Below are positions 1 through 64,000 of a stretch of 64,000 nucleotides of DNA, piece after piece. This stretch comes from an uncultured Nitrospirales bacterium (GTDB lineage: Bacteria; UBA10199; JADGCS01). The stretch lies in NCBI GenBank assembly GCA_964526915.1, contig CAZGMS010000072.1:7341-71340 (forward strand). Direction: 5' to 3'. The notes beneath the pieces are model-generated. The model saw only the letters and a list, made by a program, of their open reading frames with translations, was not told the origin of the DNA and did not search any database. The number at the start of each line of letters is the position of its first letter. Within the stretch, counting starts at the first letter, position 1. A program made the position numbers and the translations under genes.

Positions 1-114
1 AATCCCGTTTGAAACTTTTGCATTGTTATTAAAATAATCTCTCATAAAAACCCTTTCACTTTTTTATCAGTATTTTTCAACTATTACCTTTTGCCTTTGA
101 CCTTACGCCTTTAG

Positions 115-130
115 CCCTGCGCCTTACGCC
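115..130. repeat. direct repeat copy 1 (CCCTGCGCCTTAcGCC), ending at the stop codon of the AAA-ATPase gene
   Basis: 15 of 16 identical to 1413-1428 (CCCTGCGCCTTAgGCC). A shorter CCTTACGCC is also repeated at 101-109 and 122-130. Confidence 0.3.
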
Positions 131-1276
131 CTACACCAACTCTCCAGCCCAAAGCTGATCAAGAAAATTACGCCACGGTAAAACTAGATGCTGCTTACCC
201 ACACGCCGCGGTTCAGACTCTAAACTGACAACAAGTGTTTTTTTTACGGGGCCATCTTCCAGTAATTTGTCCATAGCCAGCAGATCGCCATCATGCACTC
301 TACGACTGGCTTTGATTTCCAGCGCCAGGGCCTTGTCGTTGATGACAAAATCCACTTCGTCTCCATTGCTGGTTCTCCAGAACGTGATCTGCATTTCTGG
401 CTGACGATAGGCGCGATACGCCATCAACTCCATCAATATATAATGTTCAAAAGATTTTCCAAACTCTGGTGTGCCCACTTGGGGTGTACGTCCTGTAAGA
501 AAATTTGCCACACCGATATCAAAAAAATAAAATTTTTCAGTTTCGATCAACCGCCTATTTTTTGATTTGGTCCACGGTGGCACGCGATAACCCAAATACG
601 TATCCTCCAACACATCAAAATACGATCTCACCACTTTGGGCGACACACCAGTTTCGCGCCCAACATTGGCATAATTGATAAGTTCACTGCTTGTCAGTGC
701 TGCCACCTGCAAAAATTCATGAAAAGCGGGCAAGTTTGTTACCAGTGCCTCTGCGGCAATCTCTTCTTTTAAATAATCCGCCAGATAAGCCCTCAGCTCC
801 TCTTTGGGATCTGGTGACAGGTAATGAGGCGGCAGTAGCCCGCTAACCATAATCTTTTCTAAATCAAAACCTGTTACTTCGGTATAGGAAAGTGGCGTCA
901 TGTGCCGGCGCCACGCTCTACCTCCCAGCAAATTAGCCGCCCCGTGTTTCAGTTTGCGCGCGCTGGATCCTGTCAATAAAAACGACGAGGAACTGTTTTC
1001 TATCAGCCAATGAACTTCGTCCAACAACGCTGGAATTTTTTGCACTTCATCGATAACGACCAAACCTTCACTATCTTTTAAACGCTCGATCAGCAAACCT
1101 GGTCTGGTGGAATAAGAGAGAAACTCTTGCGGCAACAGCAAATCAATCAGACGGCACTGTTTCATATTCTGTTTGATCCAGTAGGACTTGCCTGTTTTTC
1201 TGGGCCCCCACAAGAACGCCGATTTGCCCTTTGGCAGATTCAATTCAAAGATTCTTTTGGAAATTGTCGTTTTCAT
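131..1276 (-). CDS. AAA+ ATPase (AAA_14 / DUF4143-type ATP-binding protein)
   Basis: 381 aa ORF. Walker A GPRKTGKS near the N-terminus, and the overall layout of the ATPase-plus-DUF4143 family. Last gene of the array, separated from the upstream gene by a 165-bp gap. Confidence 0.7.
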   Translation of the reverse strand: MKTTISKRIFELNLPKGKSAFLWGPRKTGKSYWIKQNMKQCRLIDLLLPQEFLSYSTRPGLLIERLKDSEGLVVIDEVQKIPALLDEVHWLIENSSSSFLLTGSSARKLKHGAANLLGGRAWRRHMTPLSYTEVTGFDLEKIMVSGLLPPHYLSPDPKEELRAYLADYLKEEIAAEALVTNLPAFHEFLQVAALTSSELINYANVGRETGVSPKVVRSYFDVLEDTYLGYRVPPWTKSKNRRLIETEKFYFFDIGVANFLTGRTPQVGTPEFGKSFEHYILMELMAYRAYRQPEMQITFWRTSNGDEVDFVINDKALALEIKASRRVHDGDLLAMDKLLEDGPVKKTLVVSLESEPRRVGKQHLVLPWRNFLDQLWAGELV

Positions 1277-1342
1277 TTTCTGTCAGCAGCTTACCACAAA
1301 AATTCCGCATCTTCAAGCATGATTATCTTCCCAAACAGGTGT

Positions 1343-1358
1343 GTTTATCCAGATAAAC
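1343..1358. promoter_or_regulatory. inverted repeat GTTTATC-CA-GATAAAC in the 165-bp gap upstream of the AAA-ATPase gene
   Basis: Read directly from sequence. 7-bp perfect arms with a 2-bp spacer, about 70-80 bp upstream of the ATPase start codon (minus strand). Confidence 0.25.
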
Positions 1359-1412
1359 CTACCTAATTGTGCCGATTATCTTCTTGCCACACCTTGGGCT
1401 TCTCACCTGACA

Positions 1413-1428
1413 CCCTGCGCCTTAGGCC
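1413..1428. repeat. direct repeat copy 2 (CCCTGCGCCTTAgGCC) in the intergenic region upstream of the AAA-ATPase gene
   Basis: See copy 1. Together the two copies bracket the ATPase gene plus its upstream region (about 1.3 kb). Confidence 0.3.
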
Positions 1429-1441
1429 ATTATTCATAAAT

Positions 1442-3328
1442 TCACACATTTTTTTCTTTGATTACCTCATCACACAGCGATGGGGCTAGTTGGTAGGTGG
1501 TCACAACCCGTTTGAGCAATTTATACAATTCGCTCATCTTACCGTCTTGTTTCGAAAGGGCCGCACATTCATTAATGTTTTTCAACAGTGAAGCAGAATC
1601 ATCGATTGATCCAATAGCCATGTTTATTTTTGGATGCTTGGTTGGACAAACTTTTTCTGTTTCATCGTACAGTTCTTCATAAAGTTTTTCACCTGGCCGC
1701 AAACCACAAAACTCAATCTTGATATCTGTGTTTGGCTCAAAACCGCAAAGTCTGATCATATTCACTGCCAAGTCCATGATTTTGACCTGCTTGCCCATAT
1801 CCAAAACAAAAATTTCGCCGCCGTTTCCCAACACACTGGCAAACAAAACGAGTTGCACGGCCTCGGGGATCATCATAAAATAGCGTTTGATGTCTGGGTG
1901 TGTCACCGTAATTGGCCCGCCCTGTTGAATCTGTTTAGTGAAAAGAGGGATCACCGAACCCTGACTGCCAATCACATTGCCAAAGCGCACGGCAATAAAT
2001 TTTGTTTTTGAATTTTCCTGAAAAACCTTGCACAGCAATTCAGCCATCCTCTTGGTCACACCCAAAATATTTGTGGGATTGACAGCCTTATCTGTTGAAA
2101 TAAAAACAAACCGTTCAACACCGTGCTCCTTTGATAACTCCGCCAGCTTTTTTGTGCCTTCAACATTGACAGAAATTGCCTGATAAATATTATCTTCTAA
2201 AATTGGCACATGTTTATAAGCCGCTGCGTGCAAAACGATTTGTGGCTGTGCCTGTTTAAAAAAACGACCCAGCGCCCAGTGATCAGTAATGTCACAAAGC
2301 ATGGGCACAAATTCCACATTGGGAAATTTTACCTGACATTCGCGGAACAAAAAATACAAAGGTGATTCTGCCTGATCTAGCAAATACACAATCGCTGGGC
2401 CCATTTGCGCCACCTGCTTTACCAATTCTTCACCAATGGAGCCTGCGGCCCCAGTCACCAGCACGCGTTTATTAACGTAAGTTTTGCGAACTGATGAGAG
2501 ATCTTCGATGATGGGTTCTCTGGCCAACAAATCTTCCAGTTTAAGATTCCTGATTTCAAACGTAGCAGAATTCTCAGAAAGTTCTGAAAGGCTGGGCATG
2601 ATTTTGACTTGGGCTTTGGCTTCAAAACATTTTTCAGCCAAACTTCTGAGCAGTGCTGGCCCAGCAGAGGGAATGGCAATCACAACCTCGTTCACCTCGT
2701 TGGCTTGGACAATCTCCACTATCTGATGGGTTGCCCCCAAAACCTTGACACCATGAATCTCATGATTTTTCTTCCAAGGATCGTCATCCAAAAAGCCCAC
2801 TACCTCATACTGTGTGGTGTCGTGTTTGACGCGCCGACAGGCAATGTCACCACCGTCACCGGCCCCCACAATCAGTACCCTTTTAAGTGTTGAGGGCACG
2901 GGGCCCACGTTCCTGTACAACCTAACCAATAAACGCAAACCACCAAAACTCAAAACAAACAACATGTGGTCCACCAGCAAAATGCGCAAGGCATCATGCC
3001 CCAAGCCCGTCACGAGCATGCTGACAATATTCAATGCGAAACTGACCGCCGCCACTTTGACGATCAGTATCAGATCGGAAATGCTCGAATACTTCCAAAT
3101 GCCGCGATTGACACCAAAAAGGTAAGCCAGCCCCAACTGGGACGCCACAATGATGAACCCAAAAAGGCCAGAAAACACTACCTTGCCGGGATACACCAGA
3201 TAATCTGAAAGCAGAAGATTGAAGACGATCAAGCCACAAAAGGCAGACAAGACCAATAAAAACCGGCCCCTATTGTTTCTCACAATTCTGTCGGTCAGGG
3301 TTTTAAAAAATAAGATTCGTTTTCTCAT
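1442..3328 (-). CDS. membrane-anchored UDP-N-acetylglucosamine 4,6-dehydratase (PglF / WbpM / CapD family)
   Basis: 628 aa. Hydrophobic N-terminal segment with several TM helices, then two Rossmann motifs (VLIVGAGDGGDIACRRV and VLVTGAAGSIGEEL). This is the typical polysaccharide-biosynthesis CapD architecture. Confidence 0.85.
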   Translation of the reverse strand: MRKRILFFKTLTDRIVRNNRGRFLLVLSAFCGLIVFNLLLSDYLVYPGKVVFSGLFGFIIVASQLGLAYLFGVNRGIWKYSSISDLILIVKVAAVSFALNIVSMLVTGLGHDALRILLVDHMLFVLSFGGLRLLVRLYRNVGPVPSTLKRVLIVGAGDGGDIACRRVKHDTTQYEVVGFLDDDPWKKNHEIHGVKVLGATHQIVEIVQANEVNEVVIAIPSAGPALLRSLAEKCFEAKAQVKIMPSLSELSENSATFEIRNLKLEDLLAREPIIEDLSSVRKTYVNKRVLVTGAAGSIGEELVKQVAQMGPAIVYLLDQAESPLYFLFRECQVKFPNVEFVPMLCDITDHWALGRFFKQAQPQIVLHAAAYKHVPILEDNIYQAISVNVEGTKKLAELSKEHGVERFVFISTDKAVNPTNILGVTKRMAELLCKVFQENSKTKFIAVRFGNVIGSQGSVIPLFTKQIQQGGPITVTHPDIKRYFMMIPEAVQLVLFASVLGNGGEIFVLDMGKQVKIMDLAVNMIRLCGFEPNTDIKIEFCGLRPGEKLYEELYDETEKVCPTKHPKINMAIGSIDDSASLLKNINECAALSKQDGKMSELYKLLKRVVTTYQLAPSLCDEVIKEKNV

Positions 3329-3418
3329 GAGTGCCTCACAGAGCGGGCGGTATAATCATAAGCGAAAAGGGATGCAATCAAAAGATAGATTGGAGCATCA
3401 AATAGTCAGATGCGGTGG

Positions 3419-4546
3419 TTAAGCTTGCTCCAAAGCTTTCATGCGGGTAATGTATTCACGAAAAAAGGCCACAAAAACAGAGATAAACAAGGCCCCCATG
3501 AAAGAAATGATGCAAATCTGCGCTCTTTTGGGTGCAAATTTTTCCTCGGGAGGGATCGCGGGATCAATGACTGTAAACGAAATATCTTCTTTGGCCTCCT
3601 GTATTTTGGCCATTTCGTATTGTCCGGCAAGCGTCATCTGCACCTGCAAGAGCAGTTGGTGTTGTGCCATCAAGTTTTCCAAAAGAACAGATAATGGCAC
3701 CTTACCATTTGACTTTGATTCAGCAATTTTGCGTTCGTTTTCTGCCTTTTCTTTGAGAAGTTTTTCAACATCAACAGCATCAACACCACTCACAGTCTGT
3801 ACTGTCGTAGACACAGCTGGCAATAACGGCAAGACGCCAGTCCCAACGTTTCTTGAAAAATCATTGATCTCCATCCCGTTTTTCAAGCGGTCTTCCTTGT
3901 TTTGCGCCATTTGTTGTTCCAAGAATATCCGGTTTCGCTTGGCAGAAGTGAGTGTCTGTTTTCCCAAGAAAACCTGAAGTTCCCGCAAATAGGCGTTTGC
4001 AATTCTGGCCGAAAGCTGTGGATCCGTGGTTGCAACACTTACAGAAATCGAGCCCTCTTTTATATCCTCTATTACCGAAACCATTCCACTCATTAATAGT
4101 GTCACGGCTTTCTGTAATGTTGGCATTTCTTCTGGCGTTGTGGTCATCCATTGATTGGTCGTGTTATCCCAATAATCCATGAACAACACCTTCATTAGCT
4201 GTTCTTTTTCAATCACGGCCTCCGCGACTGAACGACTTTTTAATATCATTACTAATTTAGTGGTACTACTGGTTCCAGCACTCACCCCTGCAAGAGATGC
4301 CAGGCCACCAAATTGTGCTAAAAGAGAAGAAAAGCCTCCCATGGACTCATTAGCACTTACAGGAAAAATAACCGCTGTCGATCGATATTGTTTGTCCATC
4401 AGGCCACTACCAATAACCGCCACAACAGACACAATGAGAAGGGCAAGAAAGATCATGAGCTTGTTCTTGTTGACTACCCTCAAAATATCCAGGATATTTG
4501 TTTCTCCACTATGCCCCTTGGCAGTTGTACCAACATTTTCTGTCAT
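3419..4546 (-). CDS. Wzz-like polysaccharide chain-length determinant (PCP family)
   Basis: 375 aa. One TM helix near the N-terminus (LMIFLALLIVSVVAVIGSGL) and one near the C-terminus (ICIISFMGALFISVFVAF). The central periplasmic region is predicted coiled-coil-rich. Context is an O-antigen cluster. Confidence 0.55.
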   Translation of the reverse strand: MTENVGTTAKGHSGETNILDILRVVNKNKLMIFLALLIVSVVAVIGSGLMDKQYRSTAVIFPVSANESMGGFSSLLAQFGGLASLAGVSAGTSSTTKLVMILKSRSVAEAVIEKEQLMKVLFMDYWDNTTNQWMTTTPEEMPTLQKAVTLLMSGMVSVIEDIKEGSISVSVATTDPQLSARIANAYLRELQVFLGKQTLTSAKRNRIFLEQQMAQNKEDRLKNGMEINDFSRNVGTGVLPLLPAVSTTVQTVSGVDAVDVEKLLKEKAENERKIAESKSNGKVPLSVLLENLMAQHQLLLQVQMTLAGQYEMAKIQEAKEDISFTVIDPAIPPEEKFAPKRAQICIISFMGALFISVFVAFFREYITRMKALEQA

Positions 4547-4591
4547 AATGATCAGTGCCTCAATTTTAGGATATTAGTCAAACATCAGCCA

Positions 4592-5794
4592 CTAGCGTGT
4601 AGCCTTTGATACAACATCAGTCAATGTAGAACAAGTCCTATGTAACTCATTTTGCGTTAAGGTTGGATGAACAACAAACATCACACTGGTTTCGCCAAGC
4701 TGTTTTGCCAGTGCAAGACGTTTTTCTGGCCGCAGCCCTGTAACGTCAAAAGCTTTTTCCAGATAAATCTCTGAACACGAACCCGTGTAACAGGGAACCC
4801 CCTGCTTGTTGATTTCGGCTACGATACGATCTCGTGACCACCCCGAAGACAATGCTTCGGGCCTCACATACACATAACACTTATACCAAGCATGTTCTAT
4901 ATGAGAAGGAACTTCAGGAACTCTCAATGCAGGACATTGTCTTGCCGCGGCCAAGATTGCCTGTGCATTTGCTCTGCGCGCTAAATGCCACTGATCTAGT
5001 TTTTTTAATTGAATTCTTCCAATCGCCGCCTGCATTTCAATCATGCGCCAGTTGGTACCAATGGAGTGATGCACCCACTTAAAACAATTGCCTTCTTCAC
5101 CATTATTCATCGCTTGATACGATTTCCCATGATCCTTATAAGACCAGGCATAATTCCAAACCTCTCCATCGTTTGTCGTGAGCATCCCTCCCTCACCACC
5201 TGTGGTCATGATTTTATCCTGACAAAACGACCAAGCACCCACATGGCCGATACTTCCCACTTTTTTCCCATTGTACTCTGCCCCATGGGCCTGAGCACAA
5301 TCCTCGATCACAAAAAGCCCGTGGTCTTTCGCAAGTGTTATGATTGCATCCATCTCACAAGGCCAACCAGCAAGATGCACAGGGATAATCGCCCTGGTTT
5401 TTTTTGTTAATACCTTCGCAATTGAATCGGCTGTGATGTTGCCACTATCCGGATCAACATCAGCAAATACAGGCTTCGCACCGACTGTGATCACACAACC
5501 TACGGAGGCAATAAAACTACGAGGCGTCACCACCACCTCATCACCGGGCCCCACTCCCAGTGCCTTAAGTGCAAGTTCCAGGGCCACCGTCCCATTCGCC
5601 AGAGCCACAGCATGCTTTACACCAGTATAGCCAGCAAACTCTTCCTCGAACCTCCTGCACTCTGCTCCAGTCCAATAATTTATTTTGCCAGATCGCAAGA
5701 CCTGCGAAACAACATCAATTTCGCCTTGTTCAAAACATGGCCAACAAGAACTTAAACTGTTATCTGATAACATTATGTTTTGTTTGGTTTTCAT
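4592..5794 (-). CDS. DegT/DnrJ/EryC1/StrS-family PLP-dependent sugar aminotransferase (PglE / WbpE-like)
   Basis: Family motifs throughout, e.g. ALANGTVALELALKALGVGPGDEVVVTPRSFIAS. The ORF track starts at 5833. I prefer the ATG at 5794, which forms an ATGA overlap with the stop of the upstream gene (rc of tcat at 5791-5794). An ATG at 5773 is also possible. Confidence 0.8.
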   Translation of the reverse strand: MKTKQNIMLSDNSLSSCWPCFEQGEIDVVSQVLRSGKINYWTGAECRRFEEEFAGYTGVKHAVALANGTVALELALKALGVGPGDEVVVTPRSFIASVGCVITVGAKPVFADVDPDSGNITADSIAKVLTKKTRAIIPVHLAGWPCEMDAIITLAKDHGLFVIEDCAQAHGAEYNGKKVGSIGHVGAWSFCQDKIMTTGGEGGMLTTNDGEVWNYAWSYKDHGKSYQAMNNGEEGNCFKWVHHSIGTNWRMIEMQAAIGRIQLKKLDQWHLARRANAQAILAAARQCPALRVPEVPSHIEHAWYKCYVYVRPEALSSGWSRDRIVAEINKQGVPCYTGSCSEIYLEKAFDVTGLRPEKRLALAKQLGETSVMFVVHPTLTQNELHRTCSTLTDVVSKATR

Positions 5795-6429
5795 TTGCTT
5801 GTTGCTTTTGTTATTCTGGCTGGCACGCCACATGCTGTAACAGAATCTGGCAGATCAGAAATCACAACGCCCCCCGCTCCAACTATTGAATTCTCACCAA
5901 TGACCAATCCCGGAATCGCCACACTGCCAATTCCCATAAAAACTCTATTACCAACTTTCACATTCCCTGCCAATTTTGCTCCGGGACCGATATGAACATA
6001 ATCACCAATGATACAATCATGGTCAATCACAGCGCCAGTATTAACGATACAATGTTTGCCTACAACAGCACCTGGTTGAATAACTGCTCCCGCAAAGATC
6101 ACAGTGCCACAACCAATTTTAACAGAAGGATGCACATAGGCACTTGGGTGAACAACTGTCACCCAAGTGTTATTCATTAATTCTTTAGCAATTTTTTCTC
6201 GAAATCGATTGTCGCCAAACGCCATGAGCAAAGAACATTCCTTGTTTTTGGCCATTTCACTTAAAGGGCCTACAACATTAACACCTAAAACAGTTTTGTT
6301 TCTCTTTGATTCATCGTCATCATATAGGCATTCAACTTTAAACCCACTATCAAGCAAAGTGGCCACGACAACTTTCGCATGCCCACCTGCACCCAAAATA
6401 TAGACCGGATCATTTTGCTTCATCAACAC
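5791..6429 (-). CDS. hexapeptide-repeat sugar N-acetyltransferase (PglD / NeuD family)
   Basis: 212 aa. N-terminal Rossmann-like YILGAGGHAKVV followed by left-handed beta-helix repeats (IGCGTVIFAGAVIQPGAVVGKHCIVNTGAVIDHDCIIGDYVHIGPGA). Confidence 0.75.
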   Translation of the reverse strand: MLMKQNDPVYILGAGGHAKVVVATLLDSGFKVECLYDDDESKRNKTVLGVNVVGPLSEMAKNKECSLLMAFGDNRFREKIAKELMNNTWVTVVHPSAYVHPSVKIGCGTVIFAGAVIQPGAVVGKHCIVNTGAVIDHDCIIGDYVHIGPGAKLAGNVKVGNRVFMGIGSVAIPGLVIGENSIVGAGGVVISDLPDSVTACGVPARITKATSK

Positions 6430-7042
6430 CCCTCTTGATTGAGCCTGTAAATTTTGGCATGGTCACATGCCCCTCAGCATTGATGCCTTTTCTTTGAAAC
6501 AAACGCACTATGGTGATAAATAATATTTTGATATCCAGCAAAATACTTTGATGATCAACATACCAAACATCCAGCTTGAATCTCTCTTCCCACGAAATGG
6601 CATTACGCCCATTAATCTGCGCCCAGCCAGTGATCCCTGGTTTAACCACATGCCGCCTTGTCTGTTCAGGACTGTAAAGCGGCACATACTCCGGAAGAAG
6701 AGGCCGTGGCCCCACAAAACTCATGTCGCCTTTCAATACATTCCACAACTCTGGCAGTTCGTCTAAACTCATTTTTCGCAAAAAAATACCAACTGCAGTC
6801 AATCTCTCTTCATCTGACAATAAATTGCCCTTCATATCACATTGAGTTTTCATTGTTCTAAACTTATACAACACAAATTTTCTTGTGTTCATGCCAACAC
6901 GTTGTTGTTTGAATAACATGTTACCTGGTAAAGTGACCAGCAAGACAAAGGAAATAAATACCAATAATGGAGCACAAAAAACCAAACCAAAAAAGGAAAG
7001 AAAGAAATCTGACGCTCTCTTAAATTTATAACTCTGTACCAT
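6410..7042 (-). CDS. small initiating phosphoglycosyl transferase (PglC / WbaP-C-terminal 'bacterial sugar transferase' family)
   Basis: 210 aa with a single N-terminal TM helix. Conserved motifs KFRTM, DELPELWNVLKGDMSFVGPRP and GITGWAQ. Confidence 0.85.
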   Translation of the reverse strand: MVQSYKFKRASDFFLSFFGLVFCAPLLVFISFVLLVTLPGNMLFKQQRVGMNTRKFVLYKFRTMKTQCDMKGNLLSDEERLTAVGIFLRKMSLDELPELWNVLKGDMSFVGPRPLLPEYVPLYSPEQTRRHVVKPGITGWAQINGRNAISWEERFKLDVWYVDHQSILLDIKILFITIVRLFQRKGINAEGHVTMPKFTGSIKRGVDEAK

Positions 7043-7152
7043 AGTACCACAAAACAGAAGTTGTTTTATCTAATAAAACACAAGACTATTTTTTCACGCA
7101 ACCTTACGCTAGAAAAAAGTGTGTCAAATAGCAACAAAGTAAGTGACTGGCA

Positions 7153-8406
7153 CTACACTGATATTGACTCAAGCCACTTAACCATTCTTGGGTAAACAAC
7201 ATCTGCTGATAATTCCTTGTTATAAAATGACATGGCTTGCTCAGACATTTTTTTTATCACGTCCGGTTGACTATAAAATTCAAAAAGAACATCGTACAAT
7301 TTATGTTCGTCCTTGTAATCATAGATAACACCACATCTGTTCTGCTGAAGAACATTTCCTATCACGCCATCAATTCCAGCGACTACTGGAAGCCCTGCAG
7401 AAAAATACTCCCCTATTTTATTTGGCAACGACATAAGAAAATCTATTGTCGGTTGATAAGGGGCCAAACCTATGTAAGAATAATTCAATAAATATTGAAT
7501 TTGGGCCCCATCAAGCCTGCCAGGAAACACAATGTTTGAGCAATCTGTAGTTTTTTTTCTTAGCCCCTCCAAAAACTCTCCGTTTCCACACATGACAAAA
7601 TAATAATCAGTTACATTTTTTAATTTTCTGGCAACATTAATGATGGTATCAAAATCAAATTGCCGACTCATTGAACCAATAAAACAAATCACTTTTTTAT
7701 GAAAGCCCGGTCCAACGCCATACCGTGCCCAAAAGTCTCTTGTCTCTTTTGATTCTTGATATTGATATTTTTTACAAGCCAAATAAAAAGGTTGATCGTT
7801 CTTACAGGTTTTTCTTCCTGATAATTTCAAGCCCCAATCTATAACCTGTTGCGTAATCCCTGTCACCGCAGTAGCTGATCTTATGGCTTGTTTTAATTGC
7901 CTATAATAAGGCCACATTATTTTTTTACAAATTGGCCTCAAACCTTTTGAAAAAGATCTTAAAAAAATATCTGGCCATAAATCTCTCAGGTCAAGAACAA
8001 CAGGCACATTGTTCAAGCGCCCATATCTTATAGCTTCTCTAGCCAACTCTATTGTTGGCATGGAACATAAAATTAGATCTGGGGGAGCAAAGAATGAAGC
8101 CATTTTTTTAAATTTTTTGGCAATCAAACAATGATCAAGGAGCCGTCTCACTGAAACACTTTTTGAATATCCCATAGAATTCATCAACACAAGCTGGCAG
8201 CAATCCTTCAAGTTAATCACTTGATCTTTATCAAATCGATGCTTTCTCTGAAAGTGATCAAAATCAGAGGCCCACCAAACCACTTCGTGACCTTGTTCAA
8301 TAAGATAATTTGCCAGCATGCCCATGCGATAAAGCCTAGGATTTTCACCATCAATGGGCAAAACCTCACCAATTTTTATCAACCATACTCTCATACGACT
8401 TTTCAA
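7153..8406 (-). CDS. glycosyltransferase, GT4 family (GT-B fold)
   Basis: 417 aa. The C-terminal half carries the Glycos_transf_1-type E...G.P.V motif region (KIGEYFSAGLPVVAG). Lies in the AT-rich serotype-specific segment. Confidence 0.65.
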   Translation of the reverse strand: MKSRMRVWLIKIGEVLPIDGENPRLYRMGMLANYLIEQGHEVVWWASDFDHFQRKHRFDKDQVINLKDCCQLVLMNSMGYSKSVSVRRLLDHCLIAKKFKKMASFFAPPDLILCSMPTIELAREAIRYGRLNNVPVVLDLRDLWPDIFLRSFSKGLRPICKKIMWPYYRQLKQAIRSATAVTGITQQVIDWGLKLSGRKTCKNDQPFYLACKKYQYQESKETRDFWARYGVGPGFHKKVICFIGSMSRQFDFDTIINVARKLKNVTDYYFVMCGNGEFLEGLRKKTTDCSNIVFPGRLDGAQIQYLLNYSYIGLAPYQPTIDFLMSLPNKIGEYFSAGLPVVAGIDGVIGNVLQQNRCGVIYDYKDEHKLYDVLFEFYSQPDVIKKMSEQAMSFYNKELSADVVYPRMVKWLESISV

Positions 8407-9230
8407 ACAATTTTATAATCATTATCGTTAGCCCGAATCTCTTTTATAGCTTCTTCATATGTACAAAAACAAATGTTTTGATTCTTAATATATTCTATGA
8501 GCCAAACATACCATTTTTTCCACATCATAAAATCAGGGCCAAAATATCTATCATGAAAAATAACGCTCAAAAATGGTTGGTTTTCATTTTCTGCTTTCTC
8601 GATAAGTTGAATGGTTGTTTTCTGTATTGCATTAAAATCTTTTCTCTGCCAACGAGTCCTTTTAGAATTCATCAAATCTGAATCCATGACTTGAACTGGA
8701 AAAGAATAAAAATCACCAATGGCTGTTATTTCACTTCCTCTGACACTCGCCGTGTAGAGATAACCTAATTCAGCAAGCCAGACTAGTGTGTTTGAAGAAT
8801 GCCTCAAGTAATGCATCCGAATCCCAAAATCCTGAAGACCTGATAATTCTGAAAACAATCTGTGCTCATTCTTCATTTGTGTATAATCATCAAAAGCAAT
8901 GCCATGCACACCAACTCGAAAACCCTTATTAAGAACCCTTCTTATCCAATAGACTGCACGTTTATGAGAATAAGACAGTCCCAATCCTTTGGCCACTCCT
9001 ATATAAAATGTGGATGGAATTTTGTGTTTTCGGTCAAATTCCATCAAATCGTCAATGTTATTCCACTGATTACGCATTGAATAATAAAATCTAAGAAAAC
9101 ACTCCTTAATAGAAATTATTCCTAAAACTGTTTCAATGATTGTTCTGATAATAAATTTAGGAATGATCATATCCTTCCAATGCTCCAAAAAACTGATATG
9201 ATCGACGTCATGTGACACAATAACTTTCAT
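8403..9230 (-). CDS. polysaccharide deacetylase-like protein (CE4-like, divergent)
   Basis: 275 aa. N-terminal VSHDVDH (variant of the CE4 TFDDG/HDVD motif), later HGIAFDD and IFHDRYF His/Asp motifs. 4-bp overlaps with both neighbours. Confidence 0.4.
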   Translation of the reverse strand: MKVIVSHDVDHISFLEHWKDMIIPKFIIRTIIETVLGIISIKECFLRFYYSMRNQWNNIDDLMEFDRKHKIPSTFYIGVAKGLGLSYSHKRAVYWIRRVLNKGFRVGVHGIAFDDYTQMKNEHRLFSELSGLQDFGIRMHYLRHSSNTLVWLAELGYLYTASVRGSEITAIGDFYSFPVQVMDSDLMNSKRTRWQRKDFNAIQKTTIQLIEKAENENQPFLSVIFHDRYFGPDFMMWKKWYVWLIEYIKNQNICFCTYEEAIKEIRANDNDYKIV

Positions 9231-10348
9231 TCTGTTATCTGCTCTTGTTTAAATAACTTATCATACAAAGATATGAGTGCTTTCTCCTCATTAGCCCAAT
9301 TATACTTTGCCAGCACTGCCCTTTGTCCATTTTGCCCCATCTGATGAGCCTCTTCTGGATGCTCAATGATCCACTTGATTGCTCGAGCAATTTCTCTCAC
9401 ATCCAAAGGATTAACACAAATTCCACAATGGTGCTCATCAACAATTTTTTTCCACAAAGGAAAATCTGATGCAATAACCGGTAGACCGACTAACATATAC
9501 TCAAACATCTTAACGGGCAAACTGTCTGCATGTTGACCCTGGGGGTGCAAAACAACAAAGCCTGCGCATGAACCACCTAACACTTTCATGACTTCTTCTC
9601 GGCCTAAGAAACCCATATAATTAGTTTTTTTCCATCCAGACATATTCATTACGTTTTTTCTTAATTCTTTTGAATCAAATTTTCCCGCTAAATCAAAACG
9701 TGCATCTGCCATATCGATGGCTTGAATCATCTCAGTAATACCTCGTGCTTTTGTGACAGCCCCCACATAACAAACAGTATTTGCGGATTTTGTTATATCA
9801 CTTTTTTCAACAAGTTTTTTTTCGTCAAGAATGGGATAATTACACACCAAAACAACTTGTGGGTGAAACTTGGCAAACCGCTCTTGAATCGTTTCAGTTG
9901 CACAAACGACAGCATGAAATTTTTTTGCGGCAATATTTTCAAATTTTTCCACACATTTTGCCAACAAGCCACGAACAACCATAGGAATCCACGTTTTAAC
10001 CAACATTTGCCGAGGCAAATCTTCATGCACATCATAAATAATTTTTTTTCCTCTTTTTTTAAGCTTCAAAGCATAAGGGATCATTTCAGGATCGTGAATA
10101 TGGTAACAATGAGCATTGACCTGTATCGCTTGTTTATATACCTGATGCGTTGAAATAAGAAACCGATGCCACCGACTTTTTGGTTTTGTAATCGTAATGA
10201 TTTTAACTTGAGTTCTTGGAACATTTTTGTTTTCTAAAGCAACATATGAAACATGGTACCCTTCGTTGAGTAAGGAACAACACTCTTTATGAAGTATCCT
10301 CACGCTATTTGTGGAATGACCCGAACTTAAGTGACAAACCTTTATCAT
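9227..10348 (-). CDS. glycosyltransferase, GT4 family
   Basis: 373 aa. C-terminal motif LPVKMFEYMLVGLPVIASD typical of GT4 retaining glycosyltransferases. Confidence 0.75.
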   Translation of the reverse strand: MIKVCHLSSGHSTNSVRILHKECCSLLNEGYHVSYVALENKNVPRTQVKIITITKPKSRWHRFLISTHQVYKQAIQVNAHCYHIHDPEMIPYALKLKKRGKKIIYDVHEDLPRQMLVKTWIPMVVRGLLAKCVEKFENIAAKKFHAVVCATETIQERFAKFHPQVVLVCNYPILDEKKLVEKSDITKSANTVCYVGAVTKARGITEMIQAIDMADARFDLAGKFDSKELRKNVMNMSGWKKTNYMGFLGREEVMKVLGGSCAGFVVLHPQGQHADSLPVKMFEYMLVGLPVIASDFPLWKKIVDEHHCGICVNPLDVREIARAIKWIIEHPEEAHQMGQNGQRAVLAKYNWANEEKALISLYDKLFKQEQITE

Positions 10349-10391
10349 GGCAAAATTTCAATGCAAATTTCTAAGAGAGCATCAAAAGCTC

Positions 10392-11753
10392 TCAATTCAA
10401 ACACCCTTCATTGCGAAACAAAACCCTTTTCGTTGGTAATAGAACCAAAAGAATTAAAGCCACAAGAATTCCATGTGTCAACAGAGCCGTCGGCAAATCA
10501 GAGCCGGAAAACATTGCAAAAAAAGGAATGACAATAATTGCTGTCACAATATTTTTATTCCTGTTTTGAGCCAAAGCATCTGTGATACCCAATAATAGGG
10601 AAATCAGACCTGCGTAAAGAGCCATTCCCCAATAACCTGCCTGCATAAATCCTGAGCCAATCCAACCTGTATTGGCACTACAATCAAAATTACCATAATA
10701 ATAATATCCCATCGTAAAAGGTCCGCTGAGACTATATGGCTGTTGTAGCATCCCAAGCGTAAAGGAACTATTTGACCATAACAACTGAGGTGATTGTGAA
10801 AAAAAATCATAATACTGGTAGTTGATCAACGCAGGCACAAAAAACACACGACGCATAAACCAACTTACAAGTACTTCCGCTATTCCTCCTAAAAGAAGAT
10901 GCATTCCTTGTATAAACAATAGCATTCCTATAAAATACAAAAGTAATTTACCTATCACATTTTTTTTGTGAATTAGATGAAATAAAAACATTACAACCCA
11001 AGGATAAAAGAATACTGACTTATGATTGCACAAACCAAACAACATGATACTACTGAACAAAAGGCTGAGAACACACCACCAACGTCTATTGACAATAGCT
11101 AAAATTAATGAAAAAGGTAACACCACCTTTGTTGTGACCGGAATAATGTAAGATAATAAACCGGGCCGAGAAGCACCCGCAGCCCTCCGGGTCTCATAAA
11201 CCAACGATAAATCAAAATTAAAATAGGCCATTCCACCAAAAGCAACAATCAACAGGATTGTTGCAATAACCCAAGCTAACGATATCTGCTGTAGAAACCC
11301 ATAGGACACAGAAAAACCAGTAGCCGAATTAAACAAACGAATTCTACTCAAAATAATTATCGCAATAAATAAAGCGACTATATAAAAAGTAAAGAATCTT
11401 GACAAATCCATAGCCCCATAAAGAACTAACATGGGCAAAATAGGGAAAAAAAATTGTGTGTGAAGCAAAATATCCGATGGTTTTTTGTAACTCTTTGGCA
11501 AAAAGAAAACAACCAACAAAATTGCTACAATACTTTCAAGAAATCTACTTGAATCAGGATACCAATAAAAACCATAATAACGCCAAACATTCGATATATA
11601 GTAATAATATCCATAAACAAATAAAACATAAATCATCAAATAGGCAATCATCATGATAAGCCACTGACTCATCACATGAAGCCTGTGATCTTCGCGATCC
11701 TCTATAACAATAGGAAATATTTTATCTAGAAATTTTACTTTCACGTTTATCAA
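10392..11753 (-). CDS. polytopic membrane protein, putative O-antigen / repeat-unit polymerase (Wzy-like)
   Basis: 453 aa, about 10-12 predicted TM helices. Very AT-rich and Tyr/Phe-rich. Sits next to wzx and glycosyltransferases with no other recognisable motif. Assigned by context. Confidence 0.45.
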   Translation of the reverse strand: MINVKVKFLDKIFPIVIEDREDHRLHVMSQWLIMMIAYLMIYVLFVYGYYYYISNVWRYYGFYWYPDSSRFLESIVAILLVVFFLPKSYKKPSDILLHTQFFFPILPMLVLYGAMDLSRFFTFYIVALFIAIIILSRIRLFNSATGFSVSYGFLQQISLAWVIATILLIVAFGGMAYFNFDLSLVYETRRAAGASRPGLLSYIIPVTTKVVLPFSLILAIVNRRWWCVLSLLFSSIMLFGLCNHKSVFFYPWVVMFLFHLIHKKNVIGKLLLYFIGMLLFIQGMHLLLGGIAEVLVSWFMRRVFFVPALINYQYYDFFSQSPQLLWSNSSFTLGMLQQPYSLSGPFTMGYYYYGNFDCSANTGWIGSGFMQAGYWGMALYAGLISLLLGITDALAQNRNKNIVTAIIVIPFFAMFSGSDLPTALLTHGILVALILLVLLPTKRVLFRNEGCLN

Positions 11754-11868
11754 TTCTCTATCTATTTCAAAGCTCCACCACTTTTATATAACAACCCCAA
11801 TATTGTACATTGAAAAATCTGTTTTATGCCCTAGCAACATAGCTGTTGAATCGTAGATTAATTCGAGA

Positions 11869-13338
11869 TCATCTTTTACAGATTGATTTTAGTAAGAATA
11901 CTATTTTGGATAATCTTGAAGGTAACACGATCTTCAATACAAGATAATATAATGCAAACCAAACAATAATCAAAAATGCCACAACCGCCACCCTCCAATT
12001 TAGTGAGTGGTGAACTCCAATAATATGATAGAGAAAAAAAACTAATGCTGATGGAATACTATTTACAAAAAAAACAACACCTGAAATTTTTATGAATTTA
12101 TAAATAGAAAAAGAATAGTAATGAGTCACCAACAATTGACCAAACAACCTATCAACAAAACCGTAAAGGCCAAAAGACAAGGCCACTCCAGTCAAATGCC
12201 ACATACTCCCAAAGCAAATAAAAGCTGGCATCACCACCACTCTGAATAGATTGAGCACTGTTTTAATGTGAGGTTTTCCGCTACTGAAGACCAAACTACT
12301 GATTATTCCGCCCCCACAAGTTATAAAAATTGAATAAATCGACATCAGACGAACTAACACAGTAATATTTGACCATTTTTGACCAAAAAATAACAAAACA
12401 ATAAAATCTGCAAAAATGATAACCAAAATTGGAAAAGGCAGAGATACTAAAGATGTTATCATCAGGGACTCCCAAAAATTATCTTCAATCTTTGCCTTGT
12501 TATCTTGTGATCTTGAATAAATAGGAAATAACACTTTATCGTACACACCATTGAGTAATGCAGGAAAAAATGTGACCATTCTGTGGGCTAGGTTGAAAGC
12601 ACCAACAGACGACATATCAAGAATTTTTCCAATAAAGAAAGTGTCAAACCTTGCCGACGAGGTAGCAAGAACTCGTCCAACTGATACCCAAATGCCAAAA
12701 GCTAATAGTTGTTTTGCCTCGAGAAATGATCCAAAACTTTTTGGAAGATATCGTGTGAACTGATAGCCAATAATTAGTGACAAGACTGAAGCAACAATTT
12801 TTCCAAAAATAATGCTGTGTGGTCCATAATGTTTCACCGCAAATATCACTGTAACAAATCCATAAACAAGGTGATTGCAAACATTGATAAAAGAAATTTG
12901 TTTAAACTTAAGAGACCTTTGCAATAAACAAGTCTGCAACGATGATAGTCCGATAAACACATAAGTAACAGCTGACCACCTCATCAAACCAAGTAATTGC
13001 TCTGTATTATAGAAACTTGCTAAAAAGGGAGCCAAAAAGAAAATTAGTAACGAAACAAACATTGTAAAAAACACAACGCAACTGAATGCGCTATCAATAA
13101 CAGTATCGTTGATGTCTTTTCTTTGAACAATAGCGATGGAAACTCCAAACTCAGAAAACACCTGCAAAATCACCTGTATGGCCAACACTACCATCACCAC
13201 ACCAAAATCAGCAGGCGTTAACAATCTTGCTAAAACAATACTCAGAATGAGAAGTATACCATTTTGAATTGAAGAACTTGAAAAAAACCAAAAAGCCCCT
13301 TTGACGGCGATTTGTGAATTATTTACTTTCATATACAC
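11869..13338 (-). CDS. wzx: Wzx-type O-unit flippase (MOP / PST family polysaccharide biosynthesis protein)
   Basis: 489 aa, about 12-14 TM helices. N-terminal PST-family pattern (LILSIVLARLLTPADFGVV). Adjacent to the Wzy-like gene. Confidence 0.7.
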   Translation of the reverse strand: MYMKVNNSQIAVKGAFWFFSSSSIQNGILLILSIVLARLLTPADFGVVMVVLAIQVILQVFSEFGVSIAIVQRKDINDTVIDSAFSCVVFFTMFVSLLIFFLAPFLASFYNTEQLLGLMRWSAVTYVFIGLSSLQTCLLQRSLKFKQISFINVCNHLVYGFVTVIFAVKHYGPHSIIFGKIVASVLSLIIGYQFTRYLPKSFGSFLEAKQLLAFGIWVSVGRVLATSSARFDTFFIGKILDMSSVGAFNLAHRMVTFFPALLNGVYDKVLFPIYSRSQDNKAKIEDNFWESLMITSLVSLPFPILVIIFADFIVLLFFGQKWSNITVLVRLMSIYSIFITCGGGIISSLVFSSGKPHIKTVLNLFRVVVMPAFICFGSMWHLTGVALSFGLYGFVDRLFGQLLVTHYYSFSIYKFIKISGVVFFVNSIPSALVFFLYHIIGVHHSLNWRVAVVAFLIIVWFALYYLVLKIVLPSRLSKIVFLLKSICKR

Positions 13339-13512
13339 TCAATATCCTTAGTAATCAGGACTTGTATGGTAAAAGAAATAGCAAGGCAAAACGTGTCTTG
13401 TTCTCTCCCCGCCAGTTTTTGTGAAATACGACATGATGAAAATTGTCTGTTTAGCTCCGAGAAAACGATCCCTTCACCGAAAGTGGCTAAGATCATGGTC
13501 GTGGAGAAATAA

Positions 13513-14706
13513 TCACCTAACGATCTTTTTCAATCCTTTAAAAAGGGGACTTATTATGGAGAAAATGAACGGATAAGGATCGCGCCAAGACATTGGTTCA
13601 ATTGTATAGCCTCGTCCCATCAGGCTTTTTATATAACCAAAAGGTCTCAGATATTCCTTGTTTTTTATAATGGCTATGAGATCACCAGCCAAATACCACC
13701 AGAGAATCTTATCAGGGTATTCCTGTCTGAATTTCGTTAATACAGGCAAGAAACCCTGTAGAGCCTCTTGGTACATCAAATAAGGCAGATTGATGCCACA
13801 TCTAATGGCAAGGCTATTTGACATACTCATGCGTCCATTAATTTCCATGAGTTTGAATTGACCATCGCGGGGATCTAATTTGAACTGAGTTCCCGCATAT
13901 CCATAATAGCCAATTTTACGCACGAGTTTGAGACTATAATCTAATAAGGTATCGTTCCAGGTTGTTTCTACTAAAGTGCCTGATAAAAATTTTCCCTGGG
14001 ATCTCTTTTTGTAATTGATCAATAACCCTGTCGGTTGACTGTTCTTGTTAAGTGTCATTAACACAGTCTCGATCCTCTCAAACTCTCCAGGAATAAGATC
14101 TTGCAGTAGTAATTCTCCACCAAATCCATCAAAGTGCTTATAATTTCCTAGCAATTCTCCTTCATGATTACAGATAACTCCTTTTGTCCCATAATGGCTC
14201 AACAACGTACTGGAATGCTCTGCCTTCATGAATAAAGGATAGCTGAGTTTCTCTTCCTTGGAATTCAGCAGACTTTCCAACTCAGATTGGCAAGTAATAT
14301 AATGTGTTTTTGGTATGGGAACACCTAATTCCTCAGCAATTTTGTAAGTGCGCCTCTTTTCCCGCACCAACTTTACTGTTTCCCAATCGGGAAAAGTTGT
14401 CTTCATTTCAGCTTTTAGTTCATTATGTCTTTTTGCCAAAACATCCAAATAACTGTCATTACCAGCTACAATCAATACAGATTCTACGCCAATTTCTCGA
14501 TCAAACCACTTGTTCAGTTTTTCGATGAAATCGACATCCTTTGAATCCAATTGCAATATTTTTTTTACAAAACGGGATTTTGTACACAAACCTTTACCAT
14601 CTGGAGAAACCATGTAAATTGGAATATCATATTTGCATAGACCTCTTATCGCACCAAAAGCCGAAATATGATCACCAAAGATGATTACGGGGGGTGTGTT
14701 TTTCAT
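13513..14706 (-). CDS. ATP-grasp domain protein (carboxylate-amine ligase type)
   Basis: 397 aa. ATP-grasp signature elements QDLIPGEFERI (E-x-I-x-G type) and FKLMEINGRMS (E-x-N-x-R Mg/ATP motif). 4-bp overlap with the downstream-coordinate TPP enzyme gene. Confidence 0.6.
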   Translation of the reverse strand: MKNTPPVIIFGDHISAFGAIRGLCKYDIPIYMVSPDGKGLCTKSRFVKKILQLDSKDVDFIEKLNKWFDREIGVESVLIVAGNDSYLDVLAKRHNELKAEMKTTFPDWETVKLVREKRRTYKIAEELGVPIPKTHYITCQSELESLLNSKEEKLSYPLFMKAEHSSTLLSHYGTKGVICNHEGELLGNYKHFDGFGGELLLQDLIPGEFERIETVLMTLNKNSQPTGLLINYKKRSQGKFLSGTLVETTWNDTLLDYSLKLVRKIGYYGYAGTQFKLDPRDGQFKLMEINGRMSMSNSLAIRCGINLPYLMYQEALQGFLPVLTKFRQEYPDKILWWYLAGDLIAIIKNKEYLRPFGYIKSLMGRGYTIEPMSWRDPYPFIFSIISPLFKGLKKIVR

Positions 14707-15866
14707 CGAATGCCATCCTCAGTTAATAATTTCATGAATGCTTCCTTTTGTTCCCTAAGGTTGAAGTCCAGTGAACCAAGGTCACTCCGAATGCCTTTTC
14801 TGACGCGAATGTCAATAAAAGCAGAACCTTCAGTTGATAATAACGTTTTGATTGCATCGCGAAGAGCTTGTTCCGTTTCAACCGCCGCACCAACAGTCTT
14901 ATAACCCGAATTGTTGGCAATAGCTGTCAAATTTGCCACAAAACCAGCTGAGGGCTGGCCACCAACAGATTCGTGAGCACCATTATTCAAAACCACATGT
15001 AAAAAGTTCGGCAACTTGAGTTTTCCTGCCGTCGTCAAAGAACCCAAATGCATGATAGCCGCCGCATCTCCATCCAAACAAACAACAAGTCTCTTTTTTT
15101 GTGCCAAGGCAATACCAGAAGCAATTGAGCTGGTATGGCCCATAGCACCCACATTTAGAAAATCCTGATTGTGACCAACCCCGCTCAAGTTGCGTAAGCC
15201 GTAAAGCTCGCGTGTCGCTCTGCCTGTTGTTGCAACAAATATCGCTTCTTTCGGCACACACTGAAGAACACACTCAATCGCATTTTCCCGAGTCATGTTG
15301 TAAATACTATCTGAACCCTCCTCTTCTTTTTTCTTTCCTTTTTCAAACATCCCTTTCTTAGCAAGAAGCGCAACAGGGCCACATATCTTTTGAGCAGTGC
15401 GAACCGCCCACCTGGCGGCATCAAACGACCCCTCACCATCATTCTCTATTATTCTGAAGGGAATATCCATAGCCTCCAGTAATAAGGGCGTCAGTTCGCC
15501 CTGCTTTTTATGCTGTGCATGATCTGTAACGCCTGGATCACCGCGCCAGCCAATCAGCAATATCATTGGTATACCATACACCTCTTTGTTGGTGAGCGAA
15601 AGCAAGGGGTTCATGGCATTGCCTATTCCAGAATTTTGCATATATACCAGGGGCACGGTGCCCGTGGCAAAATGATAACCCGCGGCAAGTGCAACAGCAT
15701 TACCTTCGTTCGCCGCGATGACATGACGCTCACTGGGCAAATGAGCTTCGACATACTTGCAGAATTCATTAAGAAGTGAATCCGGCACGCCTGTTATAAA
15801 CGCAACCCCCTCATTTTGCAGGCACTCATAAAATGCTTTCTGATCGATCATAATCAATGTCCTCAC
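14703..15866 (-). CDS. thiamine-diphosphate-dependent 3-substituted-pyruvate decarboxylase (phosphonopyruvate / sulfopyruvate decarboxylase family, fused alpha-beta type)
   Basis: 387 aa. TPP-binding GDG motif region (VVCLDGDAAAIMHLGSLTT ... NNGAHESVGG). Size and domain order match the Ppd/ComDE family rather than the roughly 550-aa pyruvate-decarboxylase type. No PEP mutase partner is present in the window. Confidence 0.65.
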   Translation of the reverse strand: MRTLIMIDQKAFYECLQNEGVAFITGVPDSLLNEFCKYVEAHLPSERHVIAANEGNAVALAAGYHFATGTVPLVYMQNSGIGNAMNPLLSLTNKEVYGIPMILLIGWRGDPGVTDHAQHKKQGELTPLLLEAMDIPFRIIENDGEGSFDAARWAVRTAQKICGPVALLAKKGMFEKGKKKEEEGSDSIYNMTRENAIECVLQCVPKEAIFVATTGRATRELYGLRNLSGVGHNQDFLNVGAMGHTSSIASGIALAQKKRLVVCLDGDAAAIMHLGSLTTAGKLKLPNFLHVVLNNGAHESVGGQPSAGFVANLTAIANNSGYKTVGAAVETEQALRDAIKTLLSTEGSAFIDIRVRKGIRSDLGSLDFNLREQKEAFMKLLTEDGIR

Positions 15867-17215
15867 AACAAACGAAATAGACTATGGAAGTCTCTTTGTA
15901 CATTCCACACAATCTTTATGATTTCACGGCTTTCTTCCCCGGATTTATTTCCATACGCAGACAACGTGATAAACTTCTCTTTGATTTCATCATCTGAAAG
16001 CGGATTTTCAGGTTCTCCTTTGGGGAAATCAACTCTTTCAGTGTAAGATGCTCCATGACAAGTCTCAATTGTAACGATGGCGGCACGCTTTTGCGGCACT
16101 AGGGCTGTGATTTTCTCATCAGCGCAAACAACTATTCTTTTTGCTAGTGAAATGATCTCCGCATTGTTCACATTTTCTGCTGTAAACTCATCAAGGCCAG
16201 ATTTACCTTTCACAATGGCAACGGCCACACTGTATGGAATGCTCATTTTTGCTGAAGAGATGCCTCTGATTTCCGTGTGATCATGTTTGCCTATAACCCC
16301 TTTGTAAGTGGTCACCTTGATGCTTTTGATGTCAGAGACACAAAGACCATGGTTCAATTTGATCTTCAGTGTGGCTTCTATAGCTGGATGCGTGTGCCGA
16401 CAAGAAGCATATGACTTGAAATAAACTTTTTCGATCGAAAAAGGATCTCTATCATTTCTTTCCAAATGAGCCAAATCATGCTCTTTGGCCATCATCGATA
16501 AAAACCCTGTAGGGCCAGCGAGCACGTCATCAAGCCCCTTAAAACATGCTCTGCCCATGATTGATGATAACAAGCCAACCAGCGCAGCACGGCCTACATT
16601 AAATGGTTTTAAATCAGATCCATCTTCAATCACCTTAAGCATTCCTGATGCAGAAATTGCGGCCGCAGACAAGGCATCTTTCAGTTGAGTTTTGGTAAAA
16701 CTCAACATGGCCCCAATGCCCACGGCTGCCCCAAGGGAACCACAAGTGGCCGTAGGATGATAGCCACAATTGTAATGAGCCGGTTGCATGGCACTGGCAA
16801 TGCTAATTGCAGCTTCATAACCAATAATAACACCTTTAAGTAAAGCAGTGCCCTCGACTTTTTCTTTCTCAGCAACAGGTAACAGAGCCGATATAATGGG
16901 TGAACCTGGATGCAAAACACCAAAACGCACGCCATCGTCTAATTCAGCAATATGAGCACTAAGACCATTCATCAAAACAGCATTGATAAGACTCGCTTTT
17001 CTGTTAAAACCAATCACTGTGGCATCACTTTGAGTGTCATTCAAATATTTTAATAGCTCGTCACCTTTTTCTTTCATCATCCGTGCCCCAGCAAAAGTGG
17101 CACCCAGATAATCCAGCAAACACCTTTTCGCTTGTAACACAACAATATCGGGAAAATCCGTATGGCTCAAATGATAGAGAGTATCGATGAATTTATCAGT
17201 AAGGTTATCGGTCAT
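15863..17215 (-). CDS. MmgE/PrpD family protein (2-methylcitrate dehydratase / cis-aconitate decarboxylase family)
   Basis: 450 aa. N-terminal KRCLLDYLGATFAG, central FKSYASCRHTHPAIEA and C-terminal PKGEPENPLSDDEIKEKF are all characteristic of MmgE/PrpD proteins. Confidence 0.8.
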   Translation of the reverse strand: MTDNLTDKFIDTLYHLSHTDFPDIVVLQAKRCLLDYLGATFAGARMMKEKGDELLKYLNDTQSDATVIGFNRKASLINAVLMNGLSAHIAELDDGVRFGVLHPGSPIISALLPVAEKEKVEGTALLKGVIIGYEAAISIASAMQPAHYNCGYHPTATCGSLGAAVGIGAMLSFTKTQLKDALSAAAISASGMLKVIEDGSDLKPFNVGRAALVGLLSSIMGRACFKGLDDVLAGPTGFLSMMAKEHDLAHLERNDRDPFSIEKVYFKSYASCRHTHPAIEATLKIKLNHGLCVSDIKSIKVTTYKGVIGKHDHTEIRGISSAKMSIPYSVAVAIVKGKSGLDEFTAENVNNAEIISLAKRIVVCADEKITALVPQKRAAIVTIETCHGASYTERVDFPKGEPENPLSDDEIKEKFITLSAYGNKSGEESREIIKIVWNVQRDFHSLFRLL

Positions 17216-17226
17216 GTATTATTATT

Positions 17227-18183
17227 TTATCGGAAATAAAACTGGAAATAGCTGGGGCATTCTGATTTTGTATCTTCCCATGCCGCAGTAAACGCACTCA
17301 CTATTGTTTCAGGTAGAGGTCCTTTTTTGACTGCAAAAAGATTCTGCTTTAACTGGTCCCTATTTGAAGCACCTATTATCATTCCATCACCTTCGCTTTT
17401 GTCAAGGAGTGAATGAAAAGCAAGCCACCGATAGGCCGCTTCAGCGGTCTCTATTCCTGATTTTCGGCATGCTATTGTAAGAACATTGACTGCCTCAAAA
17501 TAGGATTTTTTCCAATACCTGTCACGATAACTCTGAAGTCGCGCAAAGCGACCAGACATGGGCTTTTCGTCAAAATTGATGTGTTTTCCTGACAACATGC
17601 CACCAGCCAGAGGATTGAATGCGTAAAAACGCATGCCCAACTTTCTTAAAGCGGGAAACAACTCGCCCTCAACGTTGCGGGTCAATCCGTTATACATCCC
17701 CTGATACACACTTGGCCTGAGCCAGCCACGTTCTTTGCAAAGATGCCATATGTCCACAACCATCCAGGCGGGAAAATTACTTAATCCCAGTTCCTTAATT
17801 TTCCCCTGTTCATGGAGGTTTGCACACGCTTCCAAGGCCCCCTCAATGGGGGTTTGAGCATCTGGAAAATGAAGATACAAAATATCAACCGAATCACGGC
17901 ACAGGCGGCGCAGTGATTCTTCAAACTGCATGATCACCGCAACACCATCAAGTTTGCCCGTAACCCGGGGATGAACTTTGGTCGCAAGACAAAGAGAATC
18001 TTCCGTAAACTCATTCAGAAAAGTGCCAAGAATTTTTTCGGTTTCGCCTTCGTTATATACGTAAGCCGTGTCCAATTCATGGTAACCTGCTTCAATGAAG
18101 CATTTCACCATGGCACGACTACCCTCGGTATCCACCTGAGGACCAAAAGTCATTGTTCCCAATATCAGTTTCATCATATCCAT
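17227..18183 (-). CDS. aldo/keto reductase family oxidoreductase
   Basis: 318 aa. N-terminal LGTMTFG and the HELDTAYVYNEGETE motif region of AKRs. Confidence 0.8.
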   Translation of the reverse strand: MDMMKLILGTMTFGPQVDTEGSRAMVKCFIEAGYHELDTAYVYNEGETEKILGTFLNEFTEDSLCLATKVHPRVTGKLDGVAVIMQFEESLRRLCRDSVDILYLHFPDAQTPIEGALEACANLHEQGKIKELGLSNFPAWMVVDIWHLCKERGWLRPSVYQGMYNGLTRNVEGELFPALRKLGMRFYAFNPLAGGMLSGKHINFDEKPMSGRFARLQSYRDRYWKKSYFEAVNVLTIACRKSGIETAEAAYRWLAFHSLLDKSEGDGMIIGASNRDQLKQNLFAVKKGPLPETIVSAFTAAWEDTKSECPSYFQFYFR

Positions 18184-18198
18184 TGGAGGTGCCCTTTA

Positions 18199-19089
18199 CT
18201 AAATTGACCCTTTTGCTGAGCACAAAGCATCGCTATCATAACTGTCAATAACTCGTTTGACAAGATTGACCTGCTTGGCTCGCTTTTTTGCCTCAGCCAC
18301 AGTCGTTTCCCAACCATGCGTTTTGGCAACTGAGCCTCCTGTTTTAAGATATATAGGGGAACCCACCCGTATCATTTCTGGCACTTCATAATGGCGAATA
18401 AAACCACCGGACGACGCGGGATTTTCTGTATGAATATCGATCGGGATGCTGATGGCTTGCCTTATAGCGGCAAGCATTTGCAGTTGAATGTCCCTGACCG
18501 GGTTGATCGAATTTGCTCCTACATTTTCCAGAAGTTTGGCGGAACAAGGATTGCCATGACCGCAATGGGCAGATATTTTGAATTTACAATCAGAAGGAAG
18601 CTCACCTTGCTTGCGCATTTCATCTAACACCCACAAAAGTCCTTCATCATAAATCAAAAAACCTCTACACCCCAATTTGCCAGCACGTTTAACATCCTCG
18701 ATGGCACGAACGATTTGTTCCTGCCCACGGAGCCGGAGCCCCATTTTTTGACCTTCCTCCGTGTGAACTGATGCGCTCGTATCGTAAGTTGCCCGCGGAC
18801 CGATGGCCAGCACGAGTTCCACCTGCCATTGTTTTGCCAACGCCACCATTTCATTTATTTCATCATCAGTCAGAATCATGATGCCCTTTGTTTGCGTAAC
18901 GCGGTGGATAACGGCACCAAAGGTATCCAATTCTTCAAGCAAAGCCTTCATTGAGCCGGGTCCCTGTATACCAGGCACCTCAAACCTGTACTGCGCGCCA
19001 TCCGCGAATCGCTTTGCAGACGATGGCAGATCATACGCATCTCCTGATGGTAATCCTATTTTATTAAGAAACAACCTGGTCTCTTTCAT
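18199..19089 (-). CDS. hypothetical protein, possibly an alpha/beta-barrel enzyme (unassigned)
   Basis: 296 aa. Alternating beta/alpha-like pattern and a Cys/His-rich segment KISAHCGHGNPCSAK. I could not match ComA, PEP mutase, HpcH or DRE-TIM motifs. It is tightly packed inside the acid-metabolism cassette. Confidence 0.25.
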   Translation of the reverse strand: MKETRLFLNKIGLPSGDAYDLPSSAKRFADGAQYRFEVPGIQGPGSMKALLEELDTFGAVIHRVTQTKGIMILTDDEINEMVALAKQWQVELVLAIGPRATYDTSASVHTEEGQKMGLRLRGQEQIVRAIEDVKRAGKLGCRGFLIYDEGLLWVLDEMRKQGELPSDCKFKISAHCGHGNPCSAKLLENVGANSINPVRDIQLQMLAAIRQAISIPIDIHTENPASSGGFIRHYEVPEMIRVGSPIYLKTGGSVAKTHGWETTVAEAKKRAKQVNLVKRVIDSYDSDALCSAKGSI

Positions 19090-19129
19090 TTTTTCATCCC
19101 CCTAATGGTTCATCCATCTGTTTTCTTGT

Positions 19130-20005
19130 CTACCCCAGAACAATACTATTTTTTCTTGGATCGTAGCAACATCCCATCCGCAGGCTGACAATGCGCACAC
19201 CGCTTGCCCTTTGTGGCCCAATTTCTACAAATGAATTTAATGCCGTAATGCTACCCCCAATCCCCAGCGGCCCACAAAAAGTATTGTTCAGTGTTGCCGT
19301 AATCAATGCTTCAATCTCGTTTTCGTTTCCAAAAGTCTTGTTTGCCATAGCATCGAGCATGAGGCAAGTCGCTTCATAATGTGTTCTTCCTATCCCAACA
19401 GCAGGAACGCAGGGTGTACATCCAAGCAAACCTACCATTTCTACTGCCCAACCGGCAATTTCCGTGCTGATTCGAGAAGAATCGTGGTGGTGAAATACTC
19501 TATAGGTGCGGGATCGTATTTCCGGCCCCCCTCCAAGCATCATCACAGTCAAACGAAGCTGACTGCCTTTGATTGTTTTCATTCTAATCGGGGCAGATGT
19601 CAACATTCCCGAATCTTCGTAAAGCCCCTTTGTTTGTACGAGCCTTTCCATATCATTGCCACACACAGCCATCGGACGGCCTGGTAAAGCTCGCAAACCT
19701 GCTACAATACCATTATCGACAATTTCTAAAAGTTTTCCAACATTGCCTTCAATGTCAGCCTCATCACCTACCTCAAGCAAAACATGGGGCACCCCTGTAT
19801 CGTTGCATAAAGGTAATTTGTTTTTTTCTGCGACGATCGCATTTTCTAATATCATCTCAAGAATCCACTTCGCTTTCTGCTCTGTTTCCCTCGCAATGGC
19901 ATTCTCATAGGCCAGACGCTGATCATGACGAAAACTTGTGCTCGCTTTTATCAATGCCTCGGCAGACGCTTCTAGAATTTCAGATAGTTTTATTGCCACG
20001 CACAC
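19130..20005 (-). CDS. Fe-S hydro-lyase alpha subunit (class I fumarate hydratase / L(+)-tartrate dehydratase alpha family)
   Basis: 291 aa. CNDTGVP motif (family CQDTG-type cluster ligand region) plus further conserved Cys residues. Its partner beta subunit is immediately downstream. Confidence 0.7.
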   Translation of the reverse strand: MCVAIKLSEILEASAEALIKASTSFRHDQRLAYENAIARETEQKAKWILEMILENAIVAEKNKLPLCNDTGVPHVLLEVGDEADIEGNVGKLLEIVDNGIVAGLRALPGRPMAVCGNDMERLVQTKGLYEDSGMLTSAPIRMKTIKGSQLRLTVMMLGGGPEIRSRTYRVFHHHDSSRISTEIAGWAVEMVGLLGCTPCVPAVGIGRTHYEATCLMLDAMANKTFGNENEIEALITATLNNTFCGPLGIGGSITALNSFVEIGPQRASGVRIVSLRMGCCYDPRKNSIVLG

Positions 20006-20020
20006 CCTTTTTAGTTCTGT

Positions 20021-20551
20021 TCATTTGACATGAAAAATTGATTCCCCGTTGGCCGCGGCTATGATGCCGGGCAAGCCACGAATCGTTAATTCATGCAACG
20101 CTTCCATGCCCTCTTCTTCAAACGCTATCACCCTTTTAGAAATCAATCGACTCTGAAAAAGAGCTGATGTCGGCGGCACAACAATAAAAATGGCCCCATG
20201 TCTGGATATATCTTTGACTGTTTGCTTTTTAAGAACACCTTTTCCGATATGCAACCGAACACCCGCTTCAGACAGAATACCCATCGTTCCTTCGATTTCT
20301 TCTTTATTGCTTGAGGTTGGGCCAAAACCGGCTGGGCTAAAAGCGGCATGCATAAAAGCCGCACCTTCCATGGTAATCGGTAGTTCCGTTATCGTGCCAT
20401 CTTTTATCATTTTAGCAATCTTCGGCAATATGGCATCTCTGGCGGTATAAACCACACCGTGTATTTCCACACGACTACCGACTAGCACATTCGACAAATC
20501 AGTCCTCACAGGTGTTTCAATTTTAAGAAGCAAATTAACACATCCTCTCAT
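20021..20551 (-). CDS. Fe-S hydro-lyase beta subunit (fumarate hydratase C-terminal / TtdB family)
   Basis: 176 aa. GVVYTARDAILPK matches the family G-x-x-YTARDAAH-K motif. Separated from the alpha subunit by a 15-bp gap. Confidence 0.7.
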   Translation of the reverse strand: MRGCVNLLLKIETPVRTDLSNVLVGSRVEIHGVVYTARDAILPKIAKMIKDGTITELPITMEGAAFMHAAFSPAGFGPTSSNKEEIEGTMGILSEAGVRLHIGKGVLKKQTVKDISRHGAIFIVVPPTSALFQSRLISKRVIAFEEEGMEALHELTIRGLPGIIAAANGESIFHVK

Positions 20552-20593
20552 GGCATATTAGGCATCTTGAAAATACAGATTAAAGCACGGCTA

Positions 20594-21736
20594 TTATTTT
20601 AAGATGAGTTTTAAGTAGGTTGCTTCATTTTCAATAACTCCGTATGCTTTTGCCCGACTGATGATTTTTTTCGCCCAGTGTTTGTGTGGGTTTATTTCAT
20701 TCATTTTATTGGCCTTCACACTTTTAACCACACCTCCTGGTGTTTCTAATATTTGTAGGGCATCCTCAAATTCTTCCCTGATCACCGTCTGCATGGCATT
20801 GACATATTTGGCGTGCGAGGGGTGAATGATTGTTTTACCGACAAATCCATTGGCCTTATCAAGAATAACTTCCCTCATCAAGCCATCAACCGCTTCATTT
20901 AAGATCGGACTTCTGGTCAACAAAGAACGATGAATATCATCGGCCAATAAATTATCAAGATTATCCCCTTTGTGCACCAAAAAATACTCCCACACTGGTC
21001 CAGACACCGTGTAGTTATCTTCCTCTCTGCTGAAAAAATTCAACACATCAGACAAACAATCTTTGACTGTCAAGATATCATAAATGGAGTAGTTGATCCC
21101 TCGCCTCACTCCAAACATCGATGAAATATCAGTTCCTCCAATCCTGATATTCAGAACAAGTTTTTTAAAAGGCTCCATCATTGTTCTGATCTGACTCAAC
21201 TCATCAGTTCTCAATTCCTTATACGCTATTGTTTTTCCCTCAAGAATGGGCATGCCATACAAAGAAACTTTTAATTTACTATTCAGAGATTCAAGACAAT
21301 TGAAGTACTCTTGACAATTATGACTACAGAACTTGGGGAACGCAAATCCAGACAAAACGTTAGATTGTTCGCTCGTTAACTTCTCAACAAACCCCTTGAA
21401 TTGCTCTGGATGACGCACGCGCAGAAAGATTAATGGTATTTCATCGTGTGTGATCGCCCCTAAAGCCAAGGCTTCTGCAATTTTGTTCAATTGACTTAAC
21501 ACACTGTTCTCGGCCACTGGCAAGATCATTTCATCAACAGCATCTTCAAAGTCCATGACAATCGATGTTGCCTCAAGCACATCCTTTTTTAATAATTTAT
21601 CAACAATATTTTGCGTGCCCGGCATATAGAGTGTGGCGCCTAGACAATACTGCAACAAATCTTTATCAGTGAATTTGTTAAATTCTATTGGTTCCAAAAA
21701 AAATTGGGTGTTTGGATGATATCTGTGGTGCTTCAT
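20594..21736 (-). CDS. HpcH/HpaI aldolase / citrate lyase beta-subunit (CitE)-like lyase with a C-terminal extension
   Basis: 380 aa. N-terminal ATLYMPGT (cf. CitE SMLFVPG) and DFEDAV (cf. D-L-E-D-A/S-V Mg-binding motif). About 90 aa longer than canonical CitE. Confidence 0.55.
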   Translation of the reverse strand: MKHHRYHPNTQFFLEPIEFNKFTDKDLLQYCLGATLYMPGTQNIVDKLLKKDVLEATSIVMDFEDAVDEMILPVAENSVLSQLNKIAEALALGAITHDEIPLIFLRVRHPEQFKGFVEKLTSEQSNVLSGFAFPKFCSHNCQEYFNCLESLNSKLKVSLYGMPILEGKTIAYKELRTDELSQIRTMMEPFKKLVLNIRIGGTDISSMFGVRRGINYSIYDILTVKDCLSDVLNFFSREEDNYTVSGPVWEYFLVHKGDNLDNLLADDIHRSLLTRSPILNEAVDGLMREVILDKANGFVGKTIIHPSHAKYVNAMQTVIREEFEDALQILETPGGVVKSVKANKMNEINPHKHWAKKIISRAKAYGVIENEATYLKLILK

Positions 21737-21824
21737 TTTTTTATTCCCGTAAAGACCTTGCCAAGACGATAGATTTCGCTTGCCACGCCATATTATTAAT
21801 TTTCAAAACGATGTTCACACAAAA

Positions 21825-22901
21825 TCACAATACAGTGCCATATTTCATGGCTCGATACCTCACACAATAAAAATATAGCGAATAACTGATAAGGATAATG
21901 GTGAAAATAATAATGACTATACTGTTACTAAGTGTTTTAATATAATAAAAAGCCAGTGCGGCCAATATGATAGTCTGCAAATAATAAAAAAGTGTTATCG
22001 ACTTCACCTCCCAACCCATCATGTGAAGCAACTGATACGGATGCATCCTGTGCGCCTGATATATTTTATGCCCCTGACACAGCCGCCAAATGACGGTAAA
22101 CAATGTTTCCATTATAAAATTAGCAAATAAAATGGGCGTGATCAAAAAAGGTGTGTGTGATTGATCATAGTTAGCCGCCAAGATGGCAATGGCACCAAAA
22201 GAAAATCCCAAAAAAGTACTGCCCACATCGCCCATAAATATGGTGCCTTTGGGAAAATTGAATATCAAAAAACCTAAAGCAGCGGCCGCCAACATATAAC
22301 TCACATGAAACACAAAACCACTACCCATCATGAACGTAATCAGTGTAAAACCCAGCCCCACCAGCACAGCCGTACCTGCAGCCAAACCATTGATCCCATC
22401 CATAAAGTTAAAGGCGTTTGTGATGCCCACAATCCATAAAATGGTCAGCGGATAACCCCATATTCCCAACTCTACATTTCCGAAATAAGGAATGGTGAGC
22501 TTTTTGATTGTGAGGCCAAAGGCCATCAGTATGATCACGCCAACAAACTGACTGAGGAACTTATAGGCAAAGGCCTTATTAGTGATGTCATCATACAAAC
22601 TGACAACAGCAATCATGAGAGATGATAAAAACAAACCCCAGTATGGCTTGGCGCCCACAAAATTATCATTCTGCAAAACATAGTAGAGCAAAATGCCTAT
22701 GCAATACGATACGACAATGGCAATTCCTCCACTACGAGGTATAGCACCCGTGTGAGAACTTCTTGCACACGCTGTATCCATGATCCTGACATATTTACGG
22801 CAAAGATATGTAAAGCATGCTGACAAAAATACCAGCATGATAAAAAAAGCGGTATTCGAAACATAAAACATGCTATGATTTTTCAAAAGTTCTGTCAGCA
22901 T
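21825..22901 (-). CDS. polyprenyl-phosphate N-acetylhexosamine-1-phosphate transferase (WecA / WbpL / MraY superfamily)
   Basis: 358 aa polytopic membrane protein with the NAFNFMDGINGLAAG motif and the DDxxN-containing loop (VSLYDDITNK). Confidence 0.85.
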   Translation of the reverse strand: MLTELLKNHSMFYVSNTAFFIMLVFLSACFTYLCRKYVRIMDTACARSSHTGAIPRSGGIAIVVSYCIGILLYYVLQNDNFVGAKPYWGLFLSSLMIAVVSLYDDITNKAFAYKFLSQFVGVIILMAFGLTIKKLTIPYFGNVELGIWGYPLTILWIVGITNAFNFMDGINGLAAGTAVLVGLGFTLITFMMGSGFVFHVSYMLAAAALGFLIFNFPKGTIFMGDVGSTFLGFSFGAIAILAANYDQSHTPFLITPILFANFIMETLFTVIWRLCQGHKIYQAHRMHPYQLLHMMGWEVKSITLFYYLQTIILAALAFYYIKTLSNSIVIIIFTIILISYSLYFYCVRYRAMKYGTVL

Positions 22902-23854
22902 ATCGCCTTATTGTTATACCATGTCACTGTTTCTTTTAGTGCGTCGTTCATAGAGCATGGTGGTTTCCATCCCAACAATCGAGTGGACTTTGATCGGTCA
23001 ATTTCGAGCGAACAACACAATCGTTGATAAAGCCCTTTTTTCCCAAGCAAAAAAGCTCCTCGCCTCACAATCGCCTTATCTATGTTGAAAATACGCGCAG
23101 GTCTGCCCATATTATGAGCAATCATCTTAATCAAGTCGGGAACAGTCACAGATTCCGCATCAGAAGCCAGAAATACATTCCCACCTGCTTTTGCATTTGT
23201 CAGGCAATGCACTATCAAATCGCATAGATTTCCCACACTAATCATGTGGCGCACATTCTGAAAACGCCCCAGAGGAAGCGGAACACCCTTTTGAGCAAGC
23301 CACAACAGCCTGAGAAAATTACCCTTCACACCAGGGCCATAAACCAAAGGTGTACGGATGATCACAACCCCCATTTTCGTTTCGGCCTGAATGCGCAATA
23401 GTGCCTGCTCTGCTTTGAACTTGGACTTGGCATAGGCACCTTCTGGCTTAGGATCATCTTCTTCTGTAAATGGCTTTTCAAAGGTTTCTTCACCATTTAC
23501 TTTTATTGTGCTTAAAAAAACAAACTTTTTTACCCCATGTCCTGCCGCCGCCTGCGCAAATTTTTCTGTAACGACTGCATTAACCAAGTCATATTCATCT
23601 TTATTGTCAGTTTTTTCAATTTCATGAACTTTGGCCGCTAAATGAACAATCACTTCACAGTCTTTTAAATACCGATCCCAGTCATCAACGGCCTGGGCAT
23701 CGGACACTTGGATATAATCCACCACATCGGACAAAGTCGTTTGCCTTTTCGGAAGCCTTCCCATCCCTCTCACCAAAAATCCATTATCAACCAGATGGCG
23801 AGCCAAATGTTGTCCCACAAAACCAGAAATACCTGTCACCAATACCTTTTTCAT
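22895..23854 (-). CDS. NAD-dependent nucleotide-sugar epimerase/dehydratase (SDR, UDP-glucose 4-epimerase-like)
   Basis: Rossmann start MKKVLVTGISGFVGQHL. The ORF track extends to 23989, but that N-terminal extension overlaps the upstream GT4 gene in another frame. The start at 23854 gives a 4-bp ATGA overlap. YAKSK catalytic motif present. Confidence 0.75.
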   Translation of the reverse strand: MKKVLVTGISGFVGQHLARHLVDNGFLVRGMGRLPKRQTTLSDVVDYIQVSDAQAVDDWDRYLKDCEVIVHLAAKVHEIEKTDNKDEYDLVNAVVTEKFAQAAAGHGVKKFVFLSTIKVNGEETFEKPFTEEDDPKPEGAYAKSKFKAEQALLRIQAETKMGVVIIRTPLVYGPGVKGNFLRLLWLAQKGVPLPLGRFQNVRHMISVGNLCDLIVHCLTNAKAGGNVFLASDAESVTVPDLIKMIAHNMGRPARIFNIDKAIVRRGAFLLGKKGLYQRLCCSLEIDRSKSTRLLGWKPPCSMNDALKETVTWYNNKAIC

Positions 23855-25113
23855 TGCTCTACTACTGCCTGAATTCCTTTTTGACCCAGAACCAGCGGTT
23901 CCAACACAGCGACCATTTTTTTTGCCTGTTCTTCTCGTGTGTGTGTCTTGGCCGCCATCAGACTTTGTTTTGCATATTGAAGTCGCCATTCGTTATTTTC
24001 AAATAAACGCACTACAGCGCAACTCAGAGCAACAGCATCTTCAGGCAAAACACAAACACCAACTTTTTCTGAATCTATAATATGACTGAGCTCTCCCTTT
24101 GGCCCTGCAAATAAAATAGGCAACCCCATACCCATGGCTTCAAAAACCTTCGAAGGGATTACTGTTTCAAAAACAGGAGTGTTTTTTAGGCTCACCAACG
24201 CCACATCACATAAGCTCCAGAATCTTGGCATTTCAGATTTGGGTTGGGCCGCAAGAAACGTCACATTGGTCAGTCCCATCTGTGCTGTTTTTTCCTGCAG
24301 TCCTTTCTTTGTAGCACCATCTCCAACGAACAAAAAATGAATAGACGGTTTATCTTCCATCTTTTTGGCTGTCTCTAAAATTGTTTCCAAAGCATGTGCC
24401 AAACCATGTGTACCCAGATAACCTACAATAAATTTTTGGTTTAGTGAATATTGTTTGAGAAGTTCTTTATCTTTTCCTCTGGGAGAATAGCGACTCAAAT
24501 CCACACCATTGATCACCACTGAAATCTTGTTTTCGGGAATTCTCCTTTTAACCAAATCGTCTTTAAAGGCATTTGTCAACGCCACCACAGCCGCCGCTTT
24601 GTGATACAAAAACAACTCAACTTTTTCGATCATCCGTAAAACAAGTCCTTGTTTCATAGCACCCACCGCGGCGATAGAAGCAGGCCACAAATCACCTAAC
24701 TCAAAGACAAAAGGCACTCTTTTGCAGAATGCCGCCGCCCACCCACCCACTGCTGCAAAAAACTGTGGGGATGTAGCAATGATCAAATCTGGTTTTTTTT
24801 GAAATAAAGCCACCCCAAAAGCCATAAACATATACGATATAAAATCCAGAGTTCTTAAAAGAAAACCTTCGTTTGCAGAAATATATGTTTTCACCCGAAT
24901 GACTCTAATACCTGACATCATTTCTGTCTGATACCATTTGTTTTTATAACCAGCATATACTTTTCCCTGCGGAAAATTGGGGGCACACGAAATAACAGTC
25001 ACTTGGTGACCCCAACGCACCCAATAGCAGGCCCGCTCAAAAACACGCGAGGCAGAAGCGTTGACTTCAGGAGGAAAATTGTCTGAAAAGAAAAGAATGT
25101 TCATACGCCACAA
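23851..25113 (-). CDS. glycosyltransferase, GT4 family (WbuB / WbjE-like)
   Basis: 420 aa. C-terminal motif IPSKVFEAMGMGLPILFAG. Gene-order match to a GT in FucNAc-type clusters. Confidence 0.7.
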   Translation of the reverse strand: MWRMNILFFSDNFPPEVNASASRVFERACYWVRWGHQVTVISCAPNFPQGKVYAGYKNKWYQTEMMSGIRVIRVKTYISANEGFLLRTLDFISYMFMAFGVALFQKKPDLIIATSPQFFAAVGGWAAAFCKRVPFVFELGDLWPASIAAVGAMKQGLVLRMIEKVELFLYHKAAAVVALTNAFKDDLVKRRIPENKISVVINGVDLSRYSPRGKDKELLKQYSLNQKFIVGYLGTHGLAHALETILETAKKMEDKPSIHFLFVGDGATKKGLQEKTAQMGLTNVTFLAAQPKSEMPRFWSLCDVALVSLKNTPVFETVIPSKVFEAMGMGLPILFAGPKGELSHIIDSEKVGVCVLPEDAVALSCAVVRLFENNEWRLQYAKQSLMAAKTHTREEQAKKMVAVLEPLVLGQKGIQAVVEQ

Positions 25114-26225
25114 GGCACGCTCACAAAGAGGTGTTTTAGCACATCAACAATGCGTTCTCCAGACTTGCCATCCCACAAATCAGGAATACGGCCTTTTTTC
25201 CACTGCCCAGCGAGTATCTGATCAACGGCATGGATAATACGAGTGGGATCACTCCCCACAATCTCATTGGTCCCCACAGTCACCGTCACAGGGCGCTCAG
25301 TATTCCCTCTCATGGTGATACAGGGAATCCCCAAAACGGTAGTTTCTTCCTGAACACCACCCGAATCAGTCAATACAAATTTGGCGGCCGCGGTGAGCCT
25401 GATCATCTCATGATACGATACAGGCTCCAACTGGTGAATATTTTTCAATTGCTCCCATTGCGGAGCCAAACCAAATTGGTCAATCATCTTGATCGTTCTG
25501 GGATGAACAGGAAAAACAATTTTTATCCGATTCTGAATGTGAGCAAAAGCCTTTAGCAAGCCTTTTAGTACCATGGCATGATCAACATTAGATGGTCTGT
25601 GAAGTGTCATGAGGCAATACTGGCCTTTTTGAATATGGAGTCGTTCCAAAATATCAGATGTTTGGGCCTGAGGAAAATTTCTGAGCAAGGTGTCAATCAT
25701 GACATTGCCCACAAAATATATTTTGTGAGAAGGAACTCCTTCACGTAGCAAATTGTCTTGAGCTTCCTGTTCCGTTACAAAAAAATAATCACTAATGGCA
25801 TCAGTCACCTTGCGATTGATTTCCTCAGGCATTTCATCATCGTAACTCCTGAGCCCCGCTTCGACATGAGCCACTGGAACAGAGAGCTTCTTGGCTGTAA
25901 TTGCACAGGCCATCGTGGAATTAACATCGCCAACAACAAGCACCAAAGCAGGCTTCTGTTTGAGAAGCATCTCTTCAAAACGAACCATGATGTTTGCTGT
26001 CTGTACAGCGTGCGTGCCGGAGCCCACTTCCAGATGAACATCCGGCTGGGGCAGACCCAACTCCTCAAAGAATCGCCCAGACATTCTCTGATCATAGTGC
26101 TGGCCGGTGTGAACCAACAGTGGAGTCATGCCTGTGACGCAAGCTTTCATGGAGGTCACAAGAGAAGCCACTTTCATAAAATTGGGGCGCGCCCCACAAA
26201 CGATCGCAATTTTTTTTGTTATCAC
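25101..26225 (-). CDS. UDP-N-acetylglucosamine 2-epimerase (WecB / FnlC / NeuC family; hydrolysing vs non-hydrolysing not resolvable)
   Basis: 374 aa. N-terminal KIAIVCGARPNFMKVASLV and internal HVEAGLRS motifs of the Epimerase_2 family. Confidence 0.85.
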   Translation of the reverse strand: MITKKIAIVCGARPNFMKVASLVTSMKACVTGMTPLLVHTGQHYDQRMSGRFFEELGLPQPDVHLEVGSGTHAVQTANIMVRFEEMLLKQKPALVLVVGDVNSTMACAITAKKLSVPVAHVEAGLRSYDDEMPEEINRKVTDAISDYFFVTEQEAQDNLLREGVPSHKIYFVGNVMIDTLLRNFPQAQTSDILERLHIQKGQYCLMTLHRPSNVDHAMVLKGLLKAFAHIQNRIKIVFPVHPRTIKMIDQFGLAPQWEQLKNIHQLEPVSYHEMIRLTAAAKFVLTDSGGVQEETTVLGIPCITMRGNTERPVTVTVGTNEIVGSDPTRIIHAVDQILAGQWKKGRIPDLWDGKSGERIVDVLKHLFVSVPCGV

Positions 26226-27625
26226 ACAACCACACCTTTCAAAATAATGTCGCCTGGCTTCCTAAACACTTTATCATATAACCAGACCAAAGCTGCCGCA
26301 TCCAAGATTAAAATAGCAAAATACGCCGCAAACATATAACGTTGCTCGTAATGCGTGGGTAAATGAATGGCTATTTTATACAAATACAATAACAACAGAA
26401 TTGATATTTGTCGAAACTCCTTCCGATAAAAAATCAAAGCCAACATGACCAATAAAAACATAACAATAACAATCGCTGTAAAACAAACATGAATAAAAGC
26501 CTTAGCCGTAAATGATTCTGATGTTGCAGCATCTAACAACATCATTGATACTAATCTTTTAAGCAAAACTTTTGCATAATATTCCGGGTGCGCCTTAACG
26601 ACTTGCATGGCATCGTCCATCAAGAGATCCGATGACTCCTTGACCCACCGTGGGCCATCATATCCCAGCTCATGTAATCTCTTTTGACCGGCATCATCAG
26701 AGTTTTCAAAACCATAGGAATTTGGATACTCACCCAACCCTTCCCAAAAGCCTTCCCCTGTATTGGACCAATAATCATAATGCCCTGTGCTTTTTTGATA
26801 CAAAATTGAAAACGGAGCACCAAAGAAAACCACAACAATAAGAAACATCGATACTGAATTAGCAAAACTAACAAACAATGTTTTCTTTTGAAGCAATAAA
26901 TAGACAAAATACACACCTGGCAAAAATATGATGAATGGTCTAAACCAACAAAAAAATGCAATGGATACGCCTGACAAAACAACCCACACAAGAGATCTTT
27001 CACTATGAAATATTTTTAATGAGAAATAAGTTGCTGTAATCATTCCCCACAATTCAAAAACATCACGACTAGCCACAGAGGACAGTAAAATAAATGGTAC
27101 AAATAATATATACAAGACTGAAGAAAGGTATGCTATGGATGAACGCATAAAAATAAGTTCAGCGATCAAAAACACAAGCACAGCCATAAATGAATCAAAG
27201 ATAATTTGAATAATCTGCAGTGGCAGAAAACTTTTTGGAAATATTTTCCAGAAGATCCCAAGAACAATTGCATAACCTGGAACATCTGTTAGAAGCGGGA
27301 AGGTATAATCACTGTTGGTTTTATTGAGAATTGCCTCCCTTTGAAAATAATCCACATTGATTCTCTTTTCCTTCATATTCAAAAGATTTTTGTAGGCCTG
27401 AGAATCTGGATCTTTAGGGCTCTTCCAATCTAATTCTCCGCCTGACTTAAAACCAATTCCATCGGCAATATTGCTTGCAATAGTATATTGTTCGCCCATA
27501 CGACCAGAATCGAAATAGAGATCATGAAAGACAAATAAACCAACAACCCTTACCGCAAGAGCTATGAGAAACAATATAAGTAATGTATTTTTCATCGTTC
27601 TATACAAAGAAACCGGAAACTCCAT
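26222..27625 (-). CDS. polytopic membrane protein, candidate GT-C fold glycosyltransferase (ArnT / PMT_2-like)
   Basis: 467 aa, about 10 or more TM helices with a soluble segment after the TM block. A first-loop acidic motif (FHDLYFDSGRMGEQY) resembles the GT-C D/E loop. Supported mainly by context: a GtrB/ArnC-like GT2 lies 2.7 kb upstream in the same arm. Confidence 0.35.
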   Translation of the reverse strand: MEFPVSLYRTMKNTLLILFLIALAVRVVGLFVFHDLYFDSGRMGEQYTIASNIADGIGFKSGGELDWKSPKDPDSQAYKNLLNMKEKRINVDYFQREAILNKTNSDYTFPLLTDVPGYAIVLGIFWKIFPKSFLPLQIIQIIFDSFMAVLVFLIAELIFMRSSIAYLSSVLYILFVPFILLSSVASRDVFELWGMITATYFSLKIFHSERSLVWVVLSGVSIAFFCWFRPFIIFLPGVYFVYLLLQKKTLFVSFANSVSMFLIVVVFFGAPFSILYQKSTGHYDYWSNTGEGFWEGLGEYPNSYGFENSDDAGQKRLHELGYDGPRWVKESSDLLMDDAMQVVKAHPEYYAKVLLKRLVSMMLLDAATSESFTAKAFIHVCFTAIVIVMFLLVMLALIFYRKEFRQISILLLLYLYKIAIHLPTHYEQRYMFAAYFAILILDAAALVWLYDKVFRKPGDIILKGVVV

Positions 27626-28727
27626 TGATCACCTGATCTATAAGGGGATCCAAACCTGCCCATAAAGGAAGTCTTAAAATGCGTTCACTTGTATGTTCTG
27701 TGTTCATCATTGTTCCAAAACACCTGGCATATTTAGACCCATAAGGAGAGCTGTGTAATGGCACATAATGTGATACGGCATTGATACCCATTTCTTTGAG
27801 ATGTGACATGATATCTGATCTTGTTCTAGAATCTTCGAGCAACAAATAATACATATGAGCGTTGTGTACACATCTGGCAGAAATCATTGGCCGTCTCAAA
27901 ACACCTTTCTGTTCTAAAACCAAAAAGGCGTCATGATATCGTTGCCAAAGACACATTCGATTATCAGTTATTTTCTTTGCCTCATCAAGCTGTGCATAAA
28001 GAAATGCCGCCACCATTTCACCTGGTAAAAAGGAAGACCCCAAATCCTGCCATGAATATTTATCAACCTCACCTCTTAAGAACTGCTTTCGATTCGTTCC
28101 CTTCTGCCAAATAATTTCCGCTCTCCGCACAAAACGTTCATCATTCATTAACAATGCACCGCCCTCACCGGAAGAAATATTTTTTGTGTCGTGAAAACTG
28201 AGACATCCCATCTGTCCAATCGTTCCAAGATATTGGTTGTTATATTGAGACATGATAGCCTGTGCGGCATCTTCGATAACCAACAGATGATGTCTTTTCG
28301 CTATGGATGTGATGGTTTCCATTTCACAACCAACGCCCGCATAGTGGACGGGAACGATGGCTTTTGTTTTTGGGGTGATCGCATCCTCTATGATCTTTTC
28401 ATCGATGTTCAAGGTGTCTGACCTGATATCAACAAAGACAGGGACTCCACCACGCAGAACAAATGCATTGGCTGTAGAAACAAATGTGAATGAGGGCATG
28501 ATGATCTCATCACCTTGCTGAATATCGGCTAATAAAGCGGCCATTTCCAACGCGCCCGTGCATGAATGCGTCAGCAGAACCTTTTGACATCCAAGTTTTT
28601 TTTCCAACCATTCATGACATTTTTTTGTGAAGAGACCATCACCAGACAAACGCCGATCCTCTAACACCTTTTGAATATACTTGATTTCATGACCTGTAAT
28701 GAATGGCTTATTGAATGGTATTTTCAT
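27600..28727 (-). CDS. DegT-family aminotransferase, WecE-like (dTDP-4-keto-6-deoxyhexose 4-aminotransferase)
   Basis: Strong resemblance, from my recollection of WecE, over IIMPSFTFVSTANAFVLRGG, GEGGALLMND and DKYSWQDLGSS. RmlA/RmlB lie in the same arm. The track ORF starts at 28766; MKIPFNKP at 28727 is the more plausible start. Confidence 0.75.
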   Translation of the reverse strand: MKIPFNKPFITGHEIKYIQKVLEDRRLSGDGLFTKKCHEWLEKKLGCQKVLLTHSCTGALEMAALLADIQQGDEIIMPSFTFVSTANAFVLRGGVPVFVDIRSDTLNIDEKIIEDAITPKTKAIVPVHYAGVGCEMETITSIAKRHHLLVIEDAAQAIMSQYNNQYLGTIGQMGCLSFHDTKNISSGEGGALLMNDERFVRRAEIIWQKGTNRKQFLRGEVDKYSWQDLGSSFLPGEMVAAFLYAQLDEAKKITDNRMCLWQRYHDAFLVLEQKGVLRRPMISARCVHNAHMYYLLLEDSRTRSDIMSHLKEMGINAVSHYVPLHSSPYGSKYARCFGTMMNTEHTSERILRLPLWAGLDPLIDQVINGVSGFFV

Positions 28728-29505
28728 CATTGATTTTTTCGGCCACACAGACCAGGGAACCTCCAAAGGGGAATGACAAACCGTAAGCGATCATCAACAT
28801 TTCAACATCACAAACCCGTTCGAAGATCCAATTGATCCATCGTGCAATTTTGAATTCAGAAAGAATGTCCTGAGTTGAATTCGATTTTAAACTCTTTTTC
28901 AACCAGATTCTAGAAACAAACATGAACGGCAACAAGAGGGCCATGAAAGACGAAACCCAAACCATTCTGAACCCGCTTTTTTTTAGTTTGATGGTAAGTT
29001 CTTCACAAGTGTACCTTCGTTTATGGCAAGCAACCTCATCCTGAGAACTCCACAACCAAGCATGTTGCGGCACAGTCAGAATAAGCCCCCCACCCTTTTT
29101 CAGACCCTGATGAAATTGATTCAAGACACACTCATCTTCCAGAACATGTTCCAGAACATCAAACGCCCCAATAACATCATATTCTTCCCTATACGGCATT
29201 TGCCGCGCGTCCATTTGGAACAGTGACGCATTTTTGAGTCTCTTCTTTGCAAAGCTCAAACCCTCAGAAAACAAATCGCTCCCTGAAATCTGAGTCTCTG
29301 GAAATGACTTTTCGATGGCCGACAAAACAAAGCCAGTTCCACAACCCACCTCAAGAAAAGATTTCATCTGTGGGAAAAATTTTTTAAGAGCCCACAAAAT
29401 CAGGCGGTTTCTTGAACAGAACCAGAAGTTCCGAGATTCTAGTTTCTGGATTTGCCAAAAATAGTCACTATCAAAACCTTGTGAAAGATTAACTGCGCCT
29501 ATCAT
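28708..29505 (-). CDS. class I SAM-dependent methyltransferase
   Basis: 265 aa. Motif I FLEVGCGTGFV and motif II region DVIGAFDVLEHV. Confidence 0.65.
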   Translation of the reverse strand: MIGAVNLSQGFDSDYFWQIQKLESRNFWFCSRNRLILWALKKFFPQMKSFLEVGCGTGFVLSAIEKSFPETQISGSDLFSEGLSFAKKRLKNASLFQMDARQMPYREEYDVIGAFDVLEHVLEDECVLNQFHQGLKKGGGLILTVPQHAWLWSSQDEVACHKRRYTCEELTIKLKKSGFRMVWVSSFMALLLPFMFVSRIWLKKSLKSNSTQDILSEFKIARWINWIFERVCDVEMLMIAYGLSFPFGGSLVCVAEKINDENTIQ

Positions 29506-29523
29506 AAAAAATGTCGAAACGAA

Positions 29524-30321
29524 TTATTGCTTTTCGAAAACAAACAATTTCTGAGTACCATAATCACCCACAGAGGGCATTTGTGCAAACCAGCGATTGA
29601 TTTCCATATTGGGATTGGCAACAAGTTGCTCCAGTTCTGCGCATTTCGCCAATATTGGTTTGATCACTCTAGTACCAACAAAATAAGTGCTGGAAAAATT
29701 TTCTATTTTTTTCAATTTCAAACACGCGGGCAAATGCTTCAGTAGCTCGTTTTCATCAAGATACGTGTTAAAAGCAGGCATTGAAATGGCCTCTAACCCC
29801 CATTCAGCACGGAAACAGTTCAATTTATTCCACCCCTGCTTTGTGGCTTCAGATAGCAAAAGCAAACCTCCGGGCATCAACACCCTTGCGCATTCCTCAA
29901 GTGCTTTCACCTGTTTATTAAGTTCAAGCAGATTAATTAATACCCTAACAACAAAAACCTGATCATATGAGTTATCACATTCTTTTAATTGCGTAATGTC
30001 ACCAACATTAAAAGAAAGTCTTTCTTGTAAACCAGGGTTAAGGGTAGCAACTCTTTTGTTGGCTTCTTCAATCATTTTTGGAATATAATCAATGCCCTTT
30101 ATTACTACCTTTTTTTTCATGGCCACAGAAACTGCTGTGTATCCATTTGCACAGCCTGCATCCAATATCTTGGCACCATCCTTTGTATATTTTAGAAGTT
30201 CCCTGATCTCAATTTCAATAGCCTCCCGATCAGACCATGACACCGATGGCTCTTGGCCATACATATGGGCCTGTTGATTCCAATAATCATAAACCTGTTC
30301 TGCATTAAACTTTTCTTTCAT
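29524..30321 (-). CDS. class I SAM-dependent methyltransferase
   Basis: 265 aa. Motif I ILDAGCANGYT and the downstream acidic loop VIKGIDY. Confidence 0.65.
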   Translation of the reverse strand: MKEKFNAEQVYDYWNQQAHMYGQEPSVSWSDREAIEIEIRELLKYTKDGAKILDAGCANGYTAVSVAMKKKVVIKGIDYIPKMIEEANKRVATLNPGLQERLSFNVGDITQLKECDNSYDQVFVVRVLINLLELNKQVKALEECARVLMPGGLLLLSEATKQGWNKLNCFRAEWGLEAISMPAFNTYLDENELLKHLPACLKLKKIENFSSTYFVGTRVIKPILAKCAELEQLVANPNMEINRWFAQMPSVGDYGTQKLFVFEKQ

Positions 30322-31256
30322 GAATCACCTCTTTGAATTATTCTCATATCTCCCCTGACAACATAAGATGGTTTGCCCATTGTCTTAAAATGAACACGGG
30401 CCAAATACTCACCTATGATACCTAAGGAAAATAATTGCGCCCCAGAAAAAATGGCGATAATTGAAGCTAAGAATGTAAAACCATGCACAGAACTCCCTCG
30501 AATCAAATAGCTAATCAAAATATAACTCAAAATACAGATGCCAAATATTGTAAAAACAAATCCTATCAGACTCGCAATTTGCAACGGAACAACACTATAA
30601 CCAGTTGCCATATTTAACGAGTACGTTACCAACTTCAAAAAAGTGTATTGTGATTTCCCAAATGCCCTTTTTGAATGTTGCACATTCACACTAGAAAATC
30701 TGTTCGTCCCCCACGTTAACAATACATCAATTGACACAAATGGACTGTAATAATTGATAAATGCTTCTAGAATTTCCCTTCTGAAGGCACGAAATGCACT
30801 CACTTTTCTCGCCACATCGTATCCCATCACACTCTGTAAAGTTATGCGAGTAATCTGAGAAGCCAATTTTCTCCATATGTTCTGACTGACTTTTTGGGAC
30901 GTCCCATACACCACATCATAATTTTTGTTCAACGCATGCAATAAACACGGTATCTCTTCAGGTGGGTGTTGCAAATCATCATCCATGGTCACTATAATTT
31001 CATATTGGGCCTGTCTGATACCACAAAGTACAGCGTTGTGCTGACCATAATTTCTTCTCAATTGGATTGCCTTGACCTTGGGATCAAACAGAGCAATCTC
31101 AGAAATGATTTTCCACGAATCATCCGTTCCACAATCTTCAACCAAAATGATTTCATAGTTATCGGCCATCGAAGCCAATTGACAACTCAAACGTTCATAT
31201 AGTGCCCGAATACTCCCCGCACAATTGTATGCCGGTATCACAACTGAAATGCTCAT
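30318..31256 (-). CDS. GT2 polyprenyl-phosphate glycosyltransferase (GtrB / ArnC / DPM1-like)
   Basis: GT-A DxD region (ISVVIPAYN ... ILVEDCGTDDS ... TMDDDLQHPPEEIP) followed by two C-terminal TM helices, the hallmark of the Und-P-sugar-forming GtrB/ArnC class. Start moved to MSISVV (31256). Confidence 0.75.
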   Translation of the reverse strand: MSISVVIPAYNCAGSIRALYERLSCQLASMADNYEIILVEDCGTDDSWKIISEIALFDPKVKAIQLRRNYGQHNAVLCGIRQAQYEIIVTMDDDLQHPPEEIPCLLHALNKNYDVVYGTSQKVSQNIWRKLASQITRITLQSVMGYDVARKVSAFRAFRREILEAFINYYSPFVSIDVLLTWGTNRFSSVNVQHSKRAFGKSQYTFLKLVTYSLNMATGYSVVPLQIASLIGFVFTIFGICILSYILISYLIRGSSVHGFTFLASIIAIFSGAQLFSLGIIGEYLARVHFKTMGKPSYVVRGDMRIIQRGDS

Positions 31257-31266
31257 GTGATGATCT

Positions 31267-32340
31267 TTACCCTCTATTGTACTGCTTGTCATAAAACTCC
31301 AAATATTTTAGATTTCGAACATCATCAGTCCATTTTTTGTGTTCGTGGTACCAACGAACTAATGCGGAAATTTCATTCTCAAAGAGTCGCCTTGGCTTCC
31401 AAAACAACTCTTTTCGAAGCTTTGAGCTGTCCAGAGCATACCGTCTATCATGCCCTGGACGATCAGCGACGTACCGCATGAGTTTTTGTGATGTGCCCAG
31501 AGCTCTTCCCATCAATCGGTCCACGACATCACAAATCGTTGTCACGATATGAATATTACTCCTCTCTGTCTCTCCGGAAATCGCATATGTTTCACCTATC
31601 TTTCCTTGTTCTAAAATGGCCTGCAAAGCCTCACAGTGATCGAGGACATGAATCCAATCACGTACGTAAAGTCCGTCACCATAAACAGGCAGTTCTTTGT
31701 CTTCAAAAGCATTTAAGATCATCAATGGAATCAGTTTCTCTGGAAATTGCCAAGGGCCATAATTGTTCGAACAATTACTGATTATCACTGGCAAGCCATA
31801 GGTCCTGTGCCAAGCCCGCGCCAGATGGTCAGAAGCAGCCTTTGATGCAGAATATGGGCTATTGGGTTTGTAAGGTGAATTTTCGTTAAACGGTGGTGAT
31901 GTAAGATCCAGAGCACCAAAGACTTCATCTGTCGAAACATGCAAAAACAACTTGTCGTCAGAATCTACCCAGAGCTTTTGTGCAGATTCGAGCAACGTGA
32001 ACGTACCCTCAATATTTGTTTTTATGAACGGAGTCGCACCAAGAATGGAGCGATCAACGTGACTTTCGGCCGCAAAATGAACGATCGTGTCAATTTCGTA
32101 TTTAGATAAGATATCGCGAATGTTTGCACCATCACAAATATCGATTTTTTCAAAAAAGTACCTTTTGTCAGCAAATTCTGCATGGACATCTTTCAAATTT
32201 TCAAGATTCCCTGCGTACGTCAGATTGTCAACATTGACAACAAGACCCCGAAAATCCGCCTTCTTGAGAAGAGAACGAATAAAATTGGAGCCGATGAACC
32301 CCGCGCCTCCAGTCACCATGATGTTTTTTAGTTTTCTCAT
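31267..32340 (-). CDS. rmlB: dTDP-glucose 4,6-dehydratase
   Basis: 357 aa. [14 protein letters not shown] Rossmann motif, the [10 protein letters not shown] catalytic motif and RmlB-like length. Adjacent to rmlA with a 4-bp overlap. Confidence 0.9.
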
Positions 32341-33206
32341 GTATTTTCCAAAACCCTCAATAGATATTCACCGTAACCAGATTTTAACAATGGCTGCGCA
32401 AGTTGCCTGAGTTGCTTGGCAGAAATGAATCCCATTCTGTAGGCGATTTCTTCTATGCAGGCAATTTTCAGACCCTGTCGATCTTCAATAGTTTTTATAA
32501 ACATCGCTGCATCGGCCAAAGAAGCATGAGTGCCCGTATCTAACCAGGCAAAACCTCGCCCCAACATGCGCACATTCAGTTTGCCTTGGGCCAAATAGGC
32601 AGTATTGACGTCTGTGATTTCCAGTTCCCCCCGAGGAGAAGGCTTGATTGTTTTTGCAATTTTAGCGGCCACATTGTCATAAAAATACAATCCCACAACG
32701 GCATAATTTGATTTGGGTTGCTCCGGCTTTTCCTGCAAAGAAATGGCTTTCATATTTTTGTCAAATTCAACTACTCCATAGTTCTGAGGATTGTTGACAT
32801 AATAGCCAAATATTGTTGCGCCGTTCACGTTCACTGAAACATTTTTCAGCAATCCCTGAAGCCCATCGCTGTAAAATATGTTATCTCCCAAAATCAGGCA
32901 AACAGAATCACCTGCAATAAAATTTTCACCCAAAATAAGAGCCTCCGCCAAACCACGCGGCTGTTCTTGAACTTTGTAGTTAAAAGAAAGTCCCAATTTA
33001 CTGCCGTCACCAAAAAGCATCTTAAATCGGGGAAGATCTTCTGGTGTGCTGATGATGAGAATTTCACGAATGCCAGCAAGCATAAGTGTGGAAAGAGGGT
33101 AATAGATGAGCGGTTTGTCGTACACCGGTAACAGCTGTTTACACGCTACTTGCGTTATTGGATACAACCTGGTTCCAGAGCCACCTGCTAAGATAATGCC
33201 TTTCAT
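32337..33206 (-). CDS. rmlA: glucose-1-phosphate thymidylyltransferase
   Basis: 289 aa. [18 protein letters not shown] and the LGDNIF motif. Canonical RmlA. Confidence 0.9.
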
Positions 33207-34816
33207 AAATTTTCTCCTCTATATGAAACCTCATACTCAAGCACATCACGAAACTGATATTGTAAAACTTGATTCTTAATTTTTTTTCCAAATTCAGGAC
33301 AATACCAGTTCTGAAGGAACTTCGGAGCACACAGAGAACGGATACAAACCCTCACGCCCTTATAAAAAATATTCACCTCGCTGTCAGCAATAGTAATCTG
33401 AGCCTCGGGCACAGCATGTAGGTATGAGGCGCAACAATATTGGTTAGCTGAAATAACAGCATCTCTAATGACAAGCGCATTTTCATTCATAAGGATCCTT
33501 CTTGTTACCAATGGTTTTCCCAAAAGGTAACAGTACCCCGTATGCGCCGCCTCAATCATAACCGAAGAATTTTCTTCTACAATAGAAGTTTCCAAAGGAT
33601 AACCTCTTCGCCCCACCCTGTGGGCCGCCCATATCTCTGCTTGTTCCTGGTCATCAACAGTCACCGTGTTATGAGCAGAAGTTGATCGGCAATACTGCCG
33701 CATGGCTGATGGTAAATATTCATAGTTGCCACTGTCAACGATCACAGGGACACCATCAATCCACAAACAAAAAGAAAGCATATCACAATGGGCATGACCA
33801 GGCTGATGATCAGGACCAATTTTTCCCACATCTTGAATCAGCGTAAACCTACCTTTTTTGACGACAACATAACCCGAATCCTTTAGCCACGTCACTTCAC
33901 CATCTTCCTCCGGGCAATGCCACCCCAATAGATCCTGTCCATATTCAAACAGGTCATCCGCCTGAGGGGCACCCTCATACCCTGCATCCCCAAACAGAGC
34001 GAATTTTCCATCAACACTCATGTGCCACAACCAATTCAAACCCTTATGTGCCACATCAATCAACTTGCCATAAACGTTTTGCGAAAGGGGACGGTTGCGG
34101 GTCAAATTGAGGATATCAAGAATGCGTTCCAGCAAAATGGCATGATACATTGGCGACAATTCATAATGCCCGCCATCAGCCAAAAACTGTGCATCGATTT
34201 CTTTGACCAACTGATCATAAATAATTTGTTGTTGTGATGTTTTGCAACAGACGTGGCTCACCAAATACAAAGCGAAAAGATTTTCCAATAAGTGATTGCC
34301 CAAAAGATGGTACTCTCGTCGTGCATAAAGAACGGATGCCTGCTGTGCCAGCGACAACCGTATCTTGGCAGAGTCTGAGAGTCGCCCTTGAGCCAACAAC
34401 TTGATCCATGTGACCATACGGAGTGAGATGGGATAAGCCTCCCAGCCATTACCCTTAAATGGAGAGTTGTCATCAATCCATTTGTTTACCCAATCGTCAA
34501 CGGGACAATCGTCCTCCAGTAACCAATCCTGATAGTGCAAACGATAACTCCAGAGCTTGTCATTTTTTACAAAATCCCAATCACGACCCACCAAAGTATT
34601 TTGTTTGTTGTTGAAAAGAAATGCTCCACTGCCAAGATAATGTTTGCGATTAGCCACTGGGAAAGACAACTCCGGTTTTAGAGAACACGATGAAATAATA
34701 AATATCTTCTTTGGACATAATGGCATCACAGCATAATATAGCCTGTAAAATATTTGAGATGCTTTCAAATGTTTCAGTGTTCTAAAATATCTGCTCATGT
34801 AACCAAAACAATTCAT
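33203..34816 (-). CDS. heparinase II/III-like family protein
   Basis: 537 aa. Recognised from the central and C-terminal region ([11 protein letters not shown] ... [11 protein letters not shown] ... HAHCDMLSF), which is typical of the heparinase II/III-like proteins recurrently annotated in EPS / O-antigen clusters. Confidence 0.55.
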
Positions 34817-36966
34817 TGTGTTATTAGTAAAGTTTCTCTGGTTTTGATGGCTTCACTTACCAAAAAAGTCGCCTCTGTTGTGACAAAGATTTCATCAAGA
34901 GGGATAGGGTGTTGGTGCTTGTTGATCACAGCAGAGAAAAAAGCCAAAAACTCCTCCTGAAACCCCTTGCTTTGTTTGCCTTTCAGTTTTTTTCGGCCCA
35001 ATTTCCCAAAACATTCTGTACTCACAAAATCCTTCATTAAACACACAGACTCATCCACAAATATCTCGCCCTGTTCTTTGGGATGGTCACGAGATCCAAA
35101 CGATGTGTAAATAAAATTAGCCAGAGAACCATCTGAATACTCAATATTGATCGAAACATTGTCGGCGGCCTGTCGCTCTGCATTATCACCACCAACAGAG
35201 CAAGCTTGCACTGTCCGCGGCATAGCAGACAAAATATAACTGACAAAATCAATAAAATGACAAACTTCACCAATGATACGCCCTCCCCCCTTAATGGGAT
35301 CATGAACCCAGGAGTCATAAGGAATGTGCCCCGCATTGATGCGATAATTTACCACCGCGGGCGATGTTTTTTTCGCCAAATAGTCTCTCAAAAGCTTGGC
35401 ATGTGGCGAAAAACGCCTGTTAAACCCTACAGTCAATATTCCAGAGTGAATTTGAACAGCTTGTTTGATGGCTTCCAATTCGTCCCTGTTCAACGCAAGG
35501 GGTTTTTCTACAAAAACATTTTTTCCCGCCTCTAGAGCCTTTACAACCAATCCGGCATGAGAATCATGACGGGTCGCAATCACAACGGTATTGATTCGTG
35601 GGTCAGCAAAAAGTTCGGCAGAATCCGTCGTGACGTACTCAAATCCTGTTTTTTTTGCGACTGCCGTGATATCAATTCCTGTTGTGGCACAAAGACATCT
35701 GAGTGAAATGTGATTTTGTTTTTGCAAAGCAGGCAACAACACAGCTTTTGCAAAATTGCCCATGCCAATCATACCCACGACACAATCGGTTACCTGATGG
35801 TTCTGTCCACAAATCACTTTGCGTTCTGGGACTCTCGTCGTTCCGTCAGATTTGCCATAACCAATCACAATACCCAAATACTCACTTTTTTCCCTGCCCA
35901 ACAACAAATCGTAGGCCTTGAGTCCTTCGGCAATATCATACTCATGTGTGATCATCTTGGAAGGAGTCACATGGCCATCGGCAATCAAATCCAAAAAGAA
36001 CTCAATGTTTCGTTGTTCAGTCCAACGCACATAGCCATAAGGATAATCATGCCCCTTTTCTTCATAATTGGTATCATAGCGTCCGGGCCCGTAAGACATG
36101 CTCAGTTTGAAATCCAGTTCCTTTTTGTAAAACACATCCCTGGGTATGTTCATTCCAACCATGCCCGTCACCACCACTTTGCCCTTATGACGCGCAATCT
36201 GGCCTGCCAGCTCAACAGGCTCATTGGAATTCGTTGCCGCTGTGATGAGAACGCCATCAACACCATTTCCCTTTGAAAAAGCATCGCATGTGGCCACAAG
36301 ATTGTCCTTAACCACAGAATCAGCCCCAAGCTCTTGCGCCAATGAACAGCGTCGTGCATCAGGGTCAAAACCCACCACTTTGGCACCACTGGCTTTCAAA
36401 ATTTGTACAGCAAAAAGCCCAAGCAAACCCAATCCCATCACACAAACAGTTTCACCTACCCTCACATCACATTGCCTGACACCCTGCAGGGCAATCGCAC
36501 CCACCGTTGCACAGGACGCATCCCTAAAAGAAACCTTGTCGGGAATTTTGACCAGCAGATTTTTTGGTACATAATTGAACTCCGCATGGTTCGCATAACC
36601 TGCCCCTGCGCAGGCCACACGATCACCATTCACCAACCCCTTGACCCCTTGTCCAACCTCCACCACCACACCAGCACACGAATAGCCCAAAGGAATAGGC
36701 TGATCGAGTTTGGCCTGTACCTTTTCCCAGGTTTCAAACAATCCCTCAGTCTTAATTTTTTGAATCACTTTTTTGACCTGATCAGGCATGGCACAGGCCT
36801 TGCCCAATAAATTTTTCTGGGCAAACGACACCAACATTTTTTCGGTACCTGATGAAATAAACGAATGATGTGTTTCAACCACAACGCCTTCCGGTTTGAG
36901 TATGGGTACAGGCACGTCCGCCAACCAGATTTCTCCTGTTTTGAATGACTGAATAATTTGTTTCAT
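34813..36966 (-). CDS. bi-domain oxidoreductase (N-terminal zinc-type MDR alcohol dehydrogenase + C-terminal Gfo/Idh/MocA NAD(P)-binding domain)
   Basis: N-terminal half is MDR-like (GYSCAGVVVEVG ... VCVMGLGLLGLFAVQILKASGAKVVG). C-terminal half has the Gfo/Idh/MocA Rossmann (VGMIGMGNFAKAVLLPAL ... EKPLAL). Start moved to MKQIIQ at 36966 to avoid a 52-bp overlap. Confidence 0.7.
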   Translation of the reverse strand: MKQIIQSFKTGEIWLADVPVPILKPEGVVVETHHSFISSGTEKMLVSFAQKNLLGKACAMPDQVKKVIQKIKTEGLFETWEKVQAKLDQPIPLGYSCAGVVVEVGQGVKGLVNGDRVACAGAGYANHAEFNYVPKNLLVKIPDKVSFRDASCATVGAIALQGVRQCDVRVGETVCVMGLGLLGLFAVQILKASGAKVVGFDPDARRCSLAQELGADSVVKDNLVATCDAFSKGNGVDGVLITAATNSNEPVELAGQIARHKGKVVVTGMVGMNIPRDVFYKKELDFKLSMSYGPGRYDTNYEEKGHDYPYGYVRWTEQRNIEFFLDLIADGHVTPSKMITHEYDIAEGLKAYDLLLGREKSEYLGIVIGYGKSDGTTRVPERKVICGQNHQVTDCVVGMIGMGNFAKAVLLPALQKQNHISLRCLCATTGIDITAVAKKTGFEYVTTDSAELFADPRINTVVIATRHDSHAGLVVKALEAGKNVFVEKPLALNRDELEAIKQAVQIHSGILTVGFNRRFSPHAKLLRDYLAKKTSPAVVNYRINAGHIPYDSWVHDPIKGGGRIIGEVCHFIDFVSYILSAMPRTVQACSVGGDNAERQAADNVSINIEYSDGSLANFIYTSFGSRDHPKEQGEIFVDESVCLMKDFVSTECFGKLGRKKLKGKQSKGFQEEFLAFFSAVINKHQHPIPLDEIFVTTEATFLVSEAIKTRETLLITQ

Positions 36967-36968
36967 AG

Positions 36969-38132
36969 TCACGATTTCCTTGTCATTACAGGTTGTACAA
37001 ACGACAAACAATCCACCCACCCCTGAACATAAGTGTGAATGTTGTATCTGTTATTAATGATATCCTGAGCATGGCTTTTCAGACGTTGTTTGTACGGCTG
37101 ATCCTCACACATTTTTTTCAAATAACCACACAGGCGTTCTTCATTCAGGTCTTCGTCAAGAACGCCATTATTTTTATTGATCAGATCAACCTCACACCCA
37201 TCTCCCGCCGTTGCAATGACCGGTACCCCATGTAGCAATGCGTCAGATATGGCCAATCCTCCCAATCCAGGCAAAACCATTACATCGGCCTTGAAAAAAT
37301 ATTGTGAAACCCCATCCCTCTGTTCTCCAACAAATTGAATATTCCTGATGTTCCATTCACGCGCCAAAGAGCGTAACCTGGCATCGTCCTCTCCCTTGCC
37401 AACAATCAACAAGCACACTTCTTGAGACACAAATTTTTCCAGTTCCGCAAAGGCCTTCAACAAAACATCCACTTTTTTCTCTTTCGTAAGAACCCCAACA
37501 TACAACACCACAAAATCAAACCGAGAATGAATGTCTCTGTAAAGAAGGGAACGGTCAAAACAAGCCATATCCTTGAGTCGTTGCTCGGTATCCACAACAT
37601 TCAACGCCACAAAGATTTTATGGGAATCAATACCAAGGCGTTCATAATACGCTTTGCCCACAGAACTGTAAGTCAAACAGGCCTCTGAACGACGCTCTAA
37701 AAAGTGAATGATCGGATCCATGACTCTACGATGCCATGATTTTTTGCGCTTGCTGATTTCACCCAGACTCCACTGAACAACTTTGCGTCTGAACAGCCAA
37801 GCATAAAATTGGGCTTGCATGCCATTGAGAAAATTGGAGGCCCCCTTTACAACAACCACATCGGGTGAGAACCTGAGAAGTTCAATAAACACAAACGGAC
37901 TGAATGACGAGTAACCTTTTCCATTTGATGTGCTGATCCGAATGGGTATTGAAAACATTTCTTTTGATGCAAAGCTATGCGATTTTTTTGAATTAACAAG
38001 CTTAGTGCCTTTCACATCACAGCCATGAAATACTTTGATGTGCAAACTTTCAACCTGACTCAAGCGTTCGTAAACTGAGACCCGGTAATCTTGAATGACA
38101 CGAGGCAATATGGCAACACGCATTTTTGTCAT
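36969..38132 (-). CDS. glycosyltransferase, GT4 family
   Basis: 387 aa. C-terminal GT4 motif region (GLGGLAISDALLHGVPVIATAGDG). Confidence 0.7.
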   Translation of the reverse strand: MTKMRVAILPRVIQDYRVSVYERLSQVESLHIKVFHGCDVKGTKLVNSKKSHSFASKEMFSIPIRISTSNGKGYSSFSPFVFIELLRFSPDVVVVKGASNFLNGMQAQFYAWLFRRKVVQWSLGEISKRKKSWHRRVMDPIIHFLERRSEACLTYSSVGKAYYERLGIDSHKIFVALNVVDTEQRLKDMACFDRSLLYRDIHSRFDFVVLYVGVLTKEKKVDVLLKAFAELEKFVSQEVCLLIVGKGEDDARLRSLAREWNIRNIQFVGEQRDGVSQYFFKADVMVLPGLGGLAISDALLHGVPVIATAGDGCEVDLINKNNGVLDEDLNEERLCGYLKKMCEDQPYKQRLKSHAQDIINNRYNIHTYVQGWVDCLSFVQPVMTRKS

Positions 38133-39124
38133 GCAGACACTATCCTTTTAACGTCAGAAAAAGATAATGTCTTTGTTTCCAAAAGCAGGGTTTTTAACGC
38201 CTGATGAGTCTTTGCTGTCCACAACTTGGGATGATGCACCCACACTTGAAATAACCGTTTTTTTTGTCTGCCTTTTTTGAGTTGTTTCATGACCAAATCA
38301 ACACTAGCCAAATCAAGGGTAGATGACCTCAATTCAGACAATAGTAATCGTAAAATTTGTTTTGCCAACGGCTTGGGCTTACGCAATCCCTGACCATCAC
38401 CACAACGAGCGCTCCTGCGCATTTGGAAATAATTTTTTAACAAGGTCCTTCCTGAAATCTTCACCGAAGTCATGGGTACTTCAAAAAACTTACCCAGTTC
38501 TTGTGGCAAACACGGATCATTTTCAAAACGCCAGTAATCTTTTTCCTGCGGTGCTTTTGTAAAATCATATGCTGCTTGCTCGTTATCATTGTTTGCAATC
38601 CCTGGCCGCACACTAAAATCATAGTGCAAACCCTGTGATAACATGTGATTCTTCAGTTCTTGAAACGGCTGAACACACCAGCCACCAGCCCTGAAGGCCT
38701 GCACTTTGTATGCTGGACAAACTTGCTGGACAATCTCTTCAATCATCTCCTTGCCACTTGCAATCAAAGCACCTCTCTCGCGCTCACCCAAGGATTGTAA
38801 CCGGTATCTCTCGTGAGTCTTGAATGTCCACTCGTTACCATTTAGCGGTACAGCATCAAGCCATTGTGGATGCAAATGCAAACCAAAATCATGGCCCGCT
38901 TTTGCCATCTCAATGATTTGTGCCCTGACTTTTTCAAAATCAGGGTGTCGTTGTGCAACAAGATGCAAAAGGTAGCTGGCATCAATAAAGAAGATGCCTG
39001 TCGCATTGTGTTCTTTCAATATCTGTAAAATAGCAGATGTCGGTTCAAGGAGACATTTCTGTGCTGTCCCGCTATGAGCACCCAAAAAAAGCTCATAATC
39101 AAATGTGAGAACAATCTGATTCAT
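38129..39124 (-). CDS. polysaccharide deacetylase family protein (CE4-like, TFDYE subtype)
   Basis: 331 aa. N-terminal LTFDYE motif and His motif GHDFGLHLHP. Confidence 0.5.
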   Translation of the reverse strand: MNQIVLTFDYELFLGAHSGTAQKCLLEPTSAILQILKEHNATGIFFIDASYLLHLVAQRHPDFEKVRAQIIEMAKAGHDFGLHLHPQWLDAVPLNGNEWTFKTHERYRLQSLGERERGALIASGKEMIEEIVQQVCPAYKVQAFRAGGWCVQPFQELKNHMLSQGLHYDFSVRPGIANNDNEQAAYDFTKAPQEKDYWRFENDPCLPQELGKFFEVPMTSVKISGRTLLKNYFQMRRSARCGDGQGLRKPKPLAKQILRLLLSELRSSTLDLASVDLVMKQLKKGRQKKRLFQVWVHHPKLWTAKTHQALKTLLLETKTLSFSDVKRIVSA

Positions 39125-40118
39125 GTGATCGTGCTCTTTCTTGATCGATAATGTCGCCTGTATATTTCAACCCCCTGGCATAGGCATTCAGTTTGGCCGT
39201 GGCTGTGAACAACTTATAGCGCAAGGGTTTCAAAGGGTATTTCCACAAATAGCCCACCTTCAGCTGGCCTCCAAAACGCGATTTGAACCGCTGAATACTT
39301 TCCTGCCTGGAGCCTGGTAGCGGCGACATTCTGGCACCCATAAAATCATACACAAGCACTCCGTGCGCCTTCATGTCCAACATGATCTTCCACTGCAAAT
39401 AATTCATTGCTCCCAAACTTGGTCCTTCAATACTGCCACCATGCAAATAATATGCAGAGCTCCCTGCTTTCCAAATCACAACGGCACAACCCTGACTTTT
39501 ACCATTTTTTTTTGCCACATAAAATGAAACTTGGTCTCCCAACTCGGCGGCCAACCTCATTAATTCACCTTTCCTTGCCCACGGGAGGGATTGTCGTTGC
39601 ATGGTCTGTTGTATCAAACGTGCACATTCATCCAGATATTCAGTCCCTGATACAATTTGCACTCCCTCCGCCATTGCCTTTCTGATGACATTTCTATGTT
39701 TGTGATGGAGCCCGGCAAACAAATCACTTTCCTGTGCTGTCAAATCAACTTGGAATGAACTGAACTGGCAATGAATGGAGTTTTGAGGACACGCACGAAA
39801 AACGGCGGAGGTATGCGGCTGATAGATAAAATCAACATTCAGTTGTTTTGACAACTCAACGACCTCACCTAAAAAGAGTCTCTCCGCCTCTGCTGATACC
39901 GGCTCCACAAACACAGTAGCGGAAGGAAAAACCAGTCTGTTAAAAAAAGCCCTGCGCTCAACAACATAGGGCAGTATCATTTGGTCAGACACAAACCAGC
40001 CGTATTCACCCGATGAACGAGCCTTCAAATAGCCCTCTGTGGCCACAATAGGAAGAGGCGTCAATAAGACAGGTTCTGTTTTTTCAATTTTGATCAACAA
40101 AGTTCTCAACTTTTGCAA
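39099..40118 (-). CDS. FemAB / CelD-like GNAT-fold acyl- or aminoacyl-transferase
   Basis: 339 aa. C-terminal RFKSRFGG motif and the overall length and pattern of FemAB-family (Acetyltransf_6-like) proteins that recur in EPS loci. Confidence 0.5.
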   Translation of the reverse strand: MQKLRTLLIKIEKTEPVLLTPLPIVATEGYLKARSSGEYGWFVSDQMILPYVVERRAFFNRLVFPSATVFVEPVSAEAERLFLGEVVELSKQLNVDFIYQPHTSAVFRACPQNSIHCQFSSFQVDLTAQESDLFAGLHHKHRNVIRKAMAEGVQIVSGTEYLDECARLIQQTMQRQSLPWARKGELMRLAAELGDQVSFYVAKKNGKSQGCAVVIWKAGSSAYYLHGGSIEGPSLGAMNYLQWKIMLDMKAHGVLVYDFMGARMSPLPGSRQESIQRFKSRFGGQLKVGYLWKYPLKPLRYKLFTATAKLNAYARGLKYTGDIIDQERARSHESDCSHI

Positions 40119-41172
40119 ACAAATACTTCATGCGCTCGGAATGGTCTTCGATGGGCAGTTCCACAACACAACCTGATATTTTTTCGGCACACGGAAAATT
40201 TGAAGTGTCTTCGGTCAACAAAGCATAACCCATACCGACATGAATCTGCATGGCCAGCATGTATCTATAAAAACTTTGTGCCACCTGCCTGGTCTCAAAA
40301 CAAAGAACGATTTTATGCGGTGCAGACTGACCCCGAATAGCCTTGATGATTCTGAATTTCTTGCCATCAGAAAATTTGTTCATAAATGCATCGTGATATT
40401 TTTTTCGAAAAGCAAATGCTCCTCCCAACATACCGTGTACAGTCCCTCCCAAAAAACATTCCTCAAAAGAACCAAAACCATCATTGTAAAGAAAATGGGC
40501 GCGTTCCAAAAAAACATTCAATATATTCAGAATCCAAAGACAACAGGACCAATAACTCCAAAAAAAATCTTTTTGCCTTCCATACCTAAACAGCAACCAT
40601 CTCACAAAATGCACCAATGGGTGATGAGTCAGTTTCCAATCATAATCCAAATTATCTGTCCAAAAGAAGCCCCCCATGGCACCGGGAGTGGCCTTGCCGG
40701 GACCAATAGAAAACAATCCTGCATTGCCAAATGTTCCGAGAAAGCGACCATCCAACACAGCACCAAAACTCTGCGCTGAGTCATCAATCAGAAACGCCCC
40801 ATTCCCTTTACAAATCAATTCAATGTCACTCATGCTGGCGGGATTGCCATACAAACTGGGAGCTACCAACGCTGATACATCGTTTTCCTGCAAACATTTT
40901 TTGATGCTTGCCACTGATGGGTTGAGATCCTCCTCGTCGCAATCAAAAAAAATGGGGGTTAATCCCAGACGTCTGAGAGGAACTAATAATGACCCACAAG
41001 CGTACGCGGGCAAAGCAACATTGCCCTTTGCCGAAAAAGACCTCAGAGCATGATAAATACCAGCTTTGCCACTTGCGGCATAATGCCAATCCTTACCCGT
41101 TATCTGATTGAGTTTTGGTAAATCAAGGGGGCACTCATCAACAAAAGGCGGCCTAAACTTGGCTATTTTCAT
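40084..41172 (-). CDS. DegT/DnrJ/EryC1/StrS-family aminotransferase (third copy)
   Basis: 362 aa. Small-domain GKAGIYHAL, large-domain DDSAQSFG, and the putative Schiff-base lysine in FSIGPGKATPG. Confidence 0.6.
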   Translation of the reverse strand: MKIAKFRPPFVDECPLDLPKLNQITGKDWHYAASGKAGIYHALRSFSAKGNVALPAYACGSLLVPLRRLGLTPIFFDCDEEDLNPSVASIKKCLQENDVSALVAPSLYGNPASMSDIELICKGNGAFLIDDSAQSFGAVLDGRFLGTFGNAGLFSIGPGKATPGAMGGFFWTDNLDYDWKLTHHPLVHFVRWLLFRYGRQKDFFWSYWSCCLWILNILNVFLERAHFLYNDGFGSFEECFLGGTVHGMLGGAFAFRKKYHDAFMNKFSDGKKFRIIKAIRGQSAPHKIVLCFETRQVAQSFYRYMLAMQIHVGMGYALLTEDTSNFPCAEKISGCVVELPIEDHSERMKYLFAKVENFVDQN

Positions 41173-42419
41173 AAAAACAGTTCTTCGTACCTTTGAGTCA
41201 AGTGAGGGATATCAAAGTTGTCAAAATCGCATGATGGCATTTTTGCAGACAAATAATCTTCTTTCATTTGTTTGAGGGTCTTAATGATATCATCTACATC
41301 ATAGCGGGCCACATAATGCCCCTTCACCTTCAGCAATTCATACAATTCACCACCATTTGAAATCAGGAATATTTTTCTTCGAGTGGCCATGTAATCAAAG
41401 ACTTTTGTTCCAAAGGCATAGGGATACATTTCGGCATTAATACTCAAACCAAAACTGTAAGTTGGCATATTGGCCGAGATTTGCTTCAAGGGGGTTTCTG
41501 AATAACGGTGAAAATATTTACTGAACACGGCTGAGTCTCTCATTACGCTGTACAGTGCATCCTGGTCTTTGCCAAAGATATCCACCGTAAAATTATTTTG
41601 AAAATATTCATCTTGCATCTTATTCAGGGCAGAACACAAAAGGGTAAATGCGGGTATTCGCGAATCCGGGATATTGCCTATGTAAATCATTTTAAAGTCT
41701 GCCAAGCCCGGGTTTATGATGGCACAGCCATAATCATCAACATCATAACCATTGTGAATACAGACAAACTTTTTTGAAAAAGATCCATAGGTTTTCTTCA
41801 TTCTATGCAAAATGTCATTTGTGGGAAATACGATGACATCCGAATAAATCATCGATACAATTTCCATATAAACTGATTTTTCCTTCTGCCAAAAATAATT
41901 CAATTTTTTTAAATACTGGTAATCAACATCATCGTTCCAGGAATCACGATAATCTTGAATCAAATGAATCTCTGGATTTTCAATTTTAAGAAATGCGCTG
42001 GTATAATGAAGAGAACTCGGAGGCCCTGTGACCACAACGTTTTTAATGTGGTGTTCTTTGATGACGGCCCGGGCACAGGGAATCAGTTTTGAGCCCCATC
42101 TTTGGGCAGGATCCAAGTAGTACATCGTCTTCATGAGAACAAACCGTAAAAATTTTCGAAAATACCTTCCCAAAATATTTTTTGATGATGATGACAACAG
42201 CCACATAGGGTAATTGGCTGAAATCCTGTGAACATGAATATTTTCGTGTTGAACATCTGTTCCCCAATTTACATTCCCTTTTTTTGAACATTTGGTTGTA
42301 ATCACATGGACCACATAGCCCCTTTGGGCCAAATATTTAGAGAATTTTGCCCAACGGCGCGTACCCACACCCCCCATAGGGGGGAATTTAAACGCAATCA
42401 CTAGTAATTGTTTTTTCAT
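41169..42419 (-). CDS. glycosyltransferase, GT4-like (GT-B fold)
   Basis: 416 aa. N-terminal Glyco_trans_4-like segment FKFPPMGGVGTRRWAKFSKYLAQRGYVVHVIT. C-terminal FGTKVFDYMATRRKIFL resembles the GT4 E-x7-E region. Confidence 0.55.
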   Translation of the reverse strand: MKKQLLVIAFKFPPMGGVGTRRWAKFSKYLAQRGYVVHVITTKCSKKGNVNWGTDVQHENIHVHRISANYPMWLLSSSSKNILGRYFRKFLRFVLMKTMYYLDPAQRWGSKLIPCARAVIKEHHIKNVVVTGPPSSLHYTSAFLKIENPEIHLIQDYRDSWNDDVDYQYLKKLNYFWQKEKSVYMEIVSMIYSDVIVFPTNDILHRMKKTYGSFSKKFVCIHNGYDVDDYGCAIINPGLADFKMIYIGNIPDSRIPAFTLLCSALNKMQDEYFQNNFTVDIFGKDQDALYSVMRDSAVFSKYFHRYSETPLKQISANMPTYSFGLSINAEMYPYAFGTKVFDYMATRRKIFLISNGGELYELLKVKGHYVARYDVDDIIKTLKQMKEDYLSAKMPSCDFDNFDIPHLTQRYEELFL

Positions 42420-42430
42420 TTTCCCACGTT

Positions 42431-43795
42431 TTATGTTGCTGTTAAGATATTTTCAAAACATTCCTTCCATCCTGGCCACCCCAAATCTGAAAACATTGTA
42501 TTATGAGAAAGAAGGGTAAAAATCCCCTGGTACTTTTTAACCTGCTCTTTTAACTTGCTAAGACCACCATGCACGACTTCCATATCACGCATACCCTGAT
42601 ATTTGTAAAATGCCCCATCCATTGCTACCAAGGGCAACTCTCTTAAGCGAAGTTTTTTTTGCGATAGGATATTGAAAACTGGGTAATCCTGACACACACC
42701 GCACCTGAACCCAGCCATCTCAGGGTATCCTAACGTGGAATCAACTGCCATCCCATTATCTTCCCAAATCTGCCACGTTGTGGGCACCTCAAATTTCAAA
42801 TAGTGCTGTCTCCCAGATTGAACGCCCTCCCAGCCCTGATTTGCCAAGACTTGATTCAATCTCTGCTTTTCGATTTTCCACTTGTTTCCATCATTACATG
42901 TATCATAGCCCGGGTGAAATCCAATCACATGTTCATTCTCCCTGATTATCCTCAAATTGTGCTCGGCAAACACGGTATCCAATCTATATCCCGAATCACG
43001 CCTGCTTTTGACAGCAGACATGAAATTAAATTGGATGGTCGCATCACATCGCCTTCCCATATCGACCAATTCAGAGTAAAGATCATAGGGATCCTTGTTG
43101 CCAAAATGTCTACAAGACAAACTGCCCACCATACTCTTTGAAGCCGCTCTCAGACTTTTATTAAGAAGAAGATCACCGCCTACTCTACGAATCAGACCCC
43201 AGACATCTTGGGGATAATAGGTCAATATATCCACATCAATACTGGGAGCCATACGATAACGACTGTGCTTTTTCTGTGCCTGCCCATCCAAATGATGAAT
43301 CATCCGAAACAACATTTGAGCATATTCATGCACTATGGGCCGTTCCAAGAAACCCTGTTTGACTGCAAGCGACTGATCTGCAGGAAATCGGCCATGAATA
43401 TCGCGAATGAGATTAACGTGTTCCTCCCACCTCGTCAGCATGAAAAAAGATGACGCAAAGACATCGACACCACAGATGATTCGGTCTGACGACACAGAAC
43501 ACTCATCAGTACCAAAAATAGTGGGCAAAGGAGCCTTATCAACAAACTGGTTATCAACAAATGAGGTGCGAGAAGGGATGTTGCGATTATCCAAATAGGT
43601 AACATCAGAACAAAACTGGTTGAAAAAGTTATCCCTCACTACAATGATTTTTCGATTTTCCAATACAATTTCATAATCCTTGATTGGTCTGGCACAGACA
43701 CAGACATCAATCCCCAATAATTCCCTAAAAAGAACCTCAATAACATATTCCCGTTCGGCTACATGGTTGTCCGGAATGTTGATAACAATACCCAT
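42431..43795 (-). CDS. hypothetical protein; C-terminal half weakly CE4 / deacetylase-like
   Basis: 454 aa. No confident motif in the N-terminal roughly 250 aa. The C-terminal IGFHPGYDT ... HNTMFSD His/Asp pattern is reminiscent of the two CE4-like proteins elsewhere in the locus. Confidence 0.25.
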   Translation of the reverse strand: MGIVINIPDNHVAEREYVIEVLFRELLGIDVCVCARPIKDYEIVLENRKIIVVRDNFFNQFCSDVTYLDNRNIPSRTSFVDNQFVDKAPLPTIFGTDECSVSSDRIICGVDVFASSFFMLTRWEEHVNLIRDIHGRFPADQSLAVKQGFLERPIVHEYAQMLFRMIHHLDGQAQKKHSRYRMAPSIDVDILTYYPQDVWGLIRRVGGDLLLNKSLRAASKSMVGSLSCRHFGNKDPYDLYSELVDMGRRCDATIQFNFMSAVKSRRDSGYRLDTVFAEHNLRIIRENEHVIGFHPGYDTCNDGNKWKIEKQRLNQVLANQGWEGVQSGRQHYLKFEVPTTWQIWEDNGMAVDSTLGYPEMAGFRCGVCQDYPVFNILSQKKLRLRELPLVAMDGAFYKYQGMRDMEVVHGGLSKLKEQVKKYQGIFTLLSHNTMFSDLGWPGWKECFENILTAT

Positions 43796-43796
43796 T

Positions 43797-44522
43797 CTAA
43801 ATTCTTTCTCTCCTAGAACCCGATAACCAACGACTTAGTAGTAACCGACTTTGTCTGGCTATTTTGATACAAGTTCTTCTTTTGATGGCCTTGATCAATT
43901 GTGATTTATCAATATCACTCATCAATGTTTTTTTTGATTTGATCATGACCATACCGCCCGTTTTCACTGCACTCAGAAACTCGCCGTGTTGATTCAAAAC
44001 AACAATGCAATTTTCCAACTCATTCAAAGAATGAGCATCACCCGCATAACACATACCCTTGCCGTGTTTTTTGGCCAAATCCATTGCCCGTATATTGTCG
44101 ACATTTCGACATCTTGCATTAAACACCTCAATCATATCCACATCTTCCGCAAGCTGATTGATATTTTTATGACCTACATACGGGTGTGGCAACAACAATA
44201 ACCCTCCTTGCTCCCGAACTTCTCGAACAAATGCAGCATATTTGCGAGACTCAATTTCTTTATGAATTCCCATGGCAATCACATCACCATATTCTGTTTG
44301 ATATTCGGCAGAAAGAGGCACTTCAATATTGAGATGATTTTCATTGCAATGCTTCTTGAGTGCCAGCGAACCTTGGATGCTGTCGTGATCCGTCAATACT
44401 AAGAAATCGAGTTTCTGCGCATTGGCCCAGCGAGCCAACCGGGGAATCGACATCACAGAATCATACGAATAGGCTGAATGACAATGAAAAATACCCTTAC
44501 GATTCATACTGGCCATGCACAC
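43797..44522 (-). CDS. PHP-domain metal-dependent phosphoesterase
   Basis: 241 aa. HCHSAYSYD and LTDHD motifs typical of PHP (polymerase/histidinol-phosphatase) domain proteins such as CpsB-type phosphatases. Confidence 0.5.
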   Translation of the reverse strand: MCMASMNRKGIFHCHSAYSYDSVMSIPRLARWANAQKLDFLVLTDHDSIQGSLALKKHCNENHLNIEVPLSAEYQTEYGDVIAMGIHKEIESRKYAAFVREVREQGGLLLLPHPYVGHKNINQLAEDVDMIEVFNARCRNVDNIRAMDLAKKHGKGMCYAGDAHSLNELENCIVVLNQHGEFLSAVKTGGMVMIKSKKTLMSDIDKSQLIKAIKRRTCIKIARQSRLLLSRWLSGSRRERI

Positions 44523-45645
44523 AATACTTCACAAATGTTTTGGCAAAGTGCCCTGCCATTTTTATAGTGGGGCGAATATCCGACAGTTGACAGTTATTTT
44601 TTACACGCAAACACAGAGTATCTTTGATCACCCCACACATGGCCTTTGGTCTGAGCATACCGTACATGATGTCGCCATTGAATGGCCAAGTGTACCTGAG
44701 TTTGGATTTTCTGCAAACATCGATCGCAGGTTGCTTACCCAAATGCAGATCCACCATCATTTGCGGGAAATTCACCCCCGCAGAAATGGCAAGCTCAATA
44801 GATCCCCAGAGTTTGGCGTTAATTTCCATCAAAAAGGGACGACCTGATTCATCGACCTTGAATTCGACCATGGCCAAACCATGCCACTGCAAAGCATCCA
44901 AAATTTGTTTTCCGTACTCTGCCACCAATGGATTGAAACCAGTTTCAGCCGCCACACTGCGGCCTCCGCTGGGTGGCATTTCACGAATTCTGCGGTGCTG
45001 AAATGTCACACAACATTTGCCATGATCATACAACGCAAAAAAACCACACCCGTATCCCTTTATGTATTCCTGTAACATCGGTAACAAAGACCCTTCCAAG
45101 TTGTGCTTTTCACACAGCGCATGATACTTGCCCAAAAGATCCCTGTGATGCTCAACATAATCGATCACGTTAACACCCGCTTCCTGCTTTCCCTTGATCA
45201 CAAGGGGGAATTTCAGGGTAGCTCCCAATACTGAGATTTCTTCCCTGTTAAGCGGGTAAAAGGTTTTGGGATAAGGAACACCTATCTTTTCAGCAAGCGC
45301 GTACGTTTTTTCTTTTGACATGGCAACATCGATCTTTGATGCTTCAGCAATCACAATGTCAGAACACAGCCTGATCTCATCCTGCAATTCACTCATGATA
45401 CTGTTGGCCTTGGCACCAACAGGCATGACCATGTCTATCTGATATTGTTTTAAAATATCCAGAAAGGTTTGGTTAAACTCCGGCAGTTCATATTTGGGGA
45501 CAATAATTTCATCAGCGCAATATTTTGACAACGCCGCCAATGAACCGGGCCTATGACTCATCACATAGACTGTGTGGCATTCCTTACCCAAAGCCCTCAC
45601 CACGCCGAGCGTGTGTGTGTAGTTTCCATCTGAAACCAATATTTT
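44497..45645 (-). CDS. ATP-grasp domain protein (second copy)
   Basis: LQEYIKGYGCG and FLMEINAKLWGS ATP-grasp motifs. Start moved to MKILVSDG (45645), which abuts the upstream methyltransferase gene. Confidence 0.6.
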   Translation of the reverse strand, partial: KILVSDGNYTHTLGVVRALGKECHTVYVMSHRPGSLAALSKYCADEIIVPKYELPEFNQTFLDILKQYQIDMVMPVGAKANSIMSELQDEIRLCSDIVIAEASKIDVAMSKEKTYALAEKIGVPYPKTFYPLNREEISVLGATLKFPLVIKGKQEAGVNVIDYVEHHRDLLGKYHALCEKHNLEGSLLPMLQEYIKGYGCGFFALYDHGKCCVTFQHRRIREMPPSGGRSVAAETGFNPLVAEYGKQILDALQWHGLAMVEFKVDESGRPFLMEINAKLWGSIELAISAGVNFPQMMVDLHLGKQPAIDVCRKSKLRYTWPFNGDIMYGMLRPKAMCGVIKDTLCLRVKNNCQLSDIRPTIKMAGHFAKTFVKYCVHGQYES

Positions 45646-46406
45646 CATTTGTGAAGAATAAGAAAATAAAATGCTGAACAACGTGGAATCGCAGTTGCCA
45701 AAAATCTGTCCAGCTTATTGAATAGTGCAAATAAGCCACAACGACCTAACACGCGCAACACAGTACTCCAACACAAAAACAGACAAGTGCCATTTGTTTC
45801 CATAATCTTGAAACCCGCATTGCTTACAAGATTTTCGATATCGTGTGCTGAAAACTGCCAATGACAGAATGATTCCGGAGACACCTCTTTGCGATGTAGC
45901 TGTTTTTCGCGTCTCCAATATAAACTATTTTTATTGGGCATGGAAAAAATGATCTTACCATCATTTTTTAGGACACGGCGCAACTCATCTAAAGCCTTGG
46001 GTCTGTTTTCCACATGTTCAATCACTTCACTGCATATGATCAAGTCAACACTATCGCTCTCCAAAGGAATTTCTGTCAAATCTGCTATGACAATTTCTAT
46101 TTTATCCAAGAGTTCTGGATACTTTTCAAAATTCTTTCTCATCCGCACCACTTCTTCCCTTGAAGATTCAAGGGCCACAACACGAACAGCCACTTTACTT
46201 GCCAAATAAGTATTTGGCCCTTTTCCTGCCCCCGCATCCAGAACTGTCCTGGCAGGATATGTTTTCAGATACTGATTGATCAATGTGACCCGTTGACGAT
46301 GTTGATAGCGCCAAACGGAAAACTGATCACCGTAATCATGAAAATCATCCATGAAAGGCAACGGATAGGCATTGGCAATATCGTCAGATTGTGCAACATT
46401 CCACAT
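45645..46406 (-). CDS. class I SAM-dependent methyltransferase
   Basis: 253 aa. Motif I VLDAGAGKGPN and motif II DLIICSEVIEHV. Confidence 0.7.
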   Translation of the reverse strand: MWNVAQSDDIANAYPLPFMDDFHDYGDQFSVWRYQHRQRVTLINQYLKTYPARTVLDAGAGKGPNTYLASKVAVRVVALESSREEVVRMRKNFEKYPELLDKIEIVIADLTEIPLESDSVDLIICSEVIEHVENRPKALDELRRVLKNDGKIIFSMPNKNSLYWRREKQLHRKEVSPESFCHWQFSAHDIENLVSNAGFKIMETNGTCLFLCWSTVLRVLGRCGLFALFNKLDRFLATAIPRCSAFYFLILHK

Positions 46407-46414
46407 GGACTCTG

Positions 46415-47155
46415 TTATTCCCTTTTGATGATGATGGCGTGTCCATTCAAATTATGAATGACCACGCGATCATTTTTTTGCATCTGCTCATTCACATACT
46501 GTGTGATCCCCGAGCATCCACTAAAACCAAAATCATCGTAAACGATCATGCCACCGGGAACCAATCTGTCCCAGATCCAATCTACAACCCCTTTTGCTGA
46601 TTCGTACACATCAACATCTATGTGGCACAATCTAAATTTTTCATCTGCCACAAGAACTCCTGTCTGGTCCGGAAAAATTCCTTGAAGAACTTTTACATTG
46701 GCGTAGGAAGCCACCTTCTTTAATAAACATGTCACTAGTTCCTTCGATGTATCTGCATGCTCGCCACCTTTGTATGTGGTGTCATGGACCCCCGCTTTGA
46801 CCACACCGGAGAATGTATCACACAAATACACTTTTTCCCTGATGCCACAATCGGAGGCCCGTCTGGCCAAAAGAGCACCGGTCCCTCCACGCCACACACC
46901 AATCTCTATGATGCTTCCCCCACTCAATTTGGCACACTGGGCCACCAACGCGTACAATTCAAAACACCTATATTTGTCCACCAATGTGTGATCTTTGATC
47001 TGGCCATACAGTGTGATGAATTGTTGATCAGTATTCCAAGGGGCATAGGTAGCCTTGGGGATGATCGTTTCGTATTGGGCATCGCTGGTAGTCACAGTAC
47101 GAAGCATTCGAAATCCAAAATGATTTAGAATATTCTTAATGTGTGTTTTGAACAT
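46415..47155 (-). CDS. TylF / MycF-family (macrocin O-methyltransferase-like) SAM-dependent methyltransferase
   Basis: 246 aa. GSIIEIGVWRGGTG glycine-rich loop and the DxDxY-type metal-binding segment (HIDVDVYES) characteristic of this family. Confidence 0.65.
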   Translation of the reverse strand: MFKTHIKNILNHFGFRMLRTVTTSDAQYETIIPKATYAPWNTDQQFITLYGQIKDHTLVDKYRCFELYALVAQCAKLSGGSIIEIGVWRGGTGALLARRASDCGIREKVYLCDTFSGVVKAGVHDTTYKGGEHADTSKELVTCLLKKVASYANVKVLQGIFPDQTGVLVADEKFRLCHIDVDVYESAKGVVDWIWDRLVPGGMIVYDDFGFSGCSGITQYVNEQMQKNDRVVIHNLNGHAIIIKRE

Positions 47156-47159
47156 GTCA

Positions 47160-49046
47160 TTACTCGCTAACAGACCAGACCTTTTTCCACAAATAAAGAG
47201 AATACAAACGGCTTACCAAAGACCAATCCTTGATCTTGTTTTGCGTATATTTTTGATAATATGCATATATTTTTTTATGATTCAAAAAAGAAAACAAGCC
47301 ATTCAGATGAATATCATTAAACACACTATCAAAATTCTCTTTCAAACCCGTTTTTTGCCACAGAATTTCTGGCAATTCAAAACCAGTTTTATCGCTTCTA
47401 TTTAGAATACTCTCAGGCACCTTGCCTTGTGCTATGGTTCTCAATATTTTTTTGGAAACACCTTCATGAATTTTTTTGTCATCACCAAGGGAAAATGCTT
47501 TCTCCACCAGACGATAGTCCAAAAAAGGCAGGCGACTTTCCAAGGAAAATCGCATGGAGTTGCGATCTTCGTATCTCAAGTATTCTCTCAAGGCTGACAC
47601 CACAAGGTTGTTCCATTGCTGATTCTTTAATCTGCTGGTATATTTTTTTTGCGTCTTGACACTCTCATAATTCGTAACAAAAATATCATGCTTGTTTTTT
47701 GGTCTATAAATATCTGACAAAATCTTCGTGAAGACATTCGCACAAGTACGCAGGCAAGATAGATTTCTTGTCGTGCAGTAGGCACGCAGTTCTCTCACAA
47801 AACTCCCAAACTTTAACCTCAAAAGCAAGTCTGACAAGTAGGTATAATGATATTCCGTATAGCCCGTAAAAATTTCATCAGCACCCTGTCCATTCAACAA
47901 GACTTTTACATGACTGTTCTTTTTAATGTATTCATAAATCAGATATTGGGAATAAACAGCCAGGCCTCTCCACGGCTCTTCATGCACATACACCAGTTCA
48001 TTTAATTTTTCGATCAAACCTTCCGTTTGTGGATAAACAAAATGTTTTTCCAATTTGATGTTTCTTGTTTGAAACTCATCAATGTATTTTTTTTCACTAA
48101 AAGCCTCGTCGTCAAACACAACTGAAAATGTTTTAAATGCTCCAACATATTGTTCTGCATCAATCAGTCCCAAAATGGTGCTGGAATCAATGCCACCACT
48201 CAATAGTGAACCCACTTCCACATCTGACCGCAAACGCAATCGAATAGAATCTTTGAGAATGTTTTCTATTTCTAGTTGGGTGGCTTGAGGATGATCATGC
48301 ATTTTCCAATAGCTGTAAGTTGTTAATCCTGCTCTTGAAAACTCACAATATGTGCCTGGCTCAATTTGCAAAACATCCCTAAACATCGTCTGCTGAGTGT
48401 GATCCGAATAGCTGTACCTCAAATACTGACACACCATCTCACGATTGACATATAGTTTATCGAAAAACGACGATATAAACTTGATTTCACTTCCAAAGAT
48501 CAGATTATCATCAACAAAGGAATAATAAAGCGGCTTTATTCCAAATCTATCACGCGTAAGTGTGAGTTGATCTTTTTGGCTATCGTAAATAGCGGCCGCC
48601 CACATCCCGTTGAACCTGCAAAAAGCCTCCGTACCCCAACAATGAAAGGCCTTCAGGAACACCTCTGAATCAGCACTGGTGGTGAAACAATAACCTTGGG
48701 ATTTAAGCACTTCCCTGATTTCAATGTAGTTATATATCTCTCCATTATACACAAGACACAACCCTTCATAGCGATAAGGTTGGTGCCCCAAAGGAGTCAG
48801 ATCAATGATACTCAGCCTCCTGTGTCCCATAATGAGTCCGGACTTGTCTTTGTTAACAATGTGTTCATAACCAGCAAGTTCTTTGACGGTATCATCCCCT
48901 CTTAAGGCCTCAATAGTCTTATCATAGTTTTGATAAACAAATCCTTCATCATCAGGTCCCCTGTGTTTTAGTTTTAGGTGTGCCTGATAGAACCGTTTGG
49001 GATCAACTGTATTTTGATATGAAAAAAAACCAGATACGCCACACAT
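47160..49046 (-). CDS. asparagine synthase (glutamine-hydrolysing)-type amidotransferase (AsnB / WbpS-like)
   Basis: 628 aa. N-terminal MCGVSGFF (Cys2 class II glutaminase nucleophile), and the central SGGIDSS PP-loop ATP pyrophosphatase motif. Confidence 0.85.
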   Translation of the reverse strand: MCGVSGFFSYQNTVDPKRFYQAHLKLKHRGPDDEGFVYQNYDKTIEALRGDDTVKELAGYEHIVNKDKSGLIMGHRRLSIIDLTPLGHQPYRYEGLCLVYNGEIYNYIEIREVLKSQGYCFTTSADSEVFLKAFHCWGTEAFCRFNGMWAAAIYDSQKDQLTLTRDRFGIKPLYYSFVDDNLIFGSEIKFISSFFDKLYVNREMVCQYLRYSYSDHTQQTMFRDVLQIEPGTYCEFSRAGLTTYSYWKMHDHPQATQLEIENILKDSIRLRLRSDVEVGSLLSGGIDSSTILGLIDAEQYVGAFKTFSVVFDDEAFSEKKYIDEFQTRNIKLEKHFVYPQTEGLIEKLNELVYVHEEPWRGLAVYSQYLIYEYIKKNSHVKVLLNGQGADEIFTGYTEYHYTYLSDLLLRLKFGSFVRELRAYCTTRNLSCLRTCANVFTKILSDIYRPKNKHDIFVTNYESVKTQKKYTSRLKNQQWNNLVVSALREYLRYEDRNSMRFSLESRLPFLDYRLVEKAFSLGDDKKIHEGVSKKILRTIAQGKVPESILNRSDKTGFELPEILWQKTGLKENFDSVFNDIHLNGLFSFLNHKKIYAYYQKYTQNKIKDWSLVSRLYSLYLWKKVWSVSE

Positions 49047-49114
49047 AAATATTAACCGTCATTCCTTACCATAATGCATGTCATCGAAGAATTACTGTGC
49101 CGTTGTTACGCATC

Positions 49115-50425
49115 TTAGGCACAAAACAGACCCAGATTCACCATAAATATCAATAAGTACACAGAAAATACTGTCACTCTGTACCTACAACTCATATATT
49201 GTGCTGCTACGGATTGCATGATTAACGAATAAATAAAAAGTCCTGCGAAGCTTGCAAAGGCGGATCCAACAACACCATAGGGGAGTATCAAATACCAATT
49301 TAATAAAGCATTAACCCCAAAGGAAACAAAAGCTATCACAGGATAAATCCAAACTCTCTTATGATAACCCAATACAAGAGCAGGAATTTTATAAAAACCG
49401 CCCATCATAAATCCAGCCATAACAAATGGCATCACTGTTGCAGATTCAGAATATTTTTCATTTGAAATAAGTGCGACCAAAACAGGACTTAAAAATGAAA
49501 CAATAATTGTTATGACAATGAGCCCTGCATAATACAAGTAAGAAAATTTTTCTAATTCTGCCTTGGCTTTTACATAATCACTGATCATGTCATTAAATAC
49601 TTTTGGCAACATGGCCTGCGATACTGACTCATACACAATGGATAGACCTCTGCCGAGCATATATCCCAATGTGTAAATACCAACCGCTGTATTGCCGATG
49701 TAATGTTTCAGAAAAATTCTATCAAGGTACAGGAATGCAATGCCCTGTGTCATAGAAATCATCCCAGGCAACGACAACAAAAAAGTTTCCTTTGCCATCA
49801 ACCTGTTAAAAACCAATCTTATTTTAAATAAATTATTTTTTGCAAACTCTTTTAACAAAGAATAAATATTTACACCGTAACCAATGCCCTGCCCGCTTAT
49901 TCTGCCAAGGATACCTAAATTGAATACTGATATTAAAATAAATGATGTCGCATGATTAACAAGCGTTTGAAATATTGAATGCTTAAGAACAGATGTGGAC
50001 TTGTGTTCATTGTATAAAATTCTTGTAAAAAATGAAACATACACTGAGGCAATGCCAGTACCCAATGTCACCATATAAATTGTACGGGTTTTTATGGCTA
50101 TCCAATCAGAGATCAAGGGCATAAAAATCAATCCAATTATCAGTACCAATGCTGCTTGAAATGTGAGAAACCATAAAATCGTACTTAAATATTCATCGCG
50201 ATGCGTTTTTCTATAGTCAAAATAAAATCGGGTAGCACTGCTATCAAGATTCAACGATGCCAAGGTCTTGATGTACTCAAACATAACCAGGTACATCGCC
50301 AACACACCATAGTCGGCTGGTGTGAAAACGAACGTATAATATTTTGTCATGAGCACCGTGGCAACCGCCGCAATGAGTGATCCTGTAAAAAATTTTGGTG
50401 CGTGTTGAAAAACAACTTTGAACAT
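49115..50425 (-). CDS. Wzx-like oligosaccharide flippase (MOP superfamily, second copy)
   Basis: 436 aa with about 12 TM helices. N-terminal TPADYGVLAMYL mirrors the PST-family pattern seen in the first wzx. Confidence 0.6.
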   Translation of the reverse strand: MFKVVFQHAPKFFTGSLIAAVATVLMTKYYTFVFTPADYGVLAMYLVMFEYIKTLASLNLDSSATRFYFDYRKTHRDEYLSTILWFLTFQAALVLIIGLIFMPLISDWIAIKTRTIYMVTLGTGIASVYVSFFTRILYNEHKSTSVLKHSIFQTLVNHATSFILISVFNLGILGRISGQGIGYGVNIYSLLKEFAKNNLFKIRLVFNRLMAKETFLLSLPGMISMTQGIAFLYLDRIFLKHYIGNTAVGIYTLGYMLGRGLSIVYESVSQAMLPKVFNDMISDYVKAKAELEKFSYLYYAGLIVITIIVSFLSPVLVALISNEKYSESATVMPFVMAGFMMGGFYKIPALVLGYHKRVWIYPVIAFVSFGVNALLNWYLILPYGVVGSAFASFAGLFIYSLIMQSVAAQYMSCRYRVTVFSVYLLIFMVNLGLFCA

Positions 50426-50595
50426 TATTATTCTGAGATACCTTTATAGAATATCTTCGTGTCTTATTCCATCATAGACATATCCCTGATCGTCAATACT
50501 TAGAAATCCAAAATCCCAACATTCACTTCCTATAAATTTAAGAAATCATTTAAAAACCTTGTCTTTACCCTCTAAAATTTTTCACTAATAACTTT

Positions 50596-51675
50596 TTACT
50601 TGAAAGCCGTCGCTCGCACACCTCCAACACCCCAGGTTCTTATTGAACTAAATGCTGCTTCACTGGCCCATAATTCAATTTGTTGATGATTTGCCCCATT
50701 AACATATTGAGGCGTTATACAATCAAACGTATTGATAATGACATACTTCATCAGCAATTTCTTGTCGTGTGTACTTTCCCATAATTTACCATGGGGGTAA
50801 TCGCCAGCGTAGCCTTCCCTTGCATTAAAAAAGATATTCCTAGGATCAATTGGCTCAGTTGTTTTTCGTATTACTTTTGCCATAAAAGGCATTTTGAATT
50901 TGTAGAAAACCTTTTGTAAGCCATATTTCAAAGGAATAAAAACAGGTACAAACCAATTAATAAGTTTCCAGGATGTCTGTGGATGAATCCTTTGAATAAT
51001 CGGCAGAAACCAAGGTTTATAAACAGCAGCATAGGAGGTAAAAGCAATTTCACCATTCTTTTTGAGAAGTCGATACATTGTTTTCAAGGTATCCACGGGA
51101 CTTGGCGTGTGCTGCAACACCTGAAAAAGCCAAATCTTATCAAAAATTCCATTTTCGAAGATGGGTTTATTGATATCCCCCTGAACCACGTCAATGTTGG
51201 GCATCGTCAAAATATCTTCTGAGAAGGTATCGATTGCATTCGACATGTCTATTGATACCAAATGTGCCCCTGTCTTGATCAAATGCTCTGTACAACACCC
51301 TGTTCCTGGTCCCACTTCAAGAATCAACTGCCCTCGCAAATCTTTTGGCCATTCAAAACCAAAAGGACTATATCCATCTCTACCCTGCCCGTCTTGGCTG
51401 TACTTGCCATGTATAACATCATGGTAAAACGGAATGCCTGTATAACTGTCTAAAACAACTTGGCCTGTTTCCCGCCACAATTTTCCCCAGGAGTCAGAGT
51501 AATTGTAACCATCGATAAGCCTCGGGATATAATTGACAACGCGATACTCTGCCAAGCACAATGAGCAAAAAAGAATCGCAGAATATATTTCATCCTTTTT
51601 TTCGACACGTTCTTTGACGTTAAAATGACTGCCACACTTTGGACAGTGGATAAGATCGAGAACTCTTTCTTTCAT
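50596..51675 (-). CDS. SAM-dependent methyltransferase with N-terminal zinc-ribbon (Trm112-like) segment
   Basis: 359 aa. N-terminal CPKCGS...CSLC Cys4 and motif I ILEVGPGTGCCTEHL. Confidence 0.5.
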   Translation of the reverse strand: MKERVLDLIHCPKCGSHFNVKERVEKKDEIYSAILFCSLCLAEYRVVNYIPRLIDGYNYSDSWGKLWRETGQVVLDSYTGIPFYHDVIHGKYSQDGQGRDGYSPFGFEWPKDLRGQLILEVGPGTGCCTEHLIKTGAHLVSIDMSNAIDTFSEDILTMPNIDVVQGDINKPIFENGIFDKIWLFQVLQHTPSPVDTLKTMYRLLKKNGEIAFTSYAAVYKPWFLPIIQRIHPQTSWKLINWFVPVFIPLKYGLQKVFYKFKMPFMAKVIRKTTEPIDPRNIFFNAREGYAGDYPHGKLWESTHDKKLLMKYVIINTFDCITPQYVNGANHQQIELWASEAAFSSIRTWGVGGVRATAFK

Positions 51676-51795
51676 AAACTCTCCCTACAATATTACATAC
51701 ATTTGTTTCGGTTGACTTATTAAAAAAACACGAGCGTCGACACACAACTATGAAATCACTTCGTCATTCTAAAGAAATTTCGCAAGACCCTCGTT

Positions 51796-51810
51796 TCTCA
51801 TAATATGAGA
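51796..51810. promoter_or_regulatory. 15-bp perfect palindrome TCTCATA-A-TATGAGA in the largest intergenic gap (239 bp), with a further TATGAGA half-site at 51868-51874
   Basis: Read directly from sequence. Lies about 120 bp upstream (minus strand) of the methyltransferase gene starting at 51675. Candidate operator for an internal promoter. Confidence 0.3.
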
Positions 51811-51914
51811 ATTGTACTGGAATATTTCTGGGTGCTCCATAGAAAACATCATTTTTTGTTAATTTTTTATGAGACAACGTCACCCTGTTTAGAAGTTGTT
51901 TCTGTAACAATTAT

Positions 51915-53186
51915 TTAATGCAATTCATCTCTATAGTATTGGTCCAAAGTTTTTTGATATTCAATATACTGTCGGGTAAAAGCTTCGGGCTGATAATGGT
52001 CCCTCATTTGCGAACAACGCTTATTGTGCGAAAAAAAAGAAAAATGGTAAAAAAATCGGTTCACAAGCCCTCTGAAAAACAAATTCAGTGATACGCCGCA
52101 TTGCACAGATTTTTTTTCATCAAGATGCCGACTTATGTGTTCAGCAATAATTTTTGATGGGCTTTGATTTTGATTTCCAAAACAGGCTGTAATCAGCCTT
52201 TCTCTTTGCTCTCTCTTGGCTTCGAATTCTTTGATTGTTTTTGAAACAAACAACTCATCTAAATAATCCAGCAGTTGTTTGTTTGTTTGTGCAGAAATGG
52301 AAGACTCCCAAATTTCAACATATTCAGGATGATCCTGACATAGATGAATGGTTGTCTTGCCCTCCAACCACGCATCAACAGCCATTGTGGATTCATAAAC
52401 CAAAACAACATCTGCTAAGGCAATCAATTGATAAACGGGCATCTCATCATGAAGAATCAGCACATTATTGTATTGATCAAAATGATGAGAAATCTCCGTC
52501 TTTTCCTCATTTTCAGTAGCCGGATGGTATTTAAGAATCAAAAGTTTGTTGGGATACTGTTTTGCAACGGACTGCAAATAGTGTATGGTGGTTTCTTTTT
52601 GTTTGAGCAGGGCATCTCCCCGTACCCCTTGTTCATGTTGTCGTGCAACAATATCAAATGACCAACCTACATAAAAAATGATTCCATCGTATTGATCTCC
52701 AAGCAATTTACTACGATCAAACAAAACATTTTTAAAAATGTGGTATTTTTCGTGACCAGCACTACCCGAAACGCTCAGGATGTCCTTCAGATAAGGAAAC
52801 CGTTCCAAAGACCAGCGATACGAATCTTCATTCCATAGAAACCATTTGTCCACCGTAGGCTTTCGTTCACGATTATTACCCCAAAGATACAAGTCAGTTA
52901 ACTCTTTGCGAAATACTCCTTCTGCATGCAAGGCCACAGCATAAATACCGCGCTGTTGCGCATATTTTGTTACTTTGTAAATTGCATAGGCACCCGTACA
53001 ACAATTTGTTAGCAATACTTTCGGTTTCAACAAATCAATCGCTGTGTAATCAAAAATACTCCGCACTTCTACATGCAACTTGAATTTTTGACGTAACAAA
53101 TAGATGGTAGGAATCAGGGCTTGTACATCACGCCCGACCATCCCCCAGATCATCACCAACACATCACATTTGTTGATTTTTGCCAT
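51915..53186 (-). CDS. hypothetical protein, possibly GT-B-fold glycosyl/phosphotransferase-like (TagF / KpsC / sialyltransferase-like)
   Basis: 423 aa. C-terminal LILKYHPATE ... ADVVLVYESTMAVDAWLEGKTTI resembles the HP...E/G-rich C-domain of GT-B transferases. No confident family call. Confidence 0.25.
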   Translation of the reverse strand: MAKINKCDVLVMIWGMVGRDVQALIPTIYLLRQKFKLHVEVRSIFDYTAIDLLKPKVLLTNCCTGAYAIYKVTKYAQQRGIYAVALHAEGVFRKELTDLYLWGNNRERKPTVDKWFLWNEDSYRWSLERFPYLKDILSVSGSAGHEKYHIFKNVLFDRSKLLGDQYDGIIFYVGWSFDIVARQHEQGVRGDALLKQKETTIHYLQSVAKQYPNKLLILKYHPATENEEKTEISHHFDQYNNVLILHDEMPVYQLIALADVVLVYESTMAVDAWLEGKTTIHLCQDHPEYVEIWESSISAQTNKQLLDYLDELFVSKTIKEFEAKREQRERLITACFGNQNQSPSKIIAEHISRHLDEKKSVQCGVSLNLFFRGLVNRFFYHFSFFSHNKRCSQMRDHYQPEAFTRQYIEYQKTLDQYYRDELH

Positions 53187-53204
53187 CCGCTTTATACAAA
53201 ACGA

Positions 53205-54461
53205 TCACTTAGAATAGAAATGAGAAACCTTGAATAAGGCCTCTGCAATATCAGCAATGTCCTTTTCAGAATAGTTTTCGTGAATATTTAAATTGAAATG
53301 CGTATCAGTCACTTGTGTAATGTTATCAAATTTGAATACTGGTTGACGCTCACCATGATAATCTTTACACTGCCAAGGAAAACCACTTTTCCCAAACACA
53401 CTTTGATTTTTGAACCATGGATTTTCGCACGGAACATACCGATAAGTTTCTGTTACCGGCAACCCTTCGGCCTTGAGTGCCAAAGCAAATTCTTTTTTGG
53501 AACCATTTAGATTCTCAATGGGGACTTTCATGCGAAAAAACCAGAAGCTGGGTTCTACATCAACTTCAAATTGTCCAAAACACACAGAACCACAGCCTTG
53601 AAGTCTTTTATTAAGAGAATCTGCAAGCTGGCGTCTTTGCATGATGTGATAACTAAGTTTTTCCAGTTGAACAAACCCAATCGACGCCGGCAATTCACTT
53701 AAATTACAATTCAGACCAGCAACAGCATTGTGAACACCATCAATTTTACCTGTCTGATTAAAGGGTTTACCACGATCTGCAAATCGTTTTACTTTCCAAT
53801 ACAGTTCTTCATCTTTTGTATAGACGACCCCGCCCTGCCCCCCTGTGCAATGAAGCTTTGAAAACATTGTAGAAAATATTGCAATATCACCAAACGTCCC
53901 AACCTTTTGCCCTTGATACAAAGCACCATGAGATTGTGAACAATCTTCAATAACGTATAATCCATGTTTGTTAGCCACAGCCATCACAGGCTCCATATTC
54001 ACTGGTTCACCACCAATGTGTGCAACAATAATAGCCTTTACCCGCGGTGTGATCACACGCTCAATTTCTTCTGCGCACGTATTGTACGAATAAGTTGTGC
54101 TGTCTGCCATGATGGGGACACATCCTGCAAATAACACTGGCATCACTCCACCAGCATCAGTGATGGGTGGAACAATCACTTCGGATAACGCATCAAGTTC
54201 CAACGCTCCCAAAGCAACAAACAACGCATTTGTCCCTGAATTTACCCCATCGGCAAAGCCTCCACCCATCCACTCTGCAAAGGCTTTCTCGTAACGTTGC
54301 TCCCATTTCCCATTATAGCCAAATGCATCGCCCGATGTGATGGCTTCATCCAACACCTTAAGAACGACTTGTTTTTCCTTTTCAGTCATCAGATTCCTTT
54401 TGGGGAACGGCATTTTGCGGACAGGCTCACCACCATGAACAGCTAGTTTCATAATACTCAT
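53205..54461 (-). CDS. DegT/DnrJ/EryC1/StrS-family aminotransferase (fourth copy)
   Basis: 418 aa. GVNSGTNALFVAL, EDCSQSHG and the lysine in FSTMFSKLHCTGGQGG. Confidence 0.75.
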   Translation of the reverse strand: MSIMKLAVHGGEPVRKMPFPKRNLMTEKEKQVVLKVLDEAITSGDAFGYNGKWEQRYEKAFAEWMGGGFADGVNSGTNALFVALGALELDALSEVIVPPITDAGGVMPVLFAGCVPIMADSTTYSYNTCAEEIERVITPRVKAIIVAHIGGEPVNMEPVMAVANKHGLYVIEDCSQSHGALYQGQKVGTFGDIAIFSTMFSKLHCTGGQGGVVYTKDEELYWKVKRFADRGKPFNQTGKIDGVHNAVAGLNCNLSELPASIGFVQLEKLSYHIMQRRQLADSLNKRLQGCGSVCFGQFEVDVEPSFWFFRMKVPIENLNGSKKEFALALKAEGLPVTETYRYVPCENPWFKNQSVFGKSGFPWQCKDYHGERQPVFKFDNITQVTDTHFNLNIHENYSEKDIADIAEALFKVSHFYSK

Positions 54462-55393
54462 ATTGATTTCTTTGAGTTGAAGTTATGTAGAACACTTTTT
54501 ATTTTCCAAAAAAATGGTACTTTTGGAAGGTTGCCATACCCAACATAATCACATACCCGACATAAATCGCTACAATTTCGATTTTGTCGAGACAGTTCTC
54601 TTCTCATTTTTTGAAACTTTGTCCCAAACCAGACTTCAAACAATGAAGCCTTGTTAAGATCTCCCATTTCATTCATATTATAAAAGTCATTGATACAAGA
54701 ACAAACCATTCCGCTAGGTTTAATATACATTATCTCATACACTTGATCACAGGGTGCTTGGCAGACCTCTTTATAAAATTGCTTTACATTCCCAGCGCGA
54801 CTCGTCCACGTTTCCTGATAGGTTCTATTGATATGTGTAATTTTCTTTACCAAACTATCATCCAATTGGGATAACATATTCAAGTTTCGCTCACAGGCCT
54901 TGTCATCATATGAATTTAAATATATATGATTCAAACCATCATGAAACAACTGAGAAACTCTGTGTGTTGTTAATAAATCACCATTTGTTGTAATAAATAT
55001 CCAAGCCCTGGGAAGTTTTTTTCGGGCATATTTTAAAAATTCATTAAATCGTTTATCGGTTAATGGCTCATTAATCTCATATAAGCTCAAAATCCCCGAA
55101 TATGAAATTGAAGCCAATTCATTAATAATACGTTTAAATAACTTCTCATTGATATTCTGCTTGACTGGCGACCTTTCCAGCCCATAATGACAAAAAGAAC
55201 ACTTTCGTGTGCACATATAATTGGTCTGAATTTTAATGTGCTTAAAAAGATCTTTGTCGGCTAATCCTTGTTTGCGCCTAAAAGACTGATAGGGATTCCG
55301 AATATTCCTAATATACCAATCTCTCAAAAAGACTTTCGTCCTGATACGTAAAGGAATATTATTTTTCCAATCATCACTCATAATAAGAAACAT
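54458..55393 (-). CDS. radical SAM protein with C-terminal SPASM/twitch-like Cys cluster
   Basis: 311 aa. CTRKCSFC (CX3CX2C) radical-SAM cluster motif, then C-terminal CSCINDF and CSDLCRVCD cysteine clusters. Confidence 0.65.
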   Translation of the reverse strand: MFLIMSDDWKNNIPLRIRTKVFLRDWYIRNIRNPYQSFRRKQGLADKDLFKHIKIQTNYMCTRKCSFCHYGLERSPVKQNINEKLFKRIINELASISYSGILSLYEINEPLTDKRFNEFLKYARKKLPRAWIFITTNGDLLTTHRVSQLFHDGLNHIYLNSYDDKACERNLNMLSQLDDSLVKKITHINRTYQETWTSRAGNVKQFYKEVCQAPCDQVYEIMYIKPSGMVCSCINDFYNMNEMGDLNKASLFEVWFGTKFQKMRRELSRQNRNCSDLCRVCDYVGYGNLPKVPFFWKIKSVLHNFNSKKSI

Positions 55394-55394
55394 T

Positions 55395-56645
55395 CTATCT
55401 CTTGATTACACTCGAAACCCAAAAATCATTGCCAAAATGATAATTATTGTTTTGTAAAAAAGAAACTTTTTGTGGAATATATTCGCTGGCTATCATAATA
55501 TACGGTTTAGAAGGAAACTCACTTCTATCCCGCAGTTGTTCTTGCAAATAACAACTTTTATTTAACAGTGTACATTTTTTTTCGGTCCGCTCACACTCTA
55601 TAAATCCAGAAACCTGAATACCACTTTTAACTAAGCGATCATAGAGAACAGTTGCCATTTTTTCTGTGCCCCATATCAACAAAGGTCTATCGGGATCATA
55701 AAAATCCATTTTAACATCCAAAATATCCATAATTTTCGGATAGGGTCGGTTGTTTATGAGATAGGGAATAGCCTGTTGCATACATTCTTTACAAAACGAC
55801 TGACATTTTTTTGCCTTCTTCATTTCCTCATAAGAGTAATCATAAAGATCACCAAAGGCATAACCCGACATCTCCTTTGTCATCATGCAACAGGTGAGCA
55901 GTCTGCTTTTCTCATCGATAAACAAAACCTCATGATAAGGACATGTGTATGATGGTGGCACTTGTTTTTTGACTTGCTCGGGATAATAGAATATCAGGTC
56001 CTGTGACAACTTTTTCAATTCATCATAGGGCATTTCATTTGCCAGATATGCCTTCAACCTCCTCAAATCGGCTATACCAGCGTATGTAGGAGAAACACAC
56101 AAATTCTGTTCCTTGGCAAAGGCCAGCATATCTGGTATCTCATCAATATTAAATTGATAGACATGATATCTGATTTCTGCTTTTCCACGAAAACCACAAC
56201 GCCGATAATTATCCAGCATCTGAACAATATTATCTTTTATTTTATGAAAACTGAATCCATGTATTCTGTCATAGGAGTTTTGAGAAAAACCTGACATGGA
56301 AAAAACCAAAGCCCTTAAATTTCTTAAAGCCTGTTCATTTTCAAAATACAGTGGGCGTGAGGCATTAGTGCTCACAATGTATTCGTGACCTTCATCATTT
56401 AAAAATGCTGCTATCTCTCCAAATTGTGGATTCAACATTGGTTCACCCCAATTGTACAAGAAAAAGTAGGCATCAGCAGTGATGACATTATTTTTTTTTA
56501 GATAAAAAACAGCTTTTTTAAATTCATCACAAGTAATATACTGCTTTGATGTATTGCTATTATCATGAGATTCAATCCCTGTCGCACACCAGGGGCAGAG
56601 GGCATTACATTTACCTGATATTTCAAAAACAACATGATTATACAT
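55395..56645 (-). CDS. radical SAM protein with SPASM-like auxiliary cluster domain and extra C-terminal domain
   Basis: 416 aa. CNALCPWC (CX3CX2C), later TCCMM and CQSFCKEC Cys clusters, then a roughly 110-aa C-terminal extension. Confidence 0.65.
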   Translation of the reverse strand: MYNHVVFEISGKCNALCPWCATGIESHDNSNTSKQYITCDEFKKAVFYLKKNNVITADAYFFLYNWGEPMLNPQFGEIAAFLNDEGHEYIVSTNASRPLYFENEQALRNLRALVFSMSGFSQNSYDRIHGFSFHKIKDNIVQMLDNYRRCGFRGKAEIRYHVYQFNIDEIPDMLAFAKEQNLCVSPTYAGIADLRRLKAYLANEMPYDELKKLSQDLIFYYPEQVKKQVPPSYTCPYHEVLFIDEKSRLLTCCMMTKEMSGYAFGDLYDYSYEEMKKAKKCQSFCKECMQQAIPYLINNRPYPKIMDILDVKMDFYDPDRPLLIWGTEKMATVLYDRLVKSGIQVSGFIECERTEKKCTLLNKSCYLQEQLRDRSEFPSKPYIMIASEYIPQKVSFLQNNNYHFGNDFWVSSVIKR

Positions 56646-56667
56646 GGTAGCTTCCTCCTATGATGAT

Positions 56668-57489
56668 TTATCTCACCTTTCTCATCCGGGCCATGGCACA
56701 TCCATTTGACTGAGACAAGTTACTGGCAGATACATTTGATAATTTTTCAAATCCCGAAACTTCTTCCCAAAATTCGTGCTCGGTAAATTGGAAATATCTT
56801 TCTTCAACCAATTCAAAATCCTTATGCCTGATGATGTTCATCCAACTCTCTTGCTCATACTCCCACTGGACACAATAGTAGCCAAGACTATCCTGTATGA
56901 CAACAGGTCCGCCCTTACCCATAGGAACCGTGATAAATAATTCTCCCTGCTTTTTAAGGATTTGACTGGTCTTATCCATAACAAGTCTATCTGTATGGGG
57001 CGCGCGATCTGTACACACGTCTTGAATATTTTTCTTTCTGACAAATACGCTTTTGTCATCACCCTGGGACGAGACATCATAACCAATGTGTTCTATCACA
57101 GATATACAGGTAACCACGTCAAAATTATTTTTTGGCAATTGATAATATCGATAATCACCACAATATTGATTCAGAGCCATCACTGAGGGCCACCACTCTT
57201 GCGGATATCTGGATTTAACGGCATCAAGTTTCACAATATCTATGAAGTGCAAATCAAGCCCCAATATTTCTTTTGTAGCCAACAAAGTCCCCATATAGTC
57301 CAAACTGGATAACGCTGTGCCAATATCCAGCAACCGACAGCCCTGAAAATCTACCAGATGTGAGGTTAACCAAGGGACTTCTATGCATCTGGCTGAATGT
57401 GACTGTCTGATGTCTGTTTTCCCCCAGCACTGCTCTCGTCGTATGATGGCCACGCAATAATCTAATATTCGCTTTGTCGTTGTGTCCAC
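56668..57489 (-). CDS. methyltransferase-like protein (class I SAM-MTase fold, divergent)
   Basis: 273 aa. Motif I-like LLDIGTALSS and motif II-like FDVVTCISVIEHIG. Confidence 0.45.
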   Translation of the reverse strand: MDTTTKRILDYCVAIIRREQCWGKTDIRQSHSARCIEVPWLTSHLVDFQGCRLLDIGTALSSLDYMGTLLATKEILGLDLHFIDIVKLDAVKSRYPQEWWPSVMALNQYCGDYRYYQLPKNNFDVVTCISVIEHIGYDVSSQGDDKSVFVRKKNIQDVCTDRAPHTDRLVMDKTSQILKKQGELFITVPMGKGGPVVIQDSLGYYCVQWEYEQESWMNIIRHKDFELVEERYFQFTEHEFWEEVSGFEKLSNVSASNLSQSNGCAMARMRKVR

Positions 57490-57518
57490 AGTTTACCTCT
57501 CCACTCTGATAGGGTTAA

Positions 57519-59147
57519 TCATTGAGAATAGCTTTCCATATCCACATGAAGTGTTTCCAAATAATAACGCCATTGAAACGAACCCTTTTCCAAGACCTTC
57601 TTCGCCCTTTGTACCAATTGTTGACAATCTTCTGTCAGGTTTCGAGTTTTCATGATTTGAGCAAGAGCCAATAGAGCAAATACATGGTCTGGCACCATAT
57701 CCAATACATATCGAAAATCGCGCTCTGCCTGTGCCAAAGATTCTTTTGTGTTCTGTTTCAGATTTCGATTGTTGATAAAATTATTTTTGAGGTTGGCCAT
57801 GTAACTTAAGTCACCAAGTTGCTTACTCGAATAATCAATGTGATCAAACTCCTGGGCAAAATAAAACTCTCCCGCCCCCTCGCTAAAACCATCTATCAGC
57901 CGCTGTTCAATACAGTCATCAAAGAGAGCTGCCCCGGGAAGAGGCTTAAAACAATAAAATCCCTTCCAGTCCGTATCGAGTGTTTCCGCAAAAGCCAGGG
58001 TGTTCTTAACACTCTTGAGATCCTCGAAGGGAAAACCGGTAATGAAAAAGGCATTTATAAATGCTGACCCGTTTTTCCTGATCAGTTTGACCACATTTAG
58101 TGTTTCTTCAACCGTGAGAGGCTTACGAATCTTCTTCAGTATTTCATTGGATCCAGACTCCGCCGCCAAATTAAAAAACGCAATCTTGCTGGCATACATT
58201 TTTTTTATTATCCGCTCATCATTGAGTGTGCGAATGGACAAGCCACCACTGGACAGCCAACTGACATCCAGTGTAGCAAGGGCATCCAGCAACTGTTCAA
58301 ACCATTTTTTGTCGACACTGATATTCTCATCATTAAAGATGATAATATTTACGTCGTAATTGTCTTTGAGGTATTGAATTTCATATACGATATTTTCTAC
58401 GTGACGTTTGCGCCATCTTCTACTCCAGAAACTGGGAGATGTACAAAAGGTGCATGCATTGGGACAGCCACGAGAAGCTGTAATCGATGCAGGTCTCCAC
58501 TCATGCTTATCCTTCAAACGGTACAACAAATTGCGACCTTCCCGAAAATAATATTTGAAATGAGTGTCTTCCCAGGGCAGTCGTTTGACATCACAATATC
58601 CGTCCCAGAATTTCTTACGTGGATTACGAATCACCTGATTCCCTTCGCGATGAACAATGCCTTCTATGTCACTCATCTGCCCGTTTGAATTCATAGCATC
58701 AATGAGATCAGACAAACCCAATTCACCTTCCGACAAGATGATATAGTCAACCAACTCATCTTCCATACATTTGGCTGTGAGATGATGAGGATAATGCCCG
58801 CCAAAAACTAGGACGATTTTCGGGTTAATCTTTTTTATCAACGAGGCCATTTTGTGAAAAACAGGTATGCCCTGATAATACAATGTGGCCATGGCTATCA
58901 TATCGGGCTGATATTCTAAAATGTACCTCTTCAGGATATCCTCAAGGGAGTCTCCTGTTAAGAATTTCATTTCAATATTGAGATCGACAAACAGGACACC
59001 AACATCCTGACGTTTCTTGATATAATCATACACGTACAGCAAGCCCAGTGGAGGCTCAAAATAGGCATATCCTGATTGTCTTCCCAATTTTAATACGGAA
59101 GGATCCGGCGGATTCAGAAACAAGATTTTATTGATAATTTTATTCAT
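57519..59147 (-). CDS. B12-binding domain radical SAM protein (class B radical SAM, candidate C-methyltransferase)
   Basis: 542 aa. N-terminal B12-binding Rossmann-like region (IAMATLYYQG ... VLVFGGHYPHHL), CPNACTFC radical-SAM motif, and a helical C-terminal extension. Confidence 0.75.
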   Translation of the reverse strand: MNKIINKILFLNPPDPSVLKLGRQSGYAYFEPPLGLLYVYDYIKKRQDVGVLFVDLNIEMKFLTGDSLEDILKRYILEYQPDMIAMATLYYQGIPVFHKMASLIKKINPKIVLVFGGHYPHHLTAKCMEDELVDYIILSEGELGLSDLIDAMNSNGQMSDIEGIVHREGNQVIRNPRKKFWDGYCDVKRLPWEDTHFKYYFREGRNLLYRLKDKHEWRPASITASRGCPNACTFCTSPSFWSRRWRKRHVENIVYEIQYLKDNYDVNIIIFNDENISVDKKWFEQLLDALATLDVSWLSSGGLSIRTLNDERIIKKMYASKIAFFNLAAESGSNEILKKIRKPLTVEETLNVVKLIRKNGSAFINAFFITGFPFEDLKSVKNTLAFAETLDTDWKGFYCFKPLPGAALFDDCIEQRLIDGFSEGAGEFYFAQEFDHIDYSSKQLGDLSYMANLKNNFINNRNLKQNTKESLAQAERDFRYVLDMVPDHVFALLALAQIMKTRNLTEDCQQLVQRAKKVLEKGSFQWRYYLETLHVDMESYSQ

Positions 59148-59187
59148 CTTTTAACCACAATATTTATCAGTTATCCTGACAAGGAAA

Positions 59188-60594
59188 TCAGACAACCTGT
59201 GTTTTGAGATAATTTTTTAGCAAGACAATTTTCGACAATCTTTTTTCATACTCAAAACTGCGCACCAATAAATGCAAGTTCTTCAAGAAGAGAAATATTT
59301 TGTTGGGTGGCAATTTTAACAGCCAGAAAATCATTCTCTCAAAATAGGGATATTTAATGAGATAAAAGAACAATTTATCCAGATTAATAAATATTTTTTT
59401 CTCTTTAGACATGAGAAGTGAATCATTAAAATTCAATAAATGAATTTCTTCCAGTGTAGGTATCTTTTTGATATAACCCTTTTCAAAAGCGTAATGAGTC
59501 ACTCTGAGGCCAGGATAAAAAACCAGTACATTGGATGAATAGGAATCAGCCTTAATTTCACGGCACAGTCTTATGGTGTCCATGGCTTCTTCAAAGGTTT
59601 CACCTGGCCAGCCAAAAATGATATCAATACCAATCCGAATACCCTGCTCTTGAATCAGGCGACAGGCCCTAATAATCTGTTCGTTTGTGGTGAGGCGACC
59701 GGCGACTTCATGTCGCACACGATCATTTCCCGATTGAATACCAAAAGTGATCCGGTCGCATCCTGCTTTTTTTAAAAGCACGGCGGTTTCCGCATCAATA
59801 TTTTCAACCCGCAAATTACATAGAAACCCTGGCAGTCTGGCTTGCGCATAATCACGTAAAAACTCCTTAAACCACCTCTTATCCGCGTTGAGTGTTCCAT
59901 CCTGAAAATGAACCCATTCTATTCCATAAGTATTTTTTACGTATTTTATTTCCTCCAGCGTTTCCTGAATGGAACGCAATCGCCAGTATTTCTTTTTGAA
60001 ATGACGTGATAATTCTTTGTTGTAACAAAATGTACAACCATAGGGACAACCACGAGAGGCAATGAAGATTTTCACGGGACTTTCTTGAAGAACTTTATAT
60101 TTATAATACACGTCCCGATTGGGGAAACAATTTTCACTCACATCCACAAGATCACATTCTTCATTCTTATGTGCCTGGGCATGCGCATCTAAATAACACA
60201 GTCCCTTTATGGAATCTAACCCTTCACCCCTTTGGTGTTTTAAAATAAATTCTGGTAAGGATTTTTCTCCATCACCTCTAAAAACATAATCCACTGCTGG
60301 CCTGCTGATAATTTCTGGATATATCAGGGCAAAGGGCCCGCCCACCAACGTTACAGACTCTGGTAATACGGTTTTGATTTTCTTCAAATATTCAAAGGCA
60401 AAATTCTCTTCGCCAATAAATAAACTGTAGACAACATAATCGGGTTTGTAGGCTACAATTTTGACATAGAAATCTTTTTCTAGGTCATGAATAAAAACTT
60501 CACAGTGAATGTCTTTTTCCTTTAAACTCCCTGCCAAAAAATGAACACTGAGTTTTTCGTAGGCTTCTTTTTGTACGAAAGCGACTTTTACCAT
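59188..60594 (-). CDS. B12-binding domain radical SAM protein (class B radical SAM)
   Basis: 468 aa. B12-binding region (VVYSLFIGEE ... VTLVGGPFALIYPE), CPYGCTFC radical-SAM motif and GIQSGNDRV (the G-x-E/Q-S-G radical-SAM motif). Confidence 0.75.
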   Translation of the reverse strand: MVKVAFVQKEAYEKLSVHFLAGSLKEKDIHCEVFIHDLEKDFYVKIVAYKPDYVVYSLFIGEENFAFEYLKKIKTVLPESVTLVGGPFALIYPEIISRPAVDYVFRGDGEKSLPEFILKHQRGEGLDSIKGLCYLDAHAQAHKNEECDLVDVSENCFPNRDVYYKYKVLQESPVKIFIASRGCPYGCTFCYNKELSRHFKKKYWRLRSIQETLEEIKYVKNTYGIEWVHFQDGTLNADKRWFKEFLRDYAQARLPGFLCNLRVENIDAETAVLLKKAGCDRITFGIQSGNDRVRHEVAGRLTTNEQIIRACRLIQEQGIRIGIDIIFGWPGETFEEAMDTIRLCREIKADSYSSNVLVFYPGLRVTHYAFEKGYIKKIPTLEEIHLLNFNDSLLMSKEKKIFINLDKLFFYLIKYPYFERMIFWLLKLPPNKIFLFLKNLHLLVRSFEYEKRLSKIVLLKNYLKTQVV

Positions 60595-60605
60595 AGTAAC
60601 ATCAG

Positions 60606-61508
60606 TTATCTTGTTTGATGTGGTACCGGTCTGTAAGCATCCAGTTTACGTGTCCCCCAGAGACTTGATACCACCAAACCACATAACCGTACCCAACCAT
60701 GAAGCACAAAATAAGGCACATATTTTACTTGATATTTCAATCCACAATAGACAGCTCTTTTGATAGGGTATGTATAAATCAAATGTTGTATCACGGCCCA
60801 GCGTCTCTCAGGATGTGCCATGATGAACTTGTAGTCCCCCGCCCCATAAGAAAGCCAACGACTAACCAATTCACCAAAATTATCTATGTATTTACGGTAT
60901 GTTTTACCTGTCCCCACGACAAAATGGCCGCCCTGTCTTTTCAGTCGATAGGCCAGATCAGAATCTTCAGAAGCGGAACCATAACGAACATCATTGTTTT
61001 TCATGGCTTCTATGAGGGCCCGTTTTTGATATAAAGCGGGCCGACCAACCATTTGAATATTTTGTTCTTTCTGCTTCTTATCCAAATCACGAATCACCTG
61101 CATGCTCATCCAAAAAGCCTGTTCCCAGTATTTTGATTTTTTTCCTGTTTTTTCCGATAAATCACAATGCCTGGCCTGTGTCGCCACGGCACCTGATCTT
61201 TCCAAATCCAGCATCAGGTCACGCAAACACCACCGATCCAACTGATCATCAGCATCAACAATGGCAACGTAAGAAGCCTCAGAAGAGGCGGCATAAACTC
61301 CTGTATTTCGTTGTATAACCAAACCTTTCTCTGATTCAATGACCTTAATAGCAGTAAACTCTCTGGCCAATAAGGTGGTGCGATCGACTGAACCACCATC
61401 GACTACAATGATCTCTAATGGGTCATTATCCAAACAAGACTGAATACAAGCAGAAATATTCTTTTCTTCGTTAACAGTGCGAATAATAACCGTAATCGGT
61501 AGAGACAT
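60606..61508 (-). CDS. glycosyltransferase, GT2 family (GT-A fold)
   Basis: 300 aa. ITVIIRTVNEE ... IIVVDGGSVDRT ... VDADD DxD-type motifs. Confidence 0.75.
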   Translation of the reverse strand: MSLPITVIIRTVNEEKNISACIQSCLDNDPLEIIVVDGGSVDRTTLLAREFTAIKVIESEKGLVIQRNTGVYAASSEASYVAIVDADDQLDRWCLRDLMLDLERSGAVATQARHCDLSEKTGKKSKYWEQAFWMSMQVIRDLDKKQKEQNIQMVGRPALYQKRALIEAMKNNDVRYGSASEDSDLAYRLKRQGGHFVVGTGKTYRKYIDNFGELVSRWLSYGAGDYKFIMAHPERRWAVIQHLIYTYPIKRAVYCGLKYQVKYVPYFVLHGWVRLCGLVVSSLWGTRKLDAYRPVPHQTR

Positions 61509-62044
61509 TATGAATGGCTCCCGTGATCAGACAATATCGATAATATCCGCGAATCCCACCACCTGCCATCATAAAAATAATTATCTCTGAGCAACCCATC
61601 CAGTTTAAATCCCAACTGAGTATACAATTCATATTTCTTCACATCGAACTCGTATATTTCTGTCCAGATTTTGTGTAGATTTAACTCACCAAAGGCATAC
61701 TGGAACAGAACTTGGCAAGCATCTTCTGCAAAACCGGCATCATCAATATAGGAATTTTGCCAGCCAATGTAGAGCGATAAATCGGCATGACGATGCACCC
61801 AATTGATGTAACACAAACCACACACTCCAACCAGTTCATTGGTCTCAAGATCACGGACAGCAAACATCAAGGTCCGATCATCTGCCAACACTTTTTCGCG
61901 GTACCATTTATCCTGACTTTCGCGGTCCAACTCACGGTATTCCCTAAAATGCTTTCGAAACTCTTCGTTATTGCGCCACAGACGCATGGTCTCTAGATCC
62001 TCTTTTTCAACGGTGGTCAACGCCACTTTTTTTCCCTTTAACAT
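61508..62044 (-). CDS. GNAT family N-acetyltransferase (PseH / RimL-like)
   Basis: 178 aa. GNAT motif A region LVGVCGLCYINWVHRHADLSLYI ... QLGF. Lies directly downstream of the NeuB-like synthase, the arrangement seen for pseH-pseI. Confidence 0.65.
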   Translation of the reverse strand: MLKGKKVALTTVEKEDLETMRLWRNNEEFRKHFREYRELDRESQDKWYREKVLADDRTLMFAVRDLETNELVGVCGLCYINWVHRHADLSLYIGWQNSYIDDAGFAEDACQVLFQYAFGELNLHKIWTEIYEFDVKKYELYTQLGFKLDGLLRDNYFYDGRWWDSRILSILSDHGSHS

Positions 62045-63111
62045 AACTCAATATCTCCCACCATGACGGCCTCATCCTCCGCGACATCCCTTTTCAGCAC
62101 TTTGCCAATAAGTGTGTGGACGGCAAACGGTTGAACCCCTCCCTGCGTAAATGGTCGCAGTGGAAACAAATTTTCTTTCGTCAACACATGTCCTTTTTTC
62201 AGATCGCGCACATATCTTAGACCCCGTCTTTGCAAACAAACAGTATCATTCTCATTGGCCTCAACCCTTTTAACACCATCACCCAAGGCCAAATAGACTT
62301 CTTGAGCACGACAAACCATTTCCCTCCACGATTTGGGATTCATGGCAAACCTGTGATCGGGCCCTTCGCGCGAGTTATCATCAGTAAAATGTTTTTCAAA
62401 AACCACAGCTCCCAAAGCGACAGCACCCAACACAGTCGCGTGACCATGAGTGTGATCCGAAAGCCCCAACAAGACATTGGGATATCTTTTTTTGTAATCT
62501 TTCAAAACATTCAAATTGATGCATTTGAAATTTTCAGGACTTGCTGTATAATTTGTATTGCACTGCATGAGCACAATATCCTGAGTGTGCTTAAATAAAC
62601 AATGCATGGCTCTTTCCACATCTTCAATTGTGGAAGCCCCTGTCGCCAGCATCACAGGTTTACCTTTTTTGGCTATATACTCAATCATTTCCAACCAGGT
62701 TATATCTCCAGAACCGATCTTATAGACTGAAACATAGGGATCCACATGATCGACCGTTTCAAAGTCATAGGGACTTGTAAAATATTCTATCCCCACTTCA
62801 TCGCATTTATGTTTTAATTTTGCTGTCCATTCCCGGGGTAGACTCGCGTCTTGATACACCTCATAAACTGGCTTTTTCCATTTTGCTTGATGAGATAATT
62901 GACCACCCAATGACTCAAAACCATTCCGACTCACAATTTTTCTCGCAACAAAATTTTGAAATTTGGCCGCATCAGCCCCAGCTTCTTTGGCCAATTCAAT
63001 CAATTTGAGTGCCCGTTGCAAATCACCATCATGGTTCGCCGCAATATCGGCAATAAAATACAGATTTTCTCCTTCTCCAATTTTTCTTTTGCCTACAGTG
63101 ATCGTTTTCAT
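62038..63111 (-). CDS. N-acetylneuraminate / nonulosonic acid synthase family protein (NeuB / PseI / LegI-like)
   Basis: 357 aa. YFIADIAANHDGDL, GADAAKFQ and the HTHGHATV metal-binding region, followed by a C-terminal SAF/antifreeze-like domain. Confidence 0.85.
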   Translation of the reverse strand: MKTITVGKRKIGEGENLYFIADIAANHDGDLQRALKLIELAKEAGADAAKFQNFVARKIVSRNGFESLGGQLSHQAKWKKPVYEVYQDASLPREWTAKLKHKCDEVGIEYFTSPYDFETVDHVDPYVSVYKIGSGDITWLEMIEYIAKKGKPVMLATGASTIEDVERAMHCLFKHTQDIVLMQCNTNYTASPENFKCINLNVLKDYKKRYPNVLLGLSDHTHGHATVLGAVALGAVVFEKHFTDDNSREGPDHRFAMNPKSWREMVCRAQEVYLALGDGVKRVEANENDTVCLQRRGLRYVRDLKKGHVLTKENLFPLRPFTQGGVQPFAVHTLIGKVLKRDVAEDEAVMVGDIELC

Positions 63112-64000
63112 GCAAATACCTTCCTGTAATCCTCAACAAGCGCCTTGATCCCTTCCTCAATAACGGGCACTGAGGTCACAAGAGACGTGAATTTGCTAAC
63201 ATCGAGCGTGGTATCACGAGGCCTTTTTGCCTTAAACAGCATGTGTTCACTGGTGGTCGAACGAATAAGAGATGTTGGCCTCATGCACTCACGGGCCAAC
63301 TTGATCAGAAAATCGTACTTGCTAAAATGATCCTGACTACCCACATGCAAAACTCCACGACAATCAGAAGACAATAACTGTTTAATGGTCCCAGCCAACT
63401 GCCTAATGTATAGGGCATTAAACATCACATCAGTGAACCCTCCAATGGATTCCCCTTTTAATAAATGCGTCAAAGCCCATTCCGCCAAGGATCCTCCGGG
63501 AGGGTTTTTGAAACCATAAATGTTTGTTCTTAAGACCAGTGGTTTTCGTGATTCCTGCAAAACCACTTGCTCCCCTGCCAACTTGGTGCGGGCGTAAACA
63601 TTGAGAGGCTTTGGCTCATCAGTTTCAGAATAATTACCCTGCTCCCCATCAAACACGGAATCTGTGGAGATGTAAACAAAGCTTGTTTGGGGACAATGAT
63701 GCGCCAACGTATATGTTATTCCCTCATGGACATCACCAGCAACCTGCGGGTGTGTTTCGCAATATTCAAGATCAACCAAAGCCAAACAGTGGATGATGAT
63801 GTCCGGTTCTATTCGATCCAAATACATTTTTAGCTGGTCGCTGTCTGTGAGATCAAAATGTTTTTGATGGGTCGCGTCTGCCCACAACGTCTGCAGGCGA
63901 TCACACGCATAGACTTCATAGTTCAAATCTTCCTGTAATATGGGCCCAACCGCGTTGGCCAGCATCCCGGCAGAACCCGTGATCAAAATGCGTTTTACAC
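63108..64000 (-). CDS. SDR-family nucleotide-sugar reductase/epimerase (RmlD-like), 5' end cut by the window edge
   Basis: The reading frame stays open to the window edge: the reverse complement of 63961-64000 encodes ...KRILITGSAGMLA, a Rossmann motif. The M in the ORF track is therefore an internal TTG/Leu. YARTK catalytic motif present. Confidence 0.55.
   Translation of the reverse strand, partial: VKRILITGSAGMLANAVGPILQEDLNYEVYACDRLQTLWADATHQKHFDLTDSDQLKMYLDRIEPDIIIHCLALVDLEYCETHPQVAGDVHEGITYTLAHHCPQTSFVYISTDSVFDGEQGNYSETDEPKPLNVYARTKLAGEQVVLQESRKPLVLRTNIYGFKNPPGGSLAEWALTHLLKGESIGGFTDVMFNALYIRQLAGTIKQLLSSDCRGVLHVGSQDHFSKYDFLIKLARECMRPTSLIRSTTSEHMLFKAKRPRDTTLDVSKFTSLVTSVPVIEEGIKALVEDYRKVFA

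Follow-up and report, generated by a model that had tools for sequence, protein, structure and literature searches.

The eight genes between a WecA/MraY-family initiating transferase and a Wzx-type flippase in this uncultured Nitrospirales bacterium form one variant of a modular, horizontally spread and widespread pathway that is found nearly always in glycan loci. The module is present in hundreds of bacterial species and has apparently never been studied. A literature search found no described pathway or study that matches it, and the initial annotation had likewise been unable to place the gene set in a described pathway for O-antigen N-acyl groups; the module looks like a new pathway, though one whose general type is known. 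Its invariant core consists of a PF15617 lyase, an MmgE/PrpD-family protein and a 296-aa protein termed U296; two other steps are interchangeable. If the pathway proposed below is correct, the product of the module is an acid, not a sugar, with which a surface glycan is decorated. The relevant features of the window, meaning the whole 64,000-nucleotide stretch of DNA that was analysed, are as follows, with the cassette given in order of transcription.

21825..22901, minus strand: WecA/MraY-family initiating transferase, directly upstream of the cassette (Pfam Glycos_transf_4, 128 bits)
20594..21736, minus strand: PF15617 C-C_Bond_Lyase gene, first; invariant core
20021..20551, minus strand: Fumerase_C, beta subunit of an Fe-S hydro-lyase of divergent class-I-fumarase type, second; interchangeable 'hydratase' step
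19130..20005, minus strand: Fumerase alpha, partner subunit of the Fe-S hydro-lyase, third
18199..19089, minus strand: U296, 296-aa TIM-barrel protein, fourth; invariant core
17227..18183, minus strand: AKR7-family aldo-keto reductase (Pfam Aldo_ket_red), fifth
15863..17215, minus strand: MmgE/PrpD-family protein (MmgE_PrpD_N and MmgE_PrpD_C), sixth; invariant core
14703..15866, minus strand: Ppd/AepY-type TPP-dependent 2-oxoacid decarboxylase (TPP_enzyme_N and TPP_enzyme_C), seventh
13513..14706, minus strand: ATP-grasp ligase, ATPgrasp_Ter / PRK12767-like subfamily, eighth
11869..13338, minus strand: Wzx-type flippase, directly downstream of the cassette (Pfam Polysacc_synt_3, 227 bits)
27600..28766, minus strand: WecE-type dTDP-4-amino-4,6-dideoxyhexose aminotransferase, DegT (NF008687 594.6 bits, cutoff 375; TIGR02379 575 bits, cutoff 435)
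31267-32340, minus strand: RmlB (Pfam GDP_Man_Dehyd/Epimerase; 51% identity to an RmlB beside the module elsewhere)
32337-33206, minus strand: RmlA (67% identity to an RmlA beside the module elsewhere)

All eight cassette ORFs lie on the minus strand, and an ORF and Pfam check returned the same coordinates, overlaps, family types and flanking genes as had first been reported. By their ORF coordinates the genes overlap by 4 bp at 14703-14706 and 15863-15866 and are otherwise 11-42 bp apart, with larger gaps bordering the cassette (88 bp upstream, 174 bp downstream). Promoter and terminator scans gave nothing above shuffled sequence, which is consistent with a single long operon.

Relatives of U296 occur at 498 places in species-representative genomes, in over 10 phyla. 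Cultured organisms that carry the module include Tissierella simiarum MSJ-40, Mediterraneibacter massiliensis, Desulfobacter latus AcRS2, Pararhodonellum marinum, Billgrantia campisalis and Algoriphagus sp. NG3. All 38 loci in which the module has 7 kb or more of sequence on each side encode U296 and PrpD, and 37 encode the lyase; DegT accompanies them in 32, a LAL-type ATP-grasp protein in 31, and Wzx follows the module in 18. These genes recur jointly and co-directionally across dozens of unrelated genomes, with 279 of 280 core genes sharing the strand of the U296 gene, and their association exceeds chance. The hydratase slot holds Fum in 27 loci and a Lyase_1/cyclase pair in 10, never both together, and the terminal slot holds Ppd/AKR in 17, 2-Hacid_dh in 10, Ldh_2 in 8 and a mixture in 2. 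Each of the six possible pairings of a hydratase option with a terminal option is represented, and the core itself contains no redox enzyme. The eight-gene cassette of the initial annotation is borne out as a co-occurring block in this genome, not as a fixed unit; what is constant is the three-protein core, to which the two interchangeable steps are added. In the closest relative (a JGI 83-kb contig and locus L097) the gene order is WecA-like, lyase, FumB, FumA, U296, AKR, PrpD, Ppd, ATP-grasp, Wzx, with the WecA-like gene in the same position as here. Glycan genes (DegT, Wzx, GT2, RmlA/RmlB or a sugar-phosphate transferase) flank 36 of the 38 loci, the kind of recurrence that a gene-neighbourhood search had been proposed to look for.

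The PF15617 model covers residues 27-367 of the lyase (363 bits), and RipC and CitE models give only short sub-threshold matches. Among the best Foldseek PDB matches of its AF2 model (pLDDT 80.8), at E about 1e-9, are acyl-CoA lyase beta (9nzb), (S)-citramalyl-CoA lyase (8khl), malyl-CoA lyase (4l9y), CLYBL (5vxc) and Mtb CitE (6arb), and from this fold the product of 20594..21736 is predicted to be a CitE/malyl-CoA-lyase-like TIM-barrel C-C lyase or synthase. Should the lyase use CoA thioesters, it counts against the pathway preferred below that the module loci have no conserved CoA ligase, CoA transferase or thioesterase. The MmgE/PrpD protein scores 28-41 bits on PrpD equivalog models with cutoffs of 458-950. 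Its nearest solved relatives, the Bacillus subtilis IRG1 homologue (7bra, 9e-39), iminodisuccinate epimerase (2hp3) and cis-aconitate decarboxylases, are polycarboxylate enzymes, suggesting a dehydratase, decarboxylase or epimerase type.

In the hydratase slot, the Fe-S alpha subunit matches Pfam Fumerase (165.6 bits) and scores far under the fumarase and tartrate dehydratase cutoffs (115.8 bits on the NCBIfam fumarate hydratase model, cutoff 276). It keeps the three Cys ligands C67, C196 and C279 at 22-25% identity to canonical alpha subunits. The beta subunit matches Fumerase_C (70 bits) and reaches 65 bits on an NCBIfam Fe-S hydro-lyase model, below its cutoff of 238; it is found in 26 of the 38 loci, never with the Lyase_1 and cyclase pair. 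The Lyase_1 protein of that pair is closest to 3-carboxymuconate cycloisomerase and reaches 426 bits on the coenzyme M (CoM) XcbD model. Known members of the cyclase family are metal hydrolases, and Lyase_1 and the cyclase-family protein could together achieve net hydration via a lactone.

U296 is the most conserved protein of the module. Pfam and NCBIfam searches with it gave no match, and its structure model, of middling quality (pLDDT 63), has structural matches of a generic kind only. Distant homologues adjoin bona fide fumarase, malic enzyme, Ldh_2, aldehyde:ferredoxin oxidoreductase and di-/tricarboxylate transporters, and in Thermomicrobium one is found with a mandelate-racemase-family protein and a sugar ABC transporter; these neighbours point to U296 as a putative lyase or aldolase acting on acids. 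The occurrence of distant homologues in catabolic operons with fumarase and malic enzyme, together with the fact that every recognisable family of the cassette is a central-metabolism family, would also suit a primary or catabolic organic-acid operon that lies inside the glycan operon by chance and is unrelated to the polysaccharide. Such a coincidence is most improbable given the 36 glycan-embedded loci, the opposite of the primary-metabolism operon free of glycan links that the initial annotation had named as its refutation. The core genes are co-directional almost without exception, DegT and ATP-grasp genes co-occur with the module, no transporter or regulator is conserved with it in the examined loci, and the cassette fits closely between the genes for the initiating transferase and the flippase, with promoter and terminator scans at chance level. 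The bona fide fumarases beside the distant U296 homologues, moreover, score 429-445 bits, as against 115.8 for the cassette alpha subunit.

The reading preferred here, to which we give somewhat less than an even chance, is that the module builds a 2-oxo-dicarboxylate that in this bacterium is decarboxylated, reduced to an omega-hydroxy acid and joined through an amide bond to dTDP-4-amino-4,6-dideoxyhexose. The 2-oxo-dicarboxylic acid would arise from central metabolites through the core enzymes and the hydratase, by an aldol or Claisen condensation with subsequent loss and re-addition of water, comparable to the methylcitrate and citramalate pathways. Since the three terminal options all act on a 2-oxoacid, this compound would be the branch point. 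In this window the decarboxylase would remove C1 and the AKR7 enzyme would reduce the resulting acid-aldehyde, giving an omega-hydroxy acid of the 4-hydroxybutanoate or 2,4-dihydroxybutanoate type; in other loci the same intermediate would be reduced to a 2-hydroxy-diacid of the 2-hydroxyglutarate type. RmlA and RmlB would supply dTDP-4-keto-6-deoxyglucose to the WecE-type DegT aminotransferase, the ATP-grasp ligase would activate the distal carboxylate and link it to the 4-amino group of the aminated sugar, and the decorated sugar would enter a Wzx/Wzy-type polymer. The small (di)carboxylic-acid chemistry suggested at the outset fits the lyase fold, the AKR7 type and an Fe-S hydratase with three Cys ligands. 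The further suggestion of a new route to an acyl substituent gains from the glycan linkage and from the lack of a described pathway; its product and attachment we infer.

The reductase matches Pfam Aldo_ket_red (189.8 bits) and, over its full length at ~46% identity, human AKR7A2 (2bp1; E 4e-85, 289 bits), a succinic semialdehyde reductase. All 30 module AKRs compared have an Arg at the position of R222, which is equivalent to Arg231 of AKR7A1, a residue that helps to bind the substrate carboxylate; only 10 of the 30 retain the C-terminal Arg of AKR7 (Arg327), which is Gln in the window. From its sequence the enzyme is predicted to reduce acid-aldehydes, and it co-occurs with Ppd (counts of 17 and 16 in the 38 loci). 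Of the alternatives in the terminal slot, 2-Hacid_dh best matches the PGDH/glyoxylate reductase family and Ldh_2 the L-sulfolactate/malate dehydrogenase family, groups that include reducers of 2-oxoglutarate or oxaloacetate.

The decarboxylase, whose true start is probably an ATG five codons downstream, scores 419.5 bits on the phosphonopyruvate decarboxylase model TIGR03297 (cutoff 312.5). It shares 46.8% identity with the AepY of Fulvitalea and 45.5% with that of Segatella; these lie in glycan contexts, beside aepX and the genes for a phosphonoacetaldehyde reductase and a LicD or TagF-like transferase. The module decarboxylases form one clade, sister to Bacteroidota AepY and within overall AepY diversity, and comparison with four AepY sequences gives zero conserved-but-different positions and no specificity-switch position. 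The enzyme is inseparable from true phosphonopyruvate decarboxylases on these grounds, which makes a carboxy-analogue substrate an assumption and is the reason why a phosphonate or sulfonate decoration is retained as the main alternative. The decarboxylase would then genuinely act on phosphonopyruvate or sulfopyruvate, and the AKR would reduce phosphonoacetaldehyde to 2-hydroxyethylphosphonate, the route that AepY and phosphonoacetaldehyde reductase follow in glycan loci of Bacteroidota. A PEP mutase encoded elsewhere, or a core enzyme that was not recognised as such, would provide the phosphonopyruvate, and 2-Hacid_dh and Ldh_2 would make phosphonolactate or sulfolactate; the PGDH-like VlpB reportedly reduces phosphonopyruvate in valinophos biosynthesis, and the closeness of Ldh_2 to L-sulfolactate dehydrogenase and of Lyase_1 to XcbD would also suit. 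We nevertheless consider this alternative unlikely. The PEP-mutase motif EDKxxxxxNS is absent from all frames of the window, and a real one occurs in 0 of 30 decarboxylase-carrying loci, where the single match is a false positive inside FumA. Among the 106 other ORFs of these loci, PEP_mutase, LicD, Glyphos_transf and phosphonate cytidylyltransferase families are not recurrent, and a module moving between phyla without PEP mutase would be non-functional. The reductase is of the AKR7 type, whereas genuine phosphonate cassettes use an Fe-ADH type; ComDE models score far below cutoff on the decarboxylase, and there is no ComA match. The lyase, PrpD, hydratase and ATP-grasp would be left without explanation, and the distant U296 homologues are linked to C4-dicarboxylate enzymes.

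On the sugar side of the 2-oxo-dicarboxylate pathway, the WecE-type DegT (57% identical to the DegT of module locus L051) would supply the amine acceptor; the window encodes it together with RmlA and RmlB, and no N-acetyltransferase lies beside it. The initial annotation counted four DegT aminotransferases, of which three are clear (4592-5833, 27600-28766 and 53205-54461) and the fourth is weak or partial (40084-41172). The ATP-grasp ligase matches Pfam ATPgrasp_Ter (4e-9) and CPSase_L_D2. It stands where the LAL-type protein stands elsewhere and is not orthologous to that usual partner, with which hhalign aligns it at 98% probability and 16% identity over 334 columns; a 405-aa ATPgrasp_Ter protein occupies the same position in the closest relative contig, and ATP-grasps outside the LAL type are present in further Ppd-type loci as well.

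The carboxylate that an ATP-grasp enzyme activates in a glycan locus can also be that of a uronic acid instead of a small acid, and the same pathway may end in another attachment. The product would serve as nucleophile (alcohol or amine) and the ATP-grasp would activate a uronic or nonulosonic carboxylate of the glycan, as in Campylobacter glucuronamide, or the ATP-grasp would act first and the other enzymes would remodel the acyl group on the sugar nucleotide. The ATP-grasp subfamily varies by locus (LAL-type, ATPgrasp_Ter, ATP-grasp_3/PylC-like) while the acid-making genes are constant, which would suit differing glycan-side substrates. The decarboxylase branch, too, removes a carboxylate and yields a primary alcohol, 3-4 Ppd-type loci encode UDPG_MGDP_dh (UDP-glucose/GDP-mannose dehydrogenase) domains and 2 encode NeuB, and the locus in Tissierella is one for nonulosonic acid and Maf flagellin glycosylation. 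Against these attachments, which we hold to be rather improbable, the dTDP-aminohexose aminotransferase is the most constant sugar-side partner (32 of 38 loci). The LAL-type ATP-grasp accompanies both the decarboxylase branch, in 11 of 17 loci, and the dehydrogenase branches, in 18 of 18 single-type loci, which is easiest to explain if the acid part shared by both branches is recognised, and we know of no precedent for ATP-grasp ester formation on glycans.

In base composition, the cassette (43.1% GC) is indeed richer than the wzx/wzy/GT segment at 7153-13338 (35.6%), as initially remarked, but it is no compositional outlier. The window as a whole averages 41.1%, and the glycan genes upstream 41.3%; the outlier is therefore the AT-rich wzx/wzy block. 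Within the cassette, the ATP-grasp gene (38.1%) and the lyase gene (39.0%) enclose six middle genes of 42.6-47.3%.

The cassette consists of eight ORFs, all on the minus strand and at the positions given in the initial annotation, and the two 4-bp overlaps and 11-42 bp gaps described there follow from the ORF coordinates. Pfam assignments place it between a WecA/MraY-family transferase and a Wzx-type flippase.

Genes of the cassette, first to eighth in transcription order (window coordinates)
21736-20594, minus strand: PF15617 C-C_Bond_Lyase TIM-barrel protein (363 bits)
20551-20021, minus strand: Fumerase_C protein (FumB)
20005-19130, minus strand: Fumerase alpha protein (FumA)
19089-18199, minus strand: U296, a protein of 296 aa with no Pfam or NCBIfam match
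18183-17227, minus strand: aldo-keto reductase (AKR)
17215-15863, minus strand: MmgE/PrpD protein
15866-14703, minus strand: two-domain TPP enzyme, phosphonopyruvate decarboxylase (Ppd) NCBIfam, 419.5 bits against a trusted cutoff of 312.5
14706-13513, minus strand: ATP-grasp protein

Scans of the cassette for promoters and terminators scored no better than shuffled sequence. The cassette had also been described as visibly GC-richer than the flanking wzx/wzy segment. The difference itself is real (43.1% against 35.6% for the wzx/wzy/GT block), but it does not set the cassette apart: its GC content lies close to the window mean of 41.1%, so it is the wzx/wzy block that is the outlier. Within the cassette, the ATP-grasp and lyase genes have a lower GC content than the rest (38-39%). 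All ~56 large ORFs at 1-64000 lie on the minus strand with mostly short or overlapping gaps, and GC skew is negative in each 1-kb bin, making the window an unusually long co-directional array of glycan genes.

The cassette represents one version of a glycan-decoration pathway that is common and mobile but has not been characterised. Homologues of U296 fall into more than 6000 protein clusters, of which the best 120 show 77-100% identity to it, and when one genome per species was scanned, relatives turned up at 498 places. Of these 498, the best 80 are spread over Bacillota, Bacteroidota, Balneolota, Cloacimonadota, Desulfobacterota, Lentisphaerota, Verrucomicrobiota, Spirochaetota, Fibrobacterota-like lineages, Bdellovibrionota, Omnitrophota, Chloroflexota, Myxococcota, and Pseudomonadota, and carriers include gut Lachnospiraceae, Ruminococcus, Bacteroides, and marine Bacteroidota. 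ORFs of the relatives' loci were called and clustered, and gene families were counted in the 38 loci that are flanked by 7 kb or more on each side.

Recurrence of gene families in the 38 loci
U296: 38/38
PrpD: 38/38
PF15617 lyase: 37/38
DegT aminotransferase: 32/38
LAL-type ATP-grasp, about 420 aa: 31/38
FumA / FumB: 27/38 / 26/38
AKR / Ppd: 17/38 / 16/38
2-Hacid_dh: 11/38
Ldh_2: 10/38
Lyase_1 (ADSL_C): 10/38
Cyclase (PF04199): 10/38

The lyase, the PrpD protein and U296 form the core of the module, and 279 of 280 core genes share a strand with U296. Wzx, GT2, RmlA/RmlB, hexapeptide acyltransferases, and sugar-phosphate transferases are often found alongside, and glycan genes of this kind are present in 36 of the 38 loci. 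Annotated examples are a polysaccharide-export locus in Algoriphagus and a NeuB/Maf flagellin-glycosylation locus in Tissierella. The closest relative, at 83-86% identity, has exactly the gene order of the window: WecA-like transferase, lyase, FumB, FumA, U296, AKR, PrpD, Ppd, ATPgrasp_Ter-type ATP-grasp, and Wzx. The neighbourhood search that had been proposed thus shows that the cassette does recur. The opposing possibility, a primary-metabolism operon with no other link to glycan loci, is contradicted by this recurrence in glycan loci and by the order kept in the closest relative. The module spreads from phylum to phylum and, it seems, has so far escaped study; literature searches found no account of it, in agreement with the earlier view that the gene set maps to no described pathway. 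The pathway is new, while its general kind, the biosynthesis of non-sugar glycan substituents, is already known.

Around the core, two positions are interchangeable. The terminal position is filled by Ppd and AKR in 17 of the 38 loci, by 2-Hacid_dh in 10, by Ldh_2 in 8, by mixed sets in two, and by none of these in one. The hydratase position holds FumB and FumA in 27 loci, Lyase_1 and cyclase in 10, and neither in one; the two pairs never occur together. All six possible combinations are seen among the 38 loci, and that of the window (Ppd/AKR with FumAB) is the commonest (12/38). The terminal options are a decarboxylase or members of two unrelated 2-hydroxyacid dehydrogenase families, all of them enzymes of 2-oxoacids, which suggests that the constant genes supply a 2-oxoacid that would then be either reduced, or decarboxylated and reduced.

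The alternative hydratase pair, a Lyase_1/ADSL_C protein with a 337-aa PF04199 ‘cyclase’, takes the place of FumAB at 12975-15368 of locus L001, at 15665-18027 of locus L061, and in 8 further loci of other genomes. The Lyase_1 protein has its best match to 3-carboxy-cis,cis-muconate cycloisomerase (445 bits, below the cutoff) and also scores 426 bits on the CoM XcbD model, and known members of the cyclase family are metal hydrolases. Lactonisation followed by opening of the lactone would equal net hydration, which would explain how a pair of genes replaces a two-subunit hydratase. Hosts of this pair are mostly aerobic (Algoriphagus, Balneola, Billgrantia, Kaistella, Pararhodonellum, and Pelagicoccus), and it may be an oxygen-tolerant, non-orthologous replacement of the Fe-S enzyme FumAB. 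Rare hybrid arrangements also exist. Some loci (L026, L028, and L050) have two PrpD-family genes, and L026 carries both Ldh_2 and Ppd with AKR absent; these hybrids might disclose the order of the steps.

From gene content, recurrence, modular alternatives, glycan context, and family and fold relations we infer the following route. The enzymes that make the acid would be two barrels of the C-C lyase type, a PrpD protein and a hydratase, and none of them is a redox enzyme. Together with the hydratase, the core would build a 2-oxo-dicarboxylate by condensation and dehydration-rehydration, in the logic of methylcitrate or citramalate formation. In the window this acid would be decarboxylated at C1 and then reduced to an omega-hydroxy acid, while at other loci the 2-oxo-dicarboxylate would be reduced to a 2-hydroxy-diacid. 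The ATP-grasp enzyme would then link the distal carboxylate, common to both branches, to a 4-amino sugar as an amide. This general scheme of a core-made acid, a terminal conversion, and an amide link to an amino sugar is a serious candidate that falls a little short of an even chance, and any particular acid is much less likely than that. Classical 2-oxoacid chain elongation, in which condensation, isomerisation and oxidative decarboxylation follow one another, does not fit as a complete explanation, because the branch with the decarboxylase lacks a dehydrogenase, and the dehydrogenases replace Ppd/AKR instead of working alongside them.

The four-step logic on polycarboxylates, namely a C-C synthase or lyase, a PrpD-family step, a hydratase, and a second TIM-barrel enzyme, is shared with the methylcitrate cycle (PrpC, PrpD, aconitase, PrpB) and with the citramalate/mesaconate/itaconate enzymes of C5-branched dibasic acid metabolism. 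In the latter, CitE-type lyases, a class-I-fumarase-type mesaconase, and a PrpD-family cis-aconitate decarboxylase are active. However, none of the four module proteins is an orthologue of its counterpart: the lyase belongs to PF15617 and not to the citrate-synthase family, the hydratase is of the fumarase type and not an aconitase, and no citrate-synthase-family PrpC, aconitase, or ICL/PEP-mutase-family PrpB was detected in the cassette. The contexts also differ, propionate catabolism for the methylcitrate cycle and glycan biosynthesis for the module. By analogy, the module would combine an acid pathway of the methylcitrate or citramalate type with N-acylation of an amino sugar, though it fails every test of orthology to those pathways.

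The individual proteins repeat this pattern of family likeness below the level of equivalogs. In an AF2 model of the lyase (pLDDT 80.8), the top 50 Foldseek matches are all CitE-family acyl-CoA lyases (E 2e-9 to 1e-6, target TM 0.54-0.77), among them (S)-citramalyl-CoA lyase, malyl-CoA lyase, CLYBL, and Mtb CitE. At the sequence level its scores on RipC (28.7 against 375) and CitE (21.4 against 443) are low and cover only ~60 residues each, and phmmer gives no match to any PDB chain; the modelled fold thus relates it to CitE, and sequence membership does not. The PrpD protein has Pfam MmgE/PrpD domains, and its nearest solved relatives are the B. subtilis IRG1 homologue, iminodisuccinate epimerase and cis-aconitate decarboxylases; it scores 28-41 bits on equivalog models with cutoffs of 458-950. 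FumAB has the expected Pfam domains and conserves the three Cys ligands of a 4Fe-4S cluster. FumA reaches 115.8 bits against a cutoff of 276 for fumarase alpha and 36 against 365 for TtdA, FumB 65 against 238 for the beta subunit, and FumA is 22-25% identical to canonical alpha subunits. Judged from these scores, FumAB is probably a neofunctionalised Fe-S hydro-lyase of the superfamily, acting on a substrate other than that of fumarase or tartrate dehydratase.

The aldo-keto reductase is closest to human AKR7A2 (289 bits, ~46% identity over the full length), other solved AKRs scoring at most 120 bits. AKR7A2 is a succinic semialdehyde reductase, and AKR7A2 and AKR7A1 together are known as aflatoxin aldehyde and succinic semialdehyde reductases. 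Two arginines of this family, Arg231 and Arg327, bind the substrate carboxylate; the equivalent of Arg231 is invariant in 30/30 module AKRs and that of the terminal Arg327 is present in 10/30. The likeness to AKR7A2 and these arginines point to an acid-aldehyde substrate. Unlike AKR7A2 and AKR7A1, the module AKR is bacterial, is operon-coupled to a TPP decarboxylase, has a short C-terminal extension, and often lacks the Arg327 equivalent.

The TPP decarboxylase itself raises another possibility, that it is a true phosphonopyruvate or sulfopyruvate decarboxylase and that the glycan bears a phosphonate or sulfonate. Its score of 419.5 bits on TIGR03297, well above the cutoff of 312.5, establishes sequence membership only, but the likeness goes further. 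The protein shares 45-47% identity with AepY proteins whose genes lie next to aepX in glycan contexts of Fulvitalea and Segatella copri, together with phosphonoacetaldehyde reductase and LicD or TagF-like transferases. The module decarboxylases form one clade sister to these AepY proteins, with proteobacterial AepY outside, and the alignment contains no position that is conserved within each group but differs between the two, a weak indication since only four AepY sequences were compared. Bacteroidota cassettes of AepX, AepY and phosphonoacetaldehyde reductase, which decorate glycans with 2-hydroxyethylphosphonate or AEP, share with the module a Ppd-type decarboxylase directly coupled to an aldehyde reductase within a polysaccharide locus. 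In contrast to them, the module lacks PEP mutase, LicD, TagF-like and cytidylyltransferase genes, its reductase is an AKR7 protein and not an Fe-ADH, and it is always accompanied by another four to five genes of acid metabolism and by an ATP-grasp.

The EDKxxxxxNS motif of PEP mutase does not occur in six frames of the window, nor in 30 decarboxylase-carrying loci save for one false positive inside FumA, and no PEP_mutase is among the recurrent families in 106 neighbouring ORFs. Phosphonate cytidylyltransferase, LicD/TagF-like transferase, and AEP transaminase are likewise absent from the scanned neighbours in the window, and phosphonate-transfer genes, which genuine cassettes have, are not among the recurrent families of Ppd-type loci. 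A phosphonate route would also leave the lyase, PrpD, the hydratase, and the ATP-grasp without a role, and a module crossing phyla without its C-P-forming enzyme would not function unless a core protein supplied phosphonopyruvate. As for a sulfonate, none of the eight proteins matches the ComA family, the decarboxylase scores are low on the ComDE models (94 against 221.5 and 87 against 148), and the Ldh_2 alternative reaches 289 against 500 on sulfolactate dehydrogenase. A sulfonate route in the order ComA to ComDE was rejected because Ldh_2 and Ppd exclude each other. Decoration with a phosphonate or sulfonate is therefore unlikely.

Less likely still is that the core holds a source of phosphonopyruvate independent of PEP mutase, with U296 or the PF15617 lyase as a new C-P bond-forming enzyme; PF15617 falls in the same PEP/pyruvate-domain barrel superfamily as PEP mutase. 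If this were true, the three mutually exclusive terminal options (Ppd with a reductase, a PGDH-like dehydrogenase, and a sulfolactate-dehydrogenase-like Ldh_2) would be alternative pulls on an unfavourable C-P-forming reaction, and hundreds of species without pepM beside the decarboxylase would carry 2-hydroxyethylphosphonate- or phosphonolactate-bearing glycans.

For the favoured route, through a carboxylic acid joined to an amino sugar, the ligase and the acceptor are the remaining components. The ATP-grasp of the window is not orthologous to the usual LAL-type partner, being matched by tblastn in 1 of 48 loci longer than 15 kb. The two share their architecture (hhalign 98% probability, 16% identity), the window protein likewise follows Ppd, a placement that the closest relative preserves, and ATPgrasp_Ter or ATP-grasp_3 proteins are also found in other Ppd-type loci. 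ATPgrasp_Ter matches the window protein (36.7 bits against a cutoff of 29.1) and, weakly, the LAL-type partner. With the 363 bits of the lyase on PF15617, both families of the Ter-operon-associated module, the source of Pfam PF15617 and ATPgrasp_Ter (PF15632), are present together in the window. The context differs, since the module of the window lies in a glycan operon; phosphoribosyltransferase, HAD phosphatase, and TerD-type genes are found neither among the 38 window ORFs scanned with Pfam nor among the recurrent families of related loci. The product of the Ter-associated module is itself only predicted.

ATP-grasp amidoligases of glycan loci offer a further comparison. Cj1438 of Campylobacter jejuni forms a glucuronamide in which the carboxylate is on the sugar and the amine comes from a small molecule. 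Shared with the module are an ATP-grasp in a polysaccharide locus and an amide whose amine is the product of neighbouring genes, but Cj1438 and the window ATP-grasp are not orthologous, and the polarity of the module is probably reversed, as its constant partner is a sugar aminotransferase. The DegT protein at 27600-28766 is a WecE-type dTDP-4-amino-4,6-dideoxyhexose transaminase (594.6 against 375) preceded by RmlA and RmlB, and none of the scanned window neighbours adjoining it is an N-acetyltransferase. At 28708-30321, between GT2/RmlAB and this aminotransferase, lie two SAM-dependent methyltransferases, one with a weak match to BioC (a carboxyl O-methyltransferase); possible targets of their methylation are the amino sugar and the acid substituent.

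Hydroxy-acid N-acyl groups of the kind that the two terminal branches would give are known on amino sugars. Vibrio cholerae O1 carries 3-deoxy-L-glycero-tetronyl (2,4-dihydroxybutanoyl) on perosamine, Tenacibaculum maritimum (S)-2-hydroxyglutar-5-yl on a 4-amino sugar, and 4-hydroxybutanoyl is known on nonulosonic acids. By analogy, 2,4-dihydroxybutanoyl and 4-hydroxybutanoyl would correspond to the omega-hydroxy acid and 2-hydroxyglutar-5-yl to the 2-hydroxy-diacid, each with an amide at the distal carboxyl. The tetronyl route of V. cholerae, rfbKLMNO, is unlike the module in having ACP, acyl-CoA-ligase-like, and Fe-ADH genes. To our knowledge, no genetic route has been assigned to the 2-hydroxyglutar-5-yl group of T. 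maritimum or to nonulosonic 4-hydroxybutanoyl.

U296 is an unusually conserved enzyme at the centre of the module. Its copies in the related loci share 74-84% identity with that of the window, against medians of 46-56% for the partner proteins from those same loci; only the relative difference between these figures is meaningful because the loci were picked by U296 similarity. The protein has a beta/alpha repeat typical of a TIM barrel, and its AF2 model is moderate (pLDDT 63), with generic structural neighbours. A profile search of the PDB gave no match, and there is no detectable similarity to ICL/PEP-mutase. On Peptidase U32 (PF01136), a family that includes O2-independent hydroxylases, U296 reaches only 12.8 bits where the gathering score is 22.4; weak matches to this family come from 30 of 42 diverse relatives (best E 2.4e-8), and some relatives are named ‘U32 family peptidase’ by NCBI. 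Across the wider family (30-50% identical) conservation falls mainly on Asp, Glu, Arg, Lys, Ser, and Asn, with no invariant Cys. Assignments as ComA-like, ICL/PEP-mutase-like, or DRE-TIM-like were also considered. An ‘HCGH’ at residues 175-178 resembles the KKCGH motif and an ‘RFxDGAQ’ had suggested DRE-TIM, but these readings were rejected because conservation of the motifs does not extend to the wider family and profiles lend them no support. NCBI names for module proteins, such as ‘peptidase’, ‘ATP/GTP-binding protein’, and ‘citrate lyase beta subunit’, indicate that no function has been curated for them.

More distant homologues of U296 occur in other settings. At 40-50% identity they are found in non-glycan operons that encode malic enzyme and a bona fide class I fumarase (429-445 bits), to which Ldh_2, aldehyde:ferredoxin oxidoreductase, and Tct, TRAP or MFS transporters are often added (L084 6904-11688; L090 8001-14032; L091 8001-11918; L086 8001-13060). 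The hosts are thermophilic or anaerobic fermenters and Bathyarchaeia, and this type of operon looks like an uncharacterised organic-acid catabolic pathway. In Thermomicrobium a homologue lies beside a mandelate-racemase-family enzyme and a sugar ABC transporter. The Enterobacter chuandaensis plasmid pE20191216 (L098 6898-16831) encodes a 35%-identical relative within an apparent biosynthetic cluster for a small molecule, whose other genes specify a phosphotransferase, an NAD(P) oxidoreductase, a class I/II aminotransferase, an iron-containing redox enzyme, an M14 peptidase, an MFS transporter, and a nucleotidyltransferase. Taken with the features of the protein itself, these settings tentatively point to U296 as an enzyme of the lyase or aldolase type whose substrates would be hydroxy- or oxo-carboxylic acids.

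Non-sugar substituents largely set the antigenicity of surface glycans, their recognition by phages and the immune system, and their charge, and for most of them we know of no biosynthetic genes. U296 provides a defined gene marker from which a specific decoration could be predicted from sequence, and the module offers at least one enzyme family without an assigned function or fold class. Its ‘plug-and-play’ design, with two interchangeable steps and six combinations, could account for chemical diversity at the level of serotypes. It is also a clean test case for whether Ppd-type decarboxylases act outside phosphonate metabolism. Several carriers are in culture, so that the module is open to direct testing: Mediterraneibacter massiliensis Marseille-P2086, M. 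glycyrrhizinilyticus and Desulfobacter latus AcRS2 have Ppd/AKR with Fum, Pararhodonellum marinum SW124 and Pelagicoccus sp. have Ppd/AKR with Lyase_1, and Tissierella simiarum MSJ-40, Algoriphagus sp. NG3 and Billgrantia campisalis A4 have 2-Hacid_dh variants.

Elsewhere in the window, a second ATP-grasp at 44497-45681 is a 23%-identical paralogue of that of the cassette, with a PHP-domain protein (43797-44522), a DUF7033 protein (42431-43795), and two methyltransferases (45645-47155) as neighbours; in the contig of the closest relative a DUF7033 gene also follows Wzx, downstream of the cassette. A complete bacillosamine-type set at 1442-7042 comprises a PglF-like dehydratase of 628 aa, Wzz, a PseC/PglE-like DegT, a PglD-like hexapeptide acetyltransferase, and a PglC-like Bac_transf protein. 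The last of these gives the window a second initiating transferase besides the WecA-like one, and more than one glycan may be encoded. Inside the biosynthetic operon, the region 33203-37020 encodes a heparinase II/III-like protein (537 aa) and a 735-aa protein in which a Zn-alcohol-dehydrogenase domain is fused to a GFO/IDH/MocA oxidoreductase, and a FemAB-like protein is encoded at 39099-40118.

Follow-up and report, generated by a model that had tools for sequence, protein, structure and literature searches.

A decarboxylase of the phosphonopyruvate decarboxylase (Ppd) family, encoded in the 64-kb stretch of DNA analysed here (hereafter, the window), was found to belong to a conserved cassette of eight genes, which encode a CitE-like lyase, the alpha and beta subunits of an Fe-S hydro-lyase, a U32-like protein, an AKR7-type aldo-keto reductase (AKR), an IRG1/PrpD-like protein, the decarboxylase itself, and an ATP-grasp ligase (Table 1). 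We consider it fairly probable that this enzyme is a neofunctionalised Ppd responsible for the decarboxylation step of an organic-acid tailoring pathway in polysaccharide loci, independent of PEP mutase (PepM). Judging from sequence and gene context, the cassette most probably serves to make a hydroxy acid with which surface sugars are decorated, and a phosphonate or sulfonate product appears unlikely. No description of this cassette was found in the literature searched.

Table 1. Location of the features of the window considered in this work
Feature	Position	Strand	Supporting match or remark
Wzx-type MOP flippase, directly downstream of the cassette	11869..13338	-	PF13440, PF01943
ATP-grasp ligase	13513..14706	-	PF15632 (ATPgrasp_Ter), CPSase_L_D2
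Ppd-family TPP-dependent decarboxylase, cassette clade	14703..15866	-	PF02776, PF02775, TIGR03297; probable start ATG 15851
MmgE/PrpD-family protein, IRG1/IDS-epimerase branch	15863..17215	-	PF03972, PF19305
AKR7-type aldo-keto reductase (predicted acid-aldehyde reductase)	17227..18183	-	PF00248
U32-like TIM-barrel protein, 296 aa, most conserved cassette gene	18199..19089	-	remote Peptidase_U32 superfamily
Fe-S hydro-lyase alpha subunit	19130..20005	-	PF05681 (E 1.8e-48)
Fe-S hydro-lyase beta subunit (class I fumarase/tartrate dehydratase type)	20021..20551	-	PF05683 (E 2e-19)
CitE-like C-C bond lyase/synthase, first cassette gene	20594..21736	-	PF15617 (E 1.4e-108); 380 aa
DegT-family sugar aminotransferase	27600..28766	-	PF01041 (E 3e-85)
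RmlB (dTDP-glucose 4,6-dehydratase type) and RmlA (nucleotidyltransferase)	31267..33206	-	PF16363, PF00483

The decarboxylase gene and its family assignment

The open reading frame of the decarboxylase is real, as originally predicted, and lies on the minus strand; the 387-residue product then proposed relies on a GTG start codon. The protein probably consists of 382 residues starting at the ATG in position 15851, since this codon is preceded by a GAGGA sequence 8 nt upstream, and since MID/MIE... is the N-terminus of a 100%-identical database protein and of all the homologues retrieved. Pfam analysis revealed the TPP_enzyme_N (PF02776, residues 10-119) and TPP_enzyme_C (PF02775, residues 238-353) domains without a middle domain, and the score against the NCBIfam model TIGR03297, "phosphonopyruvate decarboxylase", was 419.5 bits, above the cutoff of 312.5; the assignment to the short, fused Ppd/ComDE-type TPP enzymes was thus supported. 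The fact that this cutoff is still exceeded was counted against our preferred reading. Homologues of the protein are named "phosphonopyruvate decarboxylase" in the source records. On the other hand, the models for sulfopyruvate decarboxylase gave values below their cutoffs (94 bits vs 221.5 for TIGR03846, and 87 vs 148 for TIGR03845). Searches of E. coli genomes and of plasmids revealed no counterpart in any E. coli genome and no cassette-type decarboxylase on any plasmid, and promoter and terminator scans at the locus gave nothing above chance.

Absence of PEP mutase from cassette loci

No PEP mutase was found when all 56 window ORFs with 150 aa or more were scanned against Pfam, nor by tblastn (E ≤ 10) with the PepM of a related locus as the query. 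We also derived a PepM HMM from 37 sequences, which detected 40 out of 40 positive controls; its best score in the window, where all stop-to-stop ORFs of 40 aa or longer were searched, was only 4.6 bits. The ComA, ComB, and ComC Pfam families were also absent from the scans of the window ORFs, so both absences asserted in the original prediction hold for the 64 kb. Cysteate synthase and sulfolactate dehydrogenase were found neither in the window Pfam scans nor among the recurrent cassette partners, and these partners did not include ComA/B/C, AEP transaminase, PntC-type cytidylyltransferase, or phosphonate transferase.

We then compared 82 related loci, corresponding to the best 80 reference-genome hits and two look-ups, of which 42 contain the cassette (43 cassette loci counting the window) and 40 do not. 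PepM was absent within about 10 kb in all the cassette loci (42/42), whereas every non-cassette locus (40/40) carries an adjacent NTP-transferase-PepM fusion. The genes for PepM and Ppd are normally adjacent (PMC8931226; PMC8942020).

The cassette decarboxylases form a clade of their own

The decarboxylase tree of the 82 loci resolved two clades that match the cassette and PepM contexts exactly (bootstrap 200/200), with 37-51% identity between them. When four distant AepY proteins and ComDE outgroups were included, the cassette clade was monophyletic (99) and nested with the PepM-linked Ppds (98), and the ComDE sequences were placed outside all Ppds with 81% bootstrap. Placement in an unrelated TPP clade had been envisaged as evidence against the original prediction; a separate, PepM-free clade does exist, but it is located inside the Ppd radiation.

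The TPP motifs, i.e., the catalytic glutamate E54 within ANEGNA, GDG (266-268), and NN (294-295), are kept in both clades. In contrast, Glu116, present in 100% of the PepM-clade proteins (40/40) and in the four distant AepY, is lost in the cassette clade, where the position is occupied by His, Trp, or Arg (His in the window decarboxylase). Likewise, the C-terminal Arg365-Pro366 pair, found in 97% of the PepM-clade proteins and in all four distant AepY, is lost from the cassette clade and replaced by Ser-Leu in the window decarboxylase. Two invariant gains, Arg216 and Asn238, are specific to the cassette clade, and its scores against TIGR03297 range from 396 to 421 bits vs 467-547 bits in the PepM clade. 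The best reading of these data is that the cassette-clade decarboxylase represents a distinct, apparently neofunctionalised branch inside the true Ppd radiation.

AepY/Ppd (EC 4.1.1.82, TIGR03297), such as the AepY of the Bacteroides fragilis AepX-AepY-AepZ system, has the same fold as the window decarboxylase and shares with it the fused PYR and PP domains, the length of about 380 aa, and the TPP motifs. They differ in the residues described above, in a TIGR03297 score 50-130 bits lower for the window protein, and in their partners, which are PepM, AEP transaminase, and cytidylyltransferase for AepY/Ppd and CitE-like, U32-like, AKR7, PrpD-like, hydro-lyase, and ATP-grasp proteins for the window enzyme. 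The sulfopyruvate decarboxylase ComDE, involved in coenzyme M biosynthesis or sulfolactate degradation, belongs to the same TPP superfamily branch and acts on a substrate with a beta-anionic group, a point of likeness, but it is usually split in two subunits instead of fused.

These results bear on the possibility that the enzyme is an ordinary phosphonopyruvate decarboxylase, whose substrate comes from a PEP mutase encoded at another place in the genome, so that the glycan would carry 2-aminoethyl- or 2-hydroxyethylphosphonate. The TIGR03297 score, the names given to the homologues, the nesting of the clade within true Ppds, and the restriction of the window to 64 kb of the genome speak for it. 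We nevertheless regard it as quite unlikely in view of the strict division of PepM between sister clades whose genes would normally be adjacent to it, the loss of Glu116 and Arg365-Pro366, and the lack of the usual phosphonate enzymes among the recurrent partners; moreover, seven other conserved enzymes would be left without a role. The earlier proposal that the 2-oxoacid substrate is probably a different one draws support from the phylogeny, the genomic context, the changes in the active site, and the type of reductase encoded alongside.

Conservation and genomic context of the cassette

The cassette hosts belong to many phyla and include Clostridia, Bacteroidia, Chlorobia, Opitutia, Prochlorococcus, Adlercreutzia, and others; Prosthecochloris sp. 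CIB 2401 (CP016432) is an example with a complete genome. Polysaccharide loci often contain the cassette in gut Clostridia and Bacteroidales, Treponema-free Spirochaete neighbours, Chlorobia, Verrucomicrobia, and Prochlorococcus. In each of the 43 loci, the cassette is bordered by genes for flippases, glycosyltransferases, DegT, Rml proteins, or priming transferases. Pfam analysis upheld the MmgE/PrpD and aldo-keto reductase neighbours named in the original prediction, which had recognised only two of the eight cassette genes and had overlooked the CitE-like lyase, the U32-like protein, and the ATP-grasp ligase that define the system. One locus (L004) has neither AKR nor PrpD, so the scheme is not identical in every locus.

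Enzymes of the CitE, PrpD, fumarase, and AKR types are characteristic of the catabolism of organic acids, and in five loci a TRAP DctM permease for such acids lies next to the cassette. For these reasons, we considered that the cassette might make or degrade a free organic acid as a metabolic or catabolic operon, its position in glycan loci being fortuitous. This is very unlikely in the light of the polysaccharide genes flanking the cassette in every locus and of the ATP-grasp ligase that travels along with it; in the window, the cassette shares an overlap with the ligase gene, and wzx comes next.

Predicted activities of the cassette enzymes

The CitE-like gene is present in 40 of the 43 loci. 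The best structural matches of its AlphaFold model were acyl-CoA lyase beta, (S)-citramalyl-CoA lyase, malyl-CoA lyase, CitE, and CLYBL (Foldseek E 4e-8), with isocitrate lyase only at rank 49; the AlphaFold models used in this work are only moderate (pLDDT 65 and 70). Profile matches to malyl-CoA lyase and CLYBL were obtained through a common C-terminal GF-GK-x-IHP motif, residues E64, D65, R106, E166, and D203 are invariant, and the protein displays the FED, R-V-N, E, and GGTD metal/substrate motifs of HpcH/CitE TIM barrels.

This TIM barrel falls in the same PEP/pyruvate-binding superfamily (Pfam clan) as PEP mutase, which raises the idea that the CitE-like barrel and the invariably adjacent U32-like barrel together generate phosphonopyruvate or another C-P/C-S 2-oxoacid without PEP mutase, with the decarboxylase pulling the reaction as it does for PepM. 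Were this true, nature would possess a second, PepM-independent way of forming C-P bonds, and one common among bacteria of the gut and the sea, but we give it hardly any credence. The CitE-like protein was rejected as a cryptic PepM: it lacks the EDK(X)5NS motif, scores -1.3 bits with the PepM HMM, and folds nearest to CitE-type lyases. The original suggestion of an unconventional route to a glycan that carries phosphonate or sulfonate groups is not sustained, given the CitE-like nature of the candidate replacement barrel, the loss of the residues of PepM-linked Ppds, and the scores far below the sulfopyruvate cutoffs.

The U32-like protein is 70-80% identical across phyla and belongs to a very highly conserved family with more than 6000 database relatives. 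The window protein gave no Pfam or NCBIfam match at 1e-3, and it scored 12.8 bits against PF01136, below the threshold of 22.4, although 19 of 28 divergent relatives matched this family (best E 2.4e-8). Its AlphaFold model (pLDDT 65) is a beta/alpha barrel, a topology shared with the Peptidase U32 superfamily, and some members are labelled "U32 family peptidase" by NCBI. UbiU/UbiV, TrhP, and RlhA of that superfamily are O2-independent hydroxylases. About 11 arginines are invariant in the U32-like family, but no cysteine is (Cys176 occurs in 6 of 41 sequences), and a UbiU-type Fe-S hydroxylase was discarded on the lack of conservation of the U32 Fe-S signature cysteines. The protein can thus be regarded neither as a proven peptidase nor as a hydroxylase of the UbiU type, as it falls below the PF01136 threshold and its cysteines are not conserved. 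Foldseek returned only generic TIM barrels (class II aldolases, DHDPS, pyruvate kinase) with TM values of 0.3-0.4, too weak for assigning a chemistry. Distant relatives on Thermomicrobium, Enterobacter, and Streptomyces replicons were found in unrelated contexts, with the other cassette genes absent.

The hydro-lyase alpha subunit scored above the cutoff of subfamily TIGR00722 (105.5 vs 100.65 bits), but the enzyme was far below the cutoffs of the fumarase and tartrate dehydratase equivalogs, and the beta subunit was below all NCBIfam equivalogs. The beta gene is present in 37 of the 43 loci. In exactly the four loci without Fe-S hydro-lyase (L004, L007, L009, and L026), a 3-carboxymuconate-cycloisomerase (CMLE)/ADSL-like lyase and a Cyclase-family hydrolase take its place, a replacement pattern that fits the net hydration of an unsaturated polycarboxylate. 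The second-best NCBIfam match of these ADSL-like lyases was XcbD (379 bits vs a cutoff of 600).

Regarding the PrpD-like protein, the nearest solved structures were B. subtilis IRG1 (E 9e-39) and IDS epimerase, followed by cis-aconitate decarboxylase, and the scores for PrpD equivalogs were 28-41 bits, below cutoffs of 458-950. The equivalents of IRG1 His103, His159, Lys207, and Lys272 are kept, but these residues cannot discriminate among decarboxylase, isomerase, and dehydratase because they are conserved family-wide. The cassette resembles the systems of methylcitrate and itaconate chemistry (PrpD with aconitase, IRG1, the (S)-citramalyl-CoA lyase Ccl/RipC, malyl-CoA lyase, and CLYBL), which rearrange, cleave, or form hydroxy-polycarboxylates, in having an enzyme of the PrpD/IRG1 family together with a hydratase and a lyase of the CitE type. 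However, none of these cassette enzymes reaches an equivalog threshold, the hydratase is of the class I fumarase type instead of an aconitase, and the cassette adds a TPP decarboxylase, an AKR, an amide ligase, and a biosynthetic glycan context.

The AKR is encoded beside the decarboxylase in 41 of the 43 loci, and its best PDB relatives, over the full length, were AKR7A2 and AKR7A1/A3 (E 4e-85). The arginine aligned to AKR7A1 Arg231 is invariant in the cassette AKRs (41/41), and the equivalent of Arg327, the second carboxylate-binding arginine of AKR7A1, is variable (T/R/K/Q). The similarity to AKR7A1/A2, together with the invariant Arg231 equivalent, suggests that the cassette AKR reduces a carboxylate-bearing aldehyde. 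Phosphonoacetaldehyde might also be accepted, since it is likewise an anionic aldehyde. Unlike the aflatoxin aldehyde reductase AKR7A1 and AKR7A2, the latter identified as a succinic semialdehyde reductase in the reference list of PMC10221418, the cassette AKR is bacterial and located inside a glycan cassette.

The presence of this reductase is relevant to another hypothesis, that the TPP enzyme is mainly a carboligase transferring an acyl-anion equivalent to an acceptor (keto-sugar or unsaturated acid) without release of the aldehyde. TPP enzymes of glycan pathways can make branched sugars, as in the case of YerE, the cassette enzymes making unsaturated polycarboxylates are a possible source of acceptors, and the altered active-site residues might form an acceptor site. 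We judge it unlikely, as the closest relatives are simple decarboxylases, such activity has no known precedent in the Ppd/ComDE family, and an acid-aldehyde-type reductase next to the decarboxylase in nearly all loci fits a freed aldehyde.

Ligase, sugar genes, and proposed pathway

The start of the ATP-grasp gene overlaps the stop of the decarboxylase gene by 4 nt in the window. An ATP-grasp protein, either window-like or PylC-like, accompanies the cassette in 28 of the 43 loci including the window, several of the others being contigs that end early. About 25 of the 42 cassette loci, in the extent fetched, also contain a DegT gene, mostly no more than a few genes away from the cassette, and an RmlA/RmlB pair also accompanies it in L003, L004, L005, L030, and L036. 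In the window, the DegT protein probably makes the acceptor amino sugar, and RmlB/RmlA probably supply the 6-deoxyhexose acceptor.

This arrangement is reminiscent of the N-acylation of amino sugars with hydroxy acids, as in the RfbKLMNO system for the N-(3-deoxy-L-glycero-tetronyl) group of Vibrio cholerae O1 perosamine, where a small-acid module and an amide-forming enzyme are also located near a DegT-type aminotransferase, although the acid-making enzyme set is entirely different. The layout of locus L007 is similar to that of V. cholerae O1 and comprises Wzm/Wzt, DegT, and a methyltransferase resembling RfbT. Cj1438 of Campylobacter jejuni HS:2, an ATP-grasp amidoligase, is another case of the same logic.

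The ligase also bears on a sulfonate route, in which 3-sulfopyruvate would be converted into sulfoacetaldehyde and this reduced by the AKR to isethionate as a sulfonated substituent. ComDE belongs to the family, TRAP transporters and ADSL-like lyases such as those with XcbD as second-best match occur in sulfonate metabolism, and sulfoacetaldehyde is an anionic aldehyde. Nevertheless, isethionate has neither carboxylate nor amine for the ATP-grasp ligase, and this, along with the sub-cutoff sulfopyruvate scores, the outgroup position of ComDE, and the lack of ComA/B/C, cysteate synthase, and sulfolactate dehydrogenase, makes the route highly improbable.

In the organic-acid tailoring pathway that we favour, with a tentative order of steps, the CitE-like protein and its constant U32-like partner would assemble a polycarboxylic hydroxy or oxo acid from central metabolites, namely an acyl-CoA and a 2-oxoacid. 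The IRG1/PrpD-like protein and the Fe-S hydro-lyase would remodel this acid by dehydration or isomerisation followed by rehydration, in a manner comparable to PrpD and aconitase in the methylcitrate cycle. The TPP enzyme would then decarboxylate the resulting 2-oxo-dicarboxylate, a phosphonopyruvate analogue with a carboxylated group replacing the phosphonate, to an acid-aldehyde, which the AKR7-type reductase would convert into an omega-hydroxy acid. The ATP-grasp ligase might couple this acid, by amide formation, with the amine of an amino-deoxyhexose that RmlA/RmlB/DegT provide in nucleotide-activated form, and Wzx would finally export the decorated repeat unit. Speculatively, the acid could be of the 2,4-dihydroxybutanoate or 4-hydroxybutanoate type, or a branched analogue; equally speculative routes would lead from 4-hydroxy-2-oxoglutarate through malate semialdehyde to 2,4-dihydroxybutanoate, or from 2-oxoglutarate through succinic semialdehyde to 4-hydroxybutanoate.

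Implications

A clade automatically named "phosphonopyruvate decarboxylase", corresponding to 42 of the 82 related loci examined, probably operates outside phosphonate synthesis, and genome-mining or ecological surveys that count ppd genes would over-estimate phosphonate potential. The frequency of the cassette in polysaccharide loci across many groups indicates that it probably specifies a common, chemically undescribed surface-glycan decoration, which would be relevant to immune recognition and phage receptors. In addition, PF15617, the 296-aa U32-like family, and the IRG1-like PrpD branch are without an assigned reaction, and the cassette provides a defined context for working these reactions out. 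Finally, as far as sequence comparison can tell, the decarboxylase would represent a clear case of a phosphonate-metabolism enzyme co-opted for another substrate, with residue swaps that can be identified.

The decarboxylase gene and the search for PEP mutase

The open reading frame predicted to encode the decarboxylase proved genuine and lies on the minus strand. The predicted length of 387 aa stands with a GTG start, but the product was taken as 382 aa from the ATG at 15851, since a GAGGA sequence is present 8 nt upstream of this codon and the N-terminus MID/MIE... is found in a 100 % identical database protein and in all retrieved homologues. The protein contains the TPP_enzyme_N and TPP_enzyme_C domains (Pfam), the middle domain being absent, and scored 419.5 bits with the NCBIfam model TIGR03297 for phosphonopyruvate decarboxylase (Ppd/AepY; cutoff 312.5). 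An identity as sulfopyruvate decarboxylase (ComDE) was rejected because the corresponding NCBIfam models remained far below their cutoffs (94 bits against 221.5 for the beta model, and 87 against 148 for the alpha model).

The original prediction had identified an MmgE/PrpD protein and an aldo-keto reductase (AKR) as neighbours, and had found neither PEP mutase (PepM) nor ComA, ComB or ComC genes in the 64 kb; all of this was confirmed. The Pfam scan of all 56 window ORFs of at least 150 aa revealed no PEP_mutase, ICL, ComA, ComB or ComC family, and tblastn with the PepM of a related locus gave no window match at E ≤ 10. A PepM HMM derived from 37 sequences, applied without filtering to all window stop-to-stop ORFs of at least 40 aa, reached a top score of 4.6 bits, and the same HMM found PepM in 40 out of 40 control loci. 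The sole K-x-CGH match in the window lies in a non-coding frame, after a stop codon.

A conserved cassette within glycan loci

The decarboxylase gene belongs to a cassette of eight genes (first eight rows of the table, in transcription order) whose gene set was also found around a 76 % identical homologue from an 8.2-Mb genome and around a 67 % identical homologue from Prosthecochloris sp. CIB 2401 (CP016432). When one genome per species was scanned and the best 80 loci were returned, cassette homologues were present in 40 of them, 42 with the loci of these two homologues. Carriers include Clostridia, Bacteroidales, Cyclobacteriaceae, Opitutia and Prochlorococcus, as well as Adlercreutzia, Enterocloster citroniae (DSM 19261), Mediterraneibacter massiliensis (Marseille-P2086), Tissierella sp. 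MSJ-40 and Algoriphagus sp. NG3. Genes for flippases, glycosyltransferases, priming transferases, DegT aminotransferases or RmlA/RmlB flank the cassette in every case, and ATP-grasp ligases of two subtypes accompany it in 28 of the 43 cassette loci, window included, sometimes as two per locus (L015, L016, L024, L027, L075 and L004). Locus L004 has an additional ATP-grasp-SDR fusion, and locus L013 an AMP-binding enzyme and an MBOAT protein; in some lineages the acid may be attached via two amide bonds, or extended. Five Clostridia loci (L011, L018, L028, L030 and L032) have the gene of a TRAP-type DctM large permease beside the cassette, which hints at import of an organic-acid precursor in some hosts.

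The 56 window ORFs of 150 aa or more all have minus-strand orientation, and nearly all are glycan-related; the GC content of the window is 41 %. These genes make up three or more successive polysaccharide or nonulosonic-acid loci, with two Wzx-type flippases. In the second locus, an ATPgrasp_Ter-type ligase gene adjoins that of a PHP-domain protein, together with genes for DUF7033 and FemAB-like proteins, two methyltransferases and an asparagine synthase, suggesting a second, distinct amide-linked decoration. Four consecutive radical-SAM genes adjoin methyltransferases, a DegT, a GNAT and NeuB, a region that may serve a C-methylated or otherwise modified nonulosonic acid or sugar. A heparinase II/III-like protein is encoded after a 735-aa fusion of zinc-ADH and GFO/IDH/MocA oxidoreductase, inside a glycan locus. 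The sole clearly non-glycan gene seen, for an AAA_14/DUF4143 ATPase, borders the glycan region on its low-coordinate side.

Features of the window and, where a handle is given, of related loci
Feature	Position	Strand	Remark
PF15617 "C-C_Bond_Lyase"	20594-21736	-	E 1e-108; first in transcription order
Fumerase_C, Fe-S hydro-lyase beta subunit	20021-20551	-	
Fumerase, Fe-S hydro-lyase alpha subunit	19130-20005	-	
296-aa protein	18199-19089	-	without family match
AKR	17227-18183	-	
MmgE/PrpD-like protein	15863-17215	-	
TPP decarboxylase	14703-15866	-	
ATP-grasp ligase	13513-14706	-	4-nt overlap with decarboxylase stop
Wzx flippase	11869-13338	-	after ATP-grasp gene
AAA_14/DUF4143 ATPase	131-1276		
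DegT aminotransferase	27600-28766		
RmlA/RmlB	31267-33206		
Heparinase II/III-like protein	33203-34816		
Zinc-ADH + GFO/IDH/MocA fusion	34813-37020		
Second locus	39099-49046		
FemAB-like protein	39099-40118		second locus
DUF7033 protein	42431-43795		second locus
PHP-domain protein	43797-44522		second locus
ATPgrasp_Ter-type ligase	44497-45681		second locus
Asparagine synthase	47160-49046		second locus
Wzx-type flippase	49115-50425		
Radical-SAM region	54458-60594		four consecutive genes
SPASM or plain radical-SAM	54458-55393, 55395-56645	-	
Radical-SAM with B12-binding domains	57519-59147, 59188-60594	-	
NeuB	62038-63111		
ADSL/3-carboxymuconate-cycloisomerase-like lyase + PF04199 hydrolase	L009:11386-13754		example
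TRAP-type DctM permease	L032:5093-6457		example

Two clades of Ppd-family decarboxylases

All 40 cassette-free loci contain an adjacent nucleotidyltransferase-PepM fusion of ~433 aa with the motif EDKTGLKKNS, a fusion absent from all 42 cassette loci. In a neighbour-joining tree the 82 decarboxylases split exactly according to this context (bootstrap 200/200); median identity was 43 % between the two clades (range 37-51 %), against 52 % and 54 % inside them. The tree was extended with two concatenated ComD+ComE outgroups and four distant AepY proteins, three of them encoded by genes annotated beside aepX (Mycetohabitans, Streptomyces and Rhizobium) and the fourth, from Azospirillum, with only aminotransferases listed alongside. 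In this tree the cassette clade was monophyletic (99/100) and grouped with the PepM-linked clade, leaving the distant AepYs outside (98/100), and no replicate out of 100 grouped all PepM-linked proteins without the cassette clade. This nested position indicates that the cassette clade derives from genuine Ppd. Placement in an unrelated TPP clade, which would have refuted the original prediction, was thus seen only in part: the protein falls into a separate, PepM-free clade, but inside the Ppd family.

The two clades also differ in individual residues (numbering of the 387-aa form). Position 116, three residues ahead of a His conserved in both clades, is occupied by Glu throughout the PepM clade (100 %), in the four distant AepYs and in Rhodobacteraceae ComDE, whereas the cassette clade has His, Trp or Arg. 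An Arg-Pro motif of the C-terminal tail (positions 365-366), present in 97 % of the PepM clade and in the four distant AepYs, has been lost from the cassette clade and is Ser-Leu in the window protein. Conversely, the cassette clade has an invariant Arg at position 216 and an invariant Asn at position 238, where PepM-linked proteins have Lys, Met, Phe, Leu or Tyr and Thr, Cys, Met, Leu or Val, respectively. These replacements may be changes in substrate contacts. In the loci examined, the cassette decarboxylase is independent of PepM; it descends from Ppd and would work like it, but it lacks PepM coupling and has lost residues that the compared PepM-linked Ppds conserve.

Partner enzymes of the cassette

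The AlphaFold model of the C-C lyase (pLDDT 70) was closest to acyl-CoA lyase beta, (S)-citramalyl-CoA lyase, malyl-CoA lyase, M. tuberculosis CitE and CLYBL (E 4e-8 to 1e-6), with isocitrate lyase only at rank 49, and its profile aligns with malyl-CoA lyase and CLYBL via the FED and GF-GK-x-IHP motifs. On these folds and motifs the enzyme is CitE-like, and the possibility of a hidden PepM was rejected. The 296-aa protein is the best-conserved cassette member (70-80 % identity across phyla). Its family counts more than 6000 relatives in databases and lacks a Pfam domain; the top 120 matches listed are 77-86 % identical. Peptidase_U32 was matched by 19 of 28 divergent relatives (best E 2.4e-8), and the predicted fold is a beta/alpha barrel, modelled with moderate confidence. 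No cysteine is invariant, so a UbiU-type Fe-S enzyme was discarded. About 11 arginines and five histidines never vary, in keeping with a polyanionic substrate. Some database records name the family "peptidase" or "U32 family peptidase", a name that is probably misleading because the family does not conserve the Fe-S cysteines of U32. That the two TIM barrels, CitE-like and U32-like, provide a PepM-independent route to phosphonopyruvate is considered highly improbable.

The PrpD-like protein falls well short of the PrpD equivalog cutoffs; its nearest matches are B. subtilis IRG1 and IDS epimerase, followed by cis-aconitate decarboxylase. The cassette AKR is of the AKR7 type (E 4e-85 to AKR7A2, full length); 41 of 41 cassette AKRs have an Arg at the position of AKR7A1 Arg231, and the position aligned with Arg327 is variable, both AKR7A1 residues being carboxylate-binding. 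References cited in PMC10221418 describe AKR7A2 as a succinic semialdehyde reductase.

The Fe-S hydro-lyase is missing from exactly four cassette loci (L004, L007, L009 and L026), whose same place is occupied by an adenylosuccinate-lyase (ADSL)/3-carboxymuconate-cycloisomerase-like enzyme and a Cyclase-family (PF04199) hydrolase. The hydro-lyase step would hydrate an unsaturated polycarboxylate, because lactonisation and subsequent hydrolysis by the replacement amount to net hydration. Aerobes are among the carriers of this replacement, for example Prochlorococcus and Cyclobacteriaceae.

Proposed pathway and implications

The cassette encodes an acid-aldehyde-type reductase and a CitE-type lyase, and it is associated with ligase and aminotransferase genes. 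In the proposed pathway, the CitE-like enzyme and its U32-like partner would build a hydroxy/oxo polycarboxylate, which the PrpD-like enzyme and the hydro-lyase would remodel by dehydration/isomerisation and then rehydration. The TPP enzyme would decarboxylate the resulting 2-oxo-dicarboxylate to an acid-aldehyde, to be reduced by AKR7. The ATP-grasp enzyme would then join the hydroxy acid through an amide bond to an amino-deoxyhexose, which in the window is probably the product of RmlA/RmlB and DegT, before Wzx flips the unit. Perosamine of V. cholerae O1 bears a 2,4-dihydroxybutanoyl group, and the layout of L007, where the cassette occurs with Wzm/Wzt, an RfbT-like methyltransferase and DegT, is like that of the O1 locus. 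A cassette product of this general type is plausible but unproven, and product variants must exist, given that L004 is devoid of AKR and PrpD genes.

No description of the cassette was found in the literature. The phosphonate inventories consulted (PMC8942020, PMC8931226) define pathways from PepM onward, and would therefore have missed it. Five PepM-linked proteins (467-547 bits) and six cassette proteins (396-421 bits) all exceed the TIGR03297 cutoff, and annotation pipelines consequently call all of them Ppd. The case that the cassette decarboxylase pathway is not a phosphonate pathway is strong but circumstantial, and the enzyme is most likely a repurposed Ppd within a probably new tailoring pathway.

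Follow-up and report, generated by a model that had tools for sequence, protein, structure and literature searches.

The window, a stretch of 64,000 nucleotides from a contig of an uncultured Nitrospirales bacterium (CAZGMS010000072.1), contains a seven-gene arm on the minus strand at 26222-33206. From 33206 towards 26222 the genes encode RmlA, RmlB, a GT2 polyprenyl-phosphate glycosyltransferase, two class-I methyltransferases (MT-A and MT-B), a WecE orthologue and a 467-residue GT-C membrane protein. All seven ORFs are present at exactly the boundaries given in an earlier sequence-only reading of this DNA, and belong to the families named there. Neighbouring genes overlap by 4 to 59 nt, with an 18-nt gap as the single exception, and we found no description of this cassette in the literature searched. 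The seven genes probably constitute an Arn/Gtr-like extracytoplasmic glycosylation arm whose sugar would be a dTDP-derived 4-amino-4,6-dideoxyhexose; beyond the family assignments, we infer its functions from gene linkage.

Sugar-nucleotide supply and the GT2 enzyme

The sole RmlA of the window (32337..33206), a glucose-1-phosphate thymidylyltransferase, matches the TIGR01207 equivalog model with 476 bits (cut-off 361) and PF00483 at 6.6e-72, and RmlB (31267..32340), a dTDP-glucose 4,6-dehydratase, matches the TIGR01181 equivalog with 449 bits (cut-off 365). Both lie above their equivalog cut-offs, as expected if they make dTDP-4-keto-6-deoxyglucose as previously proposed. No RmlC was found within the window, which leaves WecE as the only enzyme there that can be recognised as using the keto-sugar. 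This orthologue of dTDP-4-keto-6-deoxyglucose 4-aminotransferase (27600..28766) scores 595 bits with the NF008687 equivalog (cut-off 375) and 575 bits with TIGR02379, and shares 55% identity with E. coli WecE (4piw; 458 bits, versus 158 bits for ArnB), in keeping with the amination at C4 that had been predicted. Other gene callers give it 376-382 aa, and translation probably starts at Met13 (nt 28730) rather than at the annotated 28766. By similarity its product is most likely dTDP-4-amino-4,6-dideoxy-D-galactose (Fuc4N), with the C4 stereochemistry less than certain because the WecE family also includes viosamine-forming enzymes.

The GT2 gene (30318..31292) encodes an enzyme of the ArnC/GtrB/DPMS type (PF00535, 1.4e-32), and homologue alignment suggests that it may start at Met13 (nt 31256). 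The protein aligns over its full length with the ArnC structures (1.8e-51 as a single sequence, 2.3e-69 with a subfamily profile) and with GtrB (4.7e-37), carries a D-x-D-L-Q motif (DDDLQH, residues 104-109) and ends in two hydrophobic transmembrane helices (residues 242-260 and 275-293). The side chains reported to contact UDP in ArnC (D48, N77, R205, S210) are also conserved, and together these features uphold the GtrB/ArnC architecture assigned earlier. The score against the ArnC equivalog model is 207 bits, far under the cut-off of 529, and the position of ArnC R128 is occupied by Ser here and by Pro in most of the GT2 subfamily. From its linkage, we propose that the enzyme loads the amino-deoxy sugar onto undecaprenyl phosphate.

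Recurrence of the cassette and the methyltransferases

The GT2 subfamily is large and ~60% identical across phyla, and the core of the cassette recurs in many uncultured bacteria. We counted linkage in loci whose GT2 is 53-63% identical to that of the window, scoring any WecE homologue that lies within 5 kb and is at least 44% identical. Of 52 informative metagenomic loci, 47 have such a homologue, which strongly supports the earlier proposal that amino-sugar genes are linked to this GT2; it is absent by these thresholds from the other five, one of which (L032) does carry a WecE homologue cut by the contig end. GT2 often abuts WecE directly or has just an amine modifier between itself and WecE, and many such neighbourhoods contain no further sign of ECA-like synthesis. 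L026 and L029, two unrelated metagenomic contigs, repeat the order GT2-MT-A-MT-B-WecE at 48-61% amino-acid identity, which argues that the arrangement is not due to chance; in L029 the four genes are followed by a PMT_2-like GT-C and then a MOP flippase. Homologues of RmlA and/or RmlB (40-59% identical) adjoin the cassette in four other loci (L041, L069, L085, L106).

In loci where GT2 and WecE are separated, 40 ORFs occupy the intervening slot, and the separating gene is most often an amine modifier. The acyl and formyl modifiers comprise 16 WecD-like GNATs, three hexapeptide acetyltransferases and one ArnA-like formyltransferase; there are also three MT-A, four MT-B and three other methyltransferases, along with small membrane proteins (one ArnE/F-like, two GtrA-like), and the other ORFs are unclassified or probably not real genes.

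MT-A (29524..30321) is a soluble class-I SAM methyltransferase (Pfam Methyltransf_25/31/11) with generic best PDB matches: RebM, TleD and phosphoethanolamine N-methyltransferases. Its homologues (50-53% identical) lie directly after GT2 in L026, L029, L040, L047 and L084, in the slot that WecD-like GNATs fill elsewhere, and MT-A and a WecD-like N-acetyltransferase never occur together (0/6 versus 43/74, p = 0.008). This mutual exclusion at a common slot favours an N-directed role, and MT-A probably replaces the N-acyltransferase and modifies the C4 amine. MT-B (28708..29505; Pfam Methyltransf_23/11) belongs to a full-length family with a distinctive conserved C-terminal region and the motifs HWWF, LExGCGTG, DVLEH and H-RRY. 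The family adjoins WecE-coupled GT2s, whether or not a GNAT is present, and is also found beside unrelated GT2/GT-C pairs in Acidobacteriota with no aminotransferase nearby, which makes it improbable that MT-B is specific for amines; speculatively, it might methylate the sugar, or its lipid-linked form, a second time.

The proposed resemblance of these enzymes to TylM1 and DesVI received no specific support, as dozens of unrelated methyltransferases match at least as well, and we found no specific similarity of MT-A or MT-B to known sugar N-methyltransferases. They share with TylM1 and DesVI the class-I fold and a location beside a dTDP-amino-sugar aminotransferase gene, and MT-B matches DesVI weakly (5.9e-6) over the SAM-binding core. 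However, the similarity is limited to this Rossmann core, MT-A gives no match to either at 1e-6, and the TylM1 and DesVI substrates are 3-amino sugars of macrolides.

The GT-C protein and a candidate flippase

The membrane protein (26222..27625) has PF13231 (PMT_2) as its sole Pfam hit above cut-off (31.3 bits, cut-off 26.1), its PF02366 match falling far under cut-off. An AlphaFold model built from a 30-sequence alignment (pLDDT 90.9, pTM 0.90) gave significant structural matches only to GT-C enzymes (AglB, STT3, PglB, Pmt4, ArnT), and every Foldseek match in the PDB at E < 0.09 is a GT-C enzyme or a GT-C-like GPI-transamidase subunit. The match to ArnT (5f15, E = 2e-3) has a TM of 0.39, compared with ~0.5 for oligosaccharyltransferases. 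The sequence-only reading had suggested a GT-C here, with a Wzy- or WaaL-type protein as the competing possibility; neither of these is among the structural matches, and the fold is that of a GT-C. The protein consists almost entirely of membrane helices, with none of the large soluble domains that PMTs and oligosaccharyltransferases have in the periplasm. We propose that, at the periplasmic face, it moves the carrier-bound sugar onto an acceptor.

This family is rare, with 496 relatives among 1.84 billion representative proteins. Invariant positions in a 12-sequence alignment (A2) include D114, Q140, R187, W227/R229, P271, W294/G296/G298 and D310. In polysaccharide loci (L020, L021 and Acidobacteriota loci), relatives adjoin Pren-P-type GT2s. 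Wzx, Asn-synthase and GT4 genes occur in loci of the relatives, and in L024 one lies beside a shorter GT2 (277 aa, weakly similar to that of the window), a dehydratase and a DegT aminotransferase. The family is absent from all 80 GT2-WecE loci examined, so that a single locus supports its pairing with the donor cassette.

There is no flippase gene in or next to the seven-gene arm, and no GtrA- or ArnE/F-like ORF fits any intergenic gap of the window. The second Wzx/MOP-family protein of the window (49115..50425, minus strand; PF01943, 59.9 bits) is the only visible candidate flippase for a lipid-linked monosaccharide, a role that could tentatively be given to it by analogy. A MOP/MatE protein comes after the GT-C in the parallel L029 cassette. 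Pentofuranose three-component systems are served by a MATE flippase (PMC11127046).

Proposed pathway, alternatives and known systems

In the pathway we propose, RmlA and RmlB would form dTDP-4-keto-6-deoxyglucose, as their equivalog matches indicate, and WecE would aminate it at C4 to a dTDP-4-amino-4,6-dideoxyhexose; the 55% identity makes the galacto isomer, Fuc4N, the likeliest form. The amine would then be modified, most likely by MT-A to an N-methyl or N,N-dimethyl sugar; we place this before transfer because ArnA formylates UDP-Ara4N ahead of the ArnC step and sister cassettes carry WecD-like acetyltransferases. The ArnC-type GT2 would next put the sugar, a donor suggested by linkage, on undecaprenyl phosphate on the inner side of the membrane, and MT-B might, speculatively, add another methyl to the sugar or lipid-linked sugar. 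A putative flippase would move the product outward, and the GT-C would transfer the sugar to an acceptor that, from its context, is probably the polysaccharide of the surrounding locus.

It is possible, though unlikely, that two functions are interleaved here, such that RmlA, RmlB and WecE, perhaps together with the methyltransferases, feed dTDP-Fuc4N derivatives to a cytoplasmic repeat-unit glycosyltransferase, as with WecF in ECA, and the glycan receives from the GT2/GT-C pair a common UDP-donor sugar such as glucose or GlcNAc. To our knowledge all characterised ArnC/GtrB-type enzymes use UDP- or GDP-sugars, and we know of no polyprenyl-phosphate GT2 that uses a dTDP-sugar. UDP-sugars are stated as the donors of GtrB-type enzymes (PMC11127046), and the nucleotide-contacting residues of GT2 are identical to those of ArnC. 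Several GT4/GT1 enzymes in the window could take a dTDP-sugar, and some aminotransferase-free loci combine a GT2 with a relative of the GT-C. However, the coupling of this GT2 subfamily to WecE in nearly all of the informative loci is tight and phylogenetically broad, and is hard to explain without a common substrate.

Two further alternatives keep the biosynthesis or the lipid-linked sugar and change the acceptor. More doubtful again is transfer to lipid A or core, an ArnT-like charge modification that would equip the outer membrane with an amine or with a methylated amine of permanent positive charge. The logic of the steps parallels that of arnBCADTEF, an ArnA-like formyltransferase and an ArnE/F-like protein each occur in one sister locus, ArnT is among the structural matches of the GT-C, and a methylated amine would stay cationic; but the ArnT match is weaker than those to oligosaccharyltransferases, PF02366 is far under cut-off, the GT-C gene and its relatives lie in polysaccharide loci, and the amine is N-acetylated in most sister cassettes, which removes the charge. 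We regard as most improbable a PMT/TMEM260-like protein O-glycosyltransferase acting on surface or S-layer proteins, as the PMT_2 hit, the presence of Pmt4 and oligosaccharyltransferases among the best structural matches, and the TMEM260-like/PMT_2 GT-Cs adjoining sister cassettes might suggest. PMT_2 is nevertheless broad and includes ArnT-like and glycan-directed members, the protein has no large soluble domains in the periplasm, and the genomic context is one of polysaccharide assembly.

The Arn/Gtr-like arm that we favour resembles the Arn pathway (ArnB, ArnA, ArnC, ArnD, ArnE/F and ArnT; L-Ara4N on lipid A) in that a DegT-family 4-aminotransferase adjoins an ArnC-type GT2 with full-length alignment and conserved motif and nucleotide contacts, an amine-modifying step stands between the two in the pathway logic, and the final transferase is a GT-C enzyme. 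It differs in that its sugar would derive from dTDP-glucose via RmlA/RmlB/WecE rather than from UDP-GlcA, its aminotransferase is a WecE and not an ArnB, its GT2 falls far below the ArnC equivalog cut-off and lacks R128, its GT-C is not ArnT, and two methyltransferases take the place of a formyltransferase, adjacent deformylase and ArnE/F.

With the three-component Gtr systems of O-antigen glycosylation (GtrA, GtrB, Gtr*) and with GacI/J/L, CsbB/YfhO and the GT136 pentofuranose systems, it shares the presence, within a polysaccharide locus, of a compact polytopic GT-C and a Pren-P glycosyltransferase, here one whose match to GtrB is full-length. The concept of decorating a glycan after assembly and outside the cytoplasm is common to these systems (PMC11127046) and the proposed arm. 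Here, however, GtrA is missing, the module includes methyltransferases, and the donor would be a dTDP-derived 4-amino-4,6-dideoxyhexose made by genes of the module rather than UDP-Glc, UDP-GlcNAc or PRPP. The route to dTDP-Fuc4N via a true WecE orthologue, and the WecD-like acetyltransferases of sister cassettes, recall the Fuc4NAc branch of ECA (RmlA/RmlB, WecE, WecD, WecF), in which WecF adds the sugar in the cytoplasm to a lipid-pyrophosphate intermediate. In the window, methyltransferases replace WecD, and the partners of WecE are instead a Pren-P GT2 and a GT-C, which implies that the donor is a monosaccharide linked through a monophosphate and is used extracytoplasmically.

Gene content of the arm

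The 64-kb window is a single minus-strand array of polysaccharide genes, and the interval 26222–33206 contains exactly seven ORFs, with overlaps of 4–59 nt at six of the seven junctions of the arm and an 18-nt gap at the seventh. All seven genes of the sequence-only reading were recovered and assigned to families with curated models. RmlA (32337–33206, minus strand; TIGR01207, 476 bits) and RmlB (31267–32340, minus; TIGR01181, 449 bits) are followed by a family 2 glycosyltransferase, GT2 (30318–31292, minus), and two generic class-I methyltransferases, MT-A (29524–30321, minus) and MT-B (28708–29505, minus), these three lying between RmlB and a WecE orthologue (27600–28766, minus; NF008687, 595 bits against a cut-off of 375). 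Last is a polytopic protein of 467 aa (26222–27625, minus) for which PMT_2 is the sole Pfam match above its cut-off. Translation of the WecE ORF probably starts 36 nt further inside, and that of the GT2 ORF possibly does likewise.

The aminotransferase, previously described only as WecE-like, matches characterised WecE at equivalog level and is 55% identical to E. coli WecE (4piw) over 369 residues, scoring only 158 bits against ArnB; a product with the C4 stereochemistry of Fuc4N is predicted. No second RmlA or RmlB and no RmlC is present in the window, and WecE is thus the sole recognisable consumer of the keto sugar there. A second rmlBACD set at 60.6–64 kb was considered and ruled out, as Pfam gives NeuB, a GNAT, a GT2 and an RmlD-like reductase in that region.

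An ArnC-like glycosyltransferase coupled to WecE

The GtrB/ArnC architecture proposed for the GT2 is upheld by several features. Residues 104–109 (DDDLQH) align with ArnC 100-DADLQN-105, such that the D-x-D-L-Q motif is present, and D104, D106 and Q108 are invariant across 15 members of the subfamily; in ArnC the leading Asp of this motif is proposed to act as catalytic base, with metal bound by the third motif residue and the Gln (PMC12690121). There are two C-terminal hydrophobic helices (residues 242–260 and 275–293), and the protein is collinear with ArnC (residues 14–316 with 9–314, three ArnC structures being matched at full length; 1.8e-51) and with GtrB (residues 13–313 with 26–327; 4.7e-37). 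Also invariant in the subfamily are the ArnC residues whose side chains contact UDP (D48, N77, R205, S210). By sequence the GT2 is assigned as a polyprenyl-phosphate glycosyltransferase, and not as ArnC itself: it scores 207 bits against the ArnC equivalog NF007986, whose cut-off is 529, and its partner aminotransferase is WecE rather than ArnB. The window contains no formyltransferase gene. At residue 132 the GT2 has a serine where ArnC has R128, the proposed holder of the undecaprenyl-phosphate head group; most of the WecE-coupled subfamily has proline at this position, with R137 and the nucleotide contacts retained.

Relatives of the GT2 number in the thousands, the closest being ~60% identical, and are found in Chloroflexota, Omnitrophota and many metagenomes. 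Three long contigs have the same neighbourhood logic as the window. One (L026) keeps the gene order of the window, with homologues of GT2 (61%), MT-A (50%), MT-B (48%) and WecE (56%); another, from Chloroflexota (L027), has a PMT_2/TMEM260-like GT-C followed by GT2, a GNAT and WecE; and the third (L028) has GT2, WecE and a methyltransferase with large unannotated proteins on its flanks. A full set is present at a further locus (L029), with GT2, MT-A, MT-B, WecE, a 252-aa ORF, a PMT_2-like GT-C and a MOP-family flippase. An alignment scan of metagenomes with the GT2 gave 80 loci at 53–63% identity, and a WecE homologue (≥44% identity) lies within 5 kb in 47 of the 52 that have enough flanking DNA, the two genes being directly adjacent in at least 11. 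In four loci the cassette has RmlA and/or RmlB homologues (40–59% identical) as neighbours.

Where GT2 and WecE are separated, a total of 40 ORFs occupy the slot between them. Sixteen are WecD-like GNATs, whose best NCBIfam match is the dTDP-Fuc4N acyltransferase, below cut-off; methyltransferases make up MT-A (3/40), MT-B (4/40) and others (3/40), and there are three hexapeptide acetyltransferases, one ArnA-like formyltransferase, and small membrane proteins that are ArnE/F-like (1/40) or GtrA-like (2/40). The remainder are unclassified or probably not genuine genes. ArnC accepts only N-formylated Ara4N (PMC12690121), and the linkage pattern is that expected if the GT2 takes the N-modified product of WecE in the same way. 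Comparison with other loci thus points to the amino sugar as the predicted substrate of the GT2, and the apparent interchangeability of acetyl, formyl and methyl modifiers suggests a general rule, that GT2s of this subfamily resemble ArnC in requiring the amine to be capped.

Which of the two methyltransferases would provide the cap can be considered from their distribution. MT-A occupies the slot held in other loci by the WecD-like acetyltransferase, and a WecD-like GNAT accompanies it in 0 of 6 loci against 43 of 74 for the others (Fisher p = 0.008, a comparison weakened by contig truncation). The shared slot and the lack of co-occurrence favour MT-A as the amine modifier. MT-B constitutes a distinct full-length family that is accompanied by the GNAT at 11 of 20 loci and is also found beside distant Acidobacteriota GT2/GT-C pairs with no aminotransferase nearby. 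A general accessory role in modules of this kind seems more likely for MT-B, such as O-methylation or action on the lipid-linked sugar. Sequence comparison gives no specific support to the suggestion that these are N,N-dimethyltransferases of the TylM1/DesVI type. The MT-B family profile matches TylM1/DesVI at ~45 bits over core positions 50–159 only, ranking them below more than 20 unrelated methyltransferases, and they are absent from the MT-A profile matches at 1e-6; similarity is confined to the SAM-binding core and is no better than for many other methyltransferases. We regard N-methylation specifically as possible rather than probable.

The closest MT-B homologues (L026 9855–10724, L029 1942–2808, L032 3280–4158) are extended at the N-terminus by ~35 residues resembling a zinc ribbon (CxxC ... 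CPSC); the window's MT-B does not have this extension, the 18-nt gap after MT-A being too small for one. As a possible membrane anchor, segment 179–197 of MT-B is borderline by hydropathy (1.79), and it could instead be a helix within the fold.

The membrane protein and its neighbourhoods

The 467-aa membrane protein had been proposed to be a GT-C enzyme, the competing identity being a Wzy/WaaL-type polymerase or ligase, and structure prediction with Foldseek comparison favours the former. Word-indexed searches returned two matches each, and an exhaustive HMMER search was used instead, giving a small family of 496 relatives out of 1.84 billion representatives, in which the best full-length match is 40% identical. 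An AlphaFold model from the single sequence was unusable (pLDDT 43.7), and one from a 30-sequence alignment had pLDDT 90.9 and pTM 0.90. All Foldseek matches with E < 0.09 are GT-C enzymes or the GT-C-like GPI-transamidase subunit, and include AglB (6e-5, TM 0.53), STT3, PglB, Pmt4, ArnT, DPY19, ALG9/12/3, AftB and PimE. A Wzy/WaaL identity is rejected: the protein has no match to PF04932 (the Wzy_C/O-antigen ligase domain), and the 50 listed Foldseek matches include neither a WaaL nor a Wzy structure. The model predicts a GT-C fold. Asp114, within the motif (I/L)xDxPGYA, is at the end of the long first extracytoplasmic loop after TM1, and is invariant in the 12 closest relatives and kept in many, not all, of the 30 aligned sequences.

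No member of this GT-C family was found by HMM in the 80 GT2–WecE loci. Its relatives in L020 and L021 lie beside methyltransferases and GT2s only ~28% identical to the window's; that in L024 has as neighbours a dehydratase, an LPG_synthase_TM protein, a DegT aminotransferase and a GT2 that is short and weakly similar, and that in L025 is beside a MurJ-like flippase. The closest genome match (L004, Chitinispirillaceae) is located among housekeeping genes with a distant GT2 5 kb away, and gene linkage is therefore not universal for the family. The GT-C partner is thus modular, the window combining a widespread donor cassette with a rare, proposed acceptor-specific transferase, in keeping with the modularity of three-component systems (PMC11127046).

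At L020 5657–12086 two clear GT-C paralogues, and perhaps a third, surround two methyltransferases and a single GT2, with an ABC exporter next in line; several acceptor-specific transferases may share one lipid-linked donor there. Two 702-aa relatives (P0008, and P0002 at L019 10001–12109) have a class-I methyltransferase domain joined to their C-terminus; the L019 copy is isolated, without a GT2 in its vicinity, and the P0008 fusion was rejected as an MT-B-like domain, there being no detectable similarity. A heparinase II/III-like protein and a 735-aa ADH/GFO-IDH-MocA fusion recur near GT-C relatives across phyla (window 33203–37020; L005–L018, L021, L025). The fusion is 43–45% identical in Acidobacteriota, and in L021 the heparinase-like gene is immediately before the GT-C.

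A proposed donor pathway and the surrounding locus

These comparisons support the earlier interpretation of the arm as an Arn/Gtr-type extracytoplasmic glycosylation system, a core mechanism that we consider somewhat probable, and it likely uses a new class of donor. An ArnC-like GT2 subfamily would transfer an N-modified, dTDP-derived 4-amino-4,6-dideoxyhexose of the Fuc4N type to undecaprenyl phosphate, the modification being acetyl, formyl or, in the window, methyl, and diverse GT-C enzymes would then use the lipid-linked amino sugar outside the cytoplasm. That this is a widespread pathway of many phyla, of which the window is a rare N-methyl form with a rare GT-C, seems to us about evenly balanced.

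Among the known lipid-monophosphate sugar donors of periplasmic decoration, the sugars are Glc, GlcNAc, Gal, Man, GalA, Ara4N, GalN/GlcN or pentofuranoses. To our knowledge all of these originate from UDP- or GDP-sugars or PRPP, and we know of no polyprenyl-phosphate GT2 that uses a dTDP-sugar; this is where the proposal is most at risk and also where its chief interest lies. A literature search, with subscription journals mostly outside its coverage, found no description of an undecaprenyl-phosphate-linked 4-amino-4,6-dideoxyhexose or of a WecE/ArnC-like coupling. If the proposal is correct, the subfamily would be the first among polyprenyl-phosphate glycosyltransferases to have a dTDP-sugar donor, adding a dTDP-derived 6-deoxy-4-amino sugar as a donor class. 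It would also account for a very common unannotated gene pair of soil, peat and sediment bacteria, ArnC-like GT2 plus WecE, that automatic pipelines mislabel as "Ara4FN transferase". A methylated, still-cationic surface sugar could alter charge and the way phages recognise the cell, and could also affect antimicrobial-peptide resistance.

The arm itself contains no flippase gene, and its intergenic spaces are too small for a small ORF. The second Wzx-like gene of the window (49115–50425), 16 kb upstream in the operon, is a candidate, and sister cassettes, the other GT2–WecE loci, include some with ArnE/F-like, GtrA-like or MOP genes. From its context the favoured acceptor is the glycan of the surrounding locus; lipid A/core and protein are possible alternatives.

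The window has two Wzx-type flippases (11869–13338 and 49115–50425) and two initiating transferases, a PglC-like Bac_transf (6410–7042) and a WecA-like enzyme (21825–22901), together with Wzz, and the segments 3419–13338 and 21825–50425 may be two assembly lines or one composite. A run of organic-acid enzymes lies inside the polysaccharide locus at 13513–21736 (minus), with an ATP-grasp protein, a TPP enzyme, MmgE/PrpD, an aldo-keto reductase, a 296-aa protein of no assigned family, the alpha and beta subunits of a class-I fumarase-type hydratase and a C–C bond lyase; it may provide an unusual acyl substituent for an amino sugar. The segment 54458–60594 encodes two B12-binding radical SAM proteins and two of the radical SAM/SPASM type, and the same enzyme types adjoin GT-C relatives in L024 and L025, a recurrence suggestive of C-methylation or other radical reactions on the glycan. 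Located 5 kb from the arm, a 331-aa protein (38129–39124) has a weak polysaccharide-deacetylase match (PF01522, 24.9 bits); ArnD belongs to this family, and the protein could be a de-modifying enzyme. The sequence of the window's contig is also present in Logan runs SRR446575 and SRR446576.
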